A stretch of 64,000 nt of DNA from an uncultured virus (IMG/VR IMGVR_UViG_3300020048_000096) (Duplodnaviria; Heunggongvirae; Uroviricota; Caudoviricetes), in IMG/VR virus record IMGVR_UViG_3300020048_000096, positions 1 to 64,000 of that record; one strand, 5' to 3'. This document shows positions 1-64,000 of the stretch, one piece after another. Within the stretch, counting starts at the first letter, position 1, and each line of letters starts with the position of its first letter. A model generated the notes under the pieces. It did not search any database and had not been told where the DNA came from. It was given only the letters and a program-made list of their open reading frames with translations. A program made the position numbers and the translations under genes.

Positions 1-64
1 AATAGTTTCTCATGGTGTAAGTTATACACACTATTAGGTTCAATGTTTAGCCTTGTCTATTTTA

Positions 65-248
65 AAAACTCTCTGTCCCAATTCAGCTATGGATAGTCAA
101 TCTCGATTCTGAGTATTGAACCACTTTTCTGACAAACGCGACCGCCTGATAATAGTCTGGAACAGCGCACATCATAGGCAAATGCTATGAAGGGCGCACC
201 TATACGGTTTTCCTTATTTCCTGTTTATCATCAAAAACAGAGAGTTTT
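65..248 (-). ncRNA. candidate structured RNA downstream of ORF 252-494
   Basis: Perfect 12-bp inverted repeat (aaaactctctgt 65-76 / acagagagtttt 237-248) encloses internal hairpins (tcaat-ctc..gag-t-attga; gcgc..tcatag..ctatga..gcgc). No ORF; GC-richer than flanks. Confidence 0.4.
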
Positions 249-251
249 ATA

Positions 252-494
252 TTAAAAATAACTTCCTTCGAAGTCTACATTTACAGCAGGTTTCTTATAA
301 GTTGATTTCTCTTCAACTATTTTCAAGGCTTCCTCTCGGTTTACCGCTTGAAATGGCAGAACTACGATGTGACAAAATGAACTATCTTTAGCGTCTTCAA
401 TATCACGTTGATCGAAATACCTTTTGGCTTGGTAGGAACCATTTTCATGTTTATATCCCCACCAGATTTGAGTATTTTTAGCTGTGCTATTCAT
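252..494 (-). CDS. hypothetical phage protein
   Basis: 80-aa ORF in a tightly packed minus-strand gene run. Confidence 0.7.
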   Translation of the reverse strand: MNSTAKNTQIWWGYKHENGSYQAKRYFDQRDIEDAKDSSFCHIVVLPFQAVNREEALKIVEEKSTYKKPAVNVDFEGSYF

Positions 495-852
495 AACAAA
501 GTTCTGCAGATTCTAAAGGGTCTTCTGGTTCTTCTGAAAAATTATCTTCATCTAAACTCCATGATTCATAGTCAGACATTAAGGAACCGTCGAAATTTAA
601 CACGACTATTTGACGTTCTTCAACTAATCTCCTTAACTCATTTACTAATTCTTCAACCTGCCAACAACCATTTTGTCCACGATCTGACTGAATGCAAAAT
701 TCAATAATCGTGTCATTAACACAGATGTTGTGAATATCGAACCACTCTTCATCGCTTCTTGTCTGAAGCAGGGCCATTGCATTTAATACGATTGGAGCGT
801 GTGATGCTTCTTTAAGCTCTATGGTGAAATCACCTTTAACGTACGTTCCCAT
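487..852 (-). CDS. hypothetical acidic protein
   Basis: 121-aa ORF, overlaps the next gene by 8 nt. Confidence 0.7.
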   Translation of the reverse strand: MGTYVKGDFTIELKEASHAPIVLNAMALLQTRSDEEWFDIHNICVNDTIIEFCIQSDRGQNGCWQVEELVNELRRLVEERQIVVLNFDGSLMSDYESWSLDEDNFSEEPEDPLESAELCYE

Positions 853-853
853 A

Positions 854-1036
854 TTACTTTTCTTCTTCGTTATATTTACAATCTACTGATTGTATGGAAG
901 CTTTGTTTCCAACCCATACTGTTCCAAGTTGATGTTCTATTTCATCTTCCAACAAGTCAATTTCAATACCATTGAAAGCTGCTTCTTCGATTATAGCATC
1001 CGCGAATGCTATTTTTGCTAGGTCTAACTCACTCAT
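854..1036 (-). CDS. small acidic hypothetical protein
   Basis: 60 aa, ATGA-coupled to the upstream gene. Confidence 0.65.
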   Translation of the reverse strand: MSELDLAKIAFADAIIEEAAFNGIEIDLLEDEIEHQLGTVWVGNKASIQSVDCKYNEEEK

Positions 1037-1227
1037 TTGCTGAAATTTTGAAGTTTAGTCTTTATCTGCATCACGAACAGCGATACTCCGGCAACAAGAA
1101 CAATGGTTACACAAGTTAAAAACACTTTTGCAACTCCGAACAAATTCTCAAGTACGGAAAACATTATGGCACCTAAAAAGCCTATTATTAATAGGCTTAG
1201 GAACAAGTTTAATTTAGTCTTTTTCAT
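1033..1227 (-). CDS. small membrane protein (2 TM helices)
   Basis: Two hydrophobic stretches with basic termini. Confidence 0.7.
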   Translation of the reverse strand: MKKTKLNLFLSLLIIGFLGAIMFSVLENLFGVAKVFLTCVTIVLVAGVSLFVMQIKTKLQNFSK

Positions 1228-1237
1228 TTGGATAGCT

Positions 1238-1435
1238 TTATACTCTTGATTTAAGAGTGGTTAATTCTTTGTTAATACGGGTAATGTCTTTTTCGGTAAG
1301 AGGAACTAAATAGTCCACTTCTCTTACAGGTTTAACATTAGCTTTTAATTGTTTTTCCAATCTTGCGATCACAGCAATTCTTCTGCTTACTTGTGCAGGT
1401 GTTTTAGAGGCAACTCCATTAGTCTTTTTTGACAT
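1238..1435 (-). CDS. small basic hypothetical protein
   Basis: 65-aa ORF with A-rich leader. Confidence 0.65.
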   Translation of the reverse strand: MSKKTNGVASKTPAQVSRRIAVIARLEKQLKANVKPVREVDYLVPLTEKDITRINKELTTLKSRV

Positions 1436-1454
1436 AACTTCTTAGTTTTAAGGT

Positions 1455-1760
1455 TTATAATTTTGCTTTTTTGACAGGAACTAAAGTGTAAGATATTTCC
1501 TCAGTTTCTTCTTCCTGACCTTCTAAAAAAGGTAGTGTTTTAGGAAAACCAGTGTTGTGTTGATAAATCGTTTGGGCTATTAATGCACTTATAGCGTTTC
1601 TGTATAAAACTGCCGCTACTGCCGCGTCTTTCCGGTCTTTGCGCTCTGCATTTAAGTATTGTTTTGCAACAACGTCTGCAAGCTTAATATTCGCCTGTAT
1701 CAGATGATTTACGTGTTTAATCGATTGAGGCACTACTAATGCTTTTTTGGTTTCTGACAT
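1455..1760 (-). CDS. hypothetical protein
   Basis: 101 aa; start lies in the 32-bp repeat shared with the start of ORF 1717-2223. Confidence 0.65.
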   Translation of the reverse strand: MSETKKALVVPQSIKHVNHLIQANIKLADVVAKQYLNAERKDRKDAAVAAVLYRNAISALIAQTIYQHNTGFPKTLPFLEGQEEETEEISYTLVPVKKAKL

Positions 1761-2223
1761 CTCTTTTAAATTGGATTAGTTTACGATTTACTTCAATTAG
1801 TTCTTTAGGAATCTCAATGTATTTTAACTGTGGGTTGTAGCGTAATATTTCTATAATATATGCGTCTGATATATGTGCGAGAGCTCGTTTCTTAGCTAAT
1901 TCTCTAATACCATTTCTATATTCGGAATCTGTTTTATACCGATTAACCTTACTAACGCGAATTAACTTTATCAGTTCTTTATTTTTTAAATTCCACGCTT
2001 TTTTTAATACATAATTTCTTTCTTTGTTTTTTTCATTCCATATTGCCTGTGAAGCCCTTTTTTTAGCAATTTCTTCAGGATTGTTTTTTAAATTCTCCTT
2101 CTGATAAGCTATTTTACATATTTTACAATTATGTTCTAAGCCAAATTTTCCAGATTTATAAAAATACTCTAAAGTCTTAGGCTTCTCTTCACCACACTTA
2201 GTGCATTTTTTGGTTTCGCACAT
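1717..2223 (-). CDS. Zn-binding (CxxC...CxxC) basic protein, paralog 2
   Basis: KKCTKCGEEK...HNCKIC N-terminus of the type seen in phage HNH-associated proteins; Lys/Arg-rich helical body; no HNH catalytic motif seen. Confidence 0.7.
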   Translation of the reverse strand: MCETKKCTKCGEEKPKTLEYFYKSGKFGLEHNCKICKIAYQKENLKNNPEEIAKKRASQAIWNEKNKERNYVLKKAWNLKNKELIKLIRVSKVNRYKTDSEYRNGIRELAKKRALAHISDAYIIEILRYNPQLKYIEIPKELIEVNRKLIQFKRDVRNQKSISSASID

Positions 2224-2251
2224 CTCTTTTAAATTGGATTAGTTTACGATT
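1757..2251. repeat. identical 32-bp direct repeat at two gene junctions (1757-1788 and 2220-2251)
   Basis: acatctcttttaaattggattagtttacgatt occurs twice, each time at a gene-end/next-start overlap. Confidence 0.9.
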
Positions 2252-2860
2252 CAAGTCAATCACTTCTTTTGGAATATCAATATCTTTAATAAGAGGGTTG
2301 CATCTGATAATATTTCGTCTTATATACCCATCAGTCAGTGCTTCAGTGCGTTCCCTGGATTCAGTATTGCGTTTAACCTTGTGAGTGTGATGATATCCTT
2401 TATTTTGTTCATTGACATACTCTTTGTTATTTGCTCTAAATACACGAGTTTTTTCCAGACCGCGTTCTTTAACATCAGGCCTGTTATAAAAAGATTGACC
2501 TTTATCAGATTTTCTAAACAATTGGTTTGCTTTTTGTTTTTTGTTACGGTATTCTTCATCTGAGCTATATCGTTCTTTTTGTTGAGCTATAAATCTCTTT
2601 TTATTTTCTTGGTAAAATGTTTTTAATCGCGTTGCCTGGTGTTCTTTATTATCACCTGCCCATTTTTTCCAACGTAAATATTTTTCTTCAAGTTTATCTG
2701 GATTCTTTTGGAAATACTCTTTAATGTATGCCGAAAAATATAGTTTTATACACTTTTTACAGTGAGGGTTGAATCCATCCTTAGATTTCTTCAGTTTGCC
2801 AAAATGTTCTGTTGTTAATTCCTTCTCTTCACCACATTTGGTGCATTTCTTAGTTTCCAT
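2198..2860 (-). CDS. Zn-binding (CxxC...CxxC) basic protein, paralog 1
   Basis: Same N-terminus (KKCTKCGEEK) and C-terminus (IPKE.I..NRKLIQFKRDVRNQK) as ORF 1717-2223. Confidence 0.75.
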   Translation of the reverse strand: METKKCTKCGEEKELTTEHFGKLKKSKDGFNPHCKKCIKLYFSAYIKEYFQKNPDKLEEKYLRWKKWAGDNKEHQATRLKTFYQENKKRFIAQQKERYSSDEEYRNKKQKANQLFRKSDKGQSFYNRPDVKERGLEKTRVFRANNKEYVNEQNKGYHHTHKVKRNTESRERTEALTDGYIRRNIIRCNPLIKDIDIPKEVIDLNRKLIQFKRDVRNQKMH

Positions 2861-2873
2861 AAATAGTAGGTCG

Positions 2874-3338
2874 TTAGTTTACAACTATAATAGGTTTGCC
2901 AATATTAGCCTCTTGAAGTTTTTGCATTTTGTAAATGAACATCTTACTCATAATTTTCTTATAATAAGGTTGCTGTTTTACCGTAAGAGACATTTTCTGT
3001 GATATAATAGAGTTCATAAAGTTGAACTCCCATTCTGTGAGAATTTTACCATTATTACATTCTGTCACAAGGTCTTTGTTACAACGCTCTATTTCTTCTT
3101 GAGCAATGAAATGTTCCGCACAATTATGACCTATAATTAAAGTATGTCCTGTGGTGTCATTTAAAAGGTAACAACATCTTTTAACGTTGGTTTGTCCACA
3201 AGGACAATTTCTTGCTTTTGATGAATAAAATTGCATTAGAACACTCCATTCATTTTTAGCCTCTTCCCATAAGGACGAATTGCTCAACTCAAGAATATTT
3301 TCTTGAAGAGACTTTCTAGCAGATGTTTTAAACTTCAT
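2874..3338 (-). CDS. hypothetical protein with Cys/His cluster
   Basis: CPCG...CC...GHNCAEH, probable Zn ribbon. Confidence 0.7.
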   Translation of the reverse strand: MKFKTSARKSLQENILELSNSSLWEEAKNEWSVLMQFYSSKARNCPCGQTNVKRCCYLLNDTTGHTLIIGHNCAEHFIAQEEIERCNKDLVTECNNGKILTEWEFNFMNSIISQKMSLTVKQQPYYKKIMSKMFIYKMQKLQEANIGKPIIVVN

Positions 3339-3538
3339 AATTTGGTATTGTTATTCATCAATAAGGCAGTAACGAAGACTTGTTATAACTGCTTTCTGCT
3401 ATCTCTTCTGAGAAAGTCCGACTTATTAAATGAGTTTATAATGTTCTTGCGGAAATATCTCCGTATGTGCTTCCTTTTTGAATCGTGAAGGAAATAACAC
3501 GCAATTAATCAAGTAGTCTAACACTTAACATAATTTTG

Positions 3539-3620
3539 CTCTCTCACAAGGTTGCAACCCTTGCAATATATCATGTTTCCAAATGGTTAGATGATATAGA
3601 CCTGCGGTCGGATGAGAGAA
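3539..3620 (-). ncRNA. non-canonical tRNA-like cloverleaf RNA (candidate)
   Basis: Minus strand folds as UUCUCUCA/UGAGAGAG closing stem, GACC-GCA-GGUC arm, UAUAUCAU/AUGAUAUA arm and CAAGG-GUUGCAA-CCUUG (5 bp + 7-nt loop) abutting the closing stem. Confidence 0.4.
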
Positions 3621-3644
3621 GTACTAATAAAAAATAATGAATAT

Positions 3645-3751
3645 TGACAGCACTCCCTTTTGAGAATAATTAATAATTTTTAACTTCTCAGTTTTAAATT
3701 GTGCAAAAAAGAGTGCGGTCGGTAGACAGTTTTAACCCTCCTAACTGTCTA
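3645..3751 (-). ncRNA. adjacent long stem-loops (candidate ncRNA or leader)
   Basis: gacagcactc/gagtgcggtc outer stem with inner tgagaa/ttctca, plus tagacagtt/aactgtcta hairpin at 3723-3751. Confidence 0.35.
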
Positions 3752-3941
3752 AAAGATTTTAAGTATTGCGATGTTGTATACAAGCTGAAAGAATGTGCTC
3801 GTCTTCGTAAATAATGTTATCTGATTGTTTTAAATCATCATCATTCCAATCTTTTATGTTCTGAAGATGTCGCTTTAAACTTTTTCTTAGTGACTCTTTT
3901 AAATTTTCTTGCGTTTAAGCGCAAATCGGGAATCATAAGTG

Positions 3942-4220
3942 TTATACTTCTATTTTGATGTAGTACTTGTAATCAGTATTAGTTGTCTTAGATTGTTTAA
4001 TAATGTAGTACTTACCTATTGAAGACATATACACAGGGTATGTAATATCATTGATTTTCAATGTGTAAATTGTTTTTGCTGAGACTACTTCAGATTTTAC
4101 CGGCTTGATGTCAATAAGCTCGTTGTTCTTTCCAACTTTATATGTTGAAGTTGATGATGTTTGGGCTGATAATGTTACTGTCAATAGCATCACTGCCAGA
4201 AGAGCGATTAGCTTTTTCAT
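3942..4220 (-). CDS. secreted protein with Sec signal peptide
   Basis: MKKLIALLAVMLLTVTLSA|QT; Gln at +1 is typical of Bacteroidota SPase I substrates. Confidence 0.75.
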   Translation of the reverse strand: MKKLIALLAVMLLTVTLSAQTSSTSTYKVGKNNELIDIKPVKSEVVSAKTIYTLKINDITYPVYMSSIGKYYIIKQSKTTNTDYKYYIKIEV

Positions 4221-4439
4221 AAGTATAGTTATTTAAAGTTAGATTAGTTGTTAGGTATTGTGAGAAGAATAACTACTTGTCAATTCTGTTTACGGGGCAT
4301 TACCCAACAAGCAGTTAATTTCTCAATCTTGAAACGTTTATGAAACGGAATATTAAAAAATGAAAGGATTTTAAATATAGTTTTGGCAGCAAATCGCGTT
4401 TACTGCCGTTAATTAATTTTTGTAATGATTAACTTTAAA

Positions 4440-4640
4440 CTAACTATTGCCTTTTGTAATATCATTAAAGAACTCTATAAAATCCATTGATGTTTTATTT
4501 ATAGGCCTTTCAACTTCTTTTATTTCTACTTTGTTTTTAATATGTTCCCGAACCTTTATTTTAGCTTCAAGTAAATCATTGGCTTCAACTTTATATTTAA
4601 AGTCTATGCCTTTTAGCGTGCATATAAAATTATAAATCAT
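4440..4640 (-). CDS. hypothetical protein (start trimmed to MIYNFICT)
   Basis: ATG at 4640 overlaps the end of upstream ORF 4630-4797; the track's longer start overlaps that gene extensively. Confidence 0.6.
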   Translation of the reverse strand: MIYNFICTLKGIDFKYKVEANDLLEAKIKVREHIKNKVEIKEVERPINKTSMDFIEFFNDITKGNS

Positions 4641-4797
4641 AACCTTTATTTTGCCAAAACATTTGACAATTTCCGTTTTTGTCGATAGGTGTTTCCGCGA
4701 AATAAGACTGCCTAAATTCATTTTGTTTGGCTGTAAACCTATAGCACAAGTCTTTAAGTTTACAATTTATGCCCGTACATTTACTGATATCTGTCAT
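4630..4797 (-). CDS. small Cys-rich phage protein, 55 aa (not in ORF track)
   Basis: MTDISKCTGINCKLKDLCYRFTAKQNEFRQSYFAETPIDKNGNCQMFWQNKGYDL; four Cys, coupled to the downstream gene. Confidence 0.7.
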   Translation of the reverse strand: MTDISKCTGINCKLKDLCYRFTAKQNEFRQSYFAETPIDKNGNCQMFWQNKGYDL

Positions 4798-5343
4798 AAT
4801 GTGGATTATTATACGTTTATAGGTTCGTTTTGTGTATTATATTACACATTGTAAGATTTGTTGGTTTGAACTCTAAAAGGGTTACGATCCCTTATATCAC
4901 ACAATGTCATTCGCTAAAGTGTGATGTCTAGTTACCTTGTAGGCCCTTGACGCGTTTCAATTAGAGTTATTATTTGTTGAATTTACACTAAACGGAAACT
5001 CTTATTATGAATCAACTCTATATAGTAGTATAGAAGAAGAAACAAATAGTAAATGTCTTAGTAGTGTTGTTTTCTGCAAACAAGTTTAGGTATGTACGTG
5101 TGGTTTTTTACTTACACGTAATTTTAGTTCTCAAAATGTCAAATACCTTGTAGAGCTTTAAGACTATTGTGCTAATAGCTATCTAACCCAGTCTGTCTCT
5201 GTGATTTTCACAGGAATAATACGATTGGTCTATGAGGAAGAATAGGGCTGTTGGGATGTTCTCCATCCAAACACACGCACGCAAGCTCTCAGAAAGTATT
5301 TACTTTACCTGGATATGCTGTGTTGTTTGCTTATTACTCTTTT

Positions 5344-5384
5344 TATAGAACTTATGTATTATTTACTTGTCAAATGTAGAACTT
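5344..5384 (-). promoter_or_regulatory. Bacteroidota-type -7 element (TACATTTG) with two AAGTTCTAYA boxes
   Basis: Reverse complement of caaatgta (5371-5378) fits TAnnTTTG; boxes at 5344-5353 and 5375-5384. Confidence 0.55.
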
Positions 5385-5520
5385 AATTGCTTATTGTACA
5401 ACTTAATTATAAAACATCTGCAACAAGAAAACTTATGTTACTGATTATCAGTACCAAAGTCTACTTGTTGCACACGGTGGATACCCGTGTTAGAGATGTT
5501 TCCATTAGGTGTAGTGGTTA

Positions 5521-6063
5521 TTACTTACCGCTTAGGTCAGCTTTCGCTAATTCGGGAGTGGCCACTTTAGAAACGGATTTAATTCTGGCTTGTTCGGCAC
5601 GTATATACTCACCATTGTCGTGAGCAATAAGAGTGTCTACGTCGTTTTCATCTTCAGTATACATACTGAAACGGAAGATGCGTTCTCCGTCAAGCGTACA
5701 AGGGATCTTAGTCTCACCGGCAATCTTGACTTGCTTATCTAAGTCTTTCGTATTTTCAACGAAGCCTTGAGACAGTTCGCTTTCAAGCATTTCGGTAACC
5801 ATAATTCTACCCGGCATACCGTCTTTGGCCCAATCAGCTACCATTTCTCTCAGAGAATCTAATTCGCCATTTAATGGACAGTGGCGAGTCTCTGTGACAA
5901 CGCTGGTACGAGTTGGAGAAGTTCTCTTCACGTGAGTAACTACCTCTTGAATGTGGGCCCAACCCTGTATAGGCTGACCTTCAACTTGATTTGGAAAAGG
6001 CGTAACTGCGTTGTCCTTTACGAAAATGTTTCTTTTACGTTTAATAGATGGTGAATTCGTCAT
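5521..6063 (-). CDS. early protein, paralog A (possible ssDNA-binding protein)
   Basis: Shares PGRI, K.AG, DG, D.LIAHDN..IR and terminal L.GK with ORF 6824-7384. ATG at 6063 preferred over the TTG at 6147, which lies inside the promoter motif. Confidence 0.7.
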   Translation of the reverse strand: MTNSPSIKRKRNIFVKDNAVTPFPNQVEGQPIQGWAHIQEVVTHVKRTSPTRTSVVTETRHCPLNGELDSLREMVADWAKDGMPGRIMVTEMLESELSQGFVENTKDLDKQVKIAGETKIPCTLDGERIFRFSMYTEDENDVDTLIAHDNGEYIRAEQARIKSVSKVATPELAKADLSGK

Positions 6064-6138
6064 AATGTTTAATAGGTTTTTGTGATTATTATAAAATGGT
6101 GAGCGTCTCTCACCAATGTTTTGAAGCATATTTAATAG

Positions 6139-6352
6139 TAACTGCAACAGGGGAACGTAGTGTTTGCTGGAACGTAGTGCGCAGCGAAGCGGGTTTCGTG
6201 TTGTTTGTTAGAATGTACTGAGCGCTGTGTCGAAGACTCGTGTCGTTTCTCGTAACATAGTGAGCGTTGAAGAGTCGAAGACAACCGATGTAAAACGTAC
6301 TGAAACGCTTAACAACCGTTATAATGCTAACTGCACAAGGGGAACGTAGTTC
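6139..6352 (-). promoter_or_regulatory. tandem phage early promoter motifs with a cluster of C-GNA-G mini-hairpins
   Basis: taactgca-N3-ggggaacgtagt at 6139-6161 and 6328-6350; + strand triloops AC-GTA-GT, GC-GCA-GC, GC-GAA-GC, GTC-GAA-GAC (twice), GAAC-GTA-GTTC. Confidence 0.6.
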
Positions 6353-6400
6353 TGTAGGGCTGATATTGGTTATTGTGAGAACTAAATGGGTTGGTAATAA

Positions 6401-6431
6401 AAAGAAAAAAGCACGGCTGTTACACCGTGCT
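6401..6431 (-). terminator. intrinsic terminator
   Basis: agcacgg/ccgtgct stem plus U-run on minus strand just after the stop of 6439-6720. Confidence 0.8.
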
Positions 6432-6438
6432 AAGGAAG

Positions 6439-6720
6439 TTATTCCCTTAATTTTAGAAAGAGCGCCACTGTCAAATTATGTGCAATTTGTAGTCCATAAA
6501 CAGGACTACTTAAACAGCCATTGACATCTATAACGAATGTGTTTCCAAAGCTATCTGACAACGCAGGTACTTCTTTATAGTCAACAACACCCGCTTTAAT
6601 ATCTAACTGTAGTTGCTTCACAGCTATTTCAGTTAGTTTCAAATCTCCACAAGTAAAAAACTGTGGTTCAAATACTTTTATTCCGTACTTATTGTCGGAA
6701 TTGAAAATTAGTTTATTCAT
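6439..6720 (-). CDS. hypothetical early protein
   Basis: 93 aa; own terminator and a degenerate promoter copy (tgaatggggttaagtagt, 6747-6764). Confidence 0.7.
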   Translation of the reverse strand: MNKLIFNSDNKYGIKVFEPQFFTCGDLKLTEIAVKQLQLDIKAGVVDYKEVPALSDSFGNTFVIDVNGCLSSPVYGLQIAHNLTVALFLKLRE

Positions 6721-6784
6721 AATGTTAAGTTTTTTAATGCTGAATGTGAATGGGGTTAAGTAGTGAATAATGAACTAAGAAAAA

Positions 6785-6814
6785 GAAATAAAAGCACGGC
6801 TATTACACCGTGCT
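6785..6814 (-). terminator. intrinsic terminator (near-identical copy of 6401-6431)
   Basis: aaagcacggctattacaccgtgctaag versus aaagcacggctgttacaccgtgctaag. Confidence 0.8.
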
Positions 6815-6823
6815 AAGAACTAA

Positions 6824-7384
6824 TTATTTACCATCAAGAGAAACTTTCGCTGTCTTTTCAGCAGGCTGTTTTTCAGAGGCTACTTTTTTAAGCGCTCTGT
6901 CTTGCCTAATTTCATCGCTGTTATCGTGAGCAATAAGCACGTCTTCAACAGAACCTGTTTGGTCGTAAGTGCGCTTGGAAATAATACCAATGCCGTCAAC
7001 GGTTAATAACACGCCGTCTGTACCAGCACGTTTTTTATCATTGTTGTAAGACTTAGAGTCTTTAATGGCATCAGGAAGATTTTCATCATCCAACCATTCA
7101 CGTGTGCAAATACGACCAGGAATTAATCCGTCGTCTTCCCACATAGCAAGGAAGGTACTTAAATCGTCGTGTGCACCGTTGATATTAGCAAATTTGTATT
7201 TTCGAACAGCTTTTGTGCTGTTCAAAAGCATTTGCATTTCAGGACGTACTTCCATAAGCGTGATAAAACCCTCTTCAGGAGTATCCTCAAATGCTGTGAT
7301 TGCAGAACCTTCAGGGTTCGGCATTACAAATAAACCGCGACGAATTGATGCATCATCTTTAGATGCGTAGATAGATTTTGACAT
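6824..7384 (-). CDS. early protein, paralog B
   Basis: Clear motif sharing with ORF 5521-6063. Confidence 0.75.
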   Translation of the reverse strand: MSKSIYASKDDASIRRGLFVMPNPEGSAITAFEDTPEEGFITLMEVRPEMQMLLNSTKAVRKYKFANINGAHDDLSTFLAMWEDDGLIPGRICTREWLDDENLPDAIKDSKSYNNDKKRAGTDGVLLTVDGIGIISKRTYDQTGSVEDVLIAHDNSDEIRQDRALKKVASEKQPAEKTAKVSLDGK

Positions 7385-7414
7385 AATTTTAAGTTTTTAA
7401 ATTGTTAGACTATA

Positions 7415-7436
7415 TGAATAAGGGGAACGTAGTTCC
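7415..7436 (-). promoter_or_regulatory. phage early promoter motif with GGAAC-GTA-GTTCC hairpin
   Basis: tgaataaggggaacgtagttcc begins ~30 nt upstream of ATG 7384. Confidence 0.65.
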
Positions 7437-7596
7437 TTGGGCTATAGAAGAAGGACTATTGTTAGTAGTCCCTGTCTTCTATGTCTTCACCGAATGTGGC
7501 AATATGTAATAGGTTTTCTTCAAGCTTATCTAAGTTGTTCAGCATAATATAAGTTTAAAATTGTTTAAAAGGCACCAGTATGATGCCTTGATGATT

Positions 7597-7806
7597 TTAG
7601 CGATAATCCCTGAAAACTCTTCTAACGAAGCTACGTTCTCTGATATCACTAATAGATGTTTTGTTCCGATACTCGTCTTCCCACCAATGTACATTAGCTC
7701 TATAGCGAGCATCTAACTTGTCTATATATTCCAAGTGAGAGTTGATGTTCGTCTCTTCTTTATATATAAGCTCTTCTAAGAGTGGTGCGTGAAATTCTAT
7801 TTGCAT
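7597..7806 (-). CDS. hypothetical protein
   Basis: 69-aa ORF with AT-rich leader. Confidence 0.6.
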   Translation of the reverse strand: MQIEFHAPLLEELIYKEETNINSHLEYIDKLDARYRANVHWWEDEYRNKTSISDIRERSFVRRVFRDYR

Positions 7807-7835
7807 AATAATAAGGTGTTAATTAGTTAAAATAG

Positions 7836-7870
7836 AAAAGGGGGAATAGAGCATTTTACTCTATTCTCCC
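7836..7870 (-). terminator. intrinsic terminator
   Basis: gggggaatagag/ctctattctccc stem plus U-run on minus strand. Confidence 0.7.
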
Positions 7871-7904
7871 GTTAGAACATTTATAGTCGAGCCGAAGCTC
7901 AAGA

Positions 7905-8009
7905 CTATTGTTCCTTGCAGTACTCCCTGTAGTAATCCTGTGCATCAGCGATGCACCAAGCTACGATAGAGAAACCATTGATGTACCAAACTTGTTTGGA
8001 CTCAGTCAT
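7905..8009 (-). CDS. 34-aa peptide (not in ORF track)
   Basis: MTESKQVWYINGFSIVAWCIADAQDYYREYCKEQ, between promoter motif 8039-8057 and terminator 7836-7870. Confidence 0.6.
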   Translation of the reverse strand: MTESKQVWYINGFSIVAWCIADAQDYYREYCKEQ

Positions 8010-8038
8010 TTTCGCCGTAATTTTAAATTAATACTAAA

Positions 8039-8057
8039 TGAATGGGGGGTACGTAGT
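8039..8057 (-). promoter_or_regulatory. phage early promoter motif copy
   Basis: tgaatggggggtacgtagt has the same spacing as the other three full copies. Confidence 0.6.
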
Positions 8058-8209
8058 TTTTGCAAACGACCGGAGGGAGTTTGTATTAGGTGGTACCCAC
8101 ACCCTTCCCCTCAGTAAAATCCCTGTCCCGTAAGCAAAACTATTTTTTAGGAAACATAATATTCTTTCTTTCAGTGAGTTATCTCACTTTTTGTAAGGTT
8201 AAGAGATAG

Positions 8210-8257
8210 AGGTGTCCATCTTGTAGGTATCCACCTTATATCTGAGGTGTCCACCTT
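8210..8257. repeat. three 13-bp quasi-palindromic direct repeats
   Basis: AGGTGTCCATCTT (8210), AGGTATCCACCTT (8225), AGGTGTCCACCTT (8245). Confidence 0.8.
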
Positions 8258-8262
8258 AATGC

Positions 8263-8302
8263 AAAAAAAAAAAACCCCTCTCCTATTGGGGTAGGAAAGG
8301 GG
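8263..8302 (-). terminator. strong intrinsic terminator
   Basis: cccctctccta/taggaaagggg stem followed by a 12-U run on minus strand. Confidence 0.75.
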
Positions 8303-8353
8303 AGGGTAGGGGTTACGGGGTAATAATCAGGGTTGAAAAAATATTCCTAATTT

Positions 8354-8953
8354 TTATTCTGTGTCCTTTTCACAAAGAGAATATATAAAAGCAGTGGCAG
8401 CGATATTAGATACTTCTAGAACATTGCTTGCATTCAAGTAAGACTTGTCGTATTTTCTTCTCCAGTTATAAACTGCGTCATAATAAGCCATTGCAATATT
8501 TGTGGTCCAGGCTTCTTTGAAACCTTCATCTTCTGAGAAGGCCTCACATAATATATCAACTGCTTGCTTTACTGTCGTATCTTGTATAGCAGTGCCTTCA
8601 ATATTGCATTTCTCACAAGCAATGTTGGTTTTTATTATATTCGCACAAGAAGCTGCTTCATCAGTAATACCTCTCGTATAACCTTTACAGAAAGTAATTA
8701 GACTTTCTTTAGAAATTGTTTTTTCAGGAAAGATGTCCTCATAAGCATTGAACATATTGCTTACTCCTTCGAATATTGTGTATGTATTCGGAAGTTCTTT
8801 TTTCCACAATAGTACTTTCTTGAAATTATAATGCGTTTTCACTATGAATAACGGATTAACACTTCTAAGTTGTGACAGGGCCTCACCGGCTTCTACGTCG
8901 ATCAATGTTCTGTAAGATGATAATTGAGATGCTGATAAATAAGAAATTTTCAT
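8354..8953 (-). CDS. hypothetical protein
   Basis: 199-aa ORF. Confidence 0.7.
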   Translation of the reverse strand: MKISYLSASQLSSYRTLIDVEAGEALSQLRSVNPLFIVKTHYNFKKVLLWKKELPNTYTIFEGVSNMFNAYEDIFPEKTISKESLITFCKGYTRGITDEAASCANIIKTNIACEKCNIEGTAIQDTTVKQAVDILCEAFSEDEGFKEAWTTNIAMAYYDAVYNWRRKYDKSYLNASNVLEVSNIAATAFIYSLCEKDTE

Positions 8954-8991
8954 AATAATAATAAATAAAGATTAGAGATTAAAGATTAGTT

Positions 8992-9210
8992 TTAAGGATA
9001 TGCATCAATATTGATACTTATGGTTATCGCTATTGTTGCAAAAAGACTTACGAGAGATACGGCTAAAAAGTAACCGGGTATGTCAACGCCGGTCCAGTCA
9101 AAAGGACTCCATTCATCATTTACAAAATATAATATGGAGAATTGTATCATTAATAAAAGCACGAAGAAATATGTGTAGTATTTAAGAAAGAGTTTTATTT
9201 TGTTTATCAT
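8992..9210 (-). CDS. small membrane protein (2 TM)
   Basis: Two hydrophobic helices around W.PFDW. Confidence 0.65.
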   Translation of the reverse strand: MINKIKLFLKYYTYFFVLLLMIQFSILYFVNDEWSPFDWTGVDIPGYFLAVSLVSLFATIAITISINIDAYP

Positions 9211-9212
9211 AA

Positions 9213-9836
9213 TTAAGGGTTTTTCTTTTTAAAATAAAGCTTATAAATAGTACTTATCCAATCAAGTATTGATGCTTTTTGCTTTGCTGGCTCTAGTATT
9301 ACTTTAGGCGTTTTAGGAAATAACTCTTCCATTATTAATTGCTTTGGTAAAAACTTATGGCAATAATAACTTGAACTAAAAGTGATTTTATCAACGGTGA
9401 TACCTTCTGCGTTTTTAAATTTCATCCTCTTGTCAAACATTAGCAATTGTAGTTCTTTATTCATAAAGAGTTGTTTTGGTGCCGCGTCGTTTAACCAGGT
9501 GTTACTCATAATAAGGGCAAATGGTTTGTTAAAGCTCAATGCTCTTTCGAAGAATTTACGCTTGGCTGTGAAAGGCGGGTTACTGATAAGCACATCCCAT
9601 TGTACTGGCTGGTACTTGAAGAAATCCTTGCCTTCGTCGATGTGAGAGAAAATCACAACATTGGTCTTACTAATCTGTTTTACAAATTCGCTATCCTTAT
9701 TGTCAAAAGGACACCACACTACAGCGCCTTTAGGGATATATTTTAAAATAGGTTTTACGCCATAGTCCGGAGTAAAACACTCGTCGTTGCCTCCTTGCGG
9801 ATACAGCAATTCTTTACTGTTAATTTTCTGTGTCAT
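9213..9836 (-). CDS. DNA amino (N6-adenine) methyltransferase-like protein
   Basis: Catalytic NPPF motif (LISNPPF), plus DE.FTP and VWCPFD motifs typical of small phage MTases. Confidence 0.75.
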   Translation of the reverse strand: MTQKINSKELLYPQGGNDECFTPDYGVKPILKYIPKGAVVWCPFDNKDSEFVKQISKTNVVIFSHIDEGKDFFKYQPVQWDVLISNPPFTAKRKFFERALSFNKPFALIMSNTWLNDAAPKQLFMNKELQLLMFDKRMKFKNAEGITVDKITFSSSYYCHKFLPKQLIMEELFPKTPKVILEPAKQKASILDWISTIYKLYFKKKNP

Positions 9837-10239
9837 CTTGTTTATTTGGTTTGTTTAAGGGATTCGTATTAGGCCTGCCTTTTATATAGCGTGTTGTAAC
9901 ATCTGGGAAACTTGGGAAAATGGTCTGAGAAGATGTAACATCTTCTTCTTGATAGACCTCTTTAGGATGTTGTAGTTTTTCCGTATCTATGTTCCAACTT
10001 TCGTTACAGTCCGGGCAGCTCAAAAAACGATAATTAGCGTCTGAAGAAACAAGCGTTAAGATGCTTCTGTTGAAATTATCACCGTCCTCGTATATTGTTT
10101 CAAATCCTTCTACCATTTTGGAGACCTTCATATCTTCCGTAAATCGAAGGGCTTCTATCAGTCTCACACCACCGTATAAGTCAGCAACAATCCAGTCGGA
10201 ACCACAACTAGGGCAGTGTGTTAATTTATTAAAATCCAT
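9820..10239 (-). CDS. Zn-ribbon protein
   Basis: CPSC...CPDC. Confidence 0.7.
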   Translation of the reverse strand: MDFNKLTHCPSCGSDWIVADLYGGVRLIEALRFTEDMKVSKMVEGFETIYEDGDNFNRSILTLVSSDANYRFLSCPDCNESWNIDTEKLQHPKEVYQEEDVTSSQTIFPSFPDVTTRYIKGRPNTNPLNKPNKQDDTEN

Positions 10240-10252
10240 AGTTTATATAAAT

Positions 10253-10320
10253 AAGTTCTACAAAAATACATAATATATTGTAGAAGTTAACCTTTTTTTA
10301 GTTAAATTTGTAATGTAGAA
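10253..10320. promoter_or_regulatory. divergent promoter region at the strand switch
   Basis: TAnnTTTG on minus (10261-10268) and plus (10303-10310); AAGTTCTACA box at 10253-10262 and inverted AACTTCTACA at 10279-10288. Confidence 0.65.
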
Positions 10321-10331
10321 ACAACATACTT

Positions 10332-10616
10332 ATGAAACCAAAGAAAAACACTGAAGTCATTGGTATTGAATTACCTAAAGAAGATACAACAGATACTCGA
10401 GAAAAACTAATTGAGTATTATACAATGCAAAACGAAATTGTAGAACTCAGGGCAAAAAACGTAGGATTTCACCGTGATATCGCTGTTGCAGAATATCAGC
10501 GTCTGGAAGCATTGATTTTGATGGCCAGGCTACAAGCTGGCCCAAAAGAAGAAGCGCCTGTTGGGACTAAGGCTCCAGTTGCAGAACCGGAGAGGCCTAT
10601 AATGAAACCAGTGTAA
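10332..10616 (+). CDS. hypothetical coiled-coil protein
   Basis: 94 aa; first gene of the plus-strand arm. Confidence 0.75.
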   Translation: MKPKKNTEVIGIELPKEDTTDTREKLIEYYTMQNEIVELRAKNVGFHRDIAVAEYQRLEALILMARLQAGPKEEAPVGTKAPVAEPERPIMKPV

Positions 10617-10620
10617 TCCA

Positions 10621-11007
10621 ATGGATGTACAGAGAATTGTAAAAAAAGTAAGAATGAGCAAGCAGGATTTGGTCCAATACCAAATTTTGACAGAGTTGTT
10701 TATGAAAAAGATCTCCCTGAATCAATCGGATATAGAGCTTTTGACATTGCTTGGTTTATGGGGTTCTTTAGGATTAACCGAATTTTGCGAAAAAGCCGCA
10801 GACATCGTATATAAAGATACACCTAGGGTGATGGCTCGAATTCAAAATGTTCGTAATCGTTTGGTAATCCTAGAGCGAAAAGGACTTGTAGTAAAAGAAT
10901 CAGCAACAAAAAAGAAAAAAATAATAAGTCTAAGTGATACAATATCTGTTTTGGTAACGGGAGATATATTGCTAGACTACAACATGCTGTCTGTTGATTC
11001 CAATTAA
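10621..11007 (+). CDS. putative winged-helix DNA-binding protein
   Basis: MarR-like pattern (IELLTLL...IQNVRNRLVILERKGLVVK + wing). Confidence 0.55.
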   Translation: MDVQRIVKKVRMSKQDLVQYQILTELFMKKISLNQSDIELLTLLGLWGSLGLTEFCEKAADIVYKDTPRVMARIQNVRNRLVILERKGLVVKESATKKKKIISLSDTISVLVTGDILLDYNMLSVDSN

Positions 11008-11392
11008 ACGAAAACAACTAGTGAGCATGGTCTCTCTATCCACTTCTATTTCGGAGTCGCTTGTTGATGACATTGTGGTAAGTTATTACAAAGACATATA
11101 TCGTCAGCTTTCAAAGGGAGAAAACCTTCATGTGGATGTTCCTAATTTAGGAATTTTTTCAATAAAACCATGGTCTTTAAAAAGGAAACTGGAAAAAATG
11201 GATGCTCAGATAAAAAATTTAAGGAAGCCGCGAAGTATGCAGTCTTATGCTATTCATAAAGAAAAGTTAGATCGACTTGAACACTTGCACATATTGCAAG
11301 AGAAGGTGGATGAGGAAATTTTACAAAAAAAACGCATTAAACTATTAAGAGCTGAATATGAGGAATCTACTTCAAACGATTTGGGAGAATAA
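10994..11392 (+). CDS. IHF/HU-like DNA-binding protein
   Basis: HU-like N-terminal helices and V.VPNLGIF motif. Confidence 0.65.
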   Translation: MIPIKRKQLVSMVSLSTSISESLVDDIVVSYYKDIYRQLSKGENLHVDVPNLGIFSIKPWSLKRKLEKMDAQIKNLRKPRSMQSYAIHKEKLDRLEHLHILQEKVDEEILQKKRIKLLRAEYEESTSNDLGE

Positions 11393-11669
11393 AAAACAAA
11401 TAATGGAAGGCTTGTTAAACAACATCGTGAAGCAAGATTCTGTTGAAATTATAGCAAAAGCGAGATGGGGAATTTGTCAAGATTGTGAGAGCGTTGATAT
11501 TGATGGCTCAGAATGTGCAATTCCCGGAACACAACCTTGTTGTAAAGAGTGCGGATGTTCGCTGTCTTTAAAATTAAGAAGTCTTTCATCAGATTGCCCT
11601 AAAGGATATTGGTCATCTGTTCTAACTATAGAAGAGGAGAATAAACTGATGAATTTAAGCTCTAAGTAA
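11358..11669 (+). CDS. Cys-rich Zn-binding protein
   Basis: C..C...C...PCC..CGC.L..K.R.....CP.G.W; position upstream of the nuclease as in crAss-like phages. Confidence 0.75.
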   Translation: MRNLLQTIWENKKQIMEGLLNNIVKQDSVEIIAKARWGICQDCESVDIDGSECAIPGTQPCCKECGCSLSLKLRSLSSDCPKGYWSSVLTIEEENKLMNLSSK

Positions 11670-11670
11670 T

Positions 11671-12495
11671 ATGGCAATAATATTCGAAGAAGAGTCTCAT
11701 AAATACTCATCGGTAGATGCTGCAGAAAAAATTGAATGGGTGAGTGTTACTACCTTGGTTGCCAAATACAAGGAGCATTTTGACGGAAAAGCGATTGCTG
11801 AAAAATCATCTAAAAAGAAATTAAGCAAATGGTTTGGAATAGCTCCGAATGAAATACAGCGCATTTGGAAAAAAGAATCGGACAGGGCTTGTGGACTGGG
11901 TACTTTTTATCATAAGCAACGCGAAGATGAACTTCTGGGATTGAATACTATTACCAGAGGAAATGAAATACTACCGTTGTTTCAACCTATTGTAAACGAA
12001 AAAGGATATAAGGTTGCTCCAGAACAAAGGCTTAACCCGGGTATTTATCCAGAACACATGTGCTATCTGAAATCTACAGGAATCTGTGGACAAAGCGACC
12101 TTGTAGAAGTCTATGATGGAAAAGTTCATATTACGGATTACAAAACCAATAAGGAAATACAAATGAACAGTTTCGTAAACTGGGAAGGCGTTAGTAAGAA
12201 AATGCTGAGACCGTTAACCCATATTGAAGACTGCCACATCAACCATTACTCACTTCAGTTATCTATTTACCTCTATACGATTTTAAAACACAACCCTCAT
12301 TTGCAGGCGGGTAATCTTATTATTCATCATATTTCTTTTGAGGAAGAAAATGAGAAAGATGAGTACGGATACCCTCTTCATAAACTTGATGAAAGCGGAG
12401 AGCCTATTGTAAAAAGTGTGACTATTTATAATTTACCATATTTAAAAGACGAAGTAATTAAAATGTTGGAGCATCATAAAGCCCAGAAAAGATAA
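11671..12495 (+). CDS. PD-(D/E)XK nuclease (crAss-like conserved)
   Basis: SVTT, GTFYH, E..., GQSDLV, ITDYKTNK and Y.LQLS.Y motifs. Confidence 0.85.
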   Translation: MAIIFEEESHKYSSVDAAEKIEWVSVTTLVAKYKEHFDGKAIAEKSSKKKLSKWFGIAPNEIQRIWKKESDRACGLGTFYHKQREDELLGLNTITRGNEILPLFQPIVNEKGYKVAPEQRLNPGIYPEHMCYLKSTGICGQSDLVEVYDGKVHITDYKTNKEIQMNSFVNWEGVSKKMLRPLTHIEDCHINHYSLQLSIYLYTILKHNPHLQAGNLIIHHISFEEENEKDEYGYPLHKLDESGEPIVKSVTIYNLPYLKDEVIKMLEHHKAQKR

Positions 12496-13025
12496 TGGAA
12501 ACGATACGCCTATTTGATATTCAAAACGATGTCATCGTTCCTACAGAACACTGCTTTACAATCAAGCCGTTGAAAATGATTATGGATAAATATCCAGAGA
12601 ATTGCTTGGAAATTTACCAGTATATTTTTTACATGACTTGTCCTAATCCGGTATTGAATCCTTTTTTTAATGTGGTGGCTTCTGAGAAAGAAGATACCAT
12701 TCTTGCCAACATGATAATTACAGGAAGTGGCTTTAGCCTTGAAGATCCTTTGATAATGAGTGGTGTTGAAATATGCAAGACTTTATATTCTACACCAACA
12801 TTCAGGGCCTACATGGGAATTTCATCAATGCTCGACCGTCTGGCAAAGTATATGGAAGAGACTCCGATCGAACACGGAAGAGATGGAAATATTAACTCCA
12901 TTGTAAATGCTGCCGCCAAATTTGAATTGATAAGAAGCTCATTTAAAGGAGCTTATAAAGACCTTGCTGAAGAGCAAAAAGGAAGCGTAAGGGGCGGTCA
13001 ATCCTTGAGCTACGATCAAATGTAA
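12495..13025 (+). CDS. conserved crAss-like protein, candidate terminase small subunit
   Basis: Helical 176-aa protein ending VRGGQ; synteny between nuclease and TerL. Confidence 0.55.
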   Translation: METIRLFDIQNDVIVPTEHCFTIKPLKMIMDKYPENCLEIYQYIFYMTCPNPVLNPFFNVVASEKEDTILANMIITGSGFSLEDPLIMSGVEICKTLYSTPTFRAYMGISSMLDRLAKYMEETPIEHGRDGNINSIVNAAAKFELIRSSFKGAYKDLAEEQKGSVRGGQSLSYDQM

Positions 13026-13042
13026 CCACTAATTTTAATAAT

Positions 13043-13258
13043 ATGGCAACTTTAATTTATCTACTCATTTTTTACATCGCTGGTGTGATAATATCGCACG
13101 TCTTGTTAAACATTCATCAAAGCTTTAACAAAAAGTTAGTAACCGCTATAGACGCAGGGCGATATTGGAATTTGAGATTGCTTTCATGGTATACATTTTT
13201 TACAATTGTTGGAAGTCTTGTATCAGAGACCTATAATGATTTTATTATAAATAAATAA
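13043..13258 (+). CDS. small membrane protein
   Basis: Two hydrophobic segments. Confidence 0.6.
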   Translation: MATLIYLLIFYIAGVIISHVLLNIHQSFNKKLVTAIDAGRYWNLRLLSWYTFFTIVGSLVSETYNDFIINK

Positions 13259-13392
13259 AATAGAAAACGGGCGCTTAAATAGCTGCATAAATTTTAAAAA
13301 TAAACCAATATTTATGAATCACCGGGCATGTTGTTTAGTACTGCTTTGGCGAATGATTGAATTATTTTCAATTAACTTTTAAAAAATAAAAT

Positions 13393-13524
13393 ATGGCAGT
13401 AAAATCGAATTCGGGAAACGGTGAAAAGATAATCACTGGTGTGAGAAGAAAGGGCAAGGCCACTAAGCAAAAAAATAAAAACAAAGCATCTAAATCTATT
13501 TACAGAGGGCAAGGGCATAATTAA
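13393..13524 (+). CDS. 43-aa basic peptide ending YRGQGHN (not in ORF track)
   Basis: MAVKSNSGNGEKIITGVRRKGKATKQKNKNKASKSIYRGQGHN; its TAA overlaps the TerL ATG (TAATG). Confidence 0.7.
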   Translation: MAVKSNSGNGEKIITGVRRKGKATKQKNKNKASKSIYRGQGHN

Positions 13525-15716
13525 TGGAGCCATTCAAAGACATACCAACTTATGACCACAATACAAAAGAATGGTCAAAAACGGCTTTTGAAACTCGAAA
13601 AGATTTATATGATTTCTGTTTGAGTATATTTAAAGAGCCTGGGAAGTATGAATTTGATGAATGTTCTCTTGAATTTAATTGTGAAGCTCGTAAGTTCAAC
13701 AAAACACGACTATATTGTCTTGCTCCTTTTCGTTCGCGGGATTTTATAAGCTACTGGAACGACCAGAAAGAGAAGTGCAGAGAAGGTGTTATTTATAAGT
13801 ACAACGGCAAAACGTGGTATCTGTCACGGGACTATTACATGTGGGTAAACTTCTTACCAATCTACAACAAGGAGATTGCCAAGTTTAGTTTCCCAGATGT
13901 AAGAGATGTTCAATATCACATGGCACTCTATGAAGAGATTGCCAAGTGGAATTTCAAACACGTAGCGATTCTTAAAAAACGACAAATAGCATCATCATAC
14001 TATCACGCAGGAAAACTGATAAATAATTTCTGGTTTGAAGAAGGGTCTATCAATAAAATAGCAGGGTCTTTAAAAGATTACATCAACGAAAAAGGAACCT
14101 GGCGTTTTCTTGAAGAGTATCGAAACTTCCTGAATGAACATACTGCTTGGTACCGACCTTGCACGCCTGACAAAGTATTAAACTGGGAACAAAAAATTGA
14201 AGTTCAGGCCGGCGGAAGAAAAAAAGACGTTGGACTAAAATCAGTTCTGATAGGGCTTGGCTTAGATAAAGACAGCACAAAAGGTGTTGGTGGCCCTTGT
14301 TCTATCTTCTTTCATGAGGAAGCCGGTATCGCAAAGAGTATGGATACCACCGTGGAGTTCTTATTGCCCGCGTTAAAGTCAGGGATGGGCTATACTGGGC
14401 AGTTTATCGCCGCGGGTTCTGTGGGAGATTTAGAGCAGTGTGAGCCTCTGAGAGAAATGATTTTCAATCCTGACGCAAAAGACATTCAAGCCGTTCCTAC
14501 AAATTTATTAGACGCTAACAACAGCGAAGGAATGTGTGGATTGTTTATTCCTGAACAATGGGGTATGCAACCGTGTATTGATGAATATGGAAATTCACAA
14601 GTAGAGGAATCATTAAAAATGATTTTAGCCGAGAGGATTATCTGGTTAAAAACATTGAAGGCAGAGGATTACCAGTTGCGTATTTCTCAGAAACCGATTA
14701 ACATTGAAGAGGCATTTGCTTCACGTAAAGTGTCTAAATTTGCATTACACTTAGTGAATCAGCAGCTAAGACGCATTGAAAACGGGGAGTTCCCTGCAGA
14801 ATATGTAGACTTAAATCGAAACGACAAGGGTGAGATAGAAATAACCAAGAGTAAGAGATTGCCAATTACAGAATTTCCTATTTCTCCAAGGACATTGGAC
14901 AAGGAAGCTGTTGTAGTAATTTACGAACGCCCTGTAAAAAACCTAAAATTAGGTTCTTATTATGCTTCTGTGGATCCTGTGTCAGAAGGAAAAACCACTA
15001 CAAGTGACTCGCTCTGTTCTATCGTGATTTATAGGCCTCCGACAGAGGTAATTACCCACATGAACGATGGCACCGTAAAGAGTAATATAGAGGGTGACAA
15101 ACTAGTTGCTAGTTGGTGCGGAAGGTTTGATGACCTAAATAAAACACATGAGCGTCTTGAAATGATGATTGAACTATTTCAAGCGTGGACGATAGTTGAG
15201 AACAACATCTCGCTGTTCATCCAGTACATGATGCATAAGAAAAAACAAAAATACCTAGTGCCTAAAACACAGATATTGTTCTTAAAAGAGCTTAACTCAA
15301 ACGTTAATGTATTTCAGGAATATGGATGGAAAAATACAGGAACTATATTTAAGTCGCATTTGGTAAGTTATGGCGCAGCATTCGTGTCAGAAGAAATAGA
15401 AAAGGAAACTGAAGTCGATGGAACTGTTAAAAAAATAACATACGGTGTAGAGCGAATTCCAGATCCTATGATTCTTCGAGAGATGTTAGCTTATAGAGAT
15501 GGATTAAACGTGGACAGACTTGTAACTTATTGTTCTTTAGTGTCTTTTGCAAAAGTACAACAATCTGCAAGAGGATTCATAAAAACTGAAGTTTTGGAAA
15601 GCAAAACCACATACGTTGATAAATCAAAATATGCAAAAACACACAGCGCATTTAGCAACACAAACAAAGGTTCTTCTCTTAAAAAAACAAGAACAGGATT
15701 TAGAAATTTAAGATAA
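13524..15716 (+). CDS. terL: terminase large subunit
   Basis: Walker A-like LKKRQIASS, Walker B FFHEEAG, RNase H-like SVDPV...D and final DRL; directly upstream of portal. Confidence 0.92.
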   Translation: MEPFKDIPTYDHNTKEWSKTAFETRKDLYDFCLSIFKEPGKYEFDECSLEFNCEARKFNKTRLYCLAPFRSRDFISYWNDQKEKCREGVIYKYNGKTWYLSRDYYMWVNFLPIYNKEIAKFSFPDVRDVQYHMALYEEIAKWNFKHVAILKKRQIASSYYHAGKLINNFWFEEGSINKIAGSLKDYINEKGTWRFLEEYRNFLNEHTAWYRPCTPDKVLNWEQKIEVQAGGRKKDVGLKSVLIGLGLDKDSTKGVGGPCSIFFHEEAGIAKSMDTTVEFLLPALKSGMGYTGQFIAAGSVGDLEQCEPLREMIFNPDAKDIQAVPTNLLDANNSEGMCGLFIPEQWGMQPCIDEYGNSQVEESLKMILAERIIWLKTLKAEDYQLRISQKPINIEEAFASRKVSKFALHLVNQQLRRIENGEFPAEYVDLNRNDKGEIEITKSKRLPITEFPISPRTLDKEAVVVIYERPVKNLKLGSYYASVDPVSEGKTTTSDSLCSIVIYRPPTEVITHMNDGTVKSNIEGDKLVASWCGRFDDLNKTHERLEMMIELFQAWTIVENNISLFIQYMMHKKKQKYLVPKTQILFLKELNSNVNVFQEYGWKNTGTIFKSHLVSYGAAFVSEEIEKETEVDGTVKKITYGVERIPDPMILREMLAYRDGLNVDRLVTYCSLVSFAKVQQSARGFIKTEVLESKTTYVDKSKYAKTHSAFSNTNKGSSLKKTRTGFRNLR

Positions 15717-15784
15717 TGCATCATAAGGTCATTAATATTTAATATATTATAGTGTAGACCGTACTCTTTTAAAACCCAAAGACT

Positions 15785-18499
15785 ATGCAAGTATTTAATG
15801 CAATGCAACTGAAAGCTGGAGCTAAGGCTAAAGTGGAAAGAATGAAAAATTTAACCCAACCTTTACAATTCTTACCTTCTAAAAATAAAGATCAAGATTG
15901 GGGGGCGTGGAATATGGACTGGCTGGAGATGCAGGGCGTAAAGCAACTAAAAAGAAATGCCAGAAGGTTGCTTAAAAATTACAAGCTTGCCAATGGAATT
16001 ATAGATAAGACGGATTATCTGATGTCAGAAGATAATGAAAATACTGACCTTATAGAAAATCTTACTTCGCACGACGAAACTTCGTTACTTGAACTTAAAT
16101 TCTTTCCAATTGTTCCAAATATTGTAAACGTTCTTGTGGGAGAATTCTCCAAAAGAAATGATAAAGTTATGTACCGTTCGGTAGATGATATTTCTCACAA
16201 TGAAATGCTTGAAGAAAAGCGCTCTATGATTGAGCAAACTCTTGTTTCTCAAGCAGAGTATACAATGATGGAAACCGTTATGGGCATGGGTCTTGAAATG
16301 GAAAGCGAAGAAGCGCAACAGATGATGTCATTAGACAATATCAAATCACTTCCAAATATTGAACAATTCTTTCAAAAAGATTATAAATCATTGACAGAGC
16401 AATGGGCTACGCACCAGCATAATGTAGATGTGGAGCGCTTTGATATGAATGAATTAGAAATAACAGGATTCAGAGATAGCCTGGTTACAGATAGAGAGTT
16501 TTGGCATTTCCCTATGGGAGAAGATGATTATAACGTAGAGTTGTGGAATCCTTTATTAACTTTTTATCATAAATCACCCGATGTGCGTTATATTTCTCAA
16601 GGAAATTTTGTCGGTAAAATAGAGCTTAACACCATACCTGATGTTATTGACAAGTATGGTTATAAGATGACCAAGGAACAGATGGAATCTTTAGAGTCTT
16701 TACATCCTGTAAAGGCTATAAATTATTTAATGCCTGGGACTCAAAACGACGGTGGGTTCTATGATGCTACGCGTTCACACAAATGGAACACTGAAGGCGC
16801 TTCTCTTGGAATGCGTCAGTTAAATACCGCAACTGACATGGCTCTTTCTGGAGACGATATTATTACACAGATTTTAGGAGAGAGTGAAGATCTGATGAGT
16901 TTTGGAGACGCTAATTTATTGCGTTGTACTACAGCGTATTGGAAAACACAAAGAGCTTTTGGGCATTTGACAGCTGTTCATGAAGAAGGATTTGTGACAC
17001 AAATGATTGTAGATGAGACTTATAAAATTACTAAAAAGCCAATCTACGATACCACCTTGATTAAAGAAAAGTCTCACGAGAATTTAATAGACGGAGAGCA
17101 TATTGATTGGATTTGGATTAACGAAACCTGGGGCGGTGTAAAAATAGGAAGCAACACGCCGCGTTCTTATGCTACCGACTCTGATCCTGAAGGATTTGAT
17201 CCGATTTATTTAGATGTAAGGCCTTTGAAGTTTCAGTTTAAAGGAGATTATAGTTTATACGGCTGCAAGCTTCCTGTTGAAGGGGCTGTATTCTCTGACA
17301 GAAATAGTAAAAGTGTTGCCTTTATAGATGGTATCAAACCTTATCAGATTGGATTTAACATGGTGAATAACCAGATTGCTGATATCTTGATAGACGAAAT
17401 TGGTACAGTGGTACTGCTTGACCAAAATGCTATTCCAAAGCACTCAATGGGTGAAGATTGGGGCGCTGATAATTTGAACAAAGCATTTTTAGCGATGAAG
17501 GATTTTCAGATGCTGCCTTTAGATACTTCTATTTCAAACACGGAAAGCGCATTAGGCTTCTCACATTACCAAACATTGAACTTAGAGCAGACCAATAGAC
17601 TTCTTGGGCGTATCCAATTAGCAACTTATTTTAAACAGCAGGCCTATGAGTCGGCTGGATTAACGCCTCAAAGAATGGGCGCCGTAACCGCACAAGAAAC
17701 AGCAGCTGGCGTGCAACAAGCCGTCAACGCTTCTTACTCACAGACCGAAATGTATTTTACCCAACATAGTGAGCATCTTATGAAAAGAGTTCACCAGATG
17801 CGTACAGATTTGGCGCAATGGTATCATTCAAACAGCCCAAGTGTTAGGCTTCAGTATATGACGTCAATGGAAGAAAAAATAAACTTCCAGATAAATGGCA
17901 CGGAGTTATTACTTAAAGAACTAAATGTTTTTGTGACAACCAAGGTTAATCACAAAGCTATTATGGAACAAATCAGAGGATTGGCATTAAGTAATAATAC
18001 TTCAGGCGCAAGCATCTACGATTTAGGTAACTTAATCAAAGCGGATTCCATCGCTGAGATTTCTCACGTATTAAAATCTGTGGAAGAAAAGGTTCAGAAA
18101 ATGAAAGAGGCAGACAATGCTCATCAAATAGAATTACTTCAAACTACAGAAGCAGCAGAAACAGAGCGTCACAATGCAAAATTAATGTTTGATGCTGAGC
18201 AGAATGAACTTGATAGAGAAAATAATATAGATGTAGCCGAAGTGAAAGGAGCAGGTTTTCAAGTAGGAGATTTAAACAACAACGACCAATCTGATTACAT
18301 GGATTCGCTGAAGTATTTGGACGGGCAAAGAGCCAAGTCTGAAGACCAGGCTTTCCAACGCCAGAAGGAAGTTTCCAAAAATAACCTTGACAGTCAGAAG
18401 TTGGCTTTACAGCGGGATGAACTTTCTACCAGAAAAGATATCGCAAACAAGCAATTGGCTATAGCGAGAACAAACAAGAACAAGTATGATAAAAAATAA
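15785..18499 (+). CDS. portal protein
   Basis: 904 aa after TerL; acidic, with coiled-coil C-terminus; crAss-like synteny. Confidence 0.88.
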   Translation: MQVFNAMQLKAGAKAKVERMKNLTQPLQFLPSKNKDQDWGAWNMDWLEMQGVKQLKRNARRLLKNYKLANGIIDKTDYLMSEDNENTDLIENLTSHDETSLLELKFFPIVPNIVNVLVGEFSKRNDKVMYRSVDDISHNEMLEEKRSMIEQTLVSQAEYTMMETVMGMGLEMESEEAQQMMSLDNIKSLPNIEQFFQKDYKSLTEQWATHQHNVDVERFDMNELEITGFRDSLVTDREFWHFPMGEDDYNVELWNPLLTFYHKSPDVRYISQGNFVGKIELNTIPDVIDKYGYKMTKEQMESLESLHPVKAINYLMPGTQNDGGFYDATRSHKWNTEGASLGMRQLNTATDMALSGDDIITQILGESEDLMSFGDANLLRCTTAYWKTQRAFGHLTAVHEEGFVTQMIVDETYKITKKPIYDTTLIKEKSHENLIDGEHIDWIWINETWGGVKIGSNTPRSYATDSDPEGFDPIYLDVRPLKFQFKGDYSLYGCKLPVEGAVFSDRNSKSVAFIDGIKPYQIGFNMVNNQIADILIDEIGTVVLLDQNAIPKHSMGEDWGADNLNKAFLAMKDFQMLPLDTSISNTESALGFSHYQTLNLEQTNRLLGRIQLATYFKQQAYESAGLTPQRMGAVTAQETAAGVQQAVNASYSQTEMYFTQHSEHLMKRVHQMRTDLAQWYHSNSPSVRLQYMTSMEEKINFQINGTELLLKELNVFVTTKVNHKAIMEQIRGLALSNNTSGASIYDLGNLIKADSIAEISHVLKSVEEKVQKMKEADNAHQIELLQTTEAAETERHNAKLMFDAEQNELDRENNIDVAEVKGAGFQVGDLNNNDQSDYMDSLKYLDGQRAKSEDQAFQRQKEVSKNNLDSQKLALQRDELSTRKDIANKQLAIARTNKNKYDKK

Positions 18500-18529
18500 A
18501 TAATTTTACAAATGTCTTGAAATTAATGC

Positions 18530-18563
18530 AAGAGAGTTCCAAAAAAGAGCTCTCTTTCTTTTT
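18530..18563 (+). terminator. intrinsic terminator
   Basis: aagagagttc/gagctctctt plus T-run. Confidence 0.7.
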
Positions 18564-18700
18564 GCTTAAAACATCTGTTTTCAGGCTAGCTATATACTCC
18601 GTAAAATATTGGTTTTAGCATCTAAAATCATTATATAATTTAACCTTTTAAAGTTTGATTTTCTTACATTATTAATGTAGAAACAAACCAATAAAACAAC

Positions 18701-19966
18701 ATGTCAAAAACAGCAACAACAGCAGACAACTTTACAATGGATGACTTCGACGATTTTTTGCCGATTGATTCTGGAAGTGTAGTTACATCAGCAGAAGACA
18801 AGTCTGACGCTGATCTTTTTAAAAGAGATAAAAGCGTAGATATGTCTTTCATTAAAGACGGGCTCGTAGACGCCGATGATGAAGAGGATGATGAAAAATT
18901 AGATGATGAAGGAAATCCTGTTAAGAAAAAAATTGACAGCACTAAAGTGTTTGACGATTTAACCAATGAAGACCACCAGGAAGAGGATGATTACGAAGAT
19001 GATGAAGAGGATACATTAAAGAAAACATCCAAATCAGACGTATCGAAAGTCTTTAAAAAATTAATTGAAAAGGAAGTTTTTTCAGCATTCGATGATGATA
19101 AGCCCTTAGATGAGTATACTGCCAAAGATTGGGAAGAACTAATCGAGGTAAATATGAAAGAAAGGGAAGACGCTATTCGTAGAGAGACCCCGCAACAGTT
19201 CTTTGACGCTTTACCAAAAGAATTACAACATGCCGCAAGATATGTGGCAGAAGGAGGTACTGATATGAAGTCTTTATTCAAGGCTCTTTCTCATGTAGAG
19301 GAAGTAAGAAATTTAGATCCTAAAAGAGATGCTGCCGAGATTGCCAGAACTTATTTGAGCGCTAAGGGCATCTACGATTCCAACGAAGAATTGGAAAATC
19401 AAATTTCCGAATGGGAAGACTTAAATATTCTTGAAAAAAAAGCGCTTCAGTTCAAACCGAAGTTGGACAGAATGCAAGAAGAAGTCGTGGAGTCTCAAGT
19501 TAAAAAACAAGAAGAGTCTCGCGCAAGACAAGAAGAGATTGCTAAAAGCTATATGGAAAATGTGTACAATACTTTAAAGCCTGGTGAATTGAACGGCGTG
19601 AAGTTAGATAAAAAAACACAGCAGCATTTGTTTCAAGAATTAACGGGACACAATTACAGGTCTGAGATGACAGGCCGGCCAACCAATTTACTTGGGCACT
19701 TGTTGGAACAACATCAGTTTTCTGAGAATCCTAGATACGACTTAATAGTAGAGGCTACTTGGTTGCTTTCAGATCCAGAAGGATACAAAGCGGAACAAAA
19801 TAAAAAAGCAAAATCAGATGTCACAGCAGACACTGTTAGAAAAATAAAAACCGAAGAGGGCAGAAAATTGGCCAGTTCTAGAAGCGTGATTGATGAAGAT
19901 ACTAGTGCTCAACGTCAATCTGGAAAGAAGAGGCTGTCAAGACCTCAAAGCATTTTTAAAAGATAA
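18701..19966 (+). CDS. putative capsid scaffolding protein
   Basis: Very acidic N-terminus and helical body, between portal and MCP. Confidence 0.7.
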   Translation: MSKTATTADNFTMDDFDDFLPIDSGSVVTSAEDKSDADLFKRDKSVDMSFIKDGLVDADDEEDDEKLDDEGNPVKKKIDSTKVFDDLTNEDHQEEDDYEDDEEDTLKKTSKSDVSKVFKKLIEKEVFSAFDDDKPLDEYTAKDWEELIEVNMKEREDAIRRETPQQFFDALPKELQHAARYVAEGGTDMKSLFKALSHVEEVRNLDPKRDAAEIARTYLSAKGIYDSNEELENQISEWEDLNILEKKALQFKPKLDRMQEEVVESQVKKQEESRARQEEIAKSYMENVYNTLKPGELNGVKLDKKTQQHLFQELTGHNYRSEMTGRPTNLLGHLLEQHQFSENPRYDLIVEATWLLSDPEGYKAEQNKKAKSDVTADTVRKIKTEEGRKLASSRSVIDEDTSAQRQSGKKRLSRPQSIFKR

Positions 19967-19995
19967 ATAACTAAAATAAATTAAACCCCCAAAAG

Positions 19996-21612
19996 ATGAG
20001 TACACCGAGTTTGAATAACGGACTGTTTTTGAGAGATACCTCGTATAAGGTTTCGTCTCACGTTGATTCCTACCACTTAGTCAATATGCTAAAGTCCTCA
20101 GAGCCACAAGATTTAGGCCCTGTTGATTTATGGGCTATGGCGCAAAAAGTTGAAATGCCACTTTATCAAATGGCTAGTTTCGGCGGTAAGAACACACAAA
20201 TGATTGATAACCCAAGAGGTGAGTGGAAATGGCAAACTCCTATTGTTCAGGATTTACCTTACATCACAGAAGATGTTGAGCCAGGTACCCTGAAAATGGG
20301 CCAAGACGGAACAACCTTCAAAATCAAATCTAACAAGAAATTCGGTCACGGAGATATTGTTACTTATGACAAGTATAACGGAGCAGAGATGTACATCACT
20401 GCAGACGATATTTTACCTACTGGTGATGGATTTATCCACACTGTTCAGTTGGTAAACAATGAGAATTTGAAATTCTTAGACAAGAAATATTTGAAACCAG
20501 GAACCAAGCTTTTCAGAAAAGGTTCTGCCCGTGGAGAGTATGGAGAAAAATTCTCTGACATTGGTGAATTGTCAGCAGGTTACAGAGAGTTCTATAACTT
20601 CGTTGGTGGTGCTGAAGCGCACGTACATTATTCAGTTAGTTCTCGTGCAGAATTAATGTTGAAAGGTGGTATGAGTGCCAATGGTACAGTTCCTGTAACT
20701 GAAATCTGGAGATCATTTGATAAAAACTTAGACCCTTCGTTAACAAACTTAGATTCTATCGTTCAAAAGATGGGTAAAGAGTATGTGAAAAAAGCTTACG
20801 AAAGTGGCAAATTGACCAGAACATTCCTTACCAATCTTGAGGCAGCTCATTTAACCAAAATTGCAACTGACATCGAAACTTACTTAATGTGGGGACAAGG
20901 TGGTAGAATTAAGCAAGATGGTCCAGATGACATCAGATTGTCTGTCGGTTTATGGAAACAGTTAGATAACTCTTACAAGAGAATCTACAACAAAGGTTCT
21001 TTCACATTGGATTTATTCCGTTCTGAAATTTTTAACTTTTACAATGGTAAGGTTGAATTCAAAGGGCCAGACCCAAAACGTGAAATTATAGTTCAAACTG
21101 GTATGGCCGGTATGAAATTAGTAAACGCTGCAATTAAGAAAGAAGCGTATGATTCAGGATTGGTTCTTCACGCAAGTGATATGGGCGCAATCACTGGTAA
21201 AGGAATGGACTTAAACTTTGGTTTTGCGTTCACTTCTTACACGATTCCTTTCTTAGCGAACGTGAAATTTGTTTTGAATCCTGCTTTTGACAATGTTCAT
21301 ACAAATGATATTGAAAACCCAATCATTGATGGTTTCCCATTATCTTCTTACAACTTTATTGTGTTTGATATTACTGATGCCGGTCAAGATAACATTCAAT
21401 TATTGAAATTGAGCTGGGATAACCAATTAAAATGGTTCTACCAAAACGGTACAATGGATTACATGGGAAGAACTCAAGGGTTCTCTTCTTCAGGTAACTT
21501 TAATGGATACCGTGTATTTATGACACAAACAATGCCTGGTATATGGGTTAAAGATCCAACCAAAGTATTGAAAATCGTAATGAAGAATCCTATTACTGGA
21601 GGTAGTTTCTAA
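19996..21612 (+). CDS. major capsid protein (crAss-like)
   Basis: 538 aa; position, biased codon usage, YLMWG.GG and GIWVKDPTK motifs. Confidence 0.88.
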   Translation: MSTPSLNNGLFLRDTSYKVSSHVDSYHLVNMLKSSEPQDLGPVDLWAMAQKVEMPLYQMASFGGKNTQMIDNPRGEWKWQTPIVQDLPYITEDVEPGTLKMGQDGTTFKIKSNKKFGHGDIVTYDKYNGAEMYITADDILPTGDGFIHTVQLVNNENLKFLDKKYLKPGTKLFRKGSARGEYGEKFSDIGELSAGYREFYNFVGGAEAHVHYSVSSRAELMLKGGMSANGTVPVTEIWRSFDKNLDPSLTNLDSIVQKMGKEYVKKAYESGKLTRTFLTNLEAAHLTKIATDIETYLMWGQGGRIKQDGPDDIRLSVGLWKQLDNSYKRIYNKGSFTLDLFRSEIFNFYNGKVEFKGPDPKREIIVQTGMAGMKLVNAAIKKEAYDSGLVLHASDMGAITGKGMDLNFGFAFTSYTIPFLANVKFVLNPAFDNVHTNDIENPIIDGFPLSSYNFIVFDITDAGQDNIQLLKLSWDNQLKWFYQNGTMDYMGRTQGFSSSGNFNGYRVFMTQTMPGIWVKDPTKVLKIVMKNPITGGSF

Positions 21613-21622
21613 ACCTCCTTAA

Positions 21623-21672
21623 TTAAGCCCGGAGCCGCACAACCCCCTAGGTGCGGTTCCTCTCCGGGTTAA
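21623..21672 (+). terminator. GC-rich stem-loop after MCP (terminator or processing site)
   Basis: ttaagcccgga...gccgcac/gtgcggt...tccgggttaa; no U-run. Confidence 0.5.
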
Positions 21673-21731
21673 TGGGGGAACAAAACAAGCAGCAACAATA
21701 AAAAGAAATTGAACCAACAAAACATAACAAA

Positions 21732-22733
21732 ATGATTGAACAACACAATGCATTAAAGCAAGGGGCATCTGTAACGATACGGCCCTTTACTGACGGAACA
21801 GCCAATATGGGCTTGGAAAAATATGAAATGAGTTTATTCGATGGCGCTTTTCACGAAGAACAAATGGGATGTGTAGAGATGCACGGAATCAAACGGTATT
21901 TAAACGGTCTAAATGAATTTGCACCAGAGGTAAAAGAGTTGCCAGAAGAAGAGCGTGAGGCAAAGGTTAAAGAAATTAGAGCCATCGTTTCTCAATTAGA
22001 GAAAGAAATGGCATCAAATTTTGTAGATCCTGAAGATAAAGATTTTTGGAACAAGATAAAATTGCTTGCGCCAAATAACGATGAATTTTGGAGTAAGATC
22101 ATAATGAGATTAAGCAACCAGCCAGTCTTCTTAGAGCCCTCTACTGATTTGTATGACTTGATAAAACTAAGAGCTATTGAAGTTGGAGGTTTTTCGCTTA
22201 TTGCAAAAAGTTTAGAACACGCACGTTCTATGCCCGTAGCGCCAAAGTTTTATTTAGATAAATTCGAAGAAACAGCTTCAGTTAAAACAGAAGTTAAAAA
22301 GTTACGAAACAAAGCCTTATCAGAACTTCAAAAATTGTTCGATAAGAATCCTAACAAATTATTGTATGTGTGTAAAGTTATTGACGGAAACTCTTCTCAA
22401 TACAGAAAAAGTACACCGAATGACATTATGTATGATAACATGGATAAATTTATCAATGGTGAAACTGTTGAAAAAGACAAGCGTAAAACGGCTCAACGAT
22501 TCACAGAGATTGCAGCTCTTGACATGGAAACCTTAAAGTTAAGGTCTATGATTAAAGATGCTAGTTTCTATAAATTAATTTCACCTAGAGCTGACGGACA
22601 TATATATCACATGAAAAGTGGGTCTTTATTAGGTAAGAACCCTTCTGAGATACTTGAGTATTTAAAAAACCCTTTGAATGAGGATATCTTAACAGAATTA
22701 ACGAAGACTATTGAAAAATACTGGACCACATAA
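21732..22733 (+). CDS. conserved crAss-like protein downstream of MCP
   Basis: Synteny; C-terminal LG....E..EYLKNP.N. Confidence 0.7.
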   Translation: MIEQHNALKQGASVTIRPFTDGTANMGLEKYEMSLFDGAFHEEQMGCVEMHGIKRYLNGLNEFAPEVKELPEEEREAKVKEIRAIVSQLEKEMASNFVDPEDKDFWNKIKLLAPNNDEFWSKIIMRLSNQPVFLEPSTDLYDLIKLRAIEVGGFSLIAKSLEHARSMPVAPKFYLDKFEETASVKTEVKKLRNKALSELQKLFDKNPNKLLYVCKVIDGNSSQYRKSTPNDIMYDNMDKFINGETVEKDKRKTAQRFTEIAALDMETLKLRSMIKDASFYKLISPRADGHIYHMKSGSLLGKNPSEILEYLKNPLNEDILTELTKTIEKYWTT

Positions 22734-23440
22734 TGACTAACGACTTATTACATATTAAGTTAAAAAACAGGCTGAACAAGTTGGCCTCATCAGATTACGA
22801 TAATTTTGAGTCCTGGCAAATTGCGGAAGCATTTAATAAGGCTCAATTAGAGTGGGTGAGGCGACAGGTTCACGGAAATAATTTACATAAGGAGGGCAAC
22901 GAGTCTTCTAAAATGTCGATTGACGATTTGCAGATTTTACTTACAGAGGCTGTGCTAAAAGCACACGATTTAAGAGATGGTTTCTGGCAAACTAATAAAT
23001 TGCCTGGAGATTATTTATATGGAAAACGAATGAGTGCAAAGGCGATCAGTGATTGCTGTTTAGAAAGAGTTAGTATGGTATTTTATCCGGTAGAAAATAC
23101 AGATATAGATATTCTTGCCATTGATGAAAATCGCAAACCTTCTTTTGAATGGAGAGAGAGTTATTACACTTTACAAAACAATGTTGTCAGACTGTATACC
23201 AATGGTGAGTTTGATTTGACTTCCGTAAAAATGATGTATTACCGAAAACCAAAAGAAGTAAAATTTAAAGGAGACCTGGACTTAATTACAGGTGTTCCAC
23301 ATATTGCACATGTTGAGTGTGAATTTAAGGATGATATTACTGAAATTATATTAGATGAAGCTGCGGCCTTACTGGCTGGAGATATAGAATCTATGATGCA
23401 GGTGAATCGTTTGAAAACGAATGCTCAATCCAACGAGTAA
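22733..23440 (+). CDS. tail ring / head-tail adaptor protein
   Basis: FNKAQ, LP.DY, YYRKP and EIILDEA motifs; synteny. Confidence 0.7.
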   Translation: MTNDLLHIKLKNRLNKLASSDYDNFESWQIAEAFNKAQLEWVRRQVHGNNLHKEGNESSKMSIDDLQILLTEAVLKAHDLRDGFWQTNKLPGDYLYGKRMSAKAISDCCLERVSMVFYPVENTDIDILAIDENRKPSFEWRESYYTLQNNVVRLYTNGEFDLTSVKMMYYRKPKEVKFKGDLDLITGVPHIAHVECEFKDDITEIILDEAAALLAGDIESMMQVNRLKTNAQSNE

Positions 23441-23473
23441 TCTTTTATTATTAATTTATAAACCCCAATAATT

Positions 23474-24640
23474 ATGTATTTTCCACACGCTTATCAAAAA
23501 ATGTTAGTAGGAACCGGCGGGTTCTCTACCAAAAAAACACAAGACACTGTTGACTTAGTGGCTGGTGAAATCGGAATCATCGACAACAAGACGAATAAGA
23601 TTCTTGACATTGCTGCTACGCCAACATATAATGGTTCTCCATTAGTTTACTTGGCTCAAGGTTCTTTTAGAGCTTCTGACAAGTTAGGTCAATTTCATGG
23701 TGGATACCAAGAAACTGTAAAATCTAAAGGCATCAATCCTAAGTATGTAAGCAGATTTTTTGTTACCGAACCGGCTGCCGCTACAGCAAATAAAATTACT
23801 ATTGGTTATGACGCTCCGGCAACAGTAGCCTGTAACACTACTTTTCATTTAAGAGTAGAGGCAAAAGGCTCTCCTGTTCTGAGAACATTGACTCGCAATG
23901 CTTATTTTCATGCACCTGCTTTTACGGGTTGTTGCGCTGAAGGTGATGCTCCAGTATCAATTGAAACAGTTTACAGACAGTGGGCTCAAGAAATCAACTA
24001 CAACGTAATCATCAACAAGTTTATCTTGGCTGAGCTAGAGTATTTTGTTTTTGATGATGCTCCTGAAGTAGATGCTTTTGTATCTCAAGGTATTGTAGAA
24101 CCTACAGTATGGGCCGCAACTCCAGATGCTGAAAAATATGTAAAACTTAATTTATCTGCTGCTTATGTAGACACTAAATTTAGCGACTGCTCTTTCAGTA
24201 AAACAGATCATGTTGAAGTTGAGCCATTGCAAGTATATGCTTCTGCTGTAGATGAGTCTGGAAGTGCTTGTTCTGCTTATGCATTGGGAGCTGTAACTGA
24301 ATTGGTTGCTGGCAAACAAGGGAAAGGATACGGTGAAGTTTTGTTAAGAGACTTGATTTTATCTAAGAGTTATGCTCAAGAGTTTTTTCACGATGATAAC
24401 AATCGTTTAAGACAAGTTGAAGGAGACACTTCATTGACTGAGATTAATAGAAACGCTTCGTATTTCACATACAACATTTTACACAGTGTTCCTCGCGTAG
24501 GAAATCCAAGTGGTATGTTGGATTCTGATCAATACTTAGTTAAAATCGTAGTAAGCGCAAGAAGTACCGCTTTTGAAACTTGGATTAATGCTTTACTTGG
24601 CTCTTCAGGCAATGCCGCTAGATTAGAAGTTGTAATCTAA
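23474..24640 (+). CDS. structural protein, probable auxiliary capsid protein
   Basis: MCP-like codon bias, own terminator, crAss-like synteny. Confidence 0.6.
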   Translation: MYFPHAYQKMLVGTGGFSTKKTQDTVDLVAGEIGIIDNKTNKILDIAATPTYNGSPLVYLAQGSFRASDKLGQFHGGYQETVKSKGINPKYVSRFFVTEPAAATANKITIGYDAPATVACNTTFHLRVEAKGSPVLRTLTRNAYFHAPAFTGCCAEGDAPVSIETVYRQWAQEINYNVIINKFILAELEYFVFDDAPEVDAFVSQGIVEPTVWAATPDAEKYVKLNLSAAYVDTKFSDCSFSKTDHVEVEPLQVYASAVDESGSACSAYALGAVTELVAGKQGKGYGEVLLRDLILSKSYAQEFFHDDNNRLRQVEGDTSLTEINRNASYFTYNILHSVPRVGNPSGMLDSDQYLVKIVVSARSTAFETWINALLGSSGNAARLEVVI

Positions 24641-24668
24641 GCATACAAACAATTAGATGTTAAAGAAT

Positions 24669-24712
24669 AAAGGAGAGCAAGGGTATAACTCTTCTCTCCT
24701 TTTCTTTTTTTT
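24669..24712 (+). terminator. intrinsic terminator
   Basis: aaaggagag/ctctccttt plus long T-run. Confidence 0.8.
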
Positions 24713-24756
24713 ATCCATTGTTATTTCGTAAATTTTAATATAAAGCACTCTCACTT

Positions 24757-25314
24757 ATGGCAATAAAACATCACTTGTCGATTGACATTCCAGAAACAGC
24801 AAATAAATATACGCTTATTATTAAAGACGCGAGTATTTATGGCGTAAACCTACCAATAGAATGCAGGAGACTTGATATCTATGTGCCTGGATTTACCATA
24901 CCTGTTTACATTACAGAGCAGTCAGACGAGCCGTTCTTTAAGAATTTCAGCGCAAAAGACTTGGAATTACAACCATTAAACAATACAGATTTGTACCCAC
25001 TGCCTGATGGCGTATATAAAATTAAATATTCTACTGCTCCAAACGAGGTTGTATTTGTAGAGTATTATCATTTACGAGCTACTCAGTTGCTAGAAAAATA
25101 TTACAAAATGTTATGTAAAGTACAACTTGACAGCTATGAGCCAAATGCTTCTCAACATGAAAAATTACATGAACTTCGAGAAATCCGAATGTATATAGAA
25201 GCCGCTAAGGCAAAAACAGAATACTGTCATGCTCCTGAGAAAGGCATACAGCTTTTAACGGCCGCTAAAAAACTTTTAGAAAAGTTTGAAACGGGCTGTT
25301 ACTCAACTTGTTAA
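24757..25314 (+). CDS. putative tail hub / fibre-attachment protein
   Basis: LPDGVY.IKY motif, Cys-containing helical C-terminus; synteny. Confidence 0.55.
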   Translation: MAIKHHLSIDIPETANKYTLIIKDASIYGVNLPIECRRLDIYVPGFTIPVYITEQSDEPFFKNFSAKDLELQPLNNTDLYPLPDGVYKIKYSTAPNEVVFVEYYHLRATQLLEKYYKMLCKVQLDSYEPNASQHEKLHELREIRMYIEAAKAKTEYCHAPEKGIQLLTAAKKLLEKFETGCYSTC

Positions 25315-25332
25315 ATTTTTAAAACCAACACT

Positions 25333-25455
25333 GTGATTTGTCCCAACTGTAAATCAACTTTGTCCTGTTCTTGTCAAAAGCATATTGCTACAGACGGAAA
25401 GGAAGTTTGCGCTCGTTGTAGAGTGACCTACGAACAAATTTTACTTAAAAAATAA
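25333..25455 (+). CDS. 40-aa Cys-rich Zn-finger peptide (GTG start, not in ORF track)
   Basis: MICPNCKSTLSCSCQKHIATDGKEVCARCRVTYEQILLKK; fills the intergenic gap, preceded by an aaccaac leader. Confidence 0.7.
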   Translation: MICPNCKSTLSCSCQKHIATDGKEVCARCRVTYEQILLKK

Positions 25456-25460
25456 TAATT

Positions 25461-25691
25461 ATGGTAATTACTATCTCTGACAAGCTTGCCAGAACTTTTG
25501 GGAAGGCGGTGTATAGAAAGCATGTTGCTCGTCGATACGGTATTACAAAAGTGCCGGATATGGCTGTAGATGCAGATCTGACGTATGATCTTTTACAAAT
25601 CTACAAAAGAGAAAAAGAACTCGAAGACTGTGGATTGCCATCAGAGAACAATGACTACTATAAAATAACAGAACTTATAAAGACTTTATAA
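25461..25691 (+). CDS. small structural-region protein (possible hub subunit)
   Basis: 76 aa in the operon. Confidence 0.6.
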   Translation: MVITISDKLARTFGKAVYRKHVARRYGITKVPDMAVDADLTYDLLQIYKREKELEDCGLPSENNDYYKITELIKTL

Positions 25692-25692
25692 T

Positions 25693-27519
25693 ATGACCCC
25701 TTTAAATACAACTCAAAACGAAACTTGCACACCTGTATCTTCTAAGTGTGTTATATGGCAAGGGCCTGATATTCCTTGTATTAATTTATGCAAAGGAGAT
25801 AGTATAGATGCTGTTGTAAGTAAGTTAGCTACCGTTTTATGCGAATCTTCTGTAGGAGCTTTTGATGTGTCTCGCGTAGATTTTGGATGCTTAACTTCTG
25901 CATACGCTTCTGAACCTGAGACTTTATTAGAGGTTGTACAAGCTATCATAGATAAGTCATGTACGATAGAAGAAGCTATCATAGCTGCTGGAATAGAAAC
26001 AAATCCAACTTATGGCGTTATCAGACTCCCTTCTTGCCTTCATTATACAAACCCTGAAGGAGACTTTATAGATGAATTAATGCCACAAGAGCATAGCAAA
26101 CATTTAGCTAATGTTATTTGTACTTTGATTTCAAATATTCAAAATATTCAGACGTCTTCGACATCTTTAACAACTCGTGTGAAAATTTTAGAAGACAATA
26201 AAAATAGTTCAAGCGGCTCTATTCCTACTGTTAAATTAACAGGAACTGGAAACATAGGCGCCGATTCTCCTATTCATTTGGCTTTAATGGCTTTTGAAGC
26301 AGATTATGTTAGCACTAGAAATACACTGGGAAACACAACTTCCATGGTGCAAAATATTGCAAAACAATGCACTTCAATAGGTTCTTCAAAACCTTTTAAC
26401 GGAGGGTTGTTAATGTCAAATATATCAGGATGGTCTGAGAATCCAGAAAACTTGAGCGAAGGATTTGGGAATCTTTGGATTGCCTTATGTGATATGAGAG
26501 CTGAAGTAACAAGACTTAAAGGAACAATAACACCTACTTGCGATAATTTTATTTTGAATTTTAATACCTTAATGAATAGTTCAAGAACTAGCGTAGATGT
26601 TGATTTTTATGGACTAACATTAGTTCCAGAAGGATGGGCTTCCGGTATTGGAGCTTCTGCAATTGCCCACCTTATTATTTCAGATGGTGCAAATAGTTAT
26701 GACCATTCGTTTGATTTTGGAAGTCAAATAGAAAATCAAAACTTAATGAATATTGATCTTGCTTCTCAGGGCATAAGTGCCACCAAGACATTATCATTCA
26801 CGTTAAACGCTACTGTTTTAAAAGACGCGATTGAGTGTTCTAAAACCGTGACAAAGTATTCTAACTATAATATTGATAATTGTATTAAGAATCCAATAAC
26901 ATTATTGGATGCAGTACAAACTCAATCTGGAATTACAGTTACTCATTCTGGGGTTGCTGCAGGTGGAGAGCCTGTTATTGACTATAGATTTGTAATTAAA
27001 GATCCTTCGAATGTTGTTGCTAGAACAATGAACGCATTTACGAATAATTTATTTATTTCAGTAAAGAACATGGTTACCGGAACTTATAAAGTTGAAGCTA
27101 CTGCTATTTATGCTTGTGGAAATTCGGAAACAGTTACAGAAACAGTGGCAGTCGTAGCTTGTATAGCTTCATATATTATACCGGAACAGATTTATACAAC
27201 ACCTGTTTATAATGGGTACACCGAAGGTGGCGGAACAGGACTGGTCATTAACGATATTCCTTATGTCGAAGGTGCTCAGTTGACGTACAACTCTAGATGT
27301 GACGGATCTTTCCGTGTTCAAATTGGAGTATCTGTAAATGTGGCTGAGAGAATGGGTCTTTTATACATAAACAATATTTTGGCTTTAATTGTAAGCACAA
27401 GAGGAGAGACTCACTTAGATACTATTTATTATGTACCTAATGGTGAGAGTCAAACATTTACTTTCAAGTACCTTCAATACCCTAGTGTAGTTCCTGAAAT
27501 AGGAAGTACGTTAATATAA
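25693..27519 (+). CDS. putative fibre/decoration protein
   Basis: Cys-rich N-terminal module (CV.W.GP.IP), coiled coil, Ig-like beta C-terminal domains. Confidence 0.65.
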   Translation: MTPLNTTQNETCTPVSSKCVIWQGPDIPCINLCKGDSIDAVVSKLATVLCESSVGAFDVSRVDFGCLTSAYASEPETLLEVVQAIIDKSCTIEEAIIAAGIETNPTYGVIRLPSCLHYTNPEGDFIDELMPQEHSKHLANVICTLISNIQNIQTSSTSLTTRVKILEDNKNSSSGSIPTVKLTGTGNIGADSPIHLALMAFEADYVSTRNTLGNTTSMVQNIAKQCTSIGSSKPFNGGLLMSNISGWSENPENLSEGFGNLWIALCDMRAEVTRLKGTITPTCDNFILNFNTLMNSSRTSVDVDFYGLTLVPEGWASGIGASAIAHLIISDGANSYDHSFDFGSQIENQNLMNIDLASQGISATKTLSFTLNATVLKDAIECSKTVTKYSNYNIDNCIKNPITLLDAVQTQSGITVTHSGVAAGGEPVIDYRFVIKDPSNVVARTMNAFTNNLFISVKNMVTGTYKVEATAIYACGNSETVTETVAVVACIASYIIPEQIYTTPVYNGYTEGGGTGLVINDIPYVEGAQLTYNSRCDGSFRVQIGVSVNVAERMGLLYINNILALIVSTRGETHLDTIYYVPNGESQTFTFKYLQYPSVVPEIGSTLI

Positions 27520-27525
27520 GTTATT

Positions 27526-29724
27526 ATGACAAAGGCCTGTAGAAAAAAAACATGTAAAGAGCCAGAACTTCAAATAGAGGTTCTGGCTCCGCCTTCGTGC
27601 GCAGTTGATGTATGTTCTGAGTTAATTGATGTGGCTTGCATTCGGCATTTCGGATATGTGATACCGGGACTTGGCCCAAATCCATCTACTTTGCAATTGA
27701 TACTTTTTATCAAAAAATTAATTGAAGAGTATCCTATATTAAGCATAGAGGACACCAACACAATAAATCAAATCATAGATACTGAACTGTCTATGCTTAT
27801 TCTTCGAGGGGATAATGTTGGCGAGGATGCTACAGGTTTATATTTTGTATTAACAGAGTCTATTATTATTAAGATAATAGATATACTCAAACTGGGATGC
27901 AGTATAGTTGGTACAGCAGTTTCAGCTACGGGATGTGAAATATCTGGAACGGCAAATGTTGCTACAGGATGTGAAATATCTGGAACAGCACTTTCTGTAA
28001 CGTTATGTGACATTTATGGAACGGCTATATTGGCTACAGGATGTGACATTTCCGGTACAGCATCGGTTGTTATAACTAGCACAACAACAACAAGTACAAC
28101 AACAAGCACATCAACCACAGTTACACCTACAACATCAACCACAGTTACACCTACAACAACAAGTACAACTGTTGCTCCTACAACAACAAGTACAACTGTT
28201 ACACCTACAACTAGCACTACTACAGCTGATATTCAAATTCCTAGTACAGTAGTATTAATTTTAGATAATGTATTAACTTTATCACCAGGAGAAATTATAG
28301 CAAATATAAGTTGGACTGAATCTACAGATAATGTAGGTATAGTTGACTATTTAATTTTTGTAGATCCTGAAGTAGAAGGTTTACCTGATTTATCTTTTTA
28401 TACTAGTAGTTTAGATTATATTTTAGAAGATTTACTTCCAGGTGCTTATTATAATGTAAATGTAAGAGCTATAGATGCAGCAGGTAATAAGGGATTAGTA
28501 AGTAATACTATTAGATTTTTAGCACCACAAACATCAACATCAACATCAACTACTACCACAGTAGAACCGACTACTACCACAGTAGAACCGACTACTACCA
28601 CAGTAGAACCGACGACCACAGTAGAACCGACTACTACCACAGTAGAACCGACGACCACAGTAGAACCGACTACAACAACGGTTGCTCCAACTACAACAGT
28701 AGCTCCTACAACGACAGTAGCTCCGACAACAACAGTAGCACCAACCTACGTTTCAGGTTCAGGGAATATACTAGATATATTCACTGTTGGGTCTATAATA
28801 GAAAAAGATATAAATTTAAACCTAGTTGGAACAGTGTCCTCAAACATGCCTGTTGCAGGAGATTTCTTATTCTCTACTAGTCACGAGAAACTCTTATTAT
28901 ACGGTACTCATGTCGCCCCTATGACGATGTACTTATCTACCGATTCTGGGGTTAACTATAATTCAATACAGAATGTCTCTAGCGGAACAGGAACTGTAGT
29001 GGCTGACTCATCACTTAGGTACATATACTACTCTGATATAAATAAAATAAATGGTAGTAAGCTATACAGGTCAGAGAACACAGGAACGTCCTTCTCACCT
29101 ATAACATTACTCAGCAGGACTGGTACCGTACCGTTCGGCTCACCTAATGCTCAAGGGAATGAAGTAATATCAAGAGATGGTAAATATTTGATATGTTATT
29201 GTCAGTCTAAAAACTTATTAAATACTGACCAATACCAAAATATTATGTTAACTAGTAATTATGGTGTTTCATTTGAGGATATAACAGAAATAATAGAACC
29301 AAGTGCAGGAAAATATACGTTTATTGATACTAGATATGGAATGTCTGGAACTGGAGAGTATATGTTTATAGTAGGTAGAAATTCCAATATATATTATAGG
29401 AGTATAGACTATGGGGTATCCTGGACAAAACCGATATTAACAGCATATCTTCAATCCGCTAAAATCAAAACATCATTTTCAGGACAATATATATTATCTG
29501 TTAGTTATAACTCTTCCAAGTATTCTATAAGTAATGATTACGGATTAACATTTATAGATTATACTCTTGGAGCTGTAAGACCAGAGAATTGCGATATCTC
29601 TAACTCAGGTCAATATATGATAATAGAAGCCTCGGCAGCATCTAAATATTATGTTTCTACAAATTACGGACTTAGCTTTACAACACATAATACAAATTTA
29701 TACTTAACACAAATAGTAGATTAA
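27526..29724 (+). CDS. modular fibre/adhesin: Cys module, 12-aa repeats, Thr-rich linker, FN3 domain, Thr/Pro repeats, BNR/Asp-box beta-propeller
   Basis: FN3 signature (SW..STDNVGIV.Y...L.PG..Y.V.VRA.DAAGN); Asp-box-like STDSGVNY, TSNYGVSF, SIDYGVSW, SNDYGLTF, STNYGLSF. Confidence 0.8.
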   Translation: MTKACRKKTCKEPELQIEVLAPPSCAVDVCSELIDVACIRHFGYVIPGLGPNPSTLQLILFIKKLIEEYPILSIEDTNTINQIIDTELSMLILRGDNVGEDATGLYFVLTESIIIKIIDILKLGCSIVGTAVSATGCEISGTANVATGCEISGTALSVTLCDIYGTAILATGCDISGTASVVITSTTTTSTTTSTSTTVTPTTSTTVTPTTTSTTVAPTTTSTTVTPTTSTTTADIQIPSTVVLILDNVLTLSPGEIIANISWTESTDNVGIVDYLIFVDPEVEGLPDLSFYTSSLDYILEDLLPGAYYNVNVRAIDAAGNKGLVSNTIRFLAPQTSTSTSTTTTVEPTTTTVEPTTTTVEPTTTVEPTTTTVEPTTTVEPTTTTVAPTTTVAPTTTVAPTTTVAPTYVSGSGNILDIFTVGSIIEKDINLNLVGTVSSNMPVAGDFLFSTSHEKLLLYGTHVAPMTMYLSTDSGVNYNSIQNVSSGTGTVVADSSLRYIYYSDINKINGSKLYRSENTGTSFSPITLLSRTGTVPFGSPNAQGNEVISRDGKYLICYCQSKNLLNTDQYQNIMLTSNYGVSFEDITEIIEPSAGKYTFIDTRYGMSGTGEYMFIVGRNSNIYYRSIDYGVSWTKPILTAYLQSAKIKTSFSGQYILSVSYNSSKYSISNDYGLTFIDYTLGAVRPENCDISNSGQYMIIEASAASKYYVSTNYGLSFTTHNTNLYLTQIVD
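27895..28074 (+). repeat. five 36-nt coding repeats (GCxIxGTAxxxT)
   Basis: Units start at 27895, 27931, 27967, 28003 and 28039. Confidence 0.85.
28531..28747 (+). repeat. TTTT/VEP and TTT/VAP mucin-like coding repeats
   Basis: 18/21-nt units such as actactaccacagtagaaccg. Confidence 0.9.
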
Positions 29725-29752
29725 AAGATAAACAGATTAAAAATAAAAAATC

Positions 29753-31123
29753 ATGACACAAACAATCTTAATAACCCTTAACGCAGGGTTGAATACTTCT
29801 AATTTTTCGCTGTATTCCAATCTTGATGGATACCAGACAGCTTTTGAAATAAATGTATCGAGAGAGGATTTAGTAAACGGATACGTCTCCACCTTAGTTC
29901 CTTCTGGAGCTACAATTATAAGAGTTAAATCAAATTCTGATAATTGTACTAATTTTAGGGACATCACTATATCAGGAACTCCTACGACTGTTGCTCCTAC
30001 GACTGCAACTCCTACGACCGCAACTCCAACTACTGCAACTCCAACTACTGCAACTCCTACGACTGCAACTCCTACGACTGTTGCTCCTACGACTGCAACT
30101 CCTACGACTGTTGCTCCAACTACTGTTGCTCCAACTACTGCAACTCCTACGACGACGCCAGTCGGTGTTGCGAGTTATAATACTTTAACTAAAGGAGCTG
30201 GTTCTGTGAATGAAGGAGGAAGTATTTCATTTGAGTTAAATACTTCAAATATACCAAACGGAACAACCGTGGGGTGGACTATTACGGGAGTGTCTTCTGC
30301 TGATATCATTGGAGGTATTACAAGTGGAGTTTTTACAATAAATTCTAATGTTGGGTATGTAGGTGTTACTGTAAAAATTGATAATTTAACAGAGGGTCCT
30401 GAGACGCTTACTATGACTTTAAATGCAACTGATAGCGCTTCTCGTGCAACAGGAAGCTTAACGACTTCAGTACTTATAAACGATACTTCTCTTAATGCTA
30501 CAACGAGCACAACGTCTACAACCACAGTAGCTCCTTTACCAATGACTACTTATTGTTATAATGAACGTTGGACTTGTGATGATATAGAACACCCACTAGG
30601 AGGTGGAATCACTTATTGGGATGCTTATGGAGTAGAATATATTGAGTCAGGATTATGTTATGAAACAACCCAAAATGTATTAACATATTCATCTTCAGCA
30701 GTACCACAAAAAGTAGGATTAGACCTAATAGTATGTCCAACTTCTAGTTCAACGACTACTACAACTACTAGTACAACATTAGCACCATCTGCTGCAAATG
30801 TTGATTGTTCAAACTATGGTGTTGCTTTTGATAATTATTCACCAGGAGGTGCAAATGAATTTTCTGCAAATATCTATCTACCTGTAGCAGCTACAACCAA
30901 TTATGTATTTACAATTGCTTTTGAAGCAGATAGAACAGATACTCAGGGTACAATATTTGATAATATTACTATCAATATTGGCACAGGTCAGTTTTCAGGT
31001 AATGGAGTTAATAGTGCTGGATTATCTCAAGAAGTAGGTGAGAATTATACTATGGTTAGTTATAACATATTAAGTATAGTTCCAAATGATGGAAAATATA
31101 CATTTGATCCTTGTAATTATTAA
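29753..31123 (+). CDS. modular decoration/fibre protein with mucin-like repeats and Calx-beta-like domain
   Basis: PTT(A/V)(T/A) repeats; SVNEG.S..F.L.T.N...GT.V...ITG...AD...DNLTEG.ET. Confidence 0.75.
   Translation: MTQTILITLNAGLNTSNFSLYSNLDGYQTAFEINVSREDLVNGYVSTLVPSGATIIRVKSNSDNCTNFRDITISGTPTTVAPTTATPTTATPTTATPTTATPTTATPTTVAPTTATPTTVAPTTVAPTTATPTTTPVGVASYNTLTKGAGSVNEGGSISFELNTSNIPNGTTVGWTITGVSSADIIGGITSGVFTINSNVGYVGVTVKIDNLTEGPETLTMTLNATDSASRATGSLTTSVLINDTSLNATTSTTSTTTVAPLPMTTYCYNERWTCDDIEHPLGGGITYWDAYGVEYIESGLCYETTQNVLTYSSSAVPQKVGLDLIVCPTSSSTTTTTTSTTLAPSAANVDCSNYGVAFDNYSPGGANEFSANIYLPVAATTNYVFTIAFEADRTDTQGTIFDNITINIGTGQFSGNGVNSAGLSQEVGENYTMVSYNILSIVPNDGKYTFDPCNY
29978..30160 (+). repeat. 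15-nt tandem coding repeats (PTTAT/PTTVA)
   Basis: About a dozen units such as cctacgactgcaact and cctacgactgttgct. Confidence 0.9.
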
Positions 31124-31124
31124 T

Positions 31125-31820
31125 ATGAACAATAAAATGAAAGTTTTAATATTCTGCTCCTCTCACTATAAGAGAGGAGCTATGTTAAGATACGTTTTGT
31201 TAGATGCACTTAACCAAAGTCACAAAGATTTTACACTTGCTTTGAGCTTAAAGCTTGATGAACTTAAGCCGGAACTATATACAAGATTGGTGGATGACGC
31301 ATTAGATAGTAGAGTTGTTTATACAGAATTGATAAATCATAAGGTATGTTTTAGTCACTTTAATTTAATAGACACTATAAAATCAGTGCCAAATTATCAA
31401 GATTATGATATTTTTATAAAAATGGATGATGATGATATCCATAAGAAAGACTATGTAAAAAATATAGTAGAGTTTTTCAATGCAAATCCTGATGCTGATA
31501 TTATATCTTCTAAAATCTCCACGCAATTAAATGGGTATTCTTTATTTAAAAATGATCAAGGATATGAAACATTAGGAAGAATAATGGAAGGAGATAATTA
31601 TAATATGCCTATGACATTTGCTTTTAATAAAAAAGCACTTGATGCTATTATAAATTTAACCGCTGAAGATATAGGCGGAGAATGGGATGATATGGTGCAA
31701 AGAAAAACTTGGATTAAAGCGGGATTGGTACACAAAACTGTGGAAAATAAAGATAATATTATTTGGAATGTACATGGTAAAAATGCCAGCACCTCTGATT
31801 TTTTAATTTCACAAACTTAA
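31125..31820 (+). CDS. GT-A fold glycosyltransferase (GT2-like)
   Basis: KVLIF...KR..ML...L...LNQS N-terminus and IFIKMDDDD (DxD) motif; start trimmed to ATG 31125, just after the upstream stop. Confidence 0.75.
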   Translation: MNNKMKVLIFCSSHYKRGAMLRYVLLDALNQSHKDFTLALSLKLDELKPELYTRLVDDALDSRVVYTELINHKVCFSHFNLIDTIKSVPNYQDYDIFIKMDDDDIHKKDYVKNIVEFFNANPDADIISSKISTQLNGYSLFKNDQGYETLGRIMEGDNYNMPMTFAFNKKALDAIINLTAEDIGGEWDDMVQRKTWIKAGLVHKTVENKDNIIWNVHGKNASTSDFLISQT

Positions 31821-31824
31821 TATT

Positions 31825-32751
31825 ATGAGGTATATATGTGCACAACCTGCTACGCCTTATTACACATGGCAGGTTGAAGTATTAATAAACAACTTTAAAA
31901 AGCACGGTGTCAATCCTAATAAGATTGACATTCTGTGCGCTATAAAAAATGGAATTGTACCAGAAGAATGGAGAGATCTGCAAAGACATTACAATACCAT
32001 ACGTTTCTTTTTTTATGAAGACACAAGAACCAATCTAAGTTATGTGCCATCTGTGTATTTTAATCTGATGAGCAGTCACATGAAAGCCTGCCCGGAACTT
32101 AAAGAAGAACGCTTATTCCTTCACGATAGTGACATTGTTTTTACAAAAACTCCAGAAGTAACATGGGCAGATGAGAAAACATGGTATATGAGCGATACTA
32201 ATTCGTATATTAACTATGACTACATACAACAAAAAGGAAATGATATCTATGAGAAGATGTGTGAGATTGTAGGGATAGATTTATTAATTCCGAAATTGAT
32301 GAATAGTAATTCAGGTGGAGCACAGTATATTGTGCAAGGAGAGGGATTTGAATTTTGGGATAAAACAGAAAAAGACAGCGTTAGTTTGTATACTTATTTC
32401 TGTGAGCAGGAGCCTTTGTATATTAAGAAATACGAAGGAGATTTTCCAATACAAAAATGGACAGCGGGAATGTGGTCTTTACTTTGGAATGCCTGGGCAA
32501 AAGGCCATGAAACAAAAGTAGACCCTCGACTAAATTTCAGCTGGAGCACTGACAATTATTCAAGCATTGATAAGAATTTTATCTTACACAATGCGGGCGT
32601 AAGCGATACCATGAAAAGACTTTTTTTAAAATCGAATTACATGAATAAGCTCCCTTATTTTGAGAAATTAGATATAGACCAAGGAAAAGCAAGTTTTTAT
32701 TATTGGCAGCAATTAAAAGAAACGGCATTAGTAACCATATTAAAAAAATAA
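31825..32751 (+). CDS. GT-A glycosyltransferase resembling peptide O-glycosyltransferases (GT96 SERGT / GT95 HPAT-like)
   Basis: YYTWQ, FLHDSDIVF (DxD), GGAQY and KWTAGMW in the order of the SERGT/HPAT motifs as I recall them (YFDWQ, ILDADM, W.SEMY). Confidence 0.65.
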   Translation: MRYICAQPATPYYTWQVEVLINNFKKHGVNPNKIDILCAIKNGIVPEEWRDLQRHYNTIRFFFYEDTRTNLSYVPSVYFNLMSSHMKACPELKEERLFLHDSDIVFTKTPEVTWADEKTWYMSDTNSYINYDYIQQKGNDIYEKMCEIVGIDLLIPKLMNSNSGGAQYIVQGEGFEFWDKTEKDSVSLYTYFCEQEPLYIKKYEGDFPIQKWTAGMWSLLWNAWAKGHETKVDPRLNFSWSTDNYSSIDKNFILHNAGVSDTMKRLFLKSNYMNKLPYFEKLDIDQGKASFYYWQQLKETALVTILKK

Positions 32752-32754
32752 AAA

Positions 32755-33225
32755 ATGAGCAGTCCAGTACAAAACTCAACGACTCAGCCACCAACGACTC
32801 AGGCACCAACGACTCAGGCACCAACGACTTATTTGCCTGCACCTCCTGCGTGTGAAGGAGAGGAATGTGAAGAAATATATGACGTAAAATGCGTCACCTA
32901 TACCGGAGAGCCTATTCCGGGTCTTGACATTGAACCTGGAGATACTCTTGAAACTATTATTTCAAAATTAATCGAGTACATCTCTAAGGTGGTTGATATA
33001 TCGACATTAGATACCAATACTGTAGCGTTGCTCGGAGACGGAAGTTCTTCAGATCCACTTAAAGCTAATGCAAAAATAAGTACTATTAATGACAACTTTC
33101 TCACAGCAGAAGCAAATGGTATTGCGGTTGTAATAAACCAGGCTCTTGTTGAAAAAATGCTAGAAGTAATTATAGAAAATCCTACACTTCTCGAAGCCTT
33201 TAAAGGAATATCCATTACCGACTAA
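32755..33225 (+). CDS. small structural protein with (PTTQA)n and Cys module
   Basis: STTQPPTTQAPTTQAPTT then CEEIYDVKCVTYTGEPIPGL, paralogous to the N-termini of 25693 and 27526. Confidence 0.75.
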   Translation: MSSPVQNSTTQPPTTQAPTTQAPTTYLPAPPACEGEECEEIYDVKCVTYTGEPIPGLDIEPGDTLETIISKLIEYISKVVDISTLDTNTVALLGDGSSSDPLKANAKISTINDNFLTAEANGIAVVINQALVEKMLEVIIENPTLLEAFKGISITD

Positions 33226-33260
33226 TAAAAACTGGTTTTGTTGGTTTCCAGTTTCTAAAC

Positions 33261-33300
33261 GCCCTTTCCTTTTACATAGGGAAAGGGAGTGTTTAGTTTT
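33261..33300 (+). terminator. probable terminator
   Basis: ccctttcc/ggaaaggg stem then T-rich tail. Confidence 0.55.
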
Positions 33301-33302
33301 TA

Positions 33303-33348
33303 AAGTTCTACATAATATACATAAGTTCTACAAAATAACCTATATTTG
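33303..33348 (+). promoter_or_regulatory. Bacteroidota-type promoter (TATATTTG) with tandem AAGTTCTACA boxes
   Basis: Boxes at 33303-33312 and 33323-33332; -7 element at 33341-33348. Confidence 0.7.
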
Positions 33349-33377
33349 TACTGGCATTAACGATTAACACCCAATCT

Positions 33378-34748
33378 ATGAATCTTATACCTAAAGTTTA
33401 TCACTCCTTAACGGGTAAAAAATCAAATAAGCATAGTTCTGCACTCATAGGAATGAAAGAGCTTGAGTACGTAAAATTAAAAAAAGAAATAAAGCAAGTA
33501 TTAAAAAGAATAAATCCCGTATTAGAGTATGTTATTTTAGACGCTTTAAACAAAGAGTTGCTGCAAGGAATAGTATTTAGCCCAACAGTTAAAAGTTTTT
33601 CAAAAGAACTGCAAAATAAAGCCTCTGAAATATCTGAAGTATCAGAAAAATTAGAAACGTATTATGAAGAAGAAGGCTCTATTGTTTCACAACACAATAA
33701 TTTAGATAAAGGAGAAGCCACCATTACGGCTGTGGCTTTTGCAGAACCTAGAAGTGCAGAAGAAATAATTAAATTGCTAAAAATAGACATCTCAGTTTGG
33801 AGACTCTCTCAATACTGGAACAAAGAGAAAATGGGCCGCTGGTACGTGTCGGCTTTAGTTAGTAAGATTAACAAACAAAGCGCGACAGAAAAACCCATCA
33901 GCTTTTTAGACTCCCTTCTCTCACATCCCATCCCACAAATTCCTTACAAAAAATCCGAACTATTATCACTAATAACCAAGTCATCAAAAGACACTTCTTG
34001 TGGAGTTCTTGCAATTCAAGATTTGCATTTTGGAAAAGTAGGGAACTTAGACATTGATGAAATTTTATGGAACTGCGTGACAGACCTAATAAAACAATCC
34101 ACACCTACTAAGCATTTTGAGGAAATACTGTTCGTTGTCGGAGGAGATGCCCTGAACATGGATACTTGGGCCAATACCACTACTTCAGGAACTCCGATGG
34201 AAGGCGGTGGTGAAGGAGTTACCGATACTTATTTGAAGGCATATAATTCTTATGCAAGAGTCTTGCAATTTTTAAGTGGGTGTTGTGAGAAATTACGCGT
34301 AGTATTTGTACCGGGTAATCACGATAGATTAAGCAGCTTTCACATCACGCATGCTTTGCAAGTTAGTATGAGTTCTTGGAAAAACATTGAGTTTGTTTCT
34401 GAATATTCTGAAAGAAAAGTAATCACTTATGGTAAAAACTTCTTTGGGTTTGAACATGGAGACGTAAGTAAAGCTACCACGCCTTTAACATACGCTACAG
34501 AGTTTCCAAAACAGTGGGGCGAGACTTATTACAGAACCTTGTATACAGGACACTTGCATACCAAGAGAACAAAAATATTTGTGACAGAAAATGAGCTAAA
34601 CGGTTTTATCATTAAGATAGTGGCTTCTTTGTCCTCTACTGACTACTATCATTATCACAATAAGTGGACTGGAAATATTAGATCTGGTTCATTGGATGTG
34701 TACGAAAGAGAAAAAGGAAAAACAGCAGAATTTATATTCAACTTATAA
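33378..34748 (+). CDS. calcineurin-like metallophosphoesterase
   Basis: DLHFG, GGD..N.D, GNHD, EHGD and GHLH motifs. Confidence 0.85.
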   Translation: MNLIPKVYHSLTGKKSNKHSSALIGMKELEYVKLKKEIKQVLKRINPVLEYVILDALNKELLQGIVFSPTVKSFSKELQNKASEISEVSEKLETYYEEEGSIVSQHNNLDKGEATITAVAFAEPRSAEEIIKLLKIDISVWRLSQYWNKEKMGRWYVSALVSKINKQSATEKPISFLDSLLSHPIPQIPYKKSELLSLITKSSKDTSCGVLAIQDLHFGKVGNLDIDEILWNCVTDLIKQSTPTKHFEEILFVVGGDALNMDTWANTTTSGTPMEGGGEGVTDTYLKAYNSYARVLQFLSGCCEKLRVVFVPGNHDRLSSFHITHALQVSMSSWKNIEFVSEYSERKVITYGKNFFGFEHGDVSKATTPLTYATEFPKQWGETYYRTLYTGHLHTKRTKIFVTENELNGFIIKIVASLSSTDYYHYHNKWTGNIRSGSLDVYEREKGKTAEFIFNL

Positions 34749-34804
34749 GTTCTATAAAATAATAGAATTCTCCAATATTTTTGCGTAAATTTTAATGTAG
34801 ACAC

Positions 34805-35395
34805 TTGATGATAAAAGAATCGAAAAAACCGAACCTGCAAGCTCCAAGACATCGTCCAAAAACAGTAGGTCGTATTAATAAAGAACTCGTATCAAAGTTA
34901 AGATCTTCTGTTCCAAGTGCTAAATCATTGACAGATACTGAGATTAAAAATATAGTACTGTCTTTTAATTTATTGGTATACAAAACTGTTATAGAGCATA
35001 GAGACGGCGTAGACCTTCCTGAAAATCTTGGTAATATATTCATTGGAAGTTGTTTACCTAAAATTAAAAAGAATGTAGATTTTAAAAAATCTACAGACTG
35101 TGCGCAGGTCATAGGGCATAGAAACTTTGAGAGTGATAATTTTCTGGCAAAAATATTCTATACAAATCACGAAACCAAGCATCGTTTCAAAAACAACGAA
35201 TTGTGGGGTTTTAAAGGGTGTAGAAATTTTACAAGGATGGTGGGAAAGGTATATCCAGAAAACTGGAAGAGATACATTCAAATAGATCACTCACTTAAAA
35301 TAAGTAAGTTGTTCAGAAAGAACTCTTATAGAATGGATATGGCAAAAAGGAATGATGACAGCATTTCCAATTACGATGAATTTGACATGGATTAA
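34805..35395 (+). CDS. IHF-like protein of the crAss-like tail module
   Basis: GVDLPE.LG.IFI motif; synteny before ring proteins. Confidence 0.65.
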   Translation: MMIKESKKPNLQAPRHRPKTVGRINKELVSKLRSSVPSAKSLTDTEIKNIVLSFNLLVYKTVIEHRDGVDLPENLGNIFIGSCLPKIKKNVDFKKSTDCAQVIGHRNFESDNFLAKIFYTNHETKHRFKNNELWGFKGCRNFTRMVGKVYPENWKRYIQIDHSLKISKLFRKNSYRMDMAKRNDDSISNYDEFDMD

Positions 35396-35409
35396 TAAAA
35401 GCATATAAA

Positions 35410-36084
35410 ATGACTACAATAGGAGAAGCTATTTCGGGCGTTCGAAATATTTTAAAAAGCGTAAAGATAGACGCATTCCTCACGGACAGGCTTATTTATT
35501 CTTTATTGAAAAAACATAGCAGGTGGCTAGTGAGAAGAGAAGATTCGTCTAATAAGATAATGAAAATAAGCAGTTTGTTCCATTCGATTAATTTTGTGGA
35601 GCTTATTGAAATTGACAGCATCGACGTTCCTGAATTAGGACTTAGGACAGGTGTTACCATAAAAAGAACTGCCGAAAAAGTACCTTCTTTAATGGATGGT
35701 TATTTTGGTCCGCTGATTCGTTCTGTCACAAGCATTGATAGGGGAATTTCTTTAGTTCCGGTTTATCCTTCAGTATATGAACAAATTAGCAAGCAGAAAA
35801 CATTCAGATTTAATACTAAAAAATACTATTGGTTTTTAGACGGATATTTATATTTTCCTAATATTCAATGGGATGCAGTGCGTATAGAAGGTCTGTTTGA
35901 AAATGATTTAAGTTTTTATACAATAAACGGCGATGAAGATTGTAGGCCGATGCAACAAAGAAAATTAACCATTCCTGAATTTTTGTTGGGAGAGGCAACT
36001 GAACATGTTCGTAAAGAATTATTTACAATGCTTCAAATTCCATCAGACCAGCAAAATGACAACAAACATATTGTTAGACCTTAA
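35410..36084 (+). CDS. tail ring protein
   Basis: YY...GYLYFPN...V.IEG.FE; synteny. Confidence 0.65.
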   Translation: MTTIGEAISGVRNILKSVKIDAFLTDRLIYSLLKKHSRWLVRREDSSNKIMKISSLFHSINFVELIEIDSIDVPELGLRTGVTIKRTAEKVPSLMDGYFGPLIRSVTSIDRGISLVPVYPSVYEQISKQKTFRFNTKKYYWFLDGYLYFPNIQWDAVRIEGLFENDLSFYTINGDEDCRPMQQRKLTIPEFLLGEATEHVRKELFTMLQIPSDQQNDNKHIVRP

Positions 36085-36094
36085 TTAATTACCG

Positions 36095-37186
36095 ATGCAT
36101 ACTACCTTAGAATACAGAACATTTGACGAGCTTTTAGATAGTGTTAAGATTGATTTAAAGACTTATGATCTTGAAGGAATGATAGAGGGTCAGGAGCTGC
36201 TTAAAATCGCCATACGCATTAACCGAGAATTAGGTTTGAAACTTAATCCTAATCAGCAGGAGTGTATTGAAATACATGACAATAAAGGAAGATTGCCAAT
36301 CAATTTTCACGTATTAAATTATGCATTAATATGCGAGGAAAAATCAAGTAACGTGATTGTGGAAAACAGCATAAGAAAAACATTCATGGAAGATGCTGCA
36401 GAAATGATGCTTTCTATGAAAGAAATGCTAAACAGTAGACAAAGCCTAAGAGAAGAAAGTTATACCGTAACGTTAAATCCAGGAATAAATATTATCAAAC
36501 ATAGTTTGAAGACTACAGATATTATGGTGCAGGTTATTGATAATGAAACTGGGGGAATTCTTAATTATGAGTTTGGTGTAGCTAACGAAGGTGAAGTAAG
36601 CATTCTTAATGATGCGATTGGTGCTGTTGAAAATGTAAGGATAATGCTGATTGGAAGAGATTTAGGAAATTATAGTAAAGGAATCGCGGAGATTAGTACG
36701 GATACCGAAGGGTATGCTATTATAAAATATTTGAAAAGCAATAGATGTGTCACGTATTCTCACAACGCCCCTATAGAAATTAAAAATGAGCGAACTGTAA
36801 ATAAAATTCATCATTCACATGAAGCCAGTCATTATAGTGCTTATTTGAAATCTAATTTTATACACACCAATTTCTCAGAAGGTGTAGTTTATTTAAACTA
36901 CGCTGGTACTATGGAAGATTCTGATGGCAATCTTTTAGTGTTAGATCATCCTTTCGTAAATGAATATTACGAGTACTCTTTTAAAGAACGCATTTTTGAA
37001 AATATGTTTGCTAATGGCGAAGCCACTGTATTGAGCAGATTGCAGATGTACTCTCAGAAGATTAGAGCTGTAAAAAACAATGCTTTCAGTTATGTGAATA
37101 CGCCTGATTTCAGGGTATTGAAAAACATTCACGATGTGAACAAGCGCGCAATGCATCACAAGTATTACAACATGTTCAAGTCTTAA
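36095..37186 (+). CDS. tail tubular / ring protein
   Basis: LP.NF and IHTNF.EG.VYLNY....D.DG.L motifs; directly before the muzzle gene. Confidence 0.7.
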   Translation: MHTTLEYRTFDELLDSVKIDLKTYDLEGMIEGQELLKIAIRINRELGLKLNPNQQECIEIHDNKGRLPINFHVLNYALICEEKSSNVIVENSIRKTFMEDAAEMMLSMKEMLNSRQSLREESYTVTLNPGINIIKHSLKTTDIMVQVIDNETGGILNYEFGVANEGEVSILNDAIGAVENVRIMLIGRDLGNYSKGIAEISTDTEGYAIIKYLKSNRCVTYSHNAPIEIKNERTVNKIHHSHEASHYSAYLKSNFIHTNFSEGVVYLNYAGTMEDSDGNLLVLDHPFVNEYYEYSFKERIFENMFANGEATVLSRLQMYSQKIRAVKNNAFSYVNTPDFRVLKNIHDVNKRAMHHKYYNMFKS

Positions 37187-37195
37187 AACTCAGTT

Positions 37196-40100
37196 ATGGC
37201 TAATACAAATAAAGAACAAGCTTCACAGCATCATACTAGCGTAAACAGTTTCTCAAAAGGAATGATTACGGACATGGATGCTCTTTATATAGGAGAAGGC
37301 GTATGGACGAGTGCAAGAAATGCAGTGAACAATTCTCATCTTGGAGAAGCTGGTGTTATAGGCAACGAACAATCTAACGTACTAATTACTAAGTCGACCT
37401 ACGACATCATAGGTTGTTTGCATAAAAACGATAGCGAGTGGCTTATTTTTTCAACAGACGATACCTATGGTGAAATTGGTATTTTTAATGAGCATGATAA
37501 AACTTACGTGCGTCTTGTAAATGACAACGGATTTAAGTTCAGTAAAAATAATCTTATTGGGGGCGCTGTTAAGAAAAATAAAGACTGTTCTTACAGTGTT
37601 TATTGGCAAGACAGATTGAATCCTGATCGCTTTATGAACCTTGATAAAATTCCATACTTGAAAACGGGTATTAATTTATCTAGTGATAAAGACTGCATTG
37701 TTCCTGAATATTCAAAAGGAATAAATGTTAAAAAATTATTACTGTCACCGATTGTAAGTGTGCCTCGAATTCGTACAAGTAAAGCAGGTGGCGGAGGGCA
37801 ATTGCTAAATGGTTCTTACCAAGTTTCAGTTGCTTATAGTGTAGAAGGCGTAAGGGTTACAAGTTATTTTGGCTCAGGAGAAATCCAACCATTGTGGAAT
37901 CATAGTGGTGCGGGCTCTTCTTTGGATATTTTAATAGAAGATGTCGACCTGGACTTTGACGAAATGGAAGTGGTTATCATAAGCACCATCAATGGACAGA
38001 CTGTTGCAAGAAAATTAGGAAATTACAGCACTCGTCAAAACAAAATTACAATAGACGCAATCAGTCAGGCGGCAGTGGTAATACCGTTGTCTGTTATTCC
38101 GTTGTCAAACCCTACTTATTACAGAAGTGATAACATGTTTACGCTGAACGGGTACTTACTTCGTTCTGGAGTAACAACCATCCCTGACTTTAACTATCAG
38201 CCTTTAGCAAATAACATTGTATCAAAATGGGTTGCTGTAGAATATCCCGCTTCTTATTATGAGAACGGCGGAAATAAAGCAGTGTATATGACTGACGAAG
38301 TGTATGCTTTTTTTATTCGTTGGATTTACAGTTCTGGAACAAAAAGCGCGTCATATCATATTCCTGGAAGAAAAGCTTTGGCCAGCGATTTGACTATTGC
38401 AACAGGAAAAGATATTCTTTCTGGAGAAACTAAGCAATGGCAAGTACAAAATACGGCGGCTCTTATTACAACACCTAAAGATCAGATATTACCTGACGGT
38501 GGTAAAGTAGTACTTACCGGAATCATGGCTTATACAGAGTCTTCTGAGAAGTACGTTGATACTAAGCCTGAAATATGGGGCGAACTATGTGGCAAGCAAA
38601 TTCGTCACCATAAATTTCCAGATAATTCACTGGTTAATATTCACGGAAAAGACGGAACGATTATTAATTTGCTTGGTGTAAAATTTGAAAACGTTCAGCA
38701 TCCAGTTGACATTAACGGGAATCCTATTGCCGATATTGTTGGTTATGAAATTCTAAGAGGAAGNNNNNNNNNNCCAAAGGCGTATTTAATAATCTTTGGG
38801 AATATGACATAGAAGGAAATGATACGGTCAAAGGTATTTATCAGAACTTTCCATATAACGACTTGCGACCTAACAAGCTTCTGAGAACAGTTTTGAAAAA
38901 AGACGGCGGAAACCGTCCGGATCATAACTCATCGGTTCCAAGCAAATTTAGAAAAGACATGTATTCTTTTCACTCTCCTGATACTACGTTTAATAAACCT
39001 TTTTTATCAGGATGTTATGTGAATTTATACACCCAAGAATCAGGAATTGCGAAGTCAAGATTTGAAATTCCTTTTGAACATCCTAAAGGAAAGCTTATCA
39101 CAGATGGTGCCTTTATTATGAGTGCTATCATAGGTCTTGGAATTGCTTTGCAATCAGCTATGGGAAAAATGAGTTTCAAAGGAGACCTTAAAGCTGGAGG
39201 GGGAGTTTCGCTTTTTGGATTGATAAAAGCAGACGCCAGTAAGGCAACTAGTGCAGGGTATGAAGGTGGTACAGGAAATCCACTTACATCAATTGTTCTG
39301 ACAGGCTTTAATACTCCAGCCTATACTATTGCATCACTTGTTGAAATTGCACCTAAAGTAATCTACTATGGAGCCCTGGGTGTGGATGCTGCTTTACAAG
39401 CAATGTATGCTTTCACGGGCTTTAAAGACTATGGCTTACAATTAAACTCTCATGCTTTTTATAATAAATCATCAGCATTAACTATAGGAAACAAACGTAG
39501 AAGCATACAACCTTCTTCAATTAAATATATAGATCCTTTTGTGCAGGATTTTTCTGCCACAGAACGCATCAACAATCTTTTCAGAAACAAATATGTAGCC
39601 ATAAAAATAGACGGTGAATTTTCAGTTCCTACTGTGCAGGATAACACTCGCTTTAGAGTACGAGACTTGACGGACAGTCCTCACTCAGAGCCATGGGAAA
39701 AGGAGTATAAAAGCACCACGTCAACTTTTTATGGTGCTTTGAAGTACACGTTCGACAACCAGTATGGACAATTAGAGTCTATTATTCAGATTCCACTTAA
39801 TGGAAAAGTGAATAAAACAAAAGCTGACAAGTATGGATTATTTTCATCAGAAATATCTTTCGGCGGAGATATCTATATCAATCGTTACACTGAGAAGAAC
39901 CCTTATATGTTTTTCAATACGTGGATGCAAGGGCAACAGCCAGGCACCGAATTCAATTATAAGAATTACATCAACGGTCCCGCCCCAAGATACTGGGCTA
40001 ACTTTAACAAGTATGACATGGCTGATTTTAATCTTCAAGTTAAAATTAAGTTGAAAGGAAGTAAAATCACAATGAACACACCAAGTGACTTTCATCATTT

Positions 40101-41805
40101 AGATAGAGATGAAAAGGATAGTGCTAGTTGGTTTATGTTAAAACGTTCATGGTTTTATTTAAGCTACAATGGCGTTCGTGATTTCTTTGTGGAATCTGAA
40201 ATAAATTTAGCACATCGAGATTACGGCGAGAAGCCAACAGAGCGCCACTATGATGCATCTGGATATACGGACTTGAAAGAGATGTTTCGTTCTGACAGAA
40301 TTACTGCGGGAAATTATTACAAGTATGATTTTTCTTTAAGCGCCTCTAAAGTATTTAATAATTTTATCAGTTGGGGAAGTCTGCTTCCTTCTACGTTTGA
40401 TCCTTATGTATCTGCTACTTGTTATCAGTACTATCCTAAGCGTGTGGTGTATTCATTGCAGGCTCATAATGAAGATAAGCAAGACCAATGGAGGCAATAT
40501 TTAGCAAACAACTACAAAGATTTTAACCACAAGGTAAATCAAATTAAGGCGTTAAACGAAACAGGAAGTTTAATTTTATTTGAAAACGGAGAGCCTCTGT
40601 TATTTAGAGGCATTGATACATTGCAATCTACCGGAAATATTAAATACGTTGTTGGCGATGGTGGTTTATTTTCTGACAGTACAGTTCAAGGAATTGTAAA
40701 TGCCGATGACAGTTTAGAATATGGTAGTTGCCAATCGCTTCGAGGAGCTATAAATACTCCTTATGGATTGTTTTATATTTCTCAGAAAGCAGGCAAGATA
40801 GATTTGTTTGACGGAAGTTCTATTAAAGACATATCGAGAGGTTTAAAATTCTGGTTTGCTGATAATTTACCAAGTAGGTTACTGGCGGACTTCCCAGACT
40901 TTCCATTGGCTGATAATCCGGTACACGGCGTTGGCTGTCAAACTATTTATTGCAGTCGCTACGAGCTTGTATATTTCTGCAAAAAGGATTACAAGCTTAT
41001 TAAAGAAGGATTGAAGATGGACTCTAAAGGTTTTTACTACATTGAAAACACGAGAGTCGATGTGAAGCTTGGCGATCCTTTGTATTTTGAAGACTGTTCT
41101 TGGACGCGTAGCTACGACCCTAAAACAAATTCATGGTTGTCTGCACACGACTGGCACCCTGGTTTGGTGATACCTTCCTACAACGGATTTATAACAATCA
41201 AAGAAGACGGGTTTTGGAAACACAATGACTGCTTTACATCGTACTGTAATTTCTACGGAAAGGATTATCCTTTTGAAGTGGAGTTCACTGCAAGTACAGG
41301 CGTGACTGCGACGACTTTAAAAAGTGTTGAATACACTCTTGAGAACTATCGCTACCACAACGATGGCAAAGACGGGTACATGATTTTAGACCACAACTTT
41401 GACAGAGCTGTACTTTACAACAACGAACAGATTTCAGGATGGTTGAAGTTAAACATCACGCCTAAGAACAATCCTATGGCTATTTTGAAATATCCGGCCA
41501 TCAACGGTTCCTTTATAGATATTCTTTACAGTAAAGAGGAAAACAAATACCGATTCAATCAGTTTTGGGACATCACAAAAGACCGTGGGGAATTCACGAA
41601 CAATGCTGTACCTATGTGGAAGACGAGAGCCAACGGATATGAAAAAACCGTAAACCCTGTGGCAGTAGACTATTCTAAGAAAGCCACAGAGCGTAAGAAA
41701 TTTAGAAACTATAACAACAGCGTTCTTCTCAGAAGAAATATAAGCGGTGACGTGAAAATGTTGTTGAAAGCTTTTAGTATTAAACAAACTCCAAGCGCAA
41801 GATAA
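37196..41805 (+). CDS. tail stabilisation / muzzle protein (one gene split by the N gap at 38764-38773)
   Basis: NSF.KGM..D N-terminus; sequence after the gap reads KGVFNNLWEYD...YNDLRPNK into the 38863 ORF frame; W.S.HDW.P motif. Confidence 0.75.
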
Positions 41806-44132
41806 TGGCAAATTATTCAGACATAGAAGCTCTTCGTTTAGAGTTGAGAAGATTAAGAAACGGCGGAGAACCACCAGTTAAAAAAACAAAAGTTGTTAGT
41901 AGTAAATCTGACCCTTCCTATGTAGCATATAAGGATAGTTTAGATATTTTTAATAGCAATCAATCTTTAGTTAATAATTTAAAAAGAAAAGGATATGAAT
42001 CTAGAGGAGCTACCTCTGATGATAAAAAATGGATAGCACAACAAATTAAAAATTATGCTGCTCAAGCTGATGGAACTTTTAAGTATGATACTCCTTCTAG
42101 TATGATAGTTGCTGCTAATCCACAAAAAAAAGGAAAATTATATGAGGTTGATGATTTAGTTCCACATATAATAAGAGAAGGATTAGGCAAACAACTTTTT
42201 TCTAAAGATATAATGCCAAANNNNNNNNNNCAAAGGGACAAAAAGTATATTCTGAAAATTTATTAGGACTTGGTTTTGGAGATAAGAGAGTTACTTTTGA
42301 TTATTCTAATGTAAACCCAAAACAAAAAGTAATAGTTGTTAATAAAGAGAAGTCTCCTATTACTCCCATTACTCCTATTATTCCAAAAGAAAGAGTAAAA
42401 GGCATTAATACTACTCTTTTTGGTTTACAACCAATATCTAATGAAAGTTCTGCTGAAATAATAGAAAGAGAAACACGACCTGAAGCTAGAATACCAGATA
42501 GATATGATGTAATGAGAACACATAAAGGATGGAGTGAGCATGGAAAATATACAACCCCAGAAGAAACTTTAAAATTAAAAGAAGAATATGATAGGGTTAA
42601 AAATCTTTTAGGTGATAAAGCTCCTACGCTTAGTATAAAACCTCAATGGGATACTACAGGAGTACAGAAGAAACTTCAGAATGGTGGTGAACTTTGGTAT
42701 GATAATACAGTTCCATCTTCTAAACCGATGCCTAGAAAAACATTCTTACAACCTGGAAGTGATAAGTTACCTAGTGCTAATAACCATTCTGAAGTATCAA
42801 TATCTATAGGTGGAGAGAATGGAGAGCCAGCTTATATAATTCCTTCTTTTAAAGGTGGAAAATTTTTAAAAGATCCCATTAAAGAATTTAAGAGAACAGG
42901 AGAAAATCTTGGAGGCCCTTTTAAAACATGGCAAGATGCTGAGAGATTTAATACTGAAAGACATAAATATGTAGAGAATGGTAAACAAGATATTCCTACA
43001 CCACTTGCTCATAGAAATATGCAGAATGGTGGAGAATCAAATATTAGTAATACTCCTTTAGAAAACAACAATATGAAAAAATTAGACTATCCAAACTTCA
43101 AAATACCTACCTACGCTTTAGGAGATGAAGTACAAGAGAATCCTTGGCAAAAAGCATTTGCAAAAGCTGCTAATATGGGCGGTAACAATGCCGCCGCTTA
43201 CATGCACTCATTACCAAAGCGAGGATTTTTTGGTGATATGGCAAATATCATGAGAGGTATTCAAGTTGCAGGAACCGTTGCTTCTGGATATTCCGGAGCT
43301 ATTGGTGCTTTTGGGAAGAAAGATGAAAAGCANNNNNNNNNNTCCTGCCGCACCAATGGCTCCTGCAGTAAACGGTACAAGTAGAGAAAAAGGATTTTAC
43401 CAACCGGAAGATACACGATGGGACCAATTTCAACTTGACCCAAATGCCAATTATCCTGGCGTGGGTTATGTTGGTTCTGGCGGTGTTCAGAAAAAATTCT
43501 TTAACGGTGGTGAAAACTGGATGGAACAAATGCTTAACAAACAAGGAACTGTAGGTAATGCAGATGAACAACCTGATTGGATGAAAAGATTACTTGAACA
43601 AGAGAGTACTGCCCCTATAGGTGGTGCACAATCAAATTGGACGAAAGATTTCTTAGATGAAGGAACTACACTAAAAGATAACTATGGTGGAAAAGCCATT
43701 GACCCTAATAGATTCTCTTCTCAGAAAGCAGCCCAATTGCCAGAAAAACTATCTGCTGGAGAACAGAGCGCTATGACTGCAATTACGAATTTGAATGATA
43801 TAGCGGAAAGCAAAAACTATAGCAATGAATATAAATGGGCAGAGAAGGAAGCTATCAGACAAGGAAACACAGACTCTATGTATGGGAATATGGACTATCA
43901 AGGTTCTAATCCTTATGGTGATTACTTACCAAACGTAGGTGCTGGACAGAACTTTAGACCTAATGCAAATACCATTGTTCAGGATGCGGGAAACAATTTT
44001 CAGATGCCGGGATTCCCAAGAATGAAAGATGGTGGTGAGGCTTTTTATGATGAGAATGAGGAATACGATTTGACAGAAGAAGAAATCCAAGACTTGATAG
44101 CTCAGGGATATGATATTGAAATGCTTGATTAA
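41805..44132 (+). CDS. cargo/internal virion protein with xxGG motifs (probably one gene split by gaps at 42221 and 43333)
   Basis: Post-gap sequence from 42233 is open in the frame of ORF 42512; recurrent NGGE/DGGE motifs. Confidence 0.55.
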
Positions 44133-44211
44133 TTATTAAAACACAAGGATTTACCAGAACTATTTCGTAAATTCTTTATGTGCACCCACATTTACTAAAA
44201 CTATAACGAAT

Positions 44212-47200
44212 ATGAGATGTCGAGTTACCAAAAAACCGCAGTTCAAACTTGGAGGGGCTAACCCTTTGAATGCAAAAACAAGTAAGAGTATGGGCGCTGT
44301 TCCCAGAGAACAGGCCAACCTTGAAGCTGAAGGAGGAGAGAATGTTGTAGGCGATGTAAATGGAGATGGGTTCATTAAAAACATGAACATTGTTGGTCCG
44401 TCACACGCACAAGGTGGCGTTCCTATGAATCTTTCTCCTGGGAATTTTATTTACTCCGATGATAAATCCATGAAGATATCAGATGCTGNNNNNNNNNNGC
44501 CGGCACATATAATTACACATACGGCACATTGACCCAAATGGCAACATTTTATATGTTTCTGTAAATGGTCAAATGAACATGACTGAGTTTGCAGAGGCGA
44601 GCCTGGAGCATTATTTCATTTATCAGGATTTCAGACAAGATGATGTGATGGATTTTCTTTTTATCGATGATAAATCCATGAAGATATCAGATGCTGAGAC
44701 ATTGGCGATGTTCGGAGTTGCCGGAAAGAAATCTGTTACGCCGGCGCATATAGCCAAAAGATTTCCATTGAACGATTTCATGGCAAAACTAAAAGACAAG
44801 AACTCAAACGCAATTGAAAAGCGTACCGCAGAAGCAATGATTGAGAACAACACTAAGAAGCTTGCTGAATTAGCCATGGTACAAGAAGGAATGAAGGGAT
44901 TCAAAAACGGTGTCCCTGCTATTGCGTCTTCTGTGTTAAGTGCCGGTGAGCAAGGTATGCCACAAGCAAGATTCGGTGGTTCATTGGATAAGTTTGTTAC
45001 AGGCGGAGATCCTCCAATTGCAACAGGTTCTACTTTTTATATAAATAATCAGAAGGCTACGATAAAAAGCAGAGGGAACTCTTTATGGGGTGGGACTAAT
45101 GACGAGTGGGTTCACTTCGATGAACCAATATCTATAGACGGAAGTTCTAACAAGATGAGTAAGATGCGTGTCAAAGATTTAGAAAGCGCATTAAAGAAAG
45201 AGATTAACATGGCTAAATCATCAACGGGTAGTCAATGGGAAACTTTAGATGAACTTAATTTTTTTCAGAAAAAAGCTAGTGCGGGGTTAGGATCTAATTA
45301 TAGTAAAATTATAGCGTCTTCAACTAAGGATAGCGTTAAACATAGTGATAATGAATATAAAAAAGATACTGAATTTTCAGAAGGAAATAGAAAATGGAAA
45401 ATAACAAATGAGAATGTGTATGGGAGAGATGGCTCAACAGGTGCTACCATTGAAAAATTAGAAGATGACAATAATGATCTAAGTGCTTACTATGATCGTA
45501 GAAGAAAATTCGTGTCATACGAAGAACTTAACAAACTAATGGGTGCTAACGCATCTTCGACAGGTACTGGAAAAAATGTTGCTCCGAGTAACAATGATCC
45601 ACTTCTTGTTAATGAAACTCCTGGCATAGCCACGGTAAAACAATCTGACATTGTTAAGCTCAAGGATGGTAGTAGTTTTACTTATTTTTCAAATGGTAGA
45701 GTTATGGCTACAGAAGCTAATGGAAAACGATATATGGGTACTGGTAAAAAAGGAGACAACGTTAAATGGGATGAAGGAAATCTTGAGGAAGGTAAAGCTC
45801 CTGCGAAAGCAGTAACTAATAAAACTGATAACAAAACTGTAGTTACAAATAATACTAGTACCACATCTAACTACGGCGCTTTAAGAACAAAATATAAACA
45901 AAAATTAGGTGGTGAATTATTGCCTGAGTATGGAACAAAAGGGGAGACTAAAGAGTCTGCAATCCCGCCTCCATTTAAAAATTCAGATATTTTACAAGAT
46001 GGTGTTGACGTAATTAACGGTGTTTCACGAAGAGTGGTTCAGACGAAAGATAAAAAGACTTACGTTAAACAAGGAAATCAATGGCATGCGGTAGATTTTA
46101 ATACAGCAACAGACTCCGAACTTNNNNNNNNNNGTTTTCTTTAACCCTGATACTGCTAACAGCGCAAACGACAGTGAAATTTATGATGCCGCTTCTGAGA
46201 AGGGACTTAAAGTAACTAAAGCAAGTGTAGATTATAACAGCTTTGGTAGACAGAGTAAAAATGCAAGTGGGTTTTATACCTCTGGAGATAATACTCTGGA
46301 CATGAACGATTTTGCAGTTCGTCAAAAACCATTGATGGATAAATCATACCAAGGCGGTTTCGACCAGTGGGTAAAAGATGTGAATGACCCTGCCAAAAGT
46401 GAATCGGCAACAGAGTCATTCCAGAATATTTACGACCAATACGCTATCACCACTACTGGGAAACCTTATTTCACAGGAATAGGTGCTGGTAAAAAAGATG
46501 GATTGTTTGGGCAATACACATGGTCGGCACCATCTTTAATGAAGGAAGAAGTGCCTACAGAAACTAAAAACGTTACAAGCGTCGCAGGTACTATTGAGGA
46601 CCCTGCTGCAAAAATTGAAAACCAAGGTCAAAAATTTAGCGACTCCTGGACGCAACAAGATTTAAACAATTTTGTGACAGCGGCAAGCATGGATATTGCA
46701 AAGGTTCGGCCTACGTTACATCAGGTGCCTATCACACAAATGGACCCTACGTTTACAGATCCATCAAGACAAATAGCAGCCCGTCAGGAACAGTACAATA
46801 AACTTGCTGATTTCTTTGGTAACTCCGCAGACGGACAAACCGCCAGAGCAAATATGTTAGTTGCTGCAGGAGAAAGTGCTGAAGGTATTTCAAATGATAT
46901 TGCACAGTCCAACGCTCAAAACGTAGGGATTGCAAATAACGTAGAGCAATTTAATACGCAGATGATGCAACAAGGCTTGGGTGTAAATGCAAATTTGAAA
47001 AAGACATTTGAAGACGAAAGCGCTACATTTTTACAAAACTTGACGAATGCTAAAAACAAGAAAAGCGAGATGGTAACAGCTGCTTTCAACAGAGGTGTGA
47101 CCAACGAGCAAATGTATAACAAATGGTTGCCGACGCTTATCCCAGAGTTTAGAGCTGATGCATGGAGTGGAAAAATTGGTTTTACCGGAAAAGGAGATCA

Positions 47201-47405
47201 TGTGACTGATCCTTACGGAACGTATGCTGTAGATGCTGTTGGTAACAGTGATGAGGCCGCAAAACAATATGCCGCTGATAAAGACCTATATGGAGAATTT
47301 CCTGCACAAGCAAGGTACAAAGAAAGGATGAGTAAAAGCACCAGTGGTTCTCCAAACAACCAGGCTCTTATGATGCAATTATTACAACAAATGAATAACC
47401 AATAA
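44212..47405 (+). CDS. cargo/internal virion protein (one gene broken by gaps at 44489 and 46124 and a probable chimeric insert)
   Basis: N-terminal ANLEAEGGE...GPSHAQGGV motif; post-46133 sequence is open in the frame of ORF 46302. Confidence 0.6.
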
Positions 47406-47414
47406 TTTAGACCA

Positions 47415-50015
47415 ATGGCTACATATCTTCAAAACGGAGTAGACGAATTTCCTAAACAGGAATTACACACTCCTGATTTTTCTTTCCTTACTAAAGTATT
47501 AGGTACCCAGCAAGAACGCTACAAGAAAGGTTTCTCATTAGTGAGAAATATGTACAACTCTATGTTGAACGGTGCTGTGACAAGTACCGACAGCGAGCAA
47601 TACAAACAAGATGTGTTTAAGAAAATAAAAGGTCAGATGCAAGACATCTCAGGGCTTGACTTATCTCAGACTCAAAACGTAGCCACTGCCAACGGGGTAT
47701 TTGACCCTTTAACAAAAGACAAGGAACTTCTATACGACATGTATGCAACTAAGAAATTTTCTGAAAATGCAGCTATTGCAGACCGTTATAAAAACAGTAT
47801 GGATGCTGACACTCGCGCTAAGTACAATCCTGCTTCTGTAATGGATATGCAGTTTGCAAGAGAAGACTTGAGAAACGCCAAAAGAGGCGATGGTTCTATC
47901 TTCGGTGTAGCTCCGAGAGATTATGTGCCACAGGAAGACATTGATAAATTTTTAGACGAAAGAGCCGGAAAAGACGGTTTTAAAGTTGAGAGAGACGTCC
48001 AAAACGGAATGTACATTTTGAAAAGAACTAACGGCGAAGAAGCGGTTCCTATCTTCTCAGAATGGGCAAAGCGCGCAATGGGTAATAGATTTGACCCTCA
48101 ATTGCAAGTACAAGCGAGTGTTGCTGTAGAACAAAAGGTGAGAGGAGCTATGGCGCAAGGTATGACCAGAGAAGACGCTATCAAATCAATTATTCCGGAA
48201 TACACCGCAAGCACTACTAAATTATATGAGGCACAACACAGGGCTATCACGAAAGAGATTGGTAACACTAATTTGCGGATCAGACAATTTGAAAAAGCTT
48301 TTCCTAACGGAATCAAAGACCCTGAACAAAAAGCCAGATACGATTCATACGTAGCACAAAAGAAGGACCTGGAGCAGATGTCTGAAAATACGCTTGAGGA
48401 AGCTCAGGGAGTTCAGGCTACTGCCGAGGCTAATCCGCAAGCAATGCTGAACAACATGAAGACGATGATGTACACTTCTCACAAAAACAATATCGCAAAT
48501 TCTTGGGGTAGTTCTAAAGCAATGAGAGAACAAAAAACAGAGATTTCAGCTGACCAGGTTAAAATAGCTCAATGGCAGAACAACGAAAAAATATTAGCAG
48601 CCAGTACGGACTTTGAACGTAAGATACATTTAGAAGGATTAAAATCTCAGAACGCAGCAAAACTTGAAGTGCTAAAAAACCAGATTAAAAACGGACCAAC
48701 AGAACCTGTTTATGCAGGAGCTTTCACTCCAGAACCAGTAAACCCTTATGAGGTTGACAATACAAGACTTTCAGATAAACAAGAAGATATTTACAACAGC
48801 GGTTCTAAAATTTTATCGGAAATGTTAGGGGTAGGAGATAATGCGAAAGACAATGCAAGTGCTTACTCAGCAGTGAGGAGTATTGCAAATGGTGCGAAAT
48901 TGCACCAAAACGATATACAAAAGATTCAAACATTACTTACTAATCTAGGCGTTAAGAATTCAATTCCTACTACATCAGAACAAGCTAAAGTAGTGATGCA
49001 CAATATAGGCGTTAGAATTCATCAAAAATCAATTGCAGAAATTGCAGCCGATAAAACTGGAAAGAAGCATAAGAATTATCAGGCTACTGCAATGGAGAAC
49101 GGAAAATTATTAAGGTCTTTAAGTGAGTCTGAAGAACTTAGTTCTGAGATGCAATCTGGATACCGAAATGTATTTTTAGATGCAAGCGGAAATGTTAAGG
49201 ATGGTTATGAAGAGTATGTAAAAGTAATTGGGTACGAGCGTCCTGACGCGAAAGGAAACAGGAAGCCTACTATAGCTTTTACCGGAAAGCCAATCCCAGA
49301 AGCGCTCCAAAAACAGATGAATGGTGAAGCGTCAAGAGCATCTATAGATTCGGCGGCTTTATCAGGAAGTATGTTTCTGTTGAACATGAATGCTGGTGAA
49401 CTGGTGCAAGCTTTAAATACTAACTCAAGTAAATCAAACGATATCGAAGACAAGGCATTGAAAGAATTATTAAAAAGCAATCCTTCAACAGTTGCTGCAT
49501 TGTTCGGAAAAGGCGTACAGGCTAAGTTTAATCCCGCTACAAAAACAACAACTTTAACTTTTACGACAGACTTAACAAATCCTGACGTTACCAAATACAA
49601 AGCATCATCTGGAAGTAAAGGCGTAAAAACAAATACTTTCAGCGTAGAATTAGATAATAACGTATTGAAGAATCTTAGCCCTACATTTAACAAGCTTGTG
49701 ACAGAGGGTACTGTGAAATTTAAAGCACCTCTTTTACTTAAAGAGTTTGAGACACATCCCTACTGGTCGACGACGAATCTTAATTCTGCATGGAAAGCTT
49801 TAGGAATTTCAAGCGAGATAGGCGGGTATGACGATCCTATAGAGGGATATGGAATTAACACTACAATGTCCTTTGTTAGAAATGGAATAAAGGAGGATTG
49901 GCATAAATTCTATCCAATCAGAGAAGGCTCAAGAGCATCCGACCTTGCTGAAGCTGAAGCAGAATTACACACCTTAGCCGACGGTATCTCCGTAATGCAG
50001 AGAACGTCTTTGTAA
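47415..50015 (+). CDS. internal virion (ejection/cargo) protein
   Basis: 866 aa, helical, MATY...PDF start; position upstream of vRNAP. Confidence 0.65.
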   Translation: MATYLQNGVDEFPKQELHTPDFSFLTKVLGTQQERYKKGFSLVRNMYNSMLNGAVTSTDSEQYKQDVFKKIKGQMQDISGLDLSQTQNVATANGVFDPLTKDKELLYDMYATKKFSENAAIADRYKNSMDADTRAKYNPASVMDMQFAREDLRNAKRGDGSIFGVAPRDYVPQEDIDKFLDERAGKDGFKVERDVQNGMYILKRTNGEEAVPIFSEWAKRAMGNRFDPQLQVQASVAVEQKVRGAMAQGMTREDAIKSIIPEYTASTTKLYEAQHRAITKEIGNTNLRIRQFEKAFPNGIKDPEQKARYDSYVAQKKDLEQMSENTLEEAQGVQATAEANPQAMLNNMKTMMYTSHKNNIANSWGSSKAMREQKTEISADQVKIAQWQNNEKILAASTDFERKIHLEGLKSQNAAKLEVLKNQIKNGPTEPVYAGAFTPEPVNPYEVDNTRLSDKQEDIYNSGSKILSEMLGVGDNAKDNASAYSAVRSIANGAKLHQNDIQKIQTLLTNLGVKNSIPTTSEQAKVVMHNIGVRIHQKSIAEIAADKTGKKHKNYQATAMENGKLLRSLSESEELSSEMQSGYRNVFLDASGNVKDGYEEYVKVIGYERPDAKGNRKPTIAFTGKPIPEALQKQMNGEASRASIDSAALSGSMFLLNMNAGELVQALNTNSSKSNDIEDKALKELLKSNPSTVAALFGKGVQAKFNPATKTTTLTFTTDLTNPDVTKYKASSGSKGVKTNTFSVELDNNVLKNLSPTFNKLVTEGTVKFKAPLLLKEFETHPYWSTTNLNSAWKALGISSEIGGYDDPIEGYGINTTMSFVRNGIKEDWHKFYPIREGSRASDLAEAEAELHTLADGISVMQRTSL

Positions 50016-50039
50016 TACCAACCAACAACACCCCAGCAA

Positions 50040-53000
50040 ATGTTAACAGAAGACAATACTTTTCAAAATAACACCTTTAACGAAGCGTCACAAGCAATGG
50101 GTTTTTCATCGGAGGCGTCTGATCCACCACCAAAAAAGACGGCTTCAAATACTGATAATTCAGACTGGCGAGCAGGCGTTGATAAATTAGTACGCGACAA
50201 TACCTTGCAGAATACTAGCACAGTAAAGCAATATAGCAAAGACGTTGTAGAACCTTACTCCAGTCAGAAACATTTTCAGGCTGAAGGATTCAATCCTTTG
50301 GACATGCAAGGGAATAGGCAGCGTTATGAAGCGCATGATACTTGGGGCGAAGTGATGAATAAGTCATTGGACGATTTCGGTTATAAATTTACAAATTCAT
50401 TTGTGGAAGGATTTTATTCTACAGGTCGTGTTCTGAGAAGTCTTGCTACGATGGGACATTATGGTTTTAACAAAGACGAAGATGATTTACTGGCCCAATA
50501 TTACAAAGATCAGGAGAATGAATTACAAAATGCTATATTTCAAAGCGCTGAAGAAGAAGATAAGTTTTTTAATAAGCAATTCCTAAAAGACTTTGTTGGA
50601 AATTCCGGGTATTCTTTGGGTACTATTGCTTCAGTAATTACGGAAGCGGTATTGACGTGGGGCGTTGGATCAATGGCAAGTTTGGGGATGAAAGGAGTTG
50701 GCGCTATTGGTAAAATAGGTCAAACTACGATAAAGACAATTGAAGCTGAAAAAATAGCAGAAGCCGCAGCAAAAACAGCACAGGGCATTGCAGGAGCAGA
50801 AGGAGCCCTTAATACCATTGGAAAAGCAGAACAATTATCTAAACTAGGAACCAGTGGTAAAAAAGTAGGAGGCAGGTTACTAAAACATGTTACGGATTTA
50901 TTTTCGGGAACTTGGGCAGATGTTGCTAAAGCTGAAAGCATGTACAGAAAAATATACTTTGGTGCAGAAAACGTATTGCCCGTTGTGGGAACACTAATGC
51001 AGGGTACTCGTCAGCTTAATGCTGCAGCACGAGTTGGGGCAAGTGGTGCCCAATTGGGTAAGATAGGATTTAACACTTTTAGAAGAGGCATGATGGAAAT
51101 GACCTTGGCCACTTCTGAATCAGCGTTTGAATCAGCAAGCGCCTACGGAGAACAGTATGTAGGATTAAATAGAGAATTTAAAGAACTCCATGGCCGAAAT
51201 CCATCGCAAGAAGAAAATTCGAGAATTAGAGAAGCTGCGATGAATACGGGAGCCGCTACATTTGATATCAACATGGGGGTACTAATGACTATGAATAAAA
51301 TCCAGTTTGGAAACTTATTCAGCAAGGTAATACCTACAAACAAACTTGTGGGTGGAATGTTGAAAGCGCGCAGCTCCAGTGCAGTAGTTGATACTGTAGA
51401 AGACGGCGCTAAAAAGCAAATGTTTAAAAGAGGTTTTTTTGGAACTGTAGGAAATGCGGGCAAAATAGCGAAAGAGTTTGGTAAGAAAAAAGCAGCATGG
51501 GAAGTCACTAAAGCAACGGGCAGAGGATTTTCAAAATTTGAAATGACCGAAGGTGTTCAGGAATTACTTCAAGAAGGTTCTGCAGTGGGGGTTCGTAATT
51601 ATTACAAAAGCTTATACGACAGGAACCCTATTGGTTTTTCAGATGCGTTTGAAGATTCTGTAGATTCTCAGAACAACAGACAAGGATTTAAGACCTTTTT
51701 AATAGGCGCTTTTACAGGGCGACTTATAGCTCCTATCATTCACGTACAACAACACGCTGCTGAATATATTTCAGACAGGGCTACCGGGAATACAGAAGCC
51801 AGAGCCGCGCAAGAAAAGAGCTTTGACAAGGATATTGCTACGCTCAACCAACTCTTTAAAAATCCAAAATTGGCTTTCGATGAAAACATTGCCAATTTTA
51901 AAAAACAGATAAGTACATCAGAAAGATTGACTACTGCAGCATTTGATCCTGATGGTAAAGCGCATAGTCTAAATGTAATAAACGATTATGAATTTCATAA
52001 TGCTTCCGAAGACTCTTTAGTGGCTGCCGTACAAGCTGCTGTTAGAACCAATACGGTAGACGCCTTAGTAAGCACGATGAGAAAGGCGGGAGAATCTTTT
52101 GATACAGCTGCTTTTGCACAGGCCTTTAACATTGACATCACAGAAACTAAATACAATTCTGTATCAGAATTTACAGGCAAGATTGCAAAACAAATAGAGA
52201 ATTACGCCGAGACTTTTGAGAACCTTTCTCACAAATACGGTGCAACAATAGACCCAAATGTATTTAAAAAAGACAGCGCTGACTATACCCGTTCTTTATT
52301 TGTACAAAAGGCCTTGAATGAGGCTATCGACATTATTGCCATCAACTCTATCAAGGGAGGCATGCAGGCGGAACGTGCAAAGAAAGTATTAGCAGACATA
52401 TCGAGTATTCCGGAATTCGCTAATTCTGCAGAATTTGCTACGCGTGTATTATCTGACAAGTACACATTGCTTTCCGAAATAGGTTTGTTACAGGCTGAGA
52501 TACAGAATATGAAAGTAAGTTACAATGGCTTGCAGATATCTAAAGAAGAAGCGGAGTCTTTGAAAAACAAAGAAGTTGAGCTAGCTCTTTTGAGAGAATG
52601 GGATAAAATGTGGTTGGAGGAAAACACTGTAGCAGAACAAATGGCAGCAAATGAAAAATTAGAAGAAAGTCAAAGGAAGCCAATTGCCAAAGCGCGTATT
52701 GAATTCTTCGGTACTACTGATAAGGCTACATTTCTTAATGAAAATACCACTCCTGAACAGCGTGTTAAATTGTTAAACGAGGGATTAAAAAACGATAAGG
52801 TTAAGGGGTTGATGCAAAAAATCATCAACATTAAAAACAAACAAGCAGGTTCTAATGTGGAAGTCAGTAATATGACCATGACGGAATCTATGGACAAGTT
52901 GGTAGATTATATTCGATTGAACCAAAACACAAGAAGCTATTTAAAAGCTGTGGATTTATTGACTGACAGAGAAAACTTTAAAAACGCAGCGTTGCGATTA

Positions 53001-54335
53001 AGTGATGGGATGTTTAAAGCAAACGTAGGTGCAACACTTCAATATTTAGAACAAGGGCTTGTCGCAAGAATTTCACTGGCTAACATAGAGAAAAAATACA
53101 ATGTAGACCTTAAAGGAAACGATTTTGAAATACTTAGAAAATTACACGAGATTGAAGCCGAGCATCCCGGTATAAACAGAGAGGTTAAAAAAGAAAATGA
53201 TGCAGTCTTGCAATTTATGTTAGGTCTTGATTCTCACAAGCAATTACAAGCTTTATATTTATCTGAATCGTCAGGAGCAGAAGCGTATGTTCATCTTGAG
53301 AATTTATATAAGCGTGCCATCTATGCTACGAAAATTGAGTACGGCCACATGGATGCTAAAGACACGGAGAACTTCGAGAAGGAAGGATTTAAGATGGATG
53401 AGTTTACTACTAAAAAACCAGTACCTGTAAATCAGGACGATGAAAAAGAAGTGGTTGAAGAAGAAGAAACTCAGGTTGTGAAAGAAGAAAGTGAAATATC
53501 AGAAGACAACTTGCCTGCTTTGAATCAAAACGATACTATCATTGAGGAGGAAATTATTGAAGATGAAGAAGCTGTGGAAACTGTTGAAGAAACCTCTGAA
53601 GAAATTATTGAATCTATAGATGATACTCCAGCATTCGAAACAGAATGGGAAATTCCAAAAGTAACAATTGAGGATAACGAAGATGGAAAAACTTCGAAAG
53701 TACTCAGCCCGGATGGTGAAGTTATATCGGATACTCTTACTTCTGAGAAAGCTCTTGCGTCAGCAACGGAACAAAACAATATTTTATTATTACAGGAAGT
53801 TGCTGAGAATAAGTTTGGTAAGTTCTTAACAATAGATATGCTTGGGTCATTTACGGAAAAAGTACTTGGAGCATTTAAAGTTTCTAATGCAGGTCGTAAG
53901 AAAAGAAACAAGAATGCTGTATTAATTACCCTAGAAGAATATCTTCTAACTGGAGGAGGCCTGAAAATTGTGGCTAAAACAGTTACTGACATGAAATCCG
54001 AACAGTCGGAAATACAAGAAGCGGAATTTTCTGAGGAAGAATTAGGAGATGTTACTCTTTCTGGAGAGCTTATTAACGACGCCGACAGGTTTGGAAAGGT
54101 AGGGAATTCCATCACCGAAGGCTTTGACGCTATTAAAGCTGAGGCACTTGCAAAAAAACTTGACAAGTTATTTAACCCAAAAGAAGTTATACAAAATGAC
54201 GACAAAGTTCTACAAAATCAAAAAGAAAACACTAACTTTGTAGTGAAAGATACTTCTGATTTAATGGACGCTAATTCAAAAACCGAAATTATATCCTTAC
54301 TAGAAGCTGCATCTCTTTGTACAAAAACTAAATAA
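50040..54335 (+). CDS. large internal virion (ejection) protein
   Basis: 1431 aa; Gly/Ala-rich hydrophobic segments, EG.QE..QE motif, acidic linker. Confidence 0.65.
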   Translation: MLTEDNTFQNNTFNEASQAMGFSSEASDPPPKKTASNTDNSDWRAGVDKLVRDNTLQNTSTVKQYSKDVVEPYSSQKHFQAEGFNPLDMQGNRQRYEAHDTWGEVMNKSLDDFGYKFTNSFVEGFYSTGRVLRSLATMGHYGFNKDEDDLLAQYYKDQENELQNAIFQSAEEEDKFFNKQFLKDFVGNSGYSLGTIASVITEAVLTWGVGSMASLGMKGVGAIGKIGQTTIKTIEAEKIAEAAAKTAQGIAGAEGALNTIGKAEQLSKLGTSGKKVGGRLLKHVTDLFSGTWADVAKAESMYRKIYFGAENVLPVVGTLMQGTRQLNAAARVGASGAQLGKIGFNTFRRGMMEMTLATSESAFESASAYGEQYVGLNREFKELHGRNPSQEENSRIREAAMNTGAATFDINMGVLMTMNKIQFGNLFSKVIPTNKLVGGMLKARSSSAVVDTVEDGAKKQMFKRGFFGTVGNAGKIAKEFGKKKAAWEVTKATGRGFSKFEMTEGVQELLQEGSAVGVRNYYKSLYDRNPIGFSDAFEDSVDSQNNRQGFKTFLIGAFTGRLIAPIIHVQQHAAEYISDRATGNTEARAAQEKSFDKDIATLNQLFKNPKLAFDENIANFKKQISTSERLTTAAFDPDGKAHSLNVINDYEFHNASEDSLVAAVQAAVRTNTVDALVSTMRKAGESFDTAAFAQAFNIDITETKYNSVSEFTGKIAKQIENYAETFENLSHKYGATIDPNVFKKDSADYTRSLFVQKALNEAIDIIAINSIKGGMQAERAKKVLADISSIPEFANSAEFATRVLSDKYTLLSEIGLLQAEIQNMKVSYNGLQISKEEAESLKNKEVELALLREWDKMWLEENTVAEQMAANEKLEESQRKPIAKARIEFFGTTDKATFLNENTTPEQRVKLLNEGLKNDKVKGLMQKIINIKNKQAGSNVEVSNMTMTESMDKLVDYIRLNQNTRSYLKAVDLLTDRENFKNAALRLSDGMFKANVGATLQYLEQGLVARISLANIEKKYNVDLKGNDFEILRKLHEIEAEHPGINREVKKENDAVLQFMLGLDSHKQLQALYLSESSGAEAYVHLENLYKRAIYATKIEYGHMDAKDTENFEKEGFKMDEFTTKKPVPVNQDDEKEVVEEEETQVVKEESEISEDNLPALNQNDTIIEEEIIEDEEAVETVEETSEEIIESIDDTPAFETEWEIPKVTIEDNEDGKTSKVLSPDGEVISDTLTSEKALASATEQNNILLLQEVAENKFGKFLTIDMLGSFTEKVLGAFKVSNAGRKKRNKNAVLITLEEYLLTGGGLKIVAKTVTDMKSEQSEIQEAEFSEEELGDVTLSGELINDADRFGKVGNSITEGFDAIKAEALAKKLDKLFNPKEVIQNDDKVLQNQKENTNFVVKDTSDLMDANSKTEIISLLEAASLCTKTK
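54184..54240 (+). promoter_or_regulatory. internal promoter for the vRNAP gene with tandem boxes
   Basis: AAGTTATACA at 54184, AAGTTCTACA at 54205, TAACTTTG at 54233-54240. Confidence 0.55.
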
Positions 54336-54355
54336 GTGTAATTAATCCGGTAATT

Positions 54356-57300
54356 ATGTCACAATGCATATCCTCGCCAGAGTCTTTTGAACCTCTGGTA
54401 ACCAAGTTGTTAATAGTAAATGCTGAAAGATTCTCAAATTATGACAACACAGTAACTTTCATAAGTTCATTAAAAGAATCTACAAGCTTTCAGAAAGCAA
54501 ATGCCATCTATCACATGGCTACCTTATACCAATCGTTAGCAGGGCTACGTCCTGCTAATTTCGATAAGGGTAAAGCTGAAACAATCAATAGCTTTACTGA
54601 GCTATTCAACGAGGACTATGCTGCTTTTTTAGATAAGGTAACTTCTTTATACGACGTAGAGAATTCGTCTCTTACTTTACAAGATGTAATCAATAGTATA
54701 GATGCTCTTGAAGAAAAGAAACCTAGCGCAATAAACAAGGTTCTTATTGAAAAAATTCTTACTGAAATCAAAGGAGTTATTTCTCAGAGAGACTATACTG
54801 CAGAACCAGAAAAAAGAACAAAAGACATCAACGATTTACACCAGAGATTGAAGACTCAGGTCATCTCTCAACTAAGCACTGTTAAGGGCGGCAGTGTTAT
54901 TGGTGATACTTTGAAAGAGCACATAGAGGCTCACGAAAAAGCGATGATGGGCGCTAGCCAGTTCGTTTCATTAAGTGAAGTTGAATCGTTGGATAATATG
55001 CTTGTTACAATCATCAATGAAAAAGACAACTTTCAGGTTTTGGAGGCTACAAAAGTAGGGGAAGACCTTGTAAGTATTGAAACTGGGGAAGTAATTCCTT
55101 TTGATATAATTCGTAGTGAGAAAAAAGCAAGGATTGACAACGAAGGTATTCCTGAAGCTAACCAAGGTGAGAACATTTTTTTTGAGTCTCAAATAGCATC
55201 TGGAATTCAAATAAGAGAAATACACCGTCAGGGAGAAAGTAAAGGCGACAAGCCTGGGCAAAAAGCGCTGGCTTCTTTAAGCCCTTCTGAAATAAACAAC
55301 GGATATAGAATATTAGCGATTAAAGAGGGTACCGTCGGTTCTGCCAGAGTGGGTCGTATTAAAGATATGGCCAGAACGCTGCCTACCTTAAATAATACCA
55401 CACTCGAAACATTTCCAACAAAGACTCAAGAAAGATTATTATCAAGAACAGCAAAGCACACTGAAGTACTAACTGTAAGCAGACCTTCTGACATCAGTGG
55501 TTTCACTTTAATAGGAGAAGTACTCGCCACGGGTCAGCAGTTTTATATATTTGGCCCAAACAACTACACCTTTCTTGACAATAAAAATAACACAACGCCG
55601 GTTGACTTTACAAATCCTGTTCATTTGGATCGCGTGCAGAAGACATCTAAGAAGCAATTTAGAAGAGGAACTGCCATCGAGGAATTGACACTACGAGATT
55701 TACAAAAACTTAAAGAGTCTTTTGAACGATTTAAAGGATTGTCCGAACAAGTAAAAGAAAGATTGGCCGATAGTGATTCTGGAGTGGATGTAACAGACTT
55801 GTTTAAAAATAGTTACGGAATTTCACATGCCATCACTGGAAACTTTGAAACGAAAGAACTGATTTCCTATCTCGAAGAGGACGGGGAAATGGTGCAAAGT
55901 TATAAAATTATAGATATTGACACGGGAACCATTGACACACGAAAAGTCCCATTAATTCTTCAAGGGTCTTCTGGTGCATTGTTGGGTTCTGAAATGAAAG
56001 ACAGAAACATGCTATATTCAGAGGTAGCTCCTCTTGTTATCCAGAAAGATTTTCTTGCGCCTAATGAACGTATTCTTATAGGCGACAAACAGTACGACCT
56101 TACTTCTTACTTGAATTATTTAGATACGGTGTCAAACCTACGAAAGTGGACTGCAGAAAGGAAAAATTTGACGGCTACATATCTTATTACGATGAAGCCT
56201 GACGGAACGATTAACCATTTGAGTTTGAATAAAAAAACAAATAGTTACGAAGGTTCTTCGATGATTACCGAAATAAACACGGTACTTGACACCATAGCTA
56301 AGTTGAATAATGGAGTCATTACAAAAGAAGATGCTATTCTAGTATTTGAAAAACTAAGTCAAAAAGAACTTCCTTTTGTAGGGGTTAAGAAAAAATACTA
56401 CGCCAATCAAAATTTTGCTTACAACGACGCAAAAGGAAAGTATGAGTATGCTTTTGAGATAATATTGAAGAACGATGCTAGAGGACGAAACCTGCAAGGA
56501 AAAGATTCTCATAAGTTTTTCATTTCGTCTGCGAAACTGGAAGCTGTGAGAGATATTATTACGAAAAGTGAAGAAGCCAAAATTCTAAGAGGGACTTTCT
56601 CTACGCTAAACGTAGACTTGACTAAAGCGGATAGCGCCACCGTTGAAAAATTCATGAGTGATGCAGCAATTTTAAAAGCATCAAATCCTACAAATCTTAC
56701 ATTAAAAGTATTCATGGATTCTGTGACAGTAAGGGCTCAGGAAGCATTCGCTGATTTATTTCTTACCGGAGATTTAAAGTCTGGCGTTATAGCAGAATTC
56801 ATGAATAAAATGAAAAACACAAATACCGAGGCTTATGATGGTTTTATGGAAGCCACTGCTGGTAAAAATACGATAACAGGAGTGGAGTCACCAGGAGGTC
56901 AGGCCCACTTGTTGGCCTATGAGGTTGTGAAAAGAGGAAGCGAAGTAAGAAGGGTACACAAGGTTATTAATAATCAAAACAGTGAAAACAATGTTGGCAA
57001 TTACAAGGTAAGGGACACGATTCCTTCGCGTGAAAAAATTCATATAACCCTACCCGTTTTAAGAGACGAGATTTTTAACAAGCCACTTAGTGCAGAAGTT
57101 ATAAAATCCGCACAAGTAAAAGAAACTGCAGTAGCTGAAGTATTACAAGAAGTTGAAAAGCCGGAAACTTCCTCAAGAAACATAGGATTAATTAAGAAAA
57201 AAAACTCAAATAGAGAGGTATTTTCTATTGAAGAATCTTCTGAGAACGTAGAGCTTGGTACTGAAAAGCAACTAAACGATTCAATTAAATGGGTACGGGA

Positions 57301-60300
57301 TAAGGTTCCTCAGTTTAAAATATCAGAACAAGACCTTTCTCAATTGTTAAACGAAATAGGGGTGGACGGTGTTTTGCTTGGGATGTTCATGGATAAAATG
57401 ATATACCTAAACAAGTCGATAAACTCTAAAGGTGTTGTGTATCACGAAGCTTTTCACGGAGTATTCAGGCATTTGCTAAATGCAAAACAGCGTGCAGTAC
57501 TTATCGGTCGTGTTAAAAAAGACAAACGTTACAGCTCGCGTTTTACAAGCGCTGAAGTAAATAATTTCGCTAAGAGAAGAAACCTTGTCGAAACAAATGA
57601 GCGTTTGCAGGAACTGATAGCAGAAGAAATACTTGCTGAAGGATTTCAAAAGTTCATGAATGACGGTGTTAAGCCTTCTCAGAGCTGGTTCAAACGTTTT
57701 GTGGAGATGCTTAAAAATCTACTAAAAGGTATTTTGAAAAACCAGGATGAAATCACGCAGTTGTACAGTAATATTTCAAAAGGTTATTACAAGAATGCTC
57801 AAGTGGTTTCCGAAACAAATCCTGGAGAAAAAGCCTTTGAGTTATTAAATACCAGACTTCGTATGGTAGTGGACGAGAAAGGAGAAATAGAACCAGTCAA
57901 CGGAACCATAGACCCTTCTGACCAAAGGCAGATGACCTACTTTTTGACAGAGCGTATATTGAATGCCAACAAGTATGAAATGGTAGGAGATGAGCGAAAG
58001 TCAATTCCATTGCGTACACTATTTGACAAAGCCCGTAAGGAAATTGCAACAACTATCTACAACGTAGATACGATGATTGCTAACAATCCCGGAAAAGAAG
58101 TTATTATTAAAGATAGGTTCGAAATAGGACATGGAGACATTTCAGCATTGCTGATGTACGGATTTCCAGACACGATGATTAAAGGGTTGGATTTCGCGTC
58201 TACAGGAAGGACTGAAGCCGACCTTTATTATGAAGAAGATGAATTGATGGCCGAATCTTTAGAGGTGCTCTATGAGCAGGTGAAGACGTTATTGCGTCAC
58301 GTTATTCCAAGTGAGATTTCAAAAGCGGAAAACGACACCGAAGATACCATGATCAATGAGGACATTACGGAAGAGCTTGGAACTGTTGAAGGTAAAAAGT
58401 CTTCTGACAACGACCAGTTCTTCAACATTAATAACATAGACGGGATGTCAAACGAGATGCGTCGTTTCTTGTCACTGACAGCTTTTGAGTATCATGATGA
58501 AATGCACGACATCAAGTACACCAAGATGGTGGACGGATCTACAATTTTCAATACCTTAATGAAGATAACTTCCGACAATCACTTTATGGATATTATTCCG
58601 ATGATTGGATTGTCTGTAGAAAATCGTAAGTATGACGGTTATATCAATGAGGCCAATGAGTTAGAGGCTGTCTATAAAAAGATAAATGAGCAGGTATATA
58701 TTCCTGTAATGGCCGGGACAGCAAACACTGACCAGATATTATTATTCAACCAGATTACTGATGTTTTTCACAACATGGAATTGGATGTTGTAAAAACAGT
58801 ACAGAATAAAAAGATAGGAGATAACAGCGTTGGAATCTACGGAAAGTCTGAAGAGATATTAACAAAGAAAGATGTTGATAACAGCCTTCAAACATTGTTG
58901 GACAATTTAAGGTCTACTTATAAAACAAAGAAAGACGTTGTAGAAATTCAACAAGAGGACGACAAAGAGGTAAGTGTAAATCCTTACCTTGACAATATTG
59001 CAAACATGAATAATCCTTTGAGTCGTATCGCTGATTCTAAGGAAGGCGTAAGTATTTTAGGGACAGACATATACGAACAAGAAGCTGCCTTAAACAGATT
59101 GGTAGACAACCTACAAGAAAAGTTCAAAAAATTAGGTTTGATAATACCTAAGTCATTATTGCGATTTTCAATTATAGCCATCGACGTTCAGGAAAACAAA
59201 CTGGAATTGGTTTCTGATACTGCCGTATACGACTTGTATCAAGCGTCTTCTCAATTTGCAAGAAATAAACAATTCTTAGAGAAGGACTTCTTTGTAGAAC
59301 TTAAAGGATTGATATCACGTATATCAAGTGGGCAATCAATGTCGGCATCAGGACAGGTGAGTATTTTTGATATGAACAGCCAGGCCAACAATAAGATGTT
59401 TGCTATTCTGAGAAGTGCCCTTGTGTATGTAGTGAAGTTTGACCCAAGTAATCCAGGTTCTGTTGTAGAAACTCCAGAAGGAAAACCAGTGTACCGATAC
59501 GTAAAATATACCCCTGCCGCTTTAATGTTGCAGGATGTAGAGCGATTAGGTTTAAAAAAGGCATTGGAACTATCTGTGTTACACGATGACTACTTATCTG
59601 ATTTTTTCAATGATAATCCAATGTTAAAAGATGCAATGGCAGAAGCCGTTGTAGTTGAAGATGAAGCGAAGATGAAGGAGATTCTGACAATGATGACCTA
59701 CATGGACAACATGAAGTTTCAGATCTATTCCGGAATGGAATACAAAGAAGACGGTGTTACCGACTCTGCAACAAACTTTGGAAAATTAGGACTATCTGAA
59801 ATAGTGGATGCTCAGATTACAATGTTCTTAGACCGTAGAAACAATACAAAAGAAATTAAACTTATTGAAGGAACCGGCGCAAACCAAAAAGTTGTTAGAA
59901 AACAAGGAGGTGTAGTTACATTTCCACGATTCTTAACGCAAAACGAAGCCTCTCAAACGATGATGATGGTATCGGCGAGATACTTCAACTTCTATGCTAA
60001 TTCAGATGACAACAGGCACTCTCCTTCGGATGTAATGATGAGTTCTGTAATACAAGAATACAACAGAATATCAAGAGAGTGGAGCAATTTCGACAGAAGG
60101 GTTGAAGAGAGAAAGGCGGGTCATAATAGGATGATGTTAAATTACAATGCCACCCGTGAAAAAGACTCAAGAAACTTAGAAACTAACAAAGAAAACATCA
60201 AAGAACTAAGAGCTTATCAATTCAACACGTTAAGCGACATGTTTAGAACTGGAAAAAAGGCCAATAGTAAAACAAGCAAAGAGGACAGGATAATGATACA

Positions 60301-63300
60301 GTTTAGAGACCGTTTGCTTTTGGCAGCTCGTGGGGAAAAAGACGGTATTGCACAAGGTACTCAATGGAACGAACTCCCTGCTGATTTCAGAAAGCTTTTG
60401 GAAAAAGAACTAAAAGGAAATCTCGCAACATATAATGCGATGGCCTATAACAACTTTAAAAAGCAACTTGTTAAAAGCGGGAAGCTAGAGAACAGTATAG
60501 ACCCTCGTACCAAAAATCCTACCATTAAAATTAAAGGGTTACAACATGCAATGACGCAAGACTTTAAATCCTACAATTTGCATGAAAAAGGAAGTCTCAG
60601 TGTATATCCAAATCAAGAAGCCTTTTTGAAAGATTTCTTTTTCAATTACCAAGTAAACTCCATGTTCTTTAACCAGATTATAGACGGAGACATTGCGCTC
60701 TCTATTGAAAACTCTACAGATTATTACAAGAGGGCTAAGAGTTTGGTTGCATCTGGCTCTACCGCAAAAAAAGGTGTTTTTAACCTTGCGATTGTTGACA
60801 ATCTTAGGCTTTATATGGACAAAGGAGGCGCTACATCTGATAATGTAGGATTGATAGAAGGTGGTCAGTATGACAGTATCAACGAGCTTGAAAAAAGAAT
60901 AGAAAAATCTGAAATTGCAAGGAGTATTTTAGAAAGAGTACCAGGAAGAGAAGCCAGGGTTCTTGAGCTAACAGCGAAGATTGAACTTTTAAAACAGACT
61001 CTTGAAAATTTACAAACAAGAAGTCCAAAACACACATCCGAAGACGTATTTGACGGACAGGCAATAACCTCTGTGTTGTACAGAATGGATATGATGGAAG
61101 ACAGAGGGCTTCTTTCTGAGAACGTAAAGCAAATATTTCTTGCTTCGTTGTATAGAAGAATTACTTCTGAAGAAGCAGAGATATTAAAATCTTCTGGAGC
61201 ATTGTTAAACTCACAAAAAACAGTGTACGCTTCCAGAGAATTTTACATCAAGGAATCCGAAACGCATATCAATAGATTAGACGTTAGCAGACTTGCTGAT
61301 GGTGTTTCTCAATCGGCCGCAAACGTGATTCTTAAAAGAGCGTATGATAATATTTATAAACTGCGTGCTGAGAACAGAAATATCGAAGACACTAAGGGAA
61401 GGATTTATCAGAAGAATGAGGAAACCATAGGTCTTATATTTGACAGAGACATCAAACCTTTATGGGTGGCAAAACCACATAAGGAAATACTCCACGATAT
61501 TTTAAATTCGATGGAGTATCATAATACGGATATGTTGACCGACCCTAACGCTACTAAAAAAACGATTTTGTTTCCTTCGTCAATCGCTGAGAAAGAAGGA
61601 GATTACATTACACTTAATCGAAGTACGATTAAACTACCAATGAACTTTATGTTTACCCAGGTGGAAACGAGTGGCGTAAAAGATATTGTGACAGCAGGGA
61701 TACAAAGCATATTTTTATTACCTGCGGATATTATATTGTTAGAAACTTCTATTCTGGCAGACCTTGAGCAAACAAATCCCGAACAAGCTGTAGAGATGAG
61801 AACTGCGATGGATTCTTTGAAGAAAGATGTCGATGCTTACTTCGATACAATGGGTGATGTTACTTCTGAAAGAAAAAACAAAATGCTTAAAATGCACCGT
61901 GACAAAAACGGTGATTTGAAAATAGGTAAGATGATAGATGCAATCCGTAAAGAATTGCAAGGACAAGAATCTGATAGCAACACCTTGAAGTTTTTTGAAA
62001 CGGACGTTAATGGAGATCCTAAATTCAACGTGAACTTACCTGTGTTACGCAAAATGTTCCAGTATCACTTTTACTCACACTACTCTAAAGAAGTATTTTC
62101 TGAGAAAACTGCTGGTTCAAAGTATATCCATGCAAGTAGTTTTGGACATAAAATTATAGAGGACATGCTTACAGGTGAAATCATAAGCTCCAAAGAGTAT
62201 GATGCCAATCCGGAGTCATACGAAAACAATTCAAGATATCTTTTTCGTTACCCGGAAATTACAACGGAGATAGACGAGCAAGGAAGGACTGTTTATATTG
62301 TTGAAGCAATTGTTCCTCGTCCTTATTTTAAAACAGAGCAGGAAGAGGAACTTTGGTTAAACGAACTGAACAAAATGTTTGGTACCAGAATACCAACAGA
62401 GGATAAGCGATCAATGATTGCTTTTAAAATAGTGGATTTCATTGATGGCTCCTATGCGAACACTATTATACTTCCTCAAGCTGTGCATTTACTAGCTGGT
62501 TCGGATTTTGATGTAGATACGCTTTACGCACATGCGTATGCTTATTATAAAGATATTACAGGAAATTATCACAAGTACGGTTCTACCACATACTACAATT
62601 TGGAAGATACGACACCTGAAATGGTTCGTTTTTCTGAAACGGTACATGAGGCTATGACTGATAAAGGCTATAAGGTTGCTATTGAAAAGGCCAAAGAAGA
62701 CTTGAAAAAACGAAAGGTAGATGTTGATGGCAACTTTACCTTTGAGCAGTTTACGCCGGCGGACCAATTTATGAGGTTGATGAACCTTAATGCTATGGCT
62801 GAAATGAAAGTGTACATCCAGGACGCACAAGAGAATTTCAAAAGACTGGAAGAGTTAAAGGCAGAACAGCAATCAGCTTATGACGCTCACGTTTTATTCA
62901 TAGAGCAAAACCCAGAAGACATAGAAAATCCTGTTGTAAAAAATCAGAGAAAGTCTAATAGTAAAGAACTCAGAGAAGCAAAGGAAATGACCGATGCGTT
63001 AGAACTTCAAATGGAAAAAGTATATGATGGAAAAAGCCTAAAAGATTTCCAAGGTATTTACAATCGTTTTTTTAACACATACATCAGCGTAACGGCTACC
63101 CTGCAAGCAATGGCTGAAAGAGGCGTGCCGGTAACGCTTGCGGAACATGTTCAAAAACCTTCAATAGCAATCAAGCGTGCTCAAAATGCCCACTTGGATT
63201 CTAAGTTAAAAATACTTTCGAGCAAGTTGGTATTTGACCATCTTTACAAGAATGAAAGAACCAGTACTGTATTTTTTAAGAATATTGCTAACACCACTTT

Positions 63301-64000
63301 AGGCAGAGACACCGAATCCAACGCCGCACTGTATAATACATTTTCATTTAGTGGTGTGATAAACGCCAACTTAGGAAACACTGTTGGAAAACAGGGTATT
63401 GAAATTACAGCAGCATATAACAAATTCTTAGGACTGGCATCTTCTTACGGGTTGGTACTAAAGCCAGAAGAAGTTATTTGGTTTTTAGATGATCCTGATG
63501 GTATAAGAAAACACTTCGACAAATTTGGTGGAGATAAATCAATGCGTTCCATTGAATATGTAGGAAATATTTTAGGGATGTTTGCGGATAACGCCAAGGA
63601 CCCAATTCCTGTATTACTTGGATTGAATGATGTAAACTTGAATACCACTGCTTCTATGATAGGTATCGGAGTAGATCCTACAATGGCAATCCTTATGAAT
63701 CACCTTTCAAGTATGAAACGCGCTGTAGAAAAAGTACAAGGATCTGTCATTAGCGGAAAAGCGTCTATTACTTACAGCAATGCATTACAGGCAGAACAGA
63801 ACGAATTCCTGAAAGCTCCTAAAGGAATGAAAAATGAATTAGCAAAAGAACTTGCTATTTTAAAACTGACTTACGGGGAATCAACGTCATTGGATAAAAA
63901 ATGGAGAGAAAAAGTTTTCATTTCTTTCACAGCACCTAAAGGAACTCGTGAGAATCCTGCACTAAATCCAGAAGAAAAACTAACACCAGAGATGTTAGGG
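54356..64000 (+). CDS. giant virion RNA polymerase with N-terminal zincin-like domain (3'-truncated, >3,200 aa; not in ORF track)
   Basis: ATG 54356 (MSQCISSPE) is in frame with YHEAFHG (57440), GTRIPTEDKRSM (~62380) and LAGSDFDVDTL (62492); no in-frame stop is implied by the track. Confidence 0.9.
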   Translation, partial: MSQCISSPESFEPLVTKLLIVNAERFSNYDNTVTFISSLKESTSFQKANAIYHMATLYQSLAGLRPANFDKGKAETINSFTELFNEDYAAFLDKVTSLYDVENSSLTLQDVINSIDALEEKKPSAINKVLIEKILTEIKGVISQRDYTAEPEKRTKDINDLHQRLKTQVISQLSTVKGGSVIGDTLKEHIEAHEKAMMGASQFVSLSEVESLDNMLVTIINEKDNFQVLEATKVGEDLVSIETGEVIPFDIIRSEKKARIDNEGIPEANQGENIFFESQIASGIQIREIHRQGESKGDKPGQKALASLSPSEINNGYRILAIKEGTVGSARVGRIKDMARTLPTLNNTTLETFPTKTQERLLSRTAKHTEVLTVSRPSDISGFTLIGEVLATGQQFYIFGPNNYTFLDNKNNTTPVDFTNPVHLDRVQKTSKKQFRRGTAIEELTLRDLQKLKESFERFKGLSEQVKERLADSDSGVDVTDLFKNSYGISHAITGNFETKELISYLEEDGEMVQSYKIIDIDTGTIDTRKVPLILQGSSGALLGSEMKDRNMLYSEVAPLVIQKDFLAPNERILIGDKQYDLTSYLNYLDTVSNLRKWTAERKNLTATYLITMKPDGTINHLSLNKKTNSYEGSSMITEINTVLDTIAKLNNGVITKEDAILVFEKLSQKELPFVGVKKKYYANQNFAYNDAKGKYEYAFEIILKNDARGRNLQGKDSHKFFISSAKLEAVRDIITKSEEAKILRGTFSTLNVDLTKADSATVEKFMSDAAILKASNPTNLTLKVFMDSVTVRAQEAFADLFLTGDLKSGVIAEFMNKMKNTNTEAYDGFMEATAGKNTITGVESPGGQAHLLAYEVVKRGSEVRRVHKVINNQNSENNVGNYKVRDTIPSREKIHITLPVLRDEIFNKPLSAEVIKSAQVKETAVAEVLQEVEKPETSSRNIGLIKKKNSNREVFSIEESSENVELGTEKQLNDSIKWVRDKVPQFKISEQDLSQLLNEIGVDGVLLGMFMDKMIYLNKSINSKGVVYHEAFHGVFRHLLNAKQRAVLIGRVKKDKRYSSRFTSAEVNNFAKRRNLVETNERLQELIAEEILAEGFQKFMNDGVKPSQSWFKRFVEMLKNLLKGILKNQDEITQLYSNISKGYYKNAQVVSETNPGEKAFELLNTRLRMVVDEKGEIEPVNGTIDPSDQRQMTYFLTERILNANKYEMVGDERKSIPLRTLFDKARKEIATTIYNVDTMIANNPGKEVIIKDRFEIGHGDISALLMYGFPDTMIKGLDFASTGRTEADLYYEEDELMAESLEVLYEQVKTLLRHVIPSEISKAENDTEDTMINEDITEELGTVEGKKSSDNDQFFNINNIDGMSNEMRRFLSLTAFEYHDEMHDIKYTKMVDGSTIFNTLMKITSDNHFMDIIPMIGLSVENRKYDGYINEANELEAVYKKINEQVYIPVMAGTANTDQILLFNQITDVFHNMELDVVKTVQNKKIGDNSVGIYGKSEEILTKKDVDNSLQTLLDNLRSTYKTKKDVVEIQQEDDKEVSVNPYLDNIANMNNPLSRIADSKEGVSILGTDIYEQEAALNRLVDNLQEKFKKLGLIIPKSLLRFSIIAIDVQENKLELVSDTAVYDLYQASSQFARNKQFLEKDFFVELKGLISRISSGQSMSASGQVSIFDMNSQANNKMFAILRSALVYVVKFDPSNPGSVVETPEGKPVYRYVKYTPAALMLQDVERLGLKKALELSVLHDDYLSDFFNDNPMLKDAMAEAVVVEDEAKMKEILTMMTYMDNMKFQIYSGMEYKEDGVTDSATNFGKLGLSEIVDAQITMFLDRRNNTKEIKLIEGTGANQKVVRKQGGVVTFPRFLTQNEASQTMMMVSARYFNFYANSDDNRHSPSDVMMSSVIQEYNRISREWSNFDRRVEERKAGHNRMMLNYNATREKDSRNLETNKENIKELRAYQFNTLSDMFRTGKKANSKTSKEDRIMIQFRDRLLLAARGEKDGIAQGTQWNELPADFRKLLEKELKGNLATYNAMAYNNFKKQLVKSGKLENSIDPRTKNPTIKIKGLQHAMTQDFKSYNLHEKGSLSVYPNQEAFLKDFFFNYQVNSMFFNQIIDGDIALSIENSTDYYKRAKSLVASGSTAKKGVFNLAIVDNLRLYMDKGGATSDNVGLIEGGQYDSINELEKRIEKSEIARSILERVPGREARVLELTAKIELLKQTLENLQTRSPKHTSEDVFDGQAITSVLYRMDMMEDRGLLSENVKQIFLASLYRRITSEEAEILKSSGALLNSQKTVYASREFYIKESETHINRLDVSRLADGVSQSAANVILKRAYDNIYKLRAENRNIEDTKGRIYQKNEETIGLIFDRDIKPLWVAKPHKEILHDILNSMEYHNTDMLTDPNATKKTILFPSSIAEKEGDYITLNRSTIKLPMNFMFTQVETSGVKDIVTAGIQSIFLLPADIILLETSILADLEQTNPEQAVEMRTAMDSLKKDVDAYFDTMGDVTSERKNKMLKMHRDKNGDLKIGKMIDAIRKELQGQESDSNTLKFFETDVNGDPKFNVNLPVLRKMFQYHFYSHYSKEVFSEKTAGSKYIHASSFGHKIIEDMLTGEIISSKEYDANPESYENNSRYLFRYPEITTEIDEQGRTVYIVEAIVPRPYFKTEQEEELWLNELNKMFGTRIPTEDKRSMIAFKIVDFIDGSYANTIILPQAVHLLAGSDFDVDTLYAHAYAYYKDITGNYHKYGSTTYYNLEDTTPEMVRFSETVHEAMTDKGYKVAIEKAKEDLKKRKVDVDGNFTFEQFTPADQFMRLMNLNAMAEMKVYIQDAQENFKRLEELKAEQQSAYDAHVLFIEQNPEDIENPVVKNQRKSNSKELREAKEMTDALELQMEKVYDGKSLKDFQGIYNRFFNTYISVTATLQAMAERGVPVTLAEHVQKPSIAIKRAQNAHLDSKLKILSSKLVFDHLYKNERTSTVFFKNIANTTLGRDTESNAALYNTFSFSGVINANLGNTVGKQGIEITAAYNKFLGLASSYGLVLKPEEVIWFLDDPDGIRKHFDKFGGDKSMRSIEYVGNILGMFADNAKDPIPVLLGLNDVNLNTTASMIGIGVDPTMAILMNHLSSMKRAVEKVQGSVISGKASITYSNALQAEQNEFLKAPKGMKNELAKELAILKLTYGESTSLDKKWREKVFISFTAPKGTRENPALNPEEKLTPEMLG

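Follow-up and report, generated by a model that had tools for sequence, protein, structure and literature searches.

A position-conserved, lineage-specific linear motif heads an array of small genes in a crAss-type phage genome and is a probable phage-specific promoter

In the window, the whole 64,000-nt stretch of DNA analysed here, we found a short motif in five copies, all on one strand, that is conserved in related phages, varies from lineage to lineage in one defined block, and shows no conserved base pairing. On balance we interpret these five copies as compact, linear, phage-specific early promoters, with a giant DFDVD polymerase encoded in the same genome as their most likely reader.

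Results

A search allowing at most one mismatch placed GGGGWACGTAGT at four positions of the window (6150, 6339, 7422 and 8046), each time on the + strand, compared with a mean of 0.14 matches in shuffled sequence; none of 100 shuffles reached four. The four-copy + strand motif described in the first-pass annotation is thus real. The ACGTAGT 7-mer alone was not enriched (6 seen, 4.49 expected), and five of its six occurrences share one strand and fall inside 6155-8057. When a 20-nt weight matrix was run over the whole 75,594-bp contig, the four strong sites scored 28.3–31.7 bits, while the runner-up site reached 15.9 bits and the best score per shuffle ranged from 10.6 to 20.1 (20 shuffles). 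A family model of the motif, which permits indels and was used to score the whole window, recovered five copies only in the 64 kb, the next match having an E of 2.5. The degenerate copy previously placed at 6747-6764 was the second-ranked of these (6731-6766, E 0.0018), which confirmed it.

Read on the minus strand, four of the five copies precede a small gene by 35–90 nt, and every copy is preceded by a terminator-like hairpin or a non-coding stretch. The array follows an upstream operon (10239 to 8354) that ends in an intrinsic terminator at 8275..8302; all features of the array described here are on the minus strand. The first copy (8025..8062, core 8038-8057; E 4.6e-6) has its C-run starting 40 nt from the ATG of a 34-aa peptide gene (7908..8009), whose conserved 31-34-aa counterpart is likewise the first motif-headed gene in relatives, and a terminator-like hairpin follows the gene at 7844..7866. 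The next copy (7402..7438, core 7414-7433; E 0.0027), the sole one with a 5-bp palindrome, lies 41 nt, measured from its C-run, from the ATG at 7384 of a gene for a 186-aa protein (6824..7384). After this gene comes an intrinsic terminator (6793..6814), about 30 nt ahead of the degenerate copy (6731..6766), in which the upstream half is degenerate (one extra base, G to T) and the downstream half matches the family consensus; 35 nt separate its C-run from the ATG at 6720 of a 93-aa gene (6439..6720) that gave no match in a family search. The intrinsic terminator behind the 93-aa gene (6410..6431) is near-identical to that at 6793..6814. Three 14-nt direct repeats were also seen at 8209-8257.

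The two remaining copies are close together. All copies had been described as lying upstream of minus-strand transcription units, and this stood for four of them; the exception is the copy at 6320..6352 (core 6331-6350; E 0.018), behind which some 170 nt contain no ORF of at least 25 aa. This candidate ORF-less unit (6162..6330), possibly a leader or a small RNA, folded no better than shuffles did (z +0.83), and Rfam and tRNA searches of 1-14000, the unit included, gave no match. The copy at 6129..6164 (core 6142-6161; E 0.013) is followed by a hairpin with a T-run at 6115-6097 and then by the ATG at 6063 of a 180-aa paralog (5521..6063) of the 186-aa protein, the start at 6063 having been picked by family alignment. 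A partial tandem copy, the sixth, lies at 6168..6178 and consists of the upstream half only, without the C-run. The two paralogs share 32% protein identity, yet the same 12-mer is kept in their motifs, which argues for selection on the motif.

The 186-aa protein belongs to a large uncharacterised family that comprises 606 cluster representatives and whose fold is unknown. A word-index search returned the protein itself alone, no Pfam family was found, Foldseek against PDB and BFVD gave nothing at E ≤0.001, and the best VIA-align Z was 3.5. A listing of RNA runs showed none for 5400-8500. Three DNA runs yielded the probable source contig and, in two further runs from two other studies with identical tables, near-identical fragments of 6946-7442; no starts or ends were visible in them.

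Conservation of the motif in related phages

In relatives, the homologous motif occupies the same place, on the same strand, and heads the same conserved genes, namely those for the 31-34-aa peptide, a 75-aa membrane protein and the 163-186-aa paralogs, the family of 6824-7384 included. The core common to the relatives is CAAC-N5-A-M-CCCC-N6-A-TTCAG. Across 78 IMG/VR loci (934 kb, both strands), from which 22 of the model's training copies stem, all 37 model matches were on the strand opposite the terminase; across 69 metagenome loci (169 kb), which may overlap the IMG/VR contigs so that the two counts are not fully independent, 89 of 89 matches were on the gene strand. Of 36 distinct instances, window and relatives taken together, 31 had an ORF of at least 25 aa beginning 28–60 nt downstream of the first base of the C-run. 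In complete relatives (about 120 kb) there are 3–5 matches grouped inside 1.3–4 kb, and this cluster lies upstream of the helicase, primase and DNA polymerase genes. Contig starts in the 69 metagenome loci showed no pile-up behind the motif.

The block ahead of the C-run is constant inside a lineage and different between lineages (ACTACGTT in the window, CAACACCTAAA type in relatives). Its identity was 0.74 within and 0.33 between lineages, compared with 0.95 and 0.90 for the C-run and 0.31 and 0.28 for the flanks. Since the position is shared and each related phage has a version of its own there, the motif is most likely a phage-specific promoter. The earlier reading of it is supported in part: the motif behaves like a promoter in a class of its own, sitting between terminator and start codon, always on the gene strand, and keeping its place in relatives.

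Detection of the motif had limits. The model was silent at E up to 1 in the two relatives whose terminases are closest, motif variants being seen there by hand only, and this counts against a promoter read by the polymerase. Megablast of 5500-9500 against a phage collection gave no match, and the exact window motif had 22 single-copy matches in IMG/VR, by a rough estimate about the number expected by chance. Repeated 9-mer counts in relatives were too noisy to use, and an initial regular expression was not specific enough. The family model gave no match across the initial 50 kb of phi14:2 (best E 0.66), nor was anything like the motif seen at the early end of crAss001, upstream of its early genes. 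The motif is therefore not general to Crassvirales, and its absence from these two regions weighs against reading it as a promoter.

A giant polymerase as the candidate reader

A giant ORF of 3779 aa on the + strand (54356..64000, continuing to 65695 in the contig) carries DFDVD at residue 2717. Its alignment to the phi14:2 gp66 DFDID block (E 8e-5) makes it a homolog of the gp66 catalytic region and bears out the proposal that a crAss-type polymerase is encoded from 54356 on the + strand. Further giant proteins are encoded next to it, at 50040-54335 and 65719-72465. The structure of a crAss-like phage's injected RNA polymerase is known. Homologs of the giant polymerase were present in all five relatives examined, at 37–45% identity as against 64–68% for the terminase, and a polymerase-region protein search in IMG/VR returned one weak locus. 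The window's contig and four relatives of 95–100% completeness showed no Sigma70_r2 or r4_2 domain; a PF00940 search of five records for a single-subunit T7-like polymerase gave no match, and its control likewise matched no genome. As the sole transcription enzyme recognised in these genomes, the giant DFDVD polymerase would be the likeliest reader of the motif.

What is described for gp66 bears on this assignment in both directions. In the available part of the phi14:2 study, gp66 makes rifampicin-resistant early transcripts (10.1101/2020.03.07.982082). The same portion reports that gp66 in vitro prefers single-stranded DNA and has no sequence specificity, which argues against a promoter read by such an enzyme, and that early phi14:2 transcripts have no detectable common upstream motif, which argues against the promoter reading itself (10.1101/2020.03.07.982082). 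The literature searched, to the extent that it was accessible, yielded no promoter consensus for the crAss-type polymerase family.

Discussion

Other readings of the motif

Among the alternatives, the one that survives best, and that we nevertheless consider unlikely, is that a specificity factor, either an unrecognised one of the phage or an alternative one of the host, redirects host RNA polymerase to the motif, the units then being delayed-early or middle. Such a factor could act by MotA/AsiA-type appropriation or could be a divergent sigma; most window proteins have no family match, the lineage-specific block calls for no more than a phage-encoded reader, which need not be a polymerase, and the phi14:2 early transcripts described above without a motif would fit as well. 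The absence of Sigma70_r2 and r4_2 from five records, four of them 95–100% complete, speaks against it.

The layout of the motif, CAAC and TCAG about 19 nt apart, loosely resembles that of ECF promoters. ECF-sigma promoters have AAC at -35, a spacer of 16–17 nt and a CGT-type -10. A conserved AAC upstream element is indeed present, with CAAC at 1.3–1.8 bits per column over 67 distinct related copies and the window AAC offset by one base; the spacing to TCAG, however, is about 19 nt, the spacer contains an invariant C-run, and the five records gave no Sigma70_r2 or r4_2 match. A sigma-54 element was considered as well, TTGCA occurring in two copies, and was rejected, as an upstream GG element is missing and relatives lack the TTGC.

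Bacteroidota primary-sigma promoters consist of TTTG at -33 and TAnnTTTG at -7. The divergent intergenic region 10240..10331 has TAnnTTTG boxes both ways (10261-10268 minus, 10303-10310 plus), which are candidate host-type promoters of a class apart from the motif, and the upstream operon with its host-type box could be expressed first and supply the redirecting factor. Yet the operon's four window proteins were unmatched in 80 related loci, and the first-operon proteins of relative G001 were unmatched in the window's contig; the operon is thus not conserved, and a reader encoded there is unlikely. The motif-headed units themselves lack the box: of 70 TAnnTTTG matches, none falls on the minus strand in 6063-6161, 6720-6766, 7384-7438 or 8009-8062.

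It is improbable that the motif is not a promoter at all and serves as a regulator's operator, or as an RNA element (a leader or processing site) of transcripts begun elsewhere. Its place just ahead of genes would suit an operator or a 5′ leader, and the three direct repeats at 8209-8257 are a sign that there may be further sites close by to which proteins bind. Three copies, however, have terminators 20–60 nt upstream, so transcripts must start between terminator and ATG, where the motif is the sole conserved element; no other promoter-like element is common to the units, and there is no conserved RNA structure.

The N4-style reading, in which a virion polymerase recognises the folded form of a C-GTA-G mini-hairpin extruded from the template strand, is the least probable of all, and we regard it as very doubtful. 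The proposal came with a description of perfect hairpins in two copies, and these exist as described: GGAAC-GTA-GTTCC in the 7425 copy and GAAC-GTA-GTTC in the 6342 copy, with A-C/G-T pairs only in the other two strong copies. CGTAG is on the template strand in four of the five window copies, the gp66 preference for single-stranded templates (10.1101/2020.03.07.982082) points the same way, and N4 promoters are themselves hairpins with a 3-nt loop (PMC4496689, in the part available). C-G-closed GNA triloops are described as unusually stable, GCGTAGC melting near 70 C (PMC13037366, available part), and folding parameters may undervalue them.

Pairing is nonetheless not what is conserved. The strong window copies form stems of 5 bp (one copy), 4 bp (one) and 2 bp (two); the degenerate copy, the best of all in its fit to the family consensus downstream, heads its gene without a closing pair, and the two stems of at least 4 pairs, at -3.0 and -1.2 kcal/mol, were not below shuffles. 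CGNAG was found in 0/22 and 0/58 homologous promoters of relatives, where stems of at least 4 pairs occurred in 2/58 copies (0.8 expected from shuffles). The covariation search in relatives suggested earlier did not support a stem either: the proposed pairs were formed in 16.3% of cells versus 14.1% after shuffling (90 of the 500 shuffles came out as high), and no compensating changes were seen, whereas in the accessible account of N4, stems of 5–7 pairs are kept by such changes (PMC4496689). The central loop base is T in the window copies, and the N4 enzyme is described as contacting a central G (PMC4496689, PMC13037366, available parts). What is conserved is the C-run (a template-strand G-run) and the downstream A-TTCAG block; the palindrome in two copies is best explained as incidental to the form that the specificity block takes in this lineage.

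A proposed mechanism

Under the early-promoter reading that we prefer, the array would be a set of small, individually terminated immediate-early units, each headed by a promoter, at the start of the arm in which complete relatives have their replication genes. On the coding strand, each promoter would comprise a lineage-specific block of about 10 nt, the invariant C-run and, about 6 nt on, an A-(T)T(C/T)AG block. Transcription probably starts in this last block, leaving a leader of about 20–27 nt, and recognition would be of the linear sequence. The polymerase encoded at 54356-65695 would be delivered with the DNA, as phi14:2 gp66 is.

More tentatively, the motif may be the linear bipartite promoter code, with a lineage-specific block, of a crAss-type injected two-barrel RNA polymerase in a freshwater clade. 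Conserved parts of the enzyme would then read the C-run and the A-TTCAG start block, and the 10-nt upstream block would determine lineage specificity, evolving together with the rapidly diverging polymerase in the manner of T7-like phages. Such an enzyme might transcribe only the 2-4-kb array of tiny genes (the 31-34-aa peptide, the membrane protein and two paralogs whose fold is unknown) and then give way to host polymerase.

A motif so sharply defined, conserved in position and specific to lineage offers templates for promoter-dependent transcription and for specificity-swap tests, and it marks the clade's putative first-expressed genes, among them the conserved 31-34-aa peptide and the unknown-fold family. 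It also corrects a tempting analogy with N4, in that the palindrome of one genome is not the conserved feature.

Comparison with known systems

With phi14:2 and crAss001 the window shares the phage order (terminase, ring proteins) and the polymerase family, and in crAss001 the first-expressed class is likewise a small set of small genes, according to the available parts of the reports (PMC8375218, PMC10136315). Unlike here, those parts report no early promoter motif for either phage (10.1101/2020.03.07.982082, PMC8375218, PMC10136315).

The N4 promoters P1-P3, as far as the accessible part of the source describes them, are also a handful of near-identical promoters within a few kb that head the first genes, with a conserved part of about 17–20 nt and a polymerase delivered with the DNA, and the window version of the motif does contain a GNA-type triloop sequence (PMC4496689). 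The two differ in that N4 pairing is kept, at 5–7 pairs, whereas pairing is not general in the window and not conserved in relatives, and N4 uses a T7-like polymerase, acting with gyrase and SSB, that has no relation to the two-barrel DFDxD enzyme (PMC4496689).

Another parallel is provided by the pre-early promoters of Thermus phage P23-45, for which the available text describes gp96 as a two-barrel polymerase packed in the virion, a strongly conserved linear motif upstream of the few first-expressed genes, and carriage of the motif by related phages that encode the polymerase (10.1101/2022.12.01.518664). In the same text, the P23-45 motif is AT-rich and tied to mapped starts and ChIP (10.1101/2022.12.01.518664), whereas the window's core is a C-run and its putative reader is a crAss-type giant protein not fused to a tape measure.

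Promoters of the T7 group are, in the accessible part of the source, bipartite, span -17 to +6 and have phage-specific specificity positions (PMC4496689). Their sequence is unrelated to that of the window motif, and the likeness is one of organisation: both are compact and contiguous, both set a lineage-specific block beside a general core or start region, and in both the copies within one genome are near-identical (PMC4496689).

Results

Read on the minus (gene) strand, the motif has the form ACTACGT(T/A)CCCC, 6 nt, A, 2 nt, (T/C)AG. We confirmed the repetition described in the first-pass annotation: a search with GGGGWACGTAGT allowing at most one mismatch returned four matches, on the plus strand only, at 6150, 6339, 7422 and 8046, versus 0.14 in shuffled sequence. 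Across the whole contig, a 20-nt matrix scored these four sites at 28–32 bits and the next site at 15.9, while the best sites of 20 shuffles scored 10.6–20.1. We also built a sequence-only, indel-tolerant family model from 27 aligned instances (alignment A1; 5 window copies plus 22 taken from 10 relatives), which showed that the proposed degenerate copy is real (6731–6766, E = 0.0018) and which, beyond the motif copies, gave no site better than E = 2.5 in the 64 kb. A partial copy lies at 6168–6178.

A single contig of 75,594 bp (G+C 36.8%, completeness 62% by CheckV) contains the window as its first 64 kb. Gene content identifies it as a crAss-like phage: PHROGs of crAss type match the terminase, portal and capsid, there is a CrAss_Ring_2 match and a weaker CrAss_Ring_1 match below cut-off, and the nearest named relatives of the terminase are Crassvirales (22–26% identity). 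Small genes occupy the minus strand from 252 to 10239, and structural genes and three giant ORFs follow on the plus strand from 10332 on, where some ORF calls are cut by five masked N10 stretches in the tail-gene region (38764–46133). One giant ORF (54356–65695, 3779 aa) carries DFDVD at residue 2717 and is collinear with gp66 of phage phi14:2 over the DFDID block (E = 8e-5) and a second block (E = 0.006).

Along the minus strand, the upstream operon (10239 to 8354) ends at a strong terminator (8302–8275), and ~220 nt of non-coding DNA separates this from the first motif copy, at 8057, which is followed by a 34-aa gene and a terminator (7866–7844). A 69-aa gene (7597–7806, −) comes next, flanked on both sides by terminator-like hairpins, and neither promoter class is recognisable before it; its upstream hairpin has a C-run at its foot (non-significant model match at 7832–7848, E = 6.1), and the hairpin after the gene is weak. 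The copies at 7433 and 6764, the latter degenerate, precede a 186-aa gene with a terminator at 6814–6793 and a 93-aa gene with a terminator at 6431–6410, respectively. After the copy at 6350 come ~170 nt without an ORF and then the partial copy, and after that at 6161 a T-run hairpin (6115–6097) and a 180-aa gene. For three copies, the start of the C-run lies 35–41 nt upstream of the ATG. Because terminators stand directly upstream, transcription has to begin in the short interval before the ATG, and the motif is the sole element shared by these terminator-to-ATG intervals.

The motif-headed units contain no TAnnTTTG box; in the divergent region 10240–10331, each of the two directions has such a box ~22 nt upstream of the ATG. 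AGTTCTAYA, a second recurring element that AAA frequently follows, is present in 10 exact copies; with at most one mismatch there are 62, versus 42 expected. It occurs at 5344–5383 (−), 10254 (+), 10439 (−), 20588 (+), 33304 and 33324 (+), 34748 (+), 54206 (+) and 59293 (−); several copies are intergenic and close to TAnnTTTG boxes, one of them 150 nt upstream of the gene for the giant polymerase. AGTTCTAYA is a candidate host-type middle-promoter class, and there seem to be two promoter classes.

Other features of the region were noted. The terminators at 6410–6431 and 6793–6814 (−) are nearly identical (stem AGCACGG...CCGTGCT, one loop base different), which suggests either that entire cassettes were duplicated or that evolution was concerted. 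Within the ~220-nt non-coding stretch, three direct 14-nt repeats of the GAGGTGTCCAYCTT type (8209–8257, spaced by 15 and 20 nt) could be regulator binding sites or an origin; the equivalent stretch in relatives holds other short G-run repeats (C-runs on the gene strand), including two 19-nt copies at 4405–4468 in locus L050. Two long gene-strand stretches, 4800–5520 and 3340–3940 (−), lack a convincing ORF and have no Rfam match, and the former sits behind two AGTTCTAYA copies.

Turning to relatives, we retained the best 80 of 145 IMG/VR stretches with related terminases (identity mostly 64–70%, range 58–75%; contigs up to 125 kb). The window's exact motif was absent upstream of their terminases. 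At 15 loci, one or two same-strand homologs of the 180- and 186-aa proteins were found 8–10 kb upstream of the terminase, and a motif of the same architecture heads these homologs, the gene for a 31–34-aa peptide and a 75-aa membrane-protein gene. Run against both strands of 78 loci (934 kb), the family model gave 37 matches at E ≤ 1, 22 of them training copies, and all 37 lay on the strand opposite the terminase. Three ~120-kb relatives (95–98% complete) had 5, 3 and 4 matches, confined to 25146–29190, 92347–93601 and 56034–57741, respectively. The two relatives closest by terminase had no model match at E ≤ 1; by hand, we found motif variants in them before the same peptide gene. Helicase, DnaB, primase, Sak4, exonuclease and DNA polymerase genes lie downstream of the motif cluster in relative G001, indicating that the array stands at the head of the replication arm. 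Metagenome contigs with the 180-/186-aa protein family formed a second sample (69 loci, some possibly from phages already among the IMG/VR records), which yielded 89 matches at E ≤ 0.1 in 48 loci, 89/89 on the gene strand and forming 67 distinct rows. Their consensus is CAAC, N5, A, A/C, CCCC(C), N5, A, TTCAG and an A/T-rich stretch, with 2 bits per column in the C-run and 1.3–1.8 bits in CAAC, A27 and A32.

Among the headed genes, those for the 180-aa (5521–6063, −) and 186-aa (6824–7384, −) proteins encode paralogs with 32% identity. The family has 606 cluster representatives at E ≤ 0.001 and a confident predicted structure (pLDDT 88.5), for which fold comparison gave no match. The 31–34-aa peptide (7908–8009, − in the window) is conserved, with a common YCKE-type C-terminal end; in each lineage examined its gene comes first among those headed by the motif, and the peptide also occurs in loci L025, L027, L030, L038, L041, L045, L050, L052, L063, L073, L075 and L083.

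Parts of the motif vary differently between lineages. In A1, identity within versus between lineages was 0.95 versus 0.90 for the C-run (columns 20–23), 0.90 versus 0.59 for AAC (columns 10–13), 0.74 versus 0.33 for the block between them (columns 14–19) and 0.31 versus 0.28 for the flanks (columns 2–8). In this specificity block, the window's ACTACGTT is replaced in relatives by ACACCTAAA, CCTTCAA, TCATGACA and others. The window's paralogs, only 32% identical as proteins, nevertheless have the same 12-mer in both promoters, which argues for selection on the block in each genome.

Discussion

Comparative anatomy supports the promoter reading well, and the motif is very probably a phage-specific promoter. 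Its lineage-dependent letters argue that the reader differs between lineages and would therefore be phage-encoded. Assignment to the injected polymerase is plausible, and we lean slightly towards it. The giant polymerase was found in 5/5 relatives, and its catalytic 1000 residues show 37–45% identity, far below terminase conservation, a pattern expected under drifting specificity. The strongest alternative is that an unrecognised factor acts together with the host enzyme. Neither the window's contig nor any of four relatives 95–100% complete gave a Sigma70_r2 or r4_2 match, with positive controls, and a T7-like polymerase search was blank, its control also matching nowhere. The window and its relatives do not share a conserved operon ahead of the array, which makes it unlikely that the reader is encoded there.

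A local mini-hairpin could also act in the window's phage alone. GNA mini-hairpins with two G-C pairs are reported to be very stable, melting at 70–76 °C (PMC13037366), and folding parameters may undervalue them; however, such a hairpin is not what the motif family conserves, and the degenerate window copy, if functional, works without the closing pair. Two copies are palindromic and two have only two pairs, as first described, and the proposed fold forms only in those at 7425 (5 pairs, −3.0 kcal/mol) and 6342 (4 pairs, −1.2 kcal/mol), with energies not below shuffles (fractions 0.08 and 0.76). Template-strand CGNAG occurs in 4/5 window copies, 0/22 related copies and 0/58 second-sample copies, and stems of at least 4 pairs in 2/58 of the latter versus 0.8 in shuffles. 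The proposed five pairs were formed in 16.3% of cells versus 14.1% in shuffles (90/500 as high), and slid controls scored as high or higher. The N4-like hairpin recognition proposed in the first-pass annotation is thus not supported: N4 promoters are described as needing 5–7 pairs, maintained whatever the letters (PMC4496689), whereas the window has five and four pairs in only two copies.

Full-text literature searches and the reports cited here gave no consensus promoter sequence for a virion polymerase of the crAss type. According to the phi14:2 report, gp66 transcribes single-stranded DNA and produces the rifampicin-resistant early transcripts, for which it describes no detectable common motif, and middle promoters look host-like (10.1101/2020.03.07.982082). 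The ORF-poor stretches at 4800–5520 and 3340–3940 are reminiscent of the long intergenic regions with high transcription described for phi14:2, and in crAss001 the first expression class is reported to be a small gene set (PMC8375218, PMC10136315). In Thermus phage P23-45, a conserved motif is reported to have been assigned to a two-barrel virion polymerase through mapped starts and ChIP.

Follow-up and report, generated by a model that had tools for sequence, protein, structure and literature searches.

The gene and its cassette in a crAss-like phage genome

The gene at 31825–32751 of the window (the whole 64,000-nucleotide stretch analyzed here) lies on the plus strand, as do the capsid, ring, and cassette features and the motifs located below, and runs from an ATG start through its stop codon to encode a 308-residue GT-A glycosyltransferase of the phrog_4417 family. 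The source is a linear virus record, 75,594 bases long and an estimated 62% complete, and its crassvirus genes for the major capsid protein (19996–21612; PF23898, E 6.5e-29), the tail ring protein (35410–36084; PF25702, E 5.6e-18), and the muzzle mark the phage as crAss-like, a grouping that points to a host among the Bacteroidota. A run of unknown bases at ~38770–38790, probably an assembly gap, splits the muzzle-like gene into 37196–38812 and 38863–41805. One DNA sequencing run and no RNA run was listed as containing the sequence, and a promoter scan was near chance (43 vs 34.3 ± 5.2).

The enzyme gene sits in a tightly packed block in which genes are separated by 3–28 bases, apart from one nominal overlap, and which is closed by a terminator-like 10-pair hairpin (33262–33287; a consensus match only). 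Thr or PTT tracts were found in only 3 of the 80 ORFs of at least 80 residues in the genome sequence searched, and all three of these ORFs flank the enzyme gene; the Pro/Thr-rich neighbors reported in the preliminary description of this DNA are thus present. These candidate acceptors are a 732-residue protein (27526–29724) with Thr-rich linkers (28069–28227 and 28531–28746) around an FN3 domain, a 456-residue protein (29753–31123; 12 PTT units) with a PTTAT/PTTVA array (29978–30157) and Thr/Ser runs (30491–30529 and 30740–30781), and, directly downstream of the enzyme gene, a 156-residue protein (32755–33225) with N-terminal PTTQA repeats (32779–32829) and a Cys-containing module. Two to four Thr codons are used per tract. 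The 732-residue protein, which has a Cys-containing N-terminal module and a weak BNR repeat match near its C terminus, is probably a fiber or decoration protein, and the 156-residue protein has weak PDB matches to phage tail fiber or spike chains. Its Cys-containing module is common to the 732-residue protein (E 2e-9) and to the product of a conserved gene upstream of the cassette (25693–27519, plus strand, 608 residues; E 2e-5). Searches of Pfam, PHROG, and PDB chains gave no firm particle annotation for the local Thr-rich proteins. Before its first Thr linker, the 732-residue protein carries several short GC[ED]ISGTA-type repeats (27800–28060).

Directly upstream of the enzyme gene is an ORF for a GT2-like glycosyltransferase (31086–31820; PF00535, E 7.7e-5, 23.1 bits against a cut-off of 23.3), a candidate chain-extending enzyme with 146 homologs, many of which match PF00535. 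Its true start is probably near 31125–31137, because most homologs cover 83–96% of the ORF. A metallophosphoesterase/exonuclease-like gene (33378–34748; phrog_704), present in some relatives only, directly follows the cassette.

The six dereplicated relatives fetched with the gene at 24757 kept the flanks, including the conserved 608-residue gene, and lacked both the enzyme gene and strong tracts. Conversely, the closest enzyme homologs (~70%) came from loci in which hardly any of the flanking core genes are present. The cassette is therefore variable and appears to move between phages.

Fold, active site, and relation to HPAT and SERGT enzymes

The 308-residue protein matched phrog_4417 with E 1.8e-65 (residues 1–300 on positions 1–291 of 293), a family whose members include bIL285 Orf45 and phiCTP1 gp19 and whose annotated function is "unknown". 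A Pfam scan of the protein up to E 1 gave no match, an NCBIfam scan gave nothing, and sequence searches of solved structures returned chance-level matches only; an Atlas search gave, as a lead, a match to DUF7164 (score 0.96). We compared an AlphaFold model built on 142 sequences (pLDDT 97.6) with 48,161 solved chains. Glycogenin was the best match (Z 15.1, rmsd 3.5, 222 residues aligned), followed by LgtC (Z 15.0), Gat1 (Z 15.0), UGGT (Z 14.6), and WbbM (Z 14.5); the first 25 fold matches were all glycosyltransferases by title, and Foldseek was concordant. We confidently assign the modeled protein a GT-A glycosyltransferase fold nearest to those of GT8 and GT24, which are retaining enzymes, and the structural check proposed in the preliminary description accordingly bore out a glycosyltransferase. 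Strand 1 of the model begins at residue 2, without an N-terminal extension, and the model has no membrane segment. The likeness to GT8/GT24 enzymes (glycogenin, LgtC, Gat1, and the UGGT catalytic domain; Z 14.6–15.1) includes a DxD and a C-terminal His, whereas identity is 8–14%, the 308-residue protein has no DQD motif, and the profile match covers the N-terminal 90 columns only: GT8 (PF01501) gave no Pfam match and a profile-profile probability of 47.5% over those columns, with a shallow control of five sequences.

The four motifs previously noted each occur once and in the order given: YYTWQ (residues 12–16; 31858–31872), LHDSDIVF (99–106), GGAQY (164–168; 32314–32328), and WTAGMW (212–217; 32458–32475). 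LHDSDIVF contains the DxD motif (D101-S-D103; 32125–32133), which follows the strand at 96–100, and a fifth motif, HNAG (255–258; 32587–32598), lies beyond these four. Conservation carries the motifs beyond chance, as W15, D101, D103, G164–Q167, W212, M216, and W217 are kept in 121/121 close homologs, and both H255 and K269 in 120/121 (one gap). A DxD, a G-loop, and a C-terminal His are described as shared features of GT-A enzymes (PMC7185993), and conserved residues stand at the corresponding positions of the model (D101/D103, G164-G165, and H255). By GT-A rules (PMC7185993), the enzyme would be metal dependent, with the DxD as metal/diphosphate site, GGAQY as G-loop, and His255 as the C-terminal metal-binding His. 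There is no acid at 215–216, in a helix that we equate by inference with the helix of the xED motif, the catalytic base of inverting enzymes; retaining GT-A enzymes are described as variable at the xED position (PMC7185993). With GT8/GT24 as the nearest folds and no acid at 215–216, the enzyme probably uses a retaining mechanism.

The preliminary description had likened the protein to the plant and algal peptide O-glycosyltransferases SERGT (GT96) and HPAT (GT95), represented here by PF23452, and had proposed a search with GT95/GT96 profiles. That search went against membership. Apart from the 308-residue protein, which had no Pfam match, only 2 of 113 family members in one set (21.9 and 13.5 bits) and 0/47 in another matched PF23452 at all, and the best match (E 1.3e-4, profile positions 9–230) stayed at 21.9 bits, below the cut-off of 23.9. 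As PF23452 controls, we fetched 67 metagenome loci by a pattern of two of the motifs in the preliminary description, and an ORF with the motif was present in 67/67. All seven of the fetched controls that were scanned passed the Pfam cut-off (62–140 bits). We take an 862-residue two-domain control protein to be of the SERGT type and the remaining controls to be algal. An ShK-like domain lies behind the catalytic domain in 5 of the 7 scanned metagenome proteins (L167, L169, L175, L179, and L214).

Profile-profile comparison of 13 PF23452 domains with a 90-sequence family profile gave a probability of 90.4 (E 1.4e-6) over 253 columns at 15% identity, and this alignment placed YYTWQ/YFDWQ, DSD/DAD, GG/GG, WTAGMW/WISEMY, HNAG/HYG, and F-x-K in register. 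Larger sets reached a probability of 92, compared with 0.5–0.7 for a reversed profile, at most 0.7 for 30 column shuffles, and 0.3 for a GT2 control. These probabilities are to be read with the selection of the controls by two of the motifs in mind: the part after the DxD alone gave 2.6%, in the correct register and with a score of 21.3 (20 shuffles reached 15.8 at most); probabilities were also low for the close clade by itself, at 6–7%, and for narrow subfamily profiles, at 7–18% each.

We also modeled a SERGT-type domain (L174:803–1717, m5ca3f03b8585; pLDDT 80) and searched with it in the reciprocal direction. The first viral match was A0A6J5SW30 (E 1.4e-10, TM 0.57; next match, 5.3e-9), which was also the first match of the 308-residue protein's model (TM 0.94); a second family relative, LP65 Orf49, ranked 46th. 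No solved HPAT or SERGT structure was found by title in the fold searches. The SERGT-type domain itself models as GT-A (glycogenin Z 15.3, rmsd 3.5, 215 residues aligned), in contrast to the novel fold predicted for GT96 in PMC8476585. As no more than a lead, the Atlas assigned 19 of 30 named matches to the HPAT set (score 0.97). When whole genomes were searched with PF23452 and PF23741, neither the phage's own genome nor 49 genomes with family members gave a match, but positive controls were equally silent, which makes these searches uninformative. Published accounts relate HPATs to GT8 and GT95 to GT96 (PMC4908140, PMC8012813), which fits the homology and the GT8-like fold found here.

On these sequence comparisons, the phrog_4417 family is a true but remote homolog of PF23452 that stands outside its membership. 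What survives of the likeness first proposed is homology, with motifs in register and a reciprocal first fold match; what does not is membership, because the phage protein falls short in Pfam score, has Gly for the acid of W..EMY, and is a soluble single domain without the type II membrane anchor described, together with an ER/Golgi location, for PF23452 proteins (PMC8012813, PMC4908140). HPAT (GT95) and SERGT/SGT1 (GT96) share with it a GT-A fold near GT8, the YxxWQ, DxD, GG, and WxxxM[WY] motifs, the His, F-x-K, and presumably a peptide hydroxyl as acceptor. They differ in that the phage enzyme, still a prediction, would work in a prokaryotic cytoplasm in place of the ER/Golgi and on Thr runs in place of Ser-Hyp. 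The ~15% identity is too low to support a direction of transfer.

At position 215, the Glu of WISEMY aligns with Gly, a difference that the preliminary description had passed over. Gly is present here in 121/121 close homologs and 80/80 viral loci, whereas Asp or Glu occupies the position in 127 of 149 aligned distant stretches (17 have Gly), 78/80 genome loci, and 6/6 isolate phages, and the Glu of W..EMY is invariant in 13/13 PF23452 domains. The full-length match to phrog_4417 therefore joins isolate-phage members with Glu215 to a clade with Gly215. We used a midpoint-rooted tree of 254 family sequences, with close homologs thinned, solely to follow the Gly215 pattern; of its 45 Gly tips, 37 grouped in one clade (support 0.98) and 8 fell outside. 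Because every other site residue is fixed, Gly215 would reflect an altered donor or mechanism rather than decay, and the sequence pattern suggests that the Gly215 clade uses another donor than the Asp/Glu members. Having lost an acid that most distant members and the isolate phages keep, enzymes of the clade could also be slow, altered, or partner-dependent.

Pairing of the gene with Thr tracts in other genomes

The phrog_4417-type family forms 964 clusters at 50% identity (E 0.001), and a word-indexed search recovered 687 homologs among 933 candidates. Its members are spread over Bacteroidota and Firmicute phages and chromosomes, and longer ones are fused to GT2, GT6, GT7C, GT25, GT29, methyltransferase, formyltransferase, or radical SAM domains. 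Homologs are carried by 77 annotated phage records (tblastn, E 1e-3), mostly of Lactobacillus, Enterococcus, Staphylococcus, Lactococcus, and Clostridium phages; among the 60 matches listed, identity was below 40% and nearly all were labeled hypothetical, and isolate-phage proteins were 30–39% identical to the 308-residue protein. The Bacillaceae members (L099, L102, L103, L108, and similar, from 6001) are ~340–365 residues long, with ~50 extra C-terminal residues relative to the core domain. A literature search that left most subscription papers outside its reach found no title or abstract on the family, and 0 papers for HPAT, arabinosyltransferase, and bacteriophage combined.

Thr tracts accompany the gene in most of the phage loci. 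Among 29 viral loci retained from 80 after dereplication, with 4 kb on both sides, tracts lay upstream in 27, downstream in 2, and on the opposite strand in 0, and were lacking in L048 and L069; the gene directly upstream of the enzyme gene had a tract in 52 of 73. Tract proteins from aquatic viral loci had no firm particle annotation at E 1e-8 in 10 of 12 cases. A further 80 genome loci were grouped by hand, with 14 in neither group (L087–L094, L096, L098, L101, L134, L139, and L142). The Firmicute loci had a Thr run in 35/36, at the C terminus in 34, and scanning 40 of their Thr-run proteins gave 15 major head proteins, 17 major tail or tube proteins, 2 adaptors, 5 members of phrog_749, and 1 unassigned. 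Tracts were likewise present in 6/6 isolate-phage loci examined, of the 77 records.

Genomes chosen independently of the enzyme served as controls (~20 kb per genome, kinship ignored), with the tail ring gene as one anchor and the gene at 24757 as a second. Among ring-anchored relatives, 1 of 38 had both the gene and strong tracts and 37 had neither, three of these negatives having weak tracts; the set numbers 38 after exclusion of L254, which has only 3 kb upstream, and the associated p value of 0.026 is for 39. All six second-anchor relatives had neither gene nor strong tracts. The major tail protein of bIL285 ends in a Thr run, and 6/6 examined homologs of this tail protein (of 203 records) had neither a Thr tail nor the gene within 14.5 kb; the host genera of these six are absent from the 77-record phage tally. 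In the accessible part of a low-complexity survey, Thr tracts are not linked to phage glycosylation (PMC6821194).

Chromosomal Bacteroidota loci present a different arrangement. Tracts were missing in 28 of 30, the members were mostly GT fusions, a peptidase-exporter-like gene was recognized by motif in the flank sequence examined of 15 of the 30, and the scanned members adjoin radical SAM, LanM-like, and TIGR04157-like genes. Such peptide-maturation clusters around tract-less members still point to peptide acceptors. At L124 (5596–7725), the gene directly upstream of a GT fusion encodes a precursor that has a pinensin leader and ends with a Thr/Ser run, an arrangement of sequences that suggests O-glycosylated lanthipeptides; GT fusions in ribosomal-peptide clusters are also found at L095, L106, L107, L113, and L120. 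The neighbors of the tract-less member at L048 (3894–10869) are GT2-like genes and a fusion that contains an Aah/TibC-type O-heptosyltransferase domain.

A proposed role in particle glycosylation and its alternatives

We propose, with a probability of about 0.6, that the gene encodes a cytoplasmic enzyme that O-glycosylates the phage's own Thr-rich particle proteins. This reading of sequences and models builds on the computed fold, the conserved DxD, G-loop, and C-terminal His, the homology to PF23452, and the co-occurrence of the gene with Thr tracts in unrelated phages. A soluble, metal-dependent GT-A enzyme would be made together with the structural genes, would draw a nucleotide sugar from the host cytoplasm, and would attach the initial sugar to hydroxyls of Thr (and Ser) within the Thr-rich linkers of the proteins encoded at 27526, 29753, and 32755; the GT2-like neighbor may lengthen the chain. 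The three local proteins would be parts of the particle, and the enzyme presumably initiates rather than extends. Protease shielding, linker stiffening, and surface masking or adhesion are candidate benefits. The parallel with peptide O-glycosyltransferases drawn in the preliminary description is kept in that gene context points to peptide acceptors, but these look like Thr runs, often Pro-free, and not like extensin-type Ser-Hyp.

The same Thr-rich proteins could be modified without initiation by this enzyme, if the GT2 neighbor or a host enzyme adds the first sugar or if the Gly215 form has weak activity and serves chiefly to bind the tract on behalf of a partner. Such a role would suit the Gly that replaces Asp/Glu at 215, the chain-extending GT8 enzymes among the nearest solved folds, and the GT2 gene that lies between the tract genes and the enzyme gene here, in L001–L003, and in L032. 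However, no other GT is annotated in the Firmicute isolate-locus stretches inspected, the GT2 homolog is absent from 6 of 10 close loci checked, the DxD, His, and Lys remain constant although Gly215 is found again beyond the main clade, and the PF23452 relatives are described as initiating enzymes (PMC8012813, PMC4908140); we consider a purely extending or helping role unlikely. Equally, the tracts might be merely co-inherited with an enzyme that glycosylates phage DNA or a host surface structure. Phage glycosyltransferases are known to act on DNA and on host serotype (PMC12619734), the L048 glycosyltransferase cluster has no tracts, and partner genes could be unseen in a genome that is 62% complete. 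We regard this as quite improbable, given that the gene occurs, in crAss-like, siphovirus, and herellevirus genomes, within structural blocks and next to non-homologous Thr-run proteins, that tail and gene are absent together in the tail-protein homologs, and that the model lacks a membrane segment.

Two further accounts concern the chemistry. The fold list contains GlcNAc-1-phosphotransferase and nucleotidyltransferase folds (Z 9–10), and the donor-side acid is lost, as might be expected if the same fold decorated the Thr tracts not with a simple sugar but with, for example, a sugar phosphate or a nucleotide-activated polyol; those folds nevertheless trail GT8/GT24 by ~5 Z units, profile comparison places a family of sugar transferases closest, and the fusion partners are mostly GTs, which leaves this account very improbable. 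Scarcely credible is a recently acquired green-alga GT96/GT95 gene that keeps extensin-type chemistry (Gal on Ser beside Hyp, or Ara on Hyp). Its motifs in register and the reciprocal top fold match would be explained, but identity is 15%, Pfam scores stay below the cut-off, the family is spread over both Bacteroidota and Firmicute phages and chromosomes, and many tracts are pure Thr/Ser without Pro. Moreover, SGT1 is described as requiring Hyp (PMC4908140), and neither Ser-Pro4 in the local tracts, as a Ser-Hyp4 acceptor would call for, nor a PF13640 2OG-Fe(II) oxygenase in the available, 62% complete genome sequence was found.

This analysis newly links the family to PF23452 members by profile and reciprocal fold search, recognizes the Gly215 clade, and adds the context of peptide clusters; it also supplies a non-plant relative for GT95/GT96. 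Particle glycosylation by this enzyme, if true, would extend the phenomenon to crAss-like, siphovirus, and herellevirus lineages, cultured carriers of which exist, would give a function to a family of 964 clusters, and would offer a small soluble enzyme recognizing a Thr tag that is useful for making O-glycoproteins in bacteria. Only tentatively do we join these strands into a wider picture, in which the family is a prokaryotic/viral sister group, and maybe the source, of the plant and algal extensin-initiating enzymes; in which it is a portable one-gene system able to glycosylate, in the bacterial cytoplasm, whatever protein carries a short run of Thr, so that sugar-coated particles would be common among dairy, soil, and aquatic phages; and in which bacteria took it over to make glycosylated ribosomal peptides and the donor of the Gly215 clade is not that of the other members.

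Freeman et al. reportedly described virion glycosylation in the mycobacteriophages Che8, Corndog, and Myrna in 2023. In mycobacteriophages, phage glycosyltransferases add glycans to the C termini of capsid and tail tube proteins, and in the accounts consulted it is for these phages only that particle glycosylation by phage enzymes is documented (PMC12619734, PMC12363180). No Mycobacterium phage is among the 77 tblastn records (E 1e-3), and the mycobacteriophage enzymes would therefore be of a different family at that sensitivity. The likeness is that Firmicute members of the phrog_4417 family accompany Thr tails at the C termini of these two proteins, capsid and tail tube; the differences are long Thr tracts, their place here in internal linkers of accessory proteins, and a glycosylation that is a prediction. 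In the record of Enterococcus phage phiFL2B (L083:5001–5909), the family homolog gp49 is itself labeled major tail protein, but that name seems to belong to gp48, which is encoded upstream and has a Thr tail at its C terminus.
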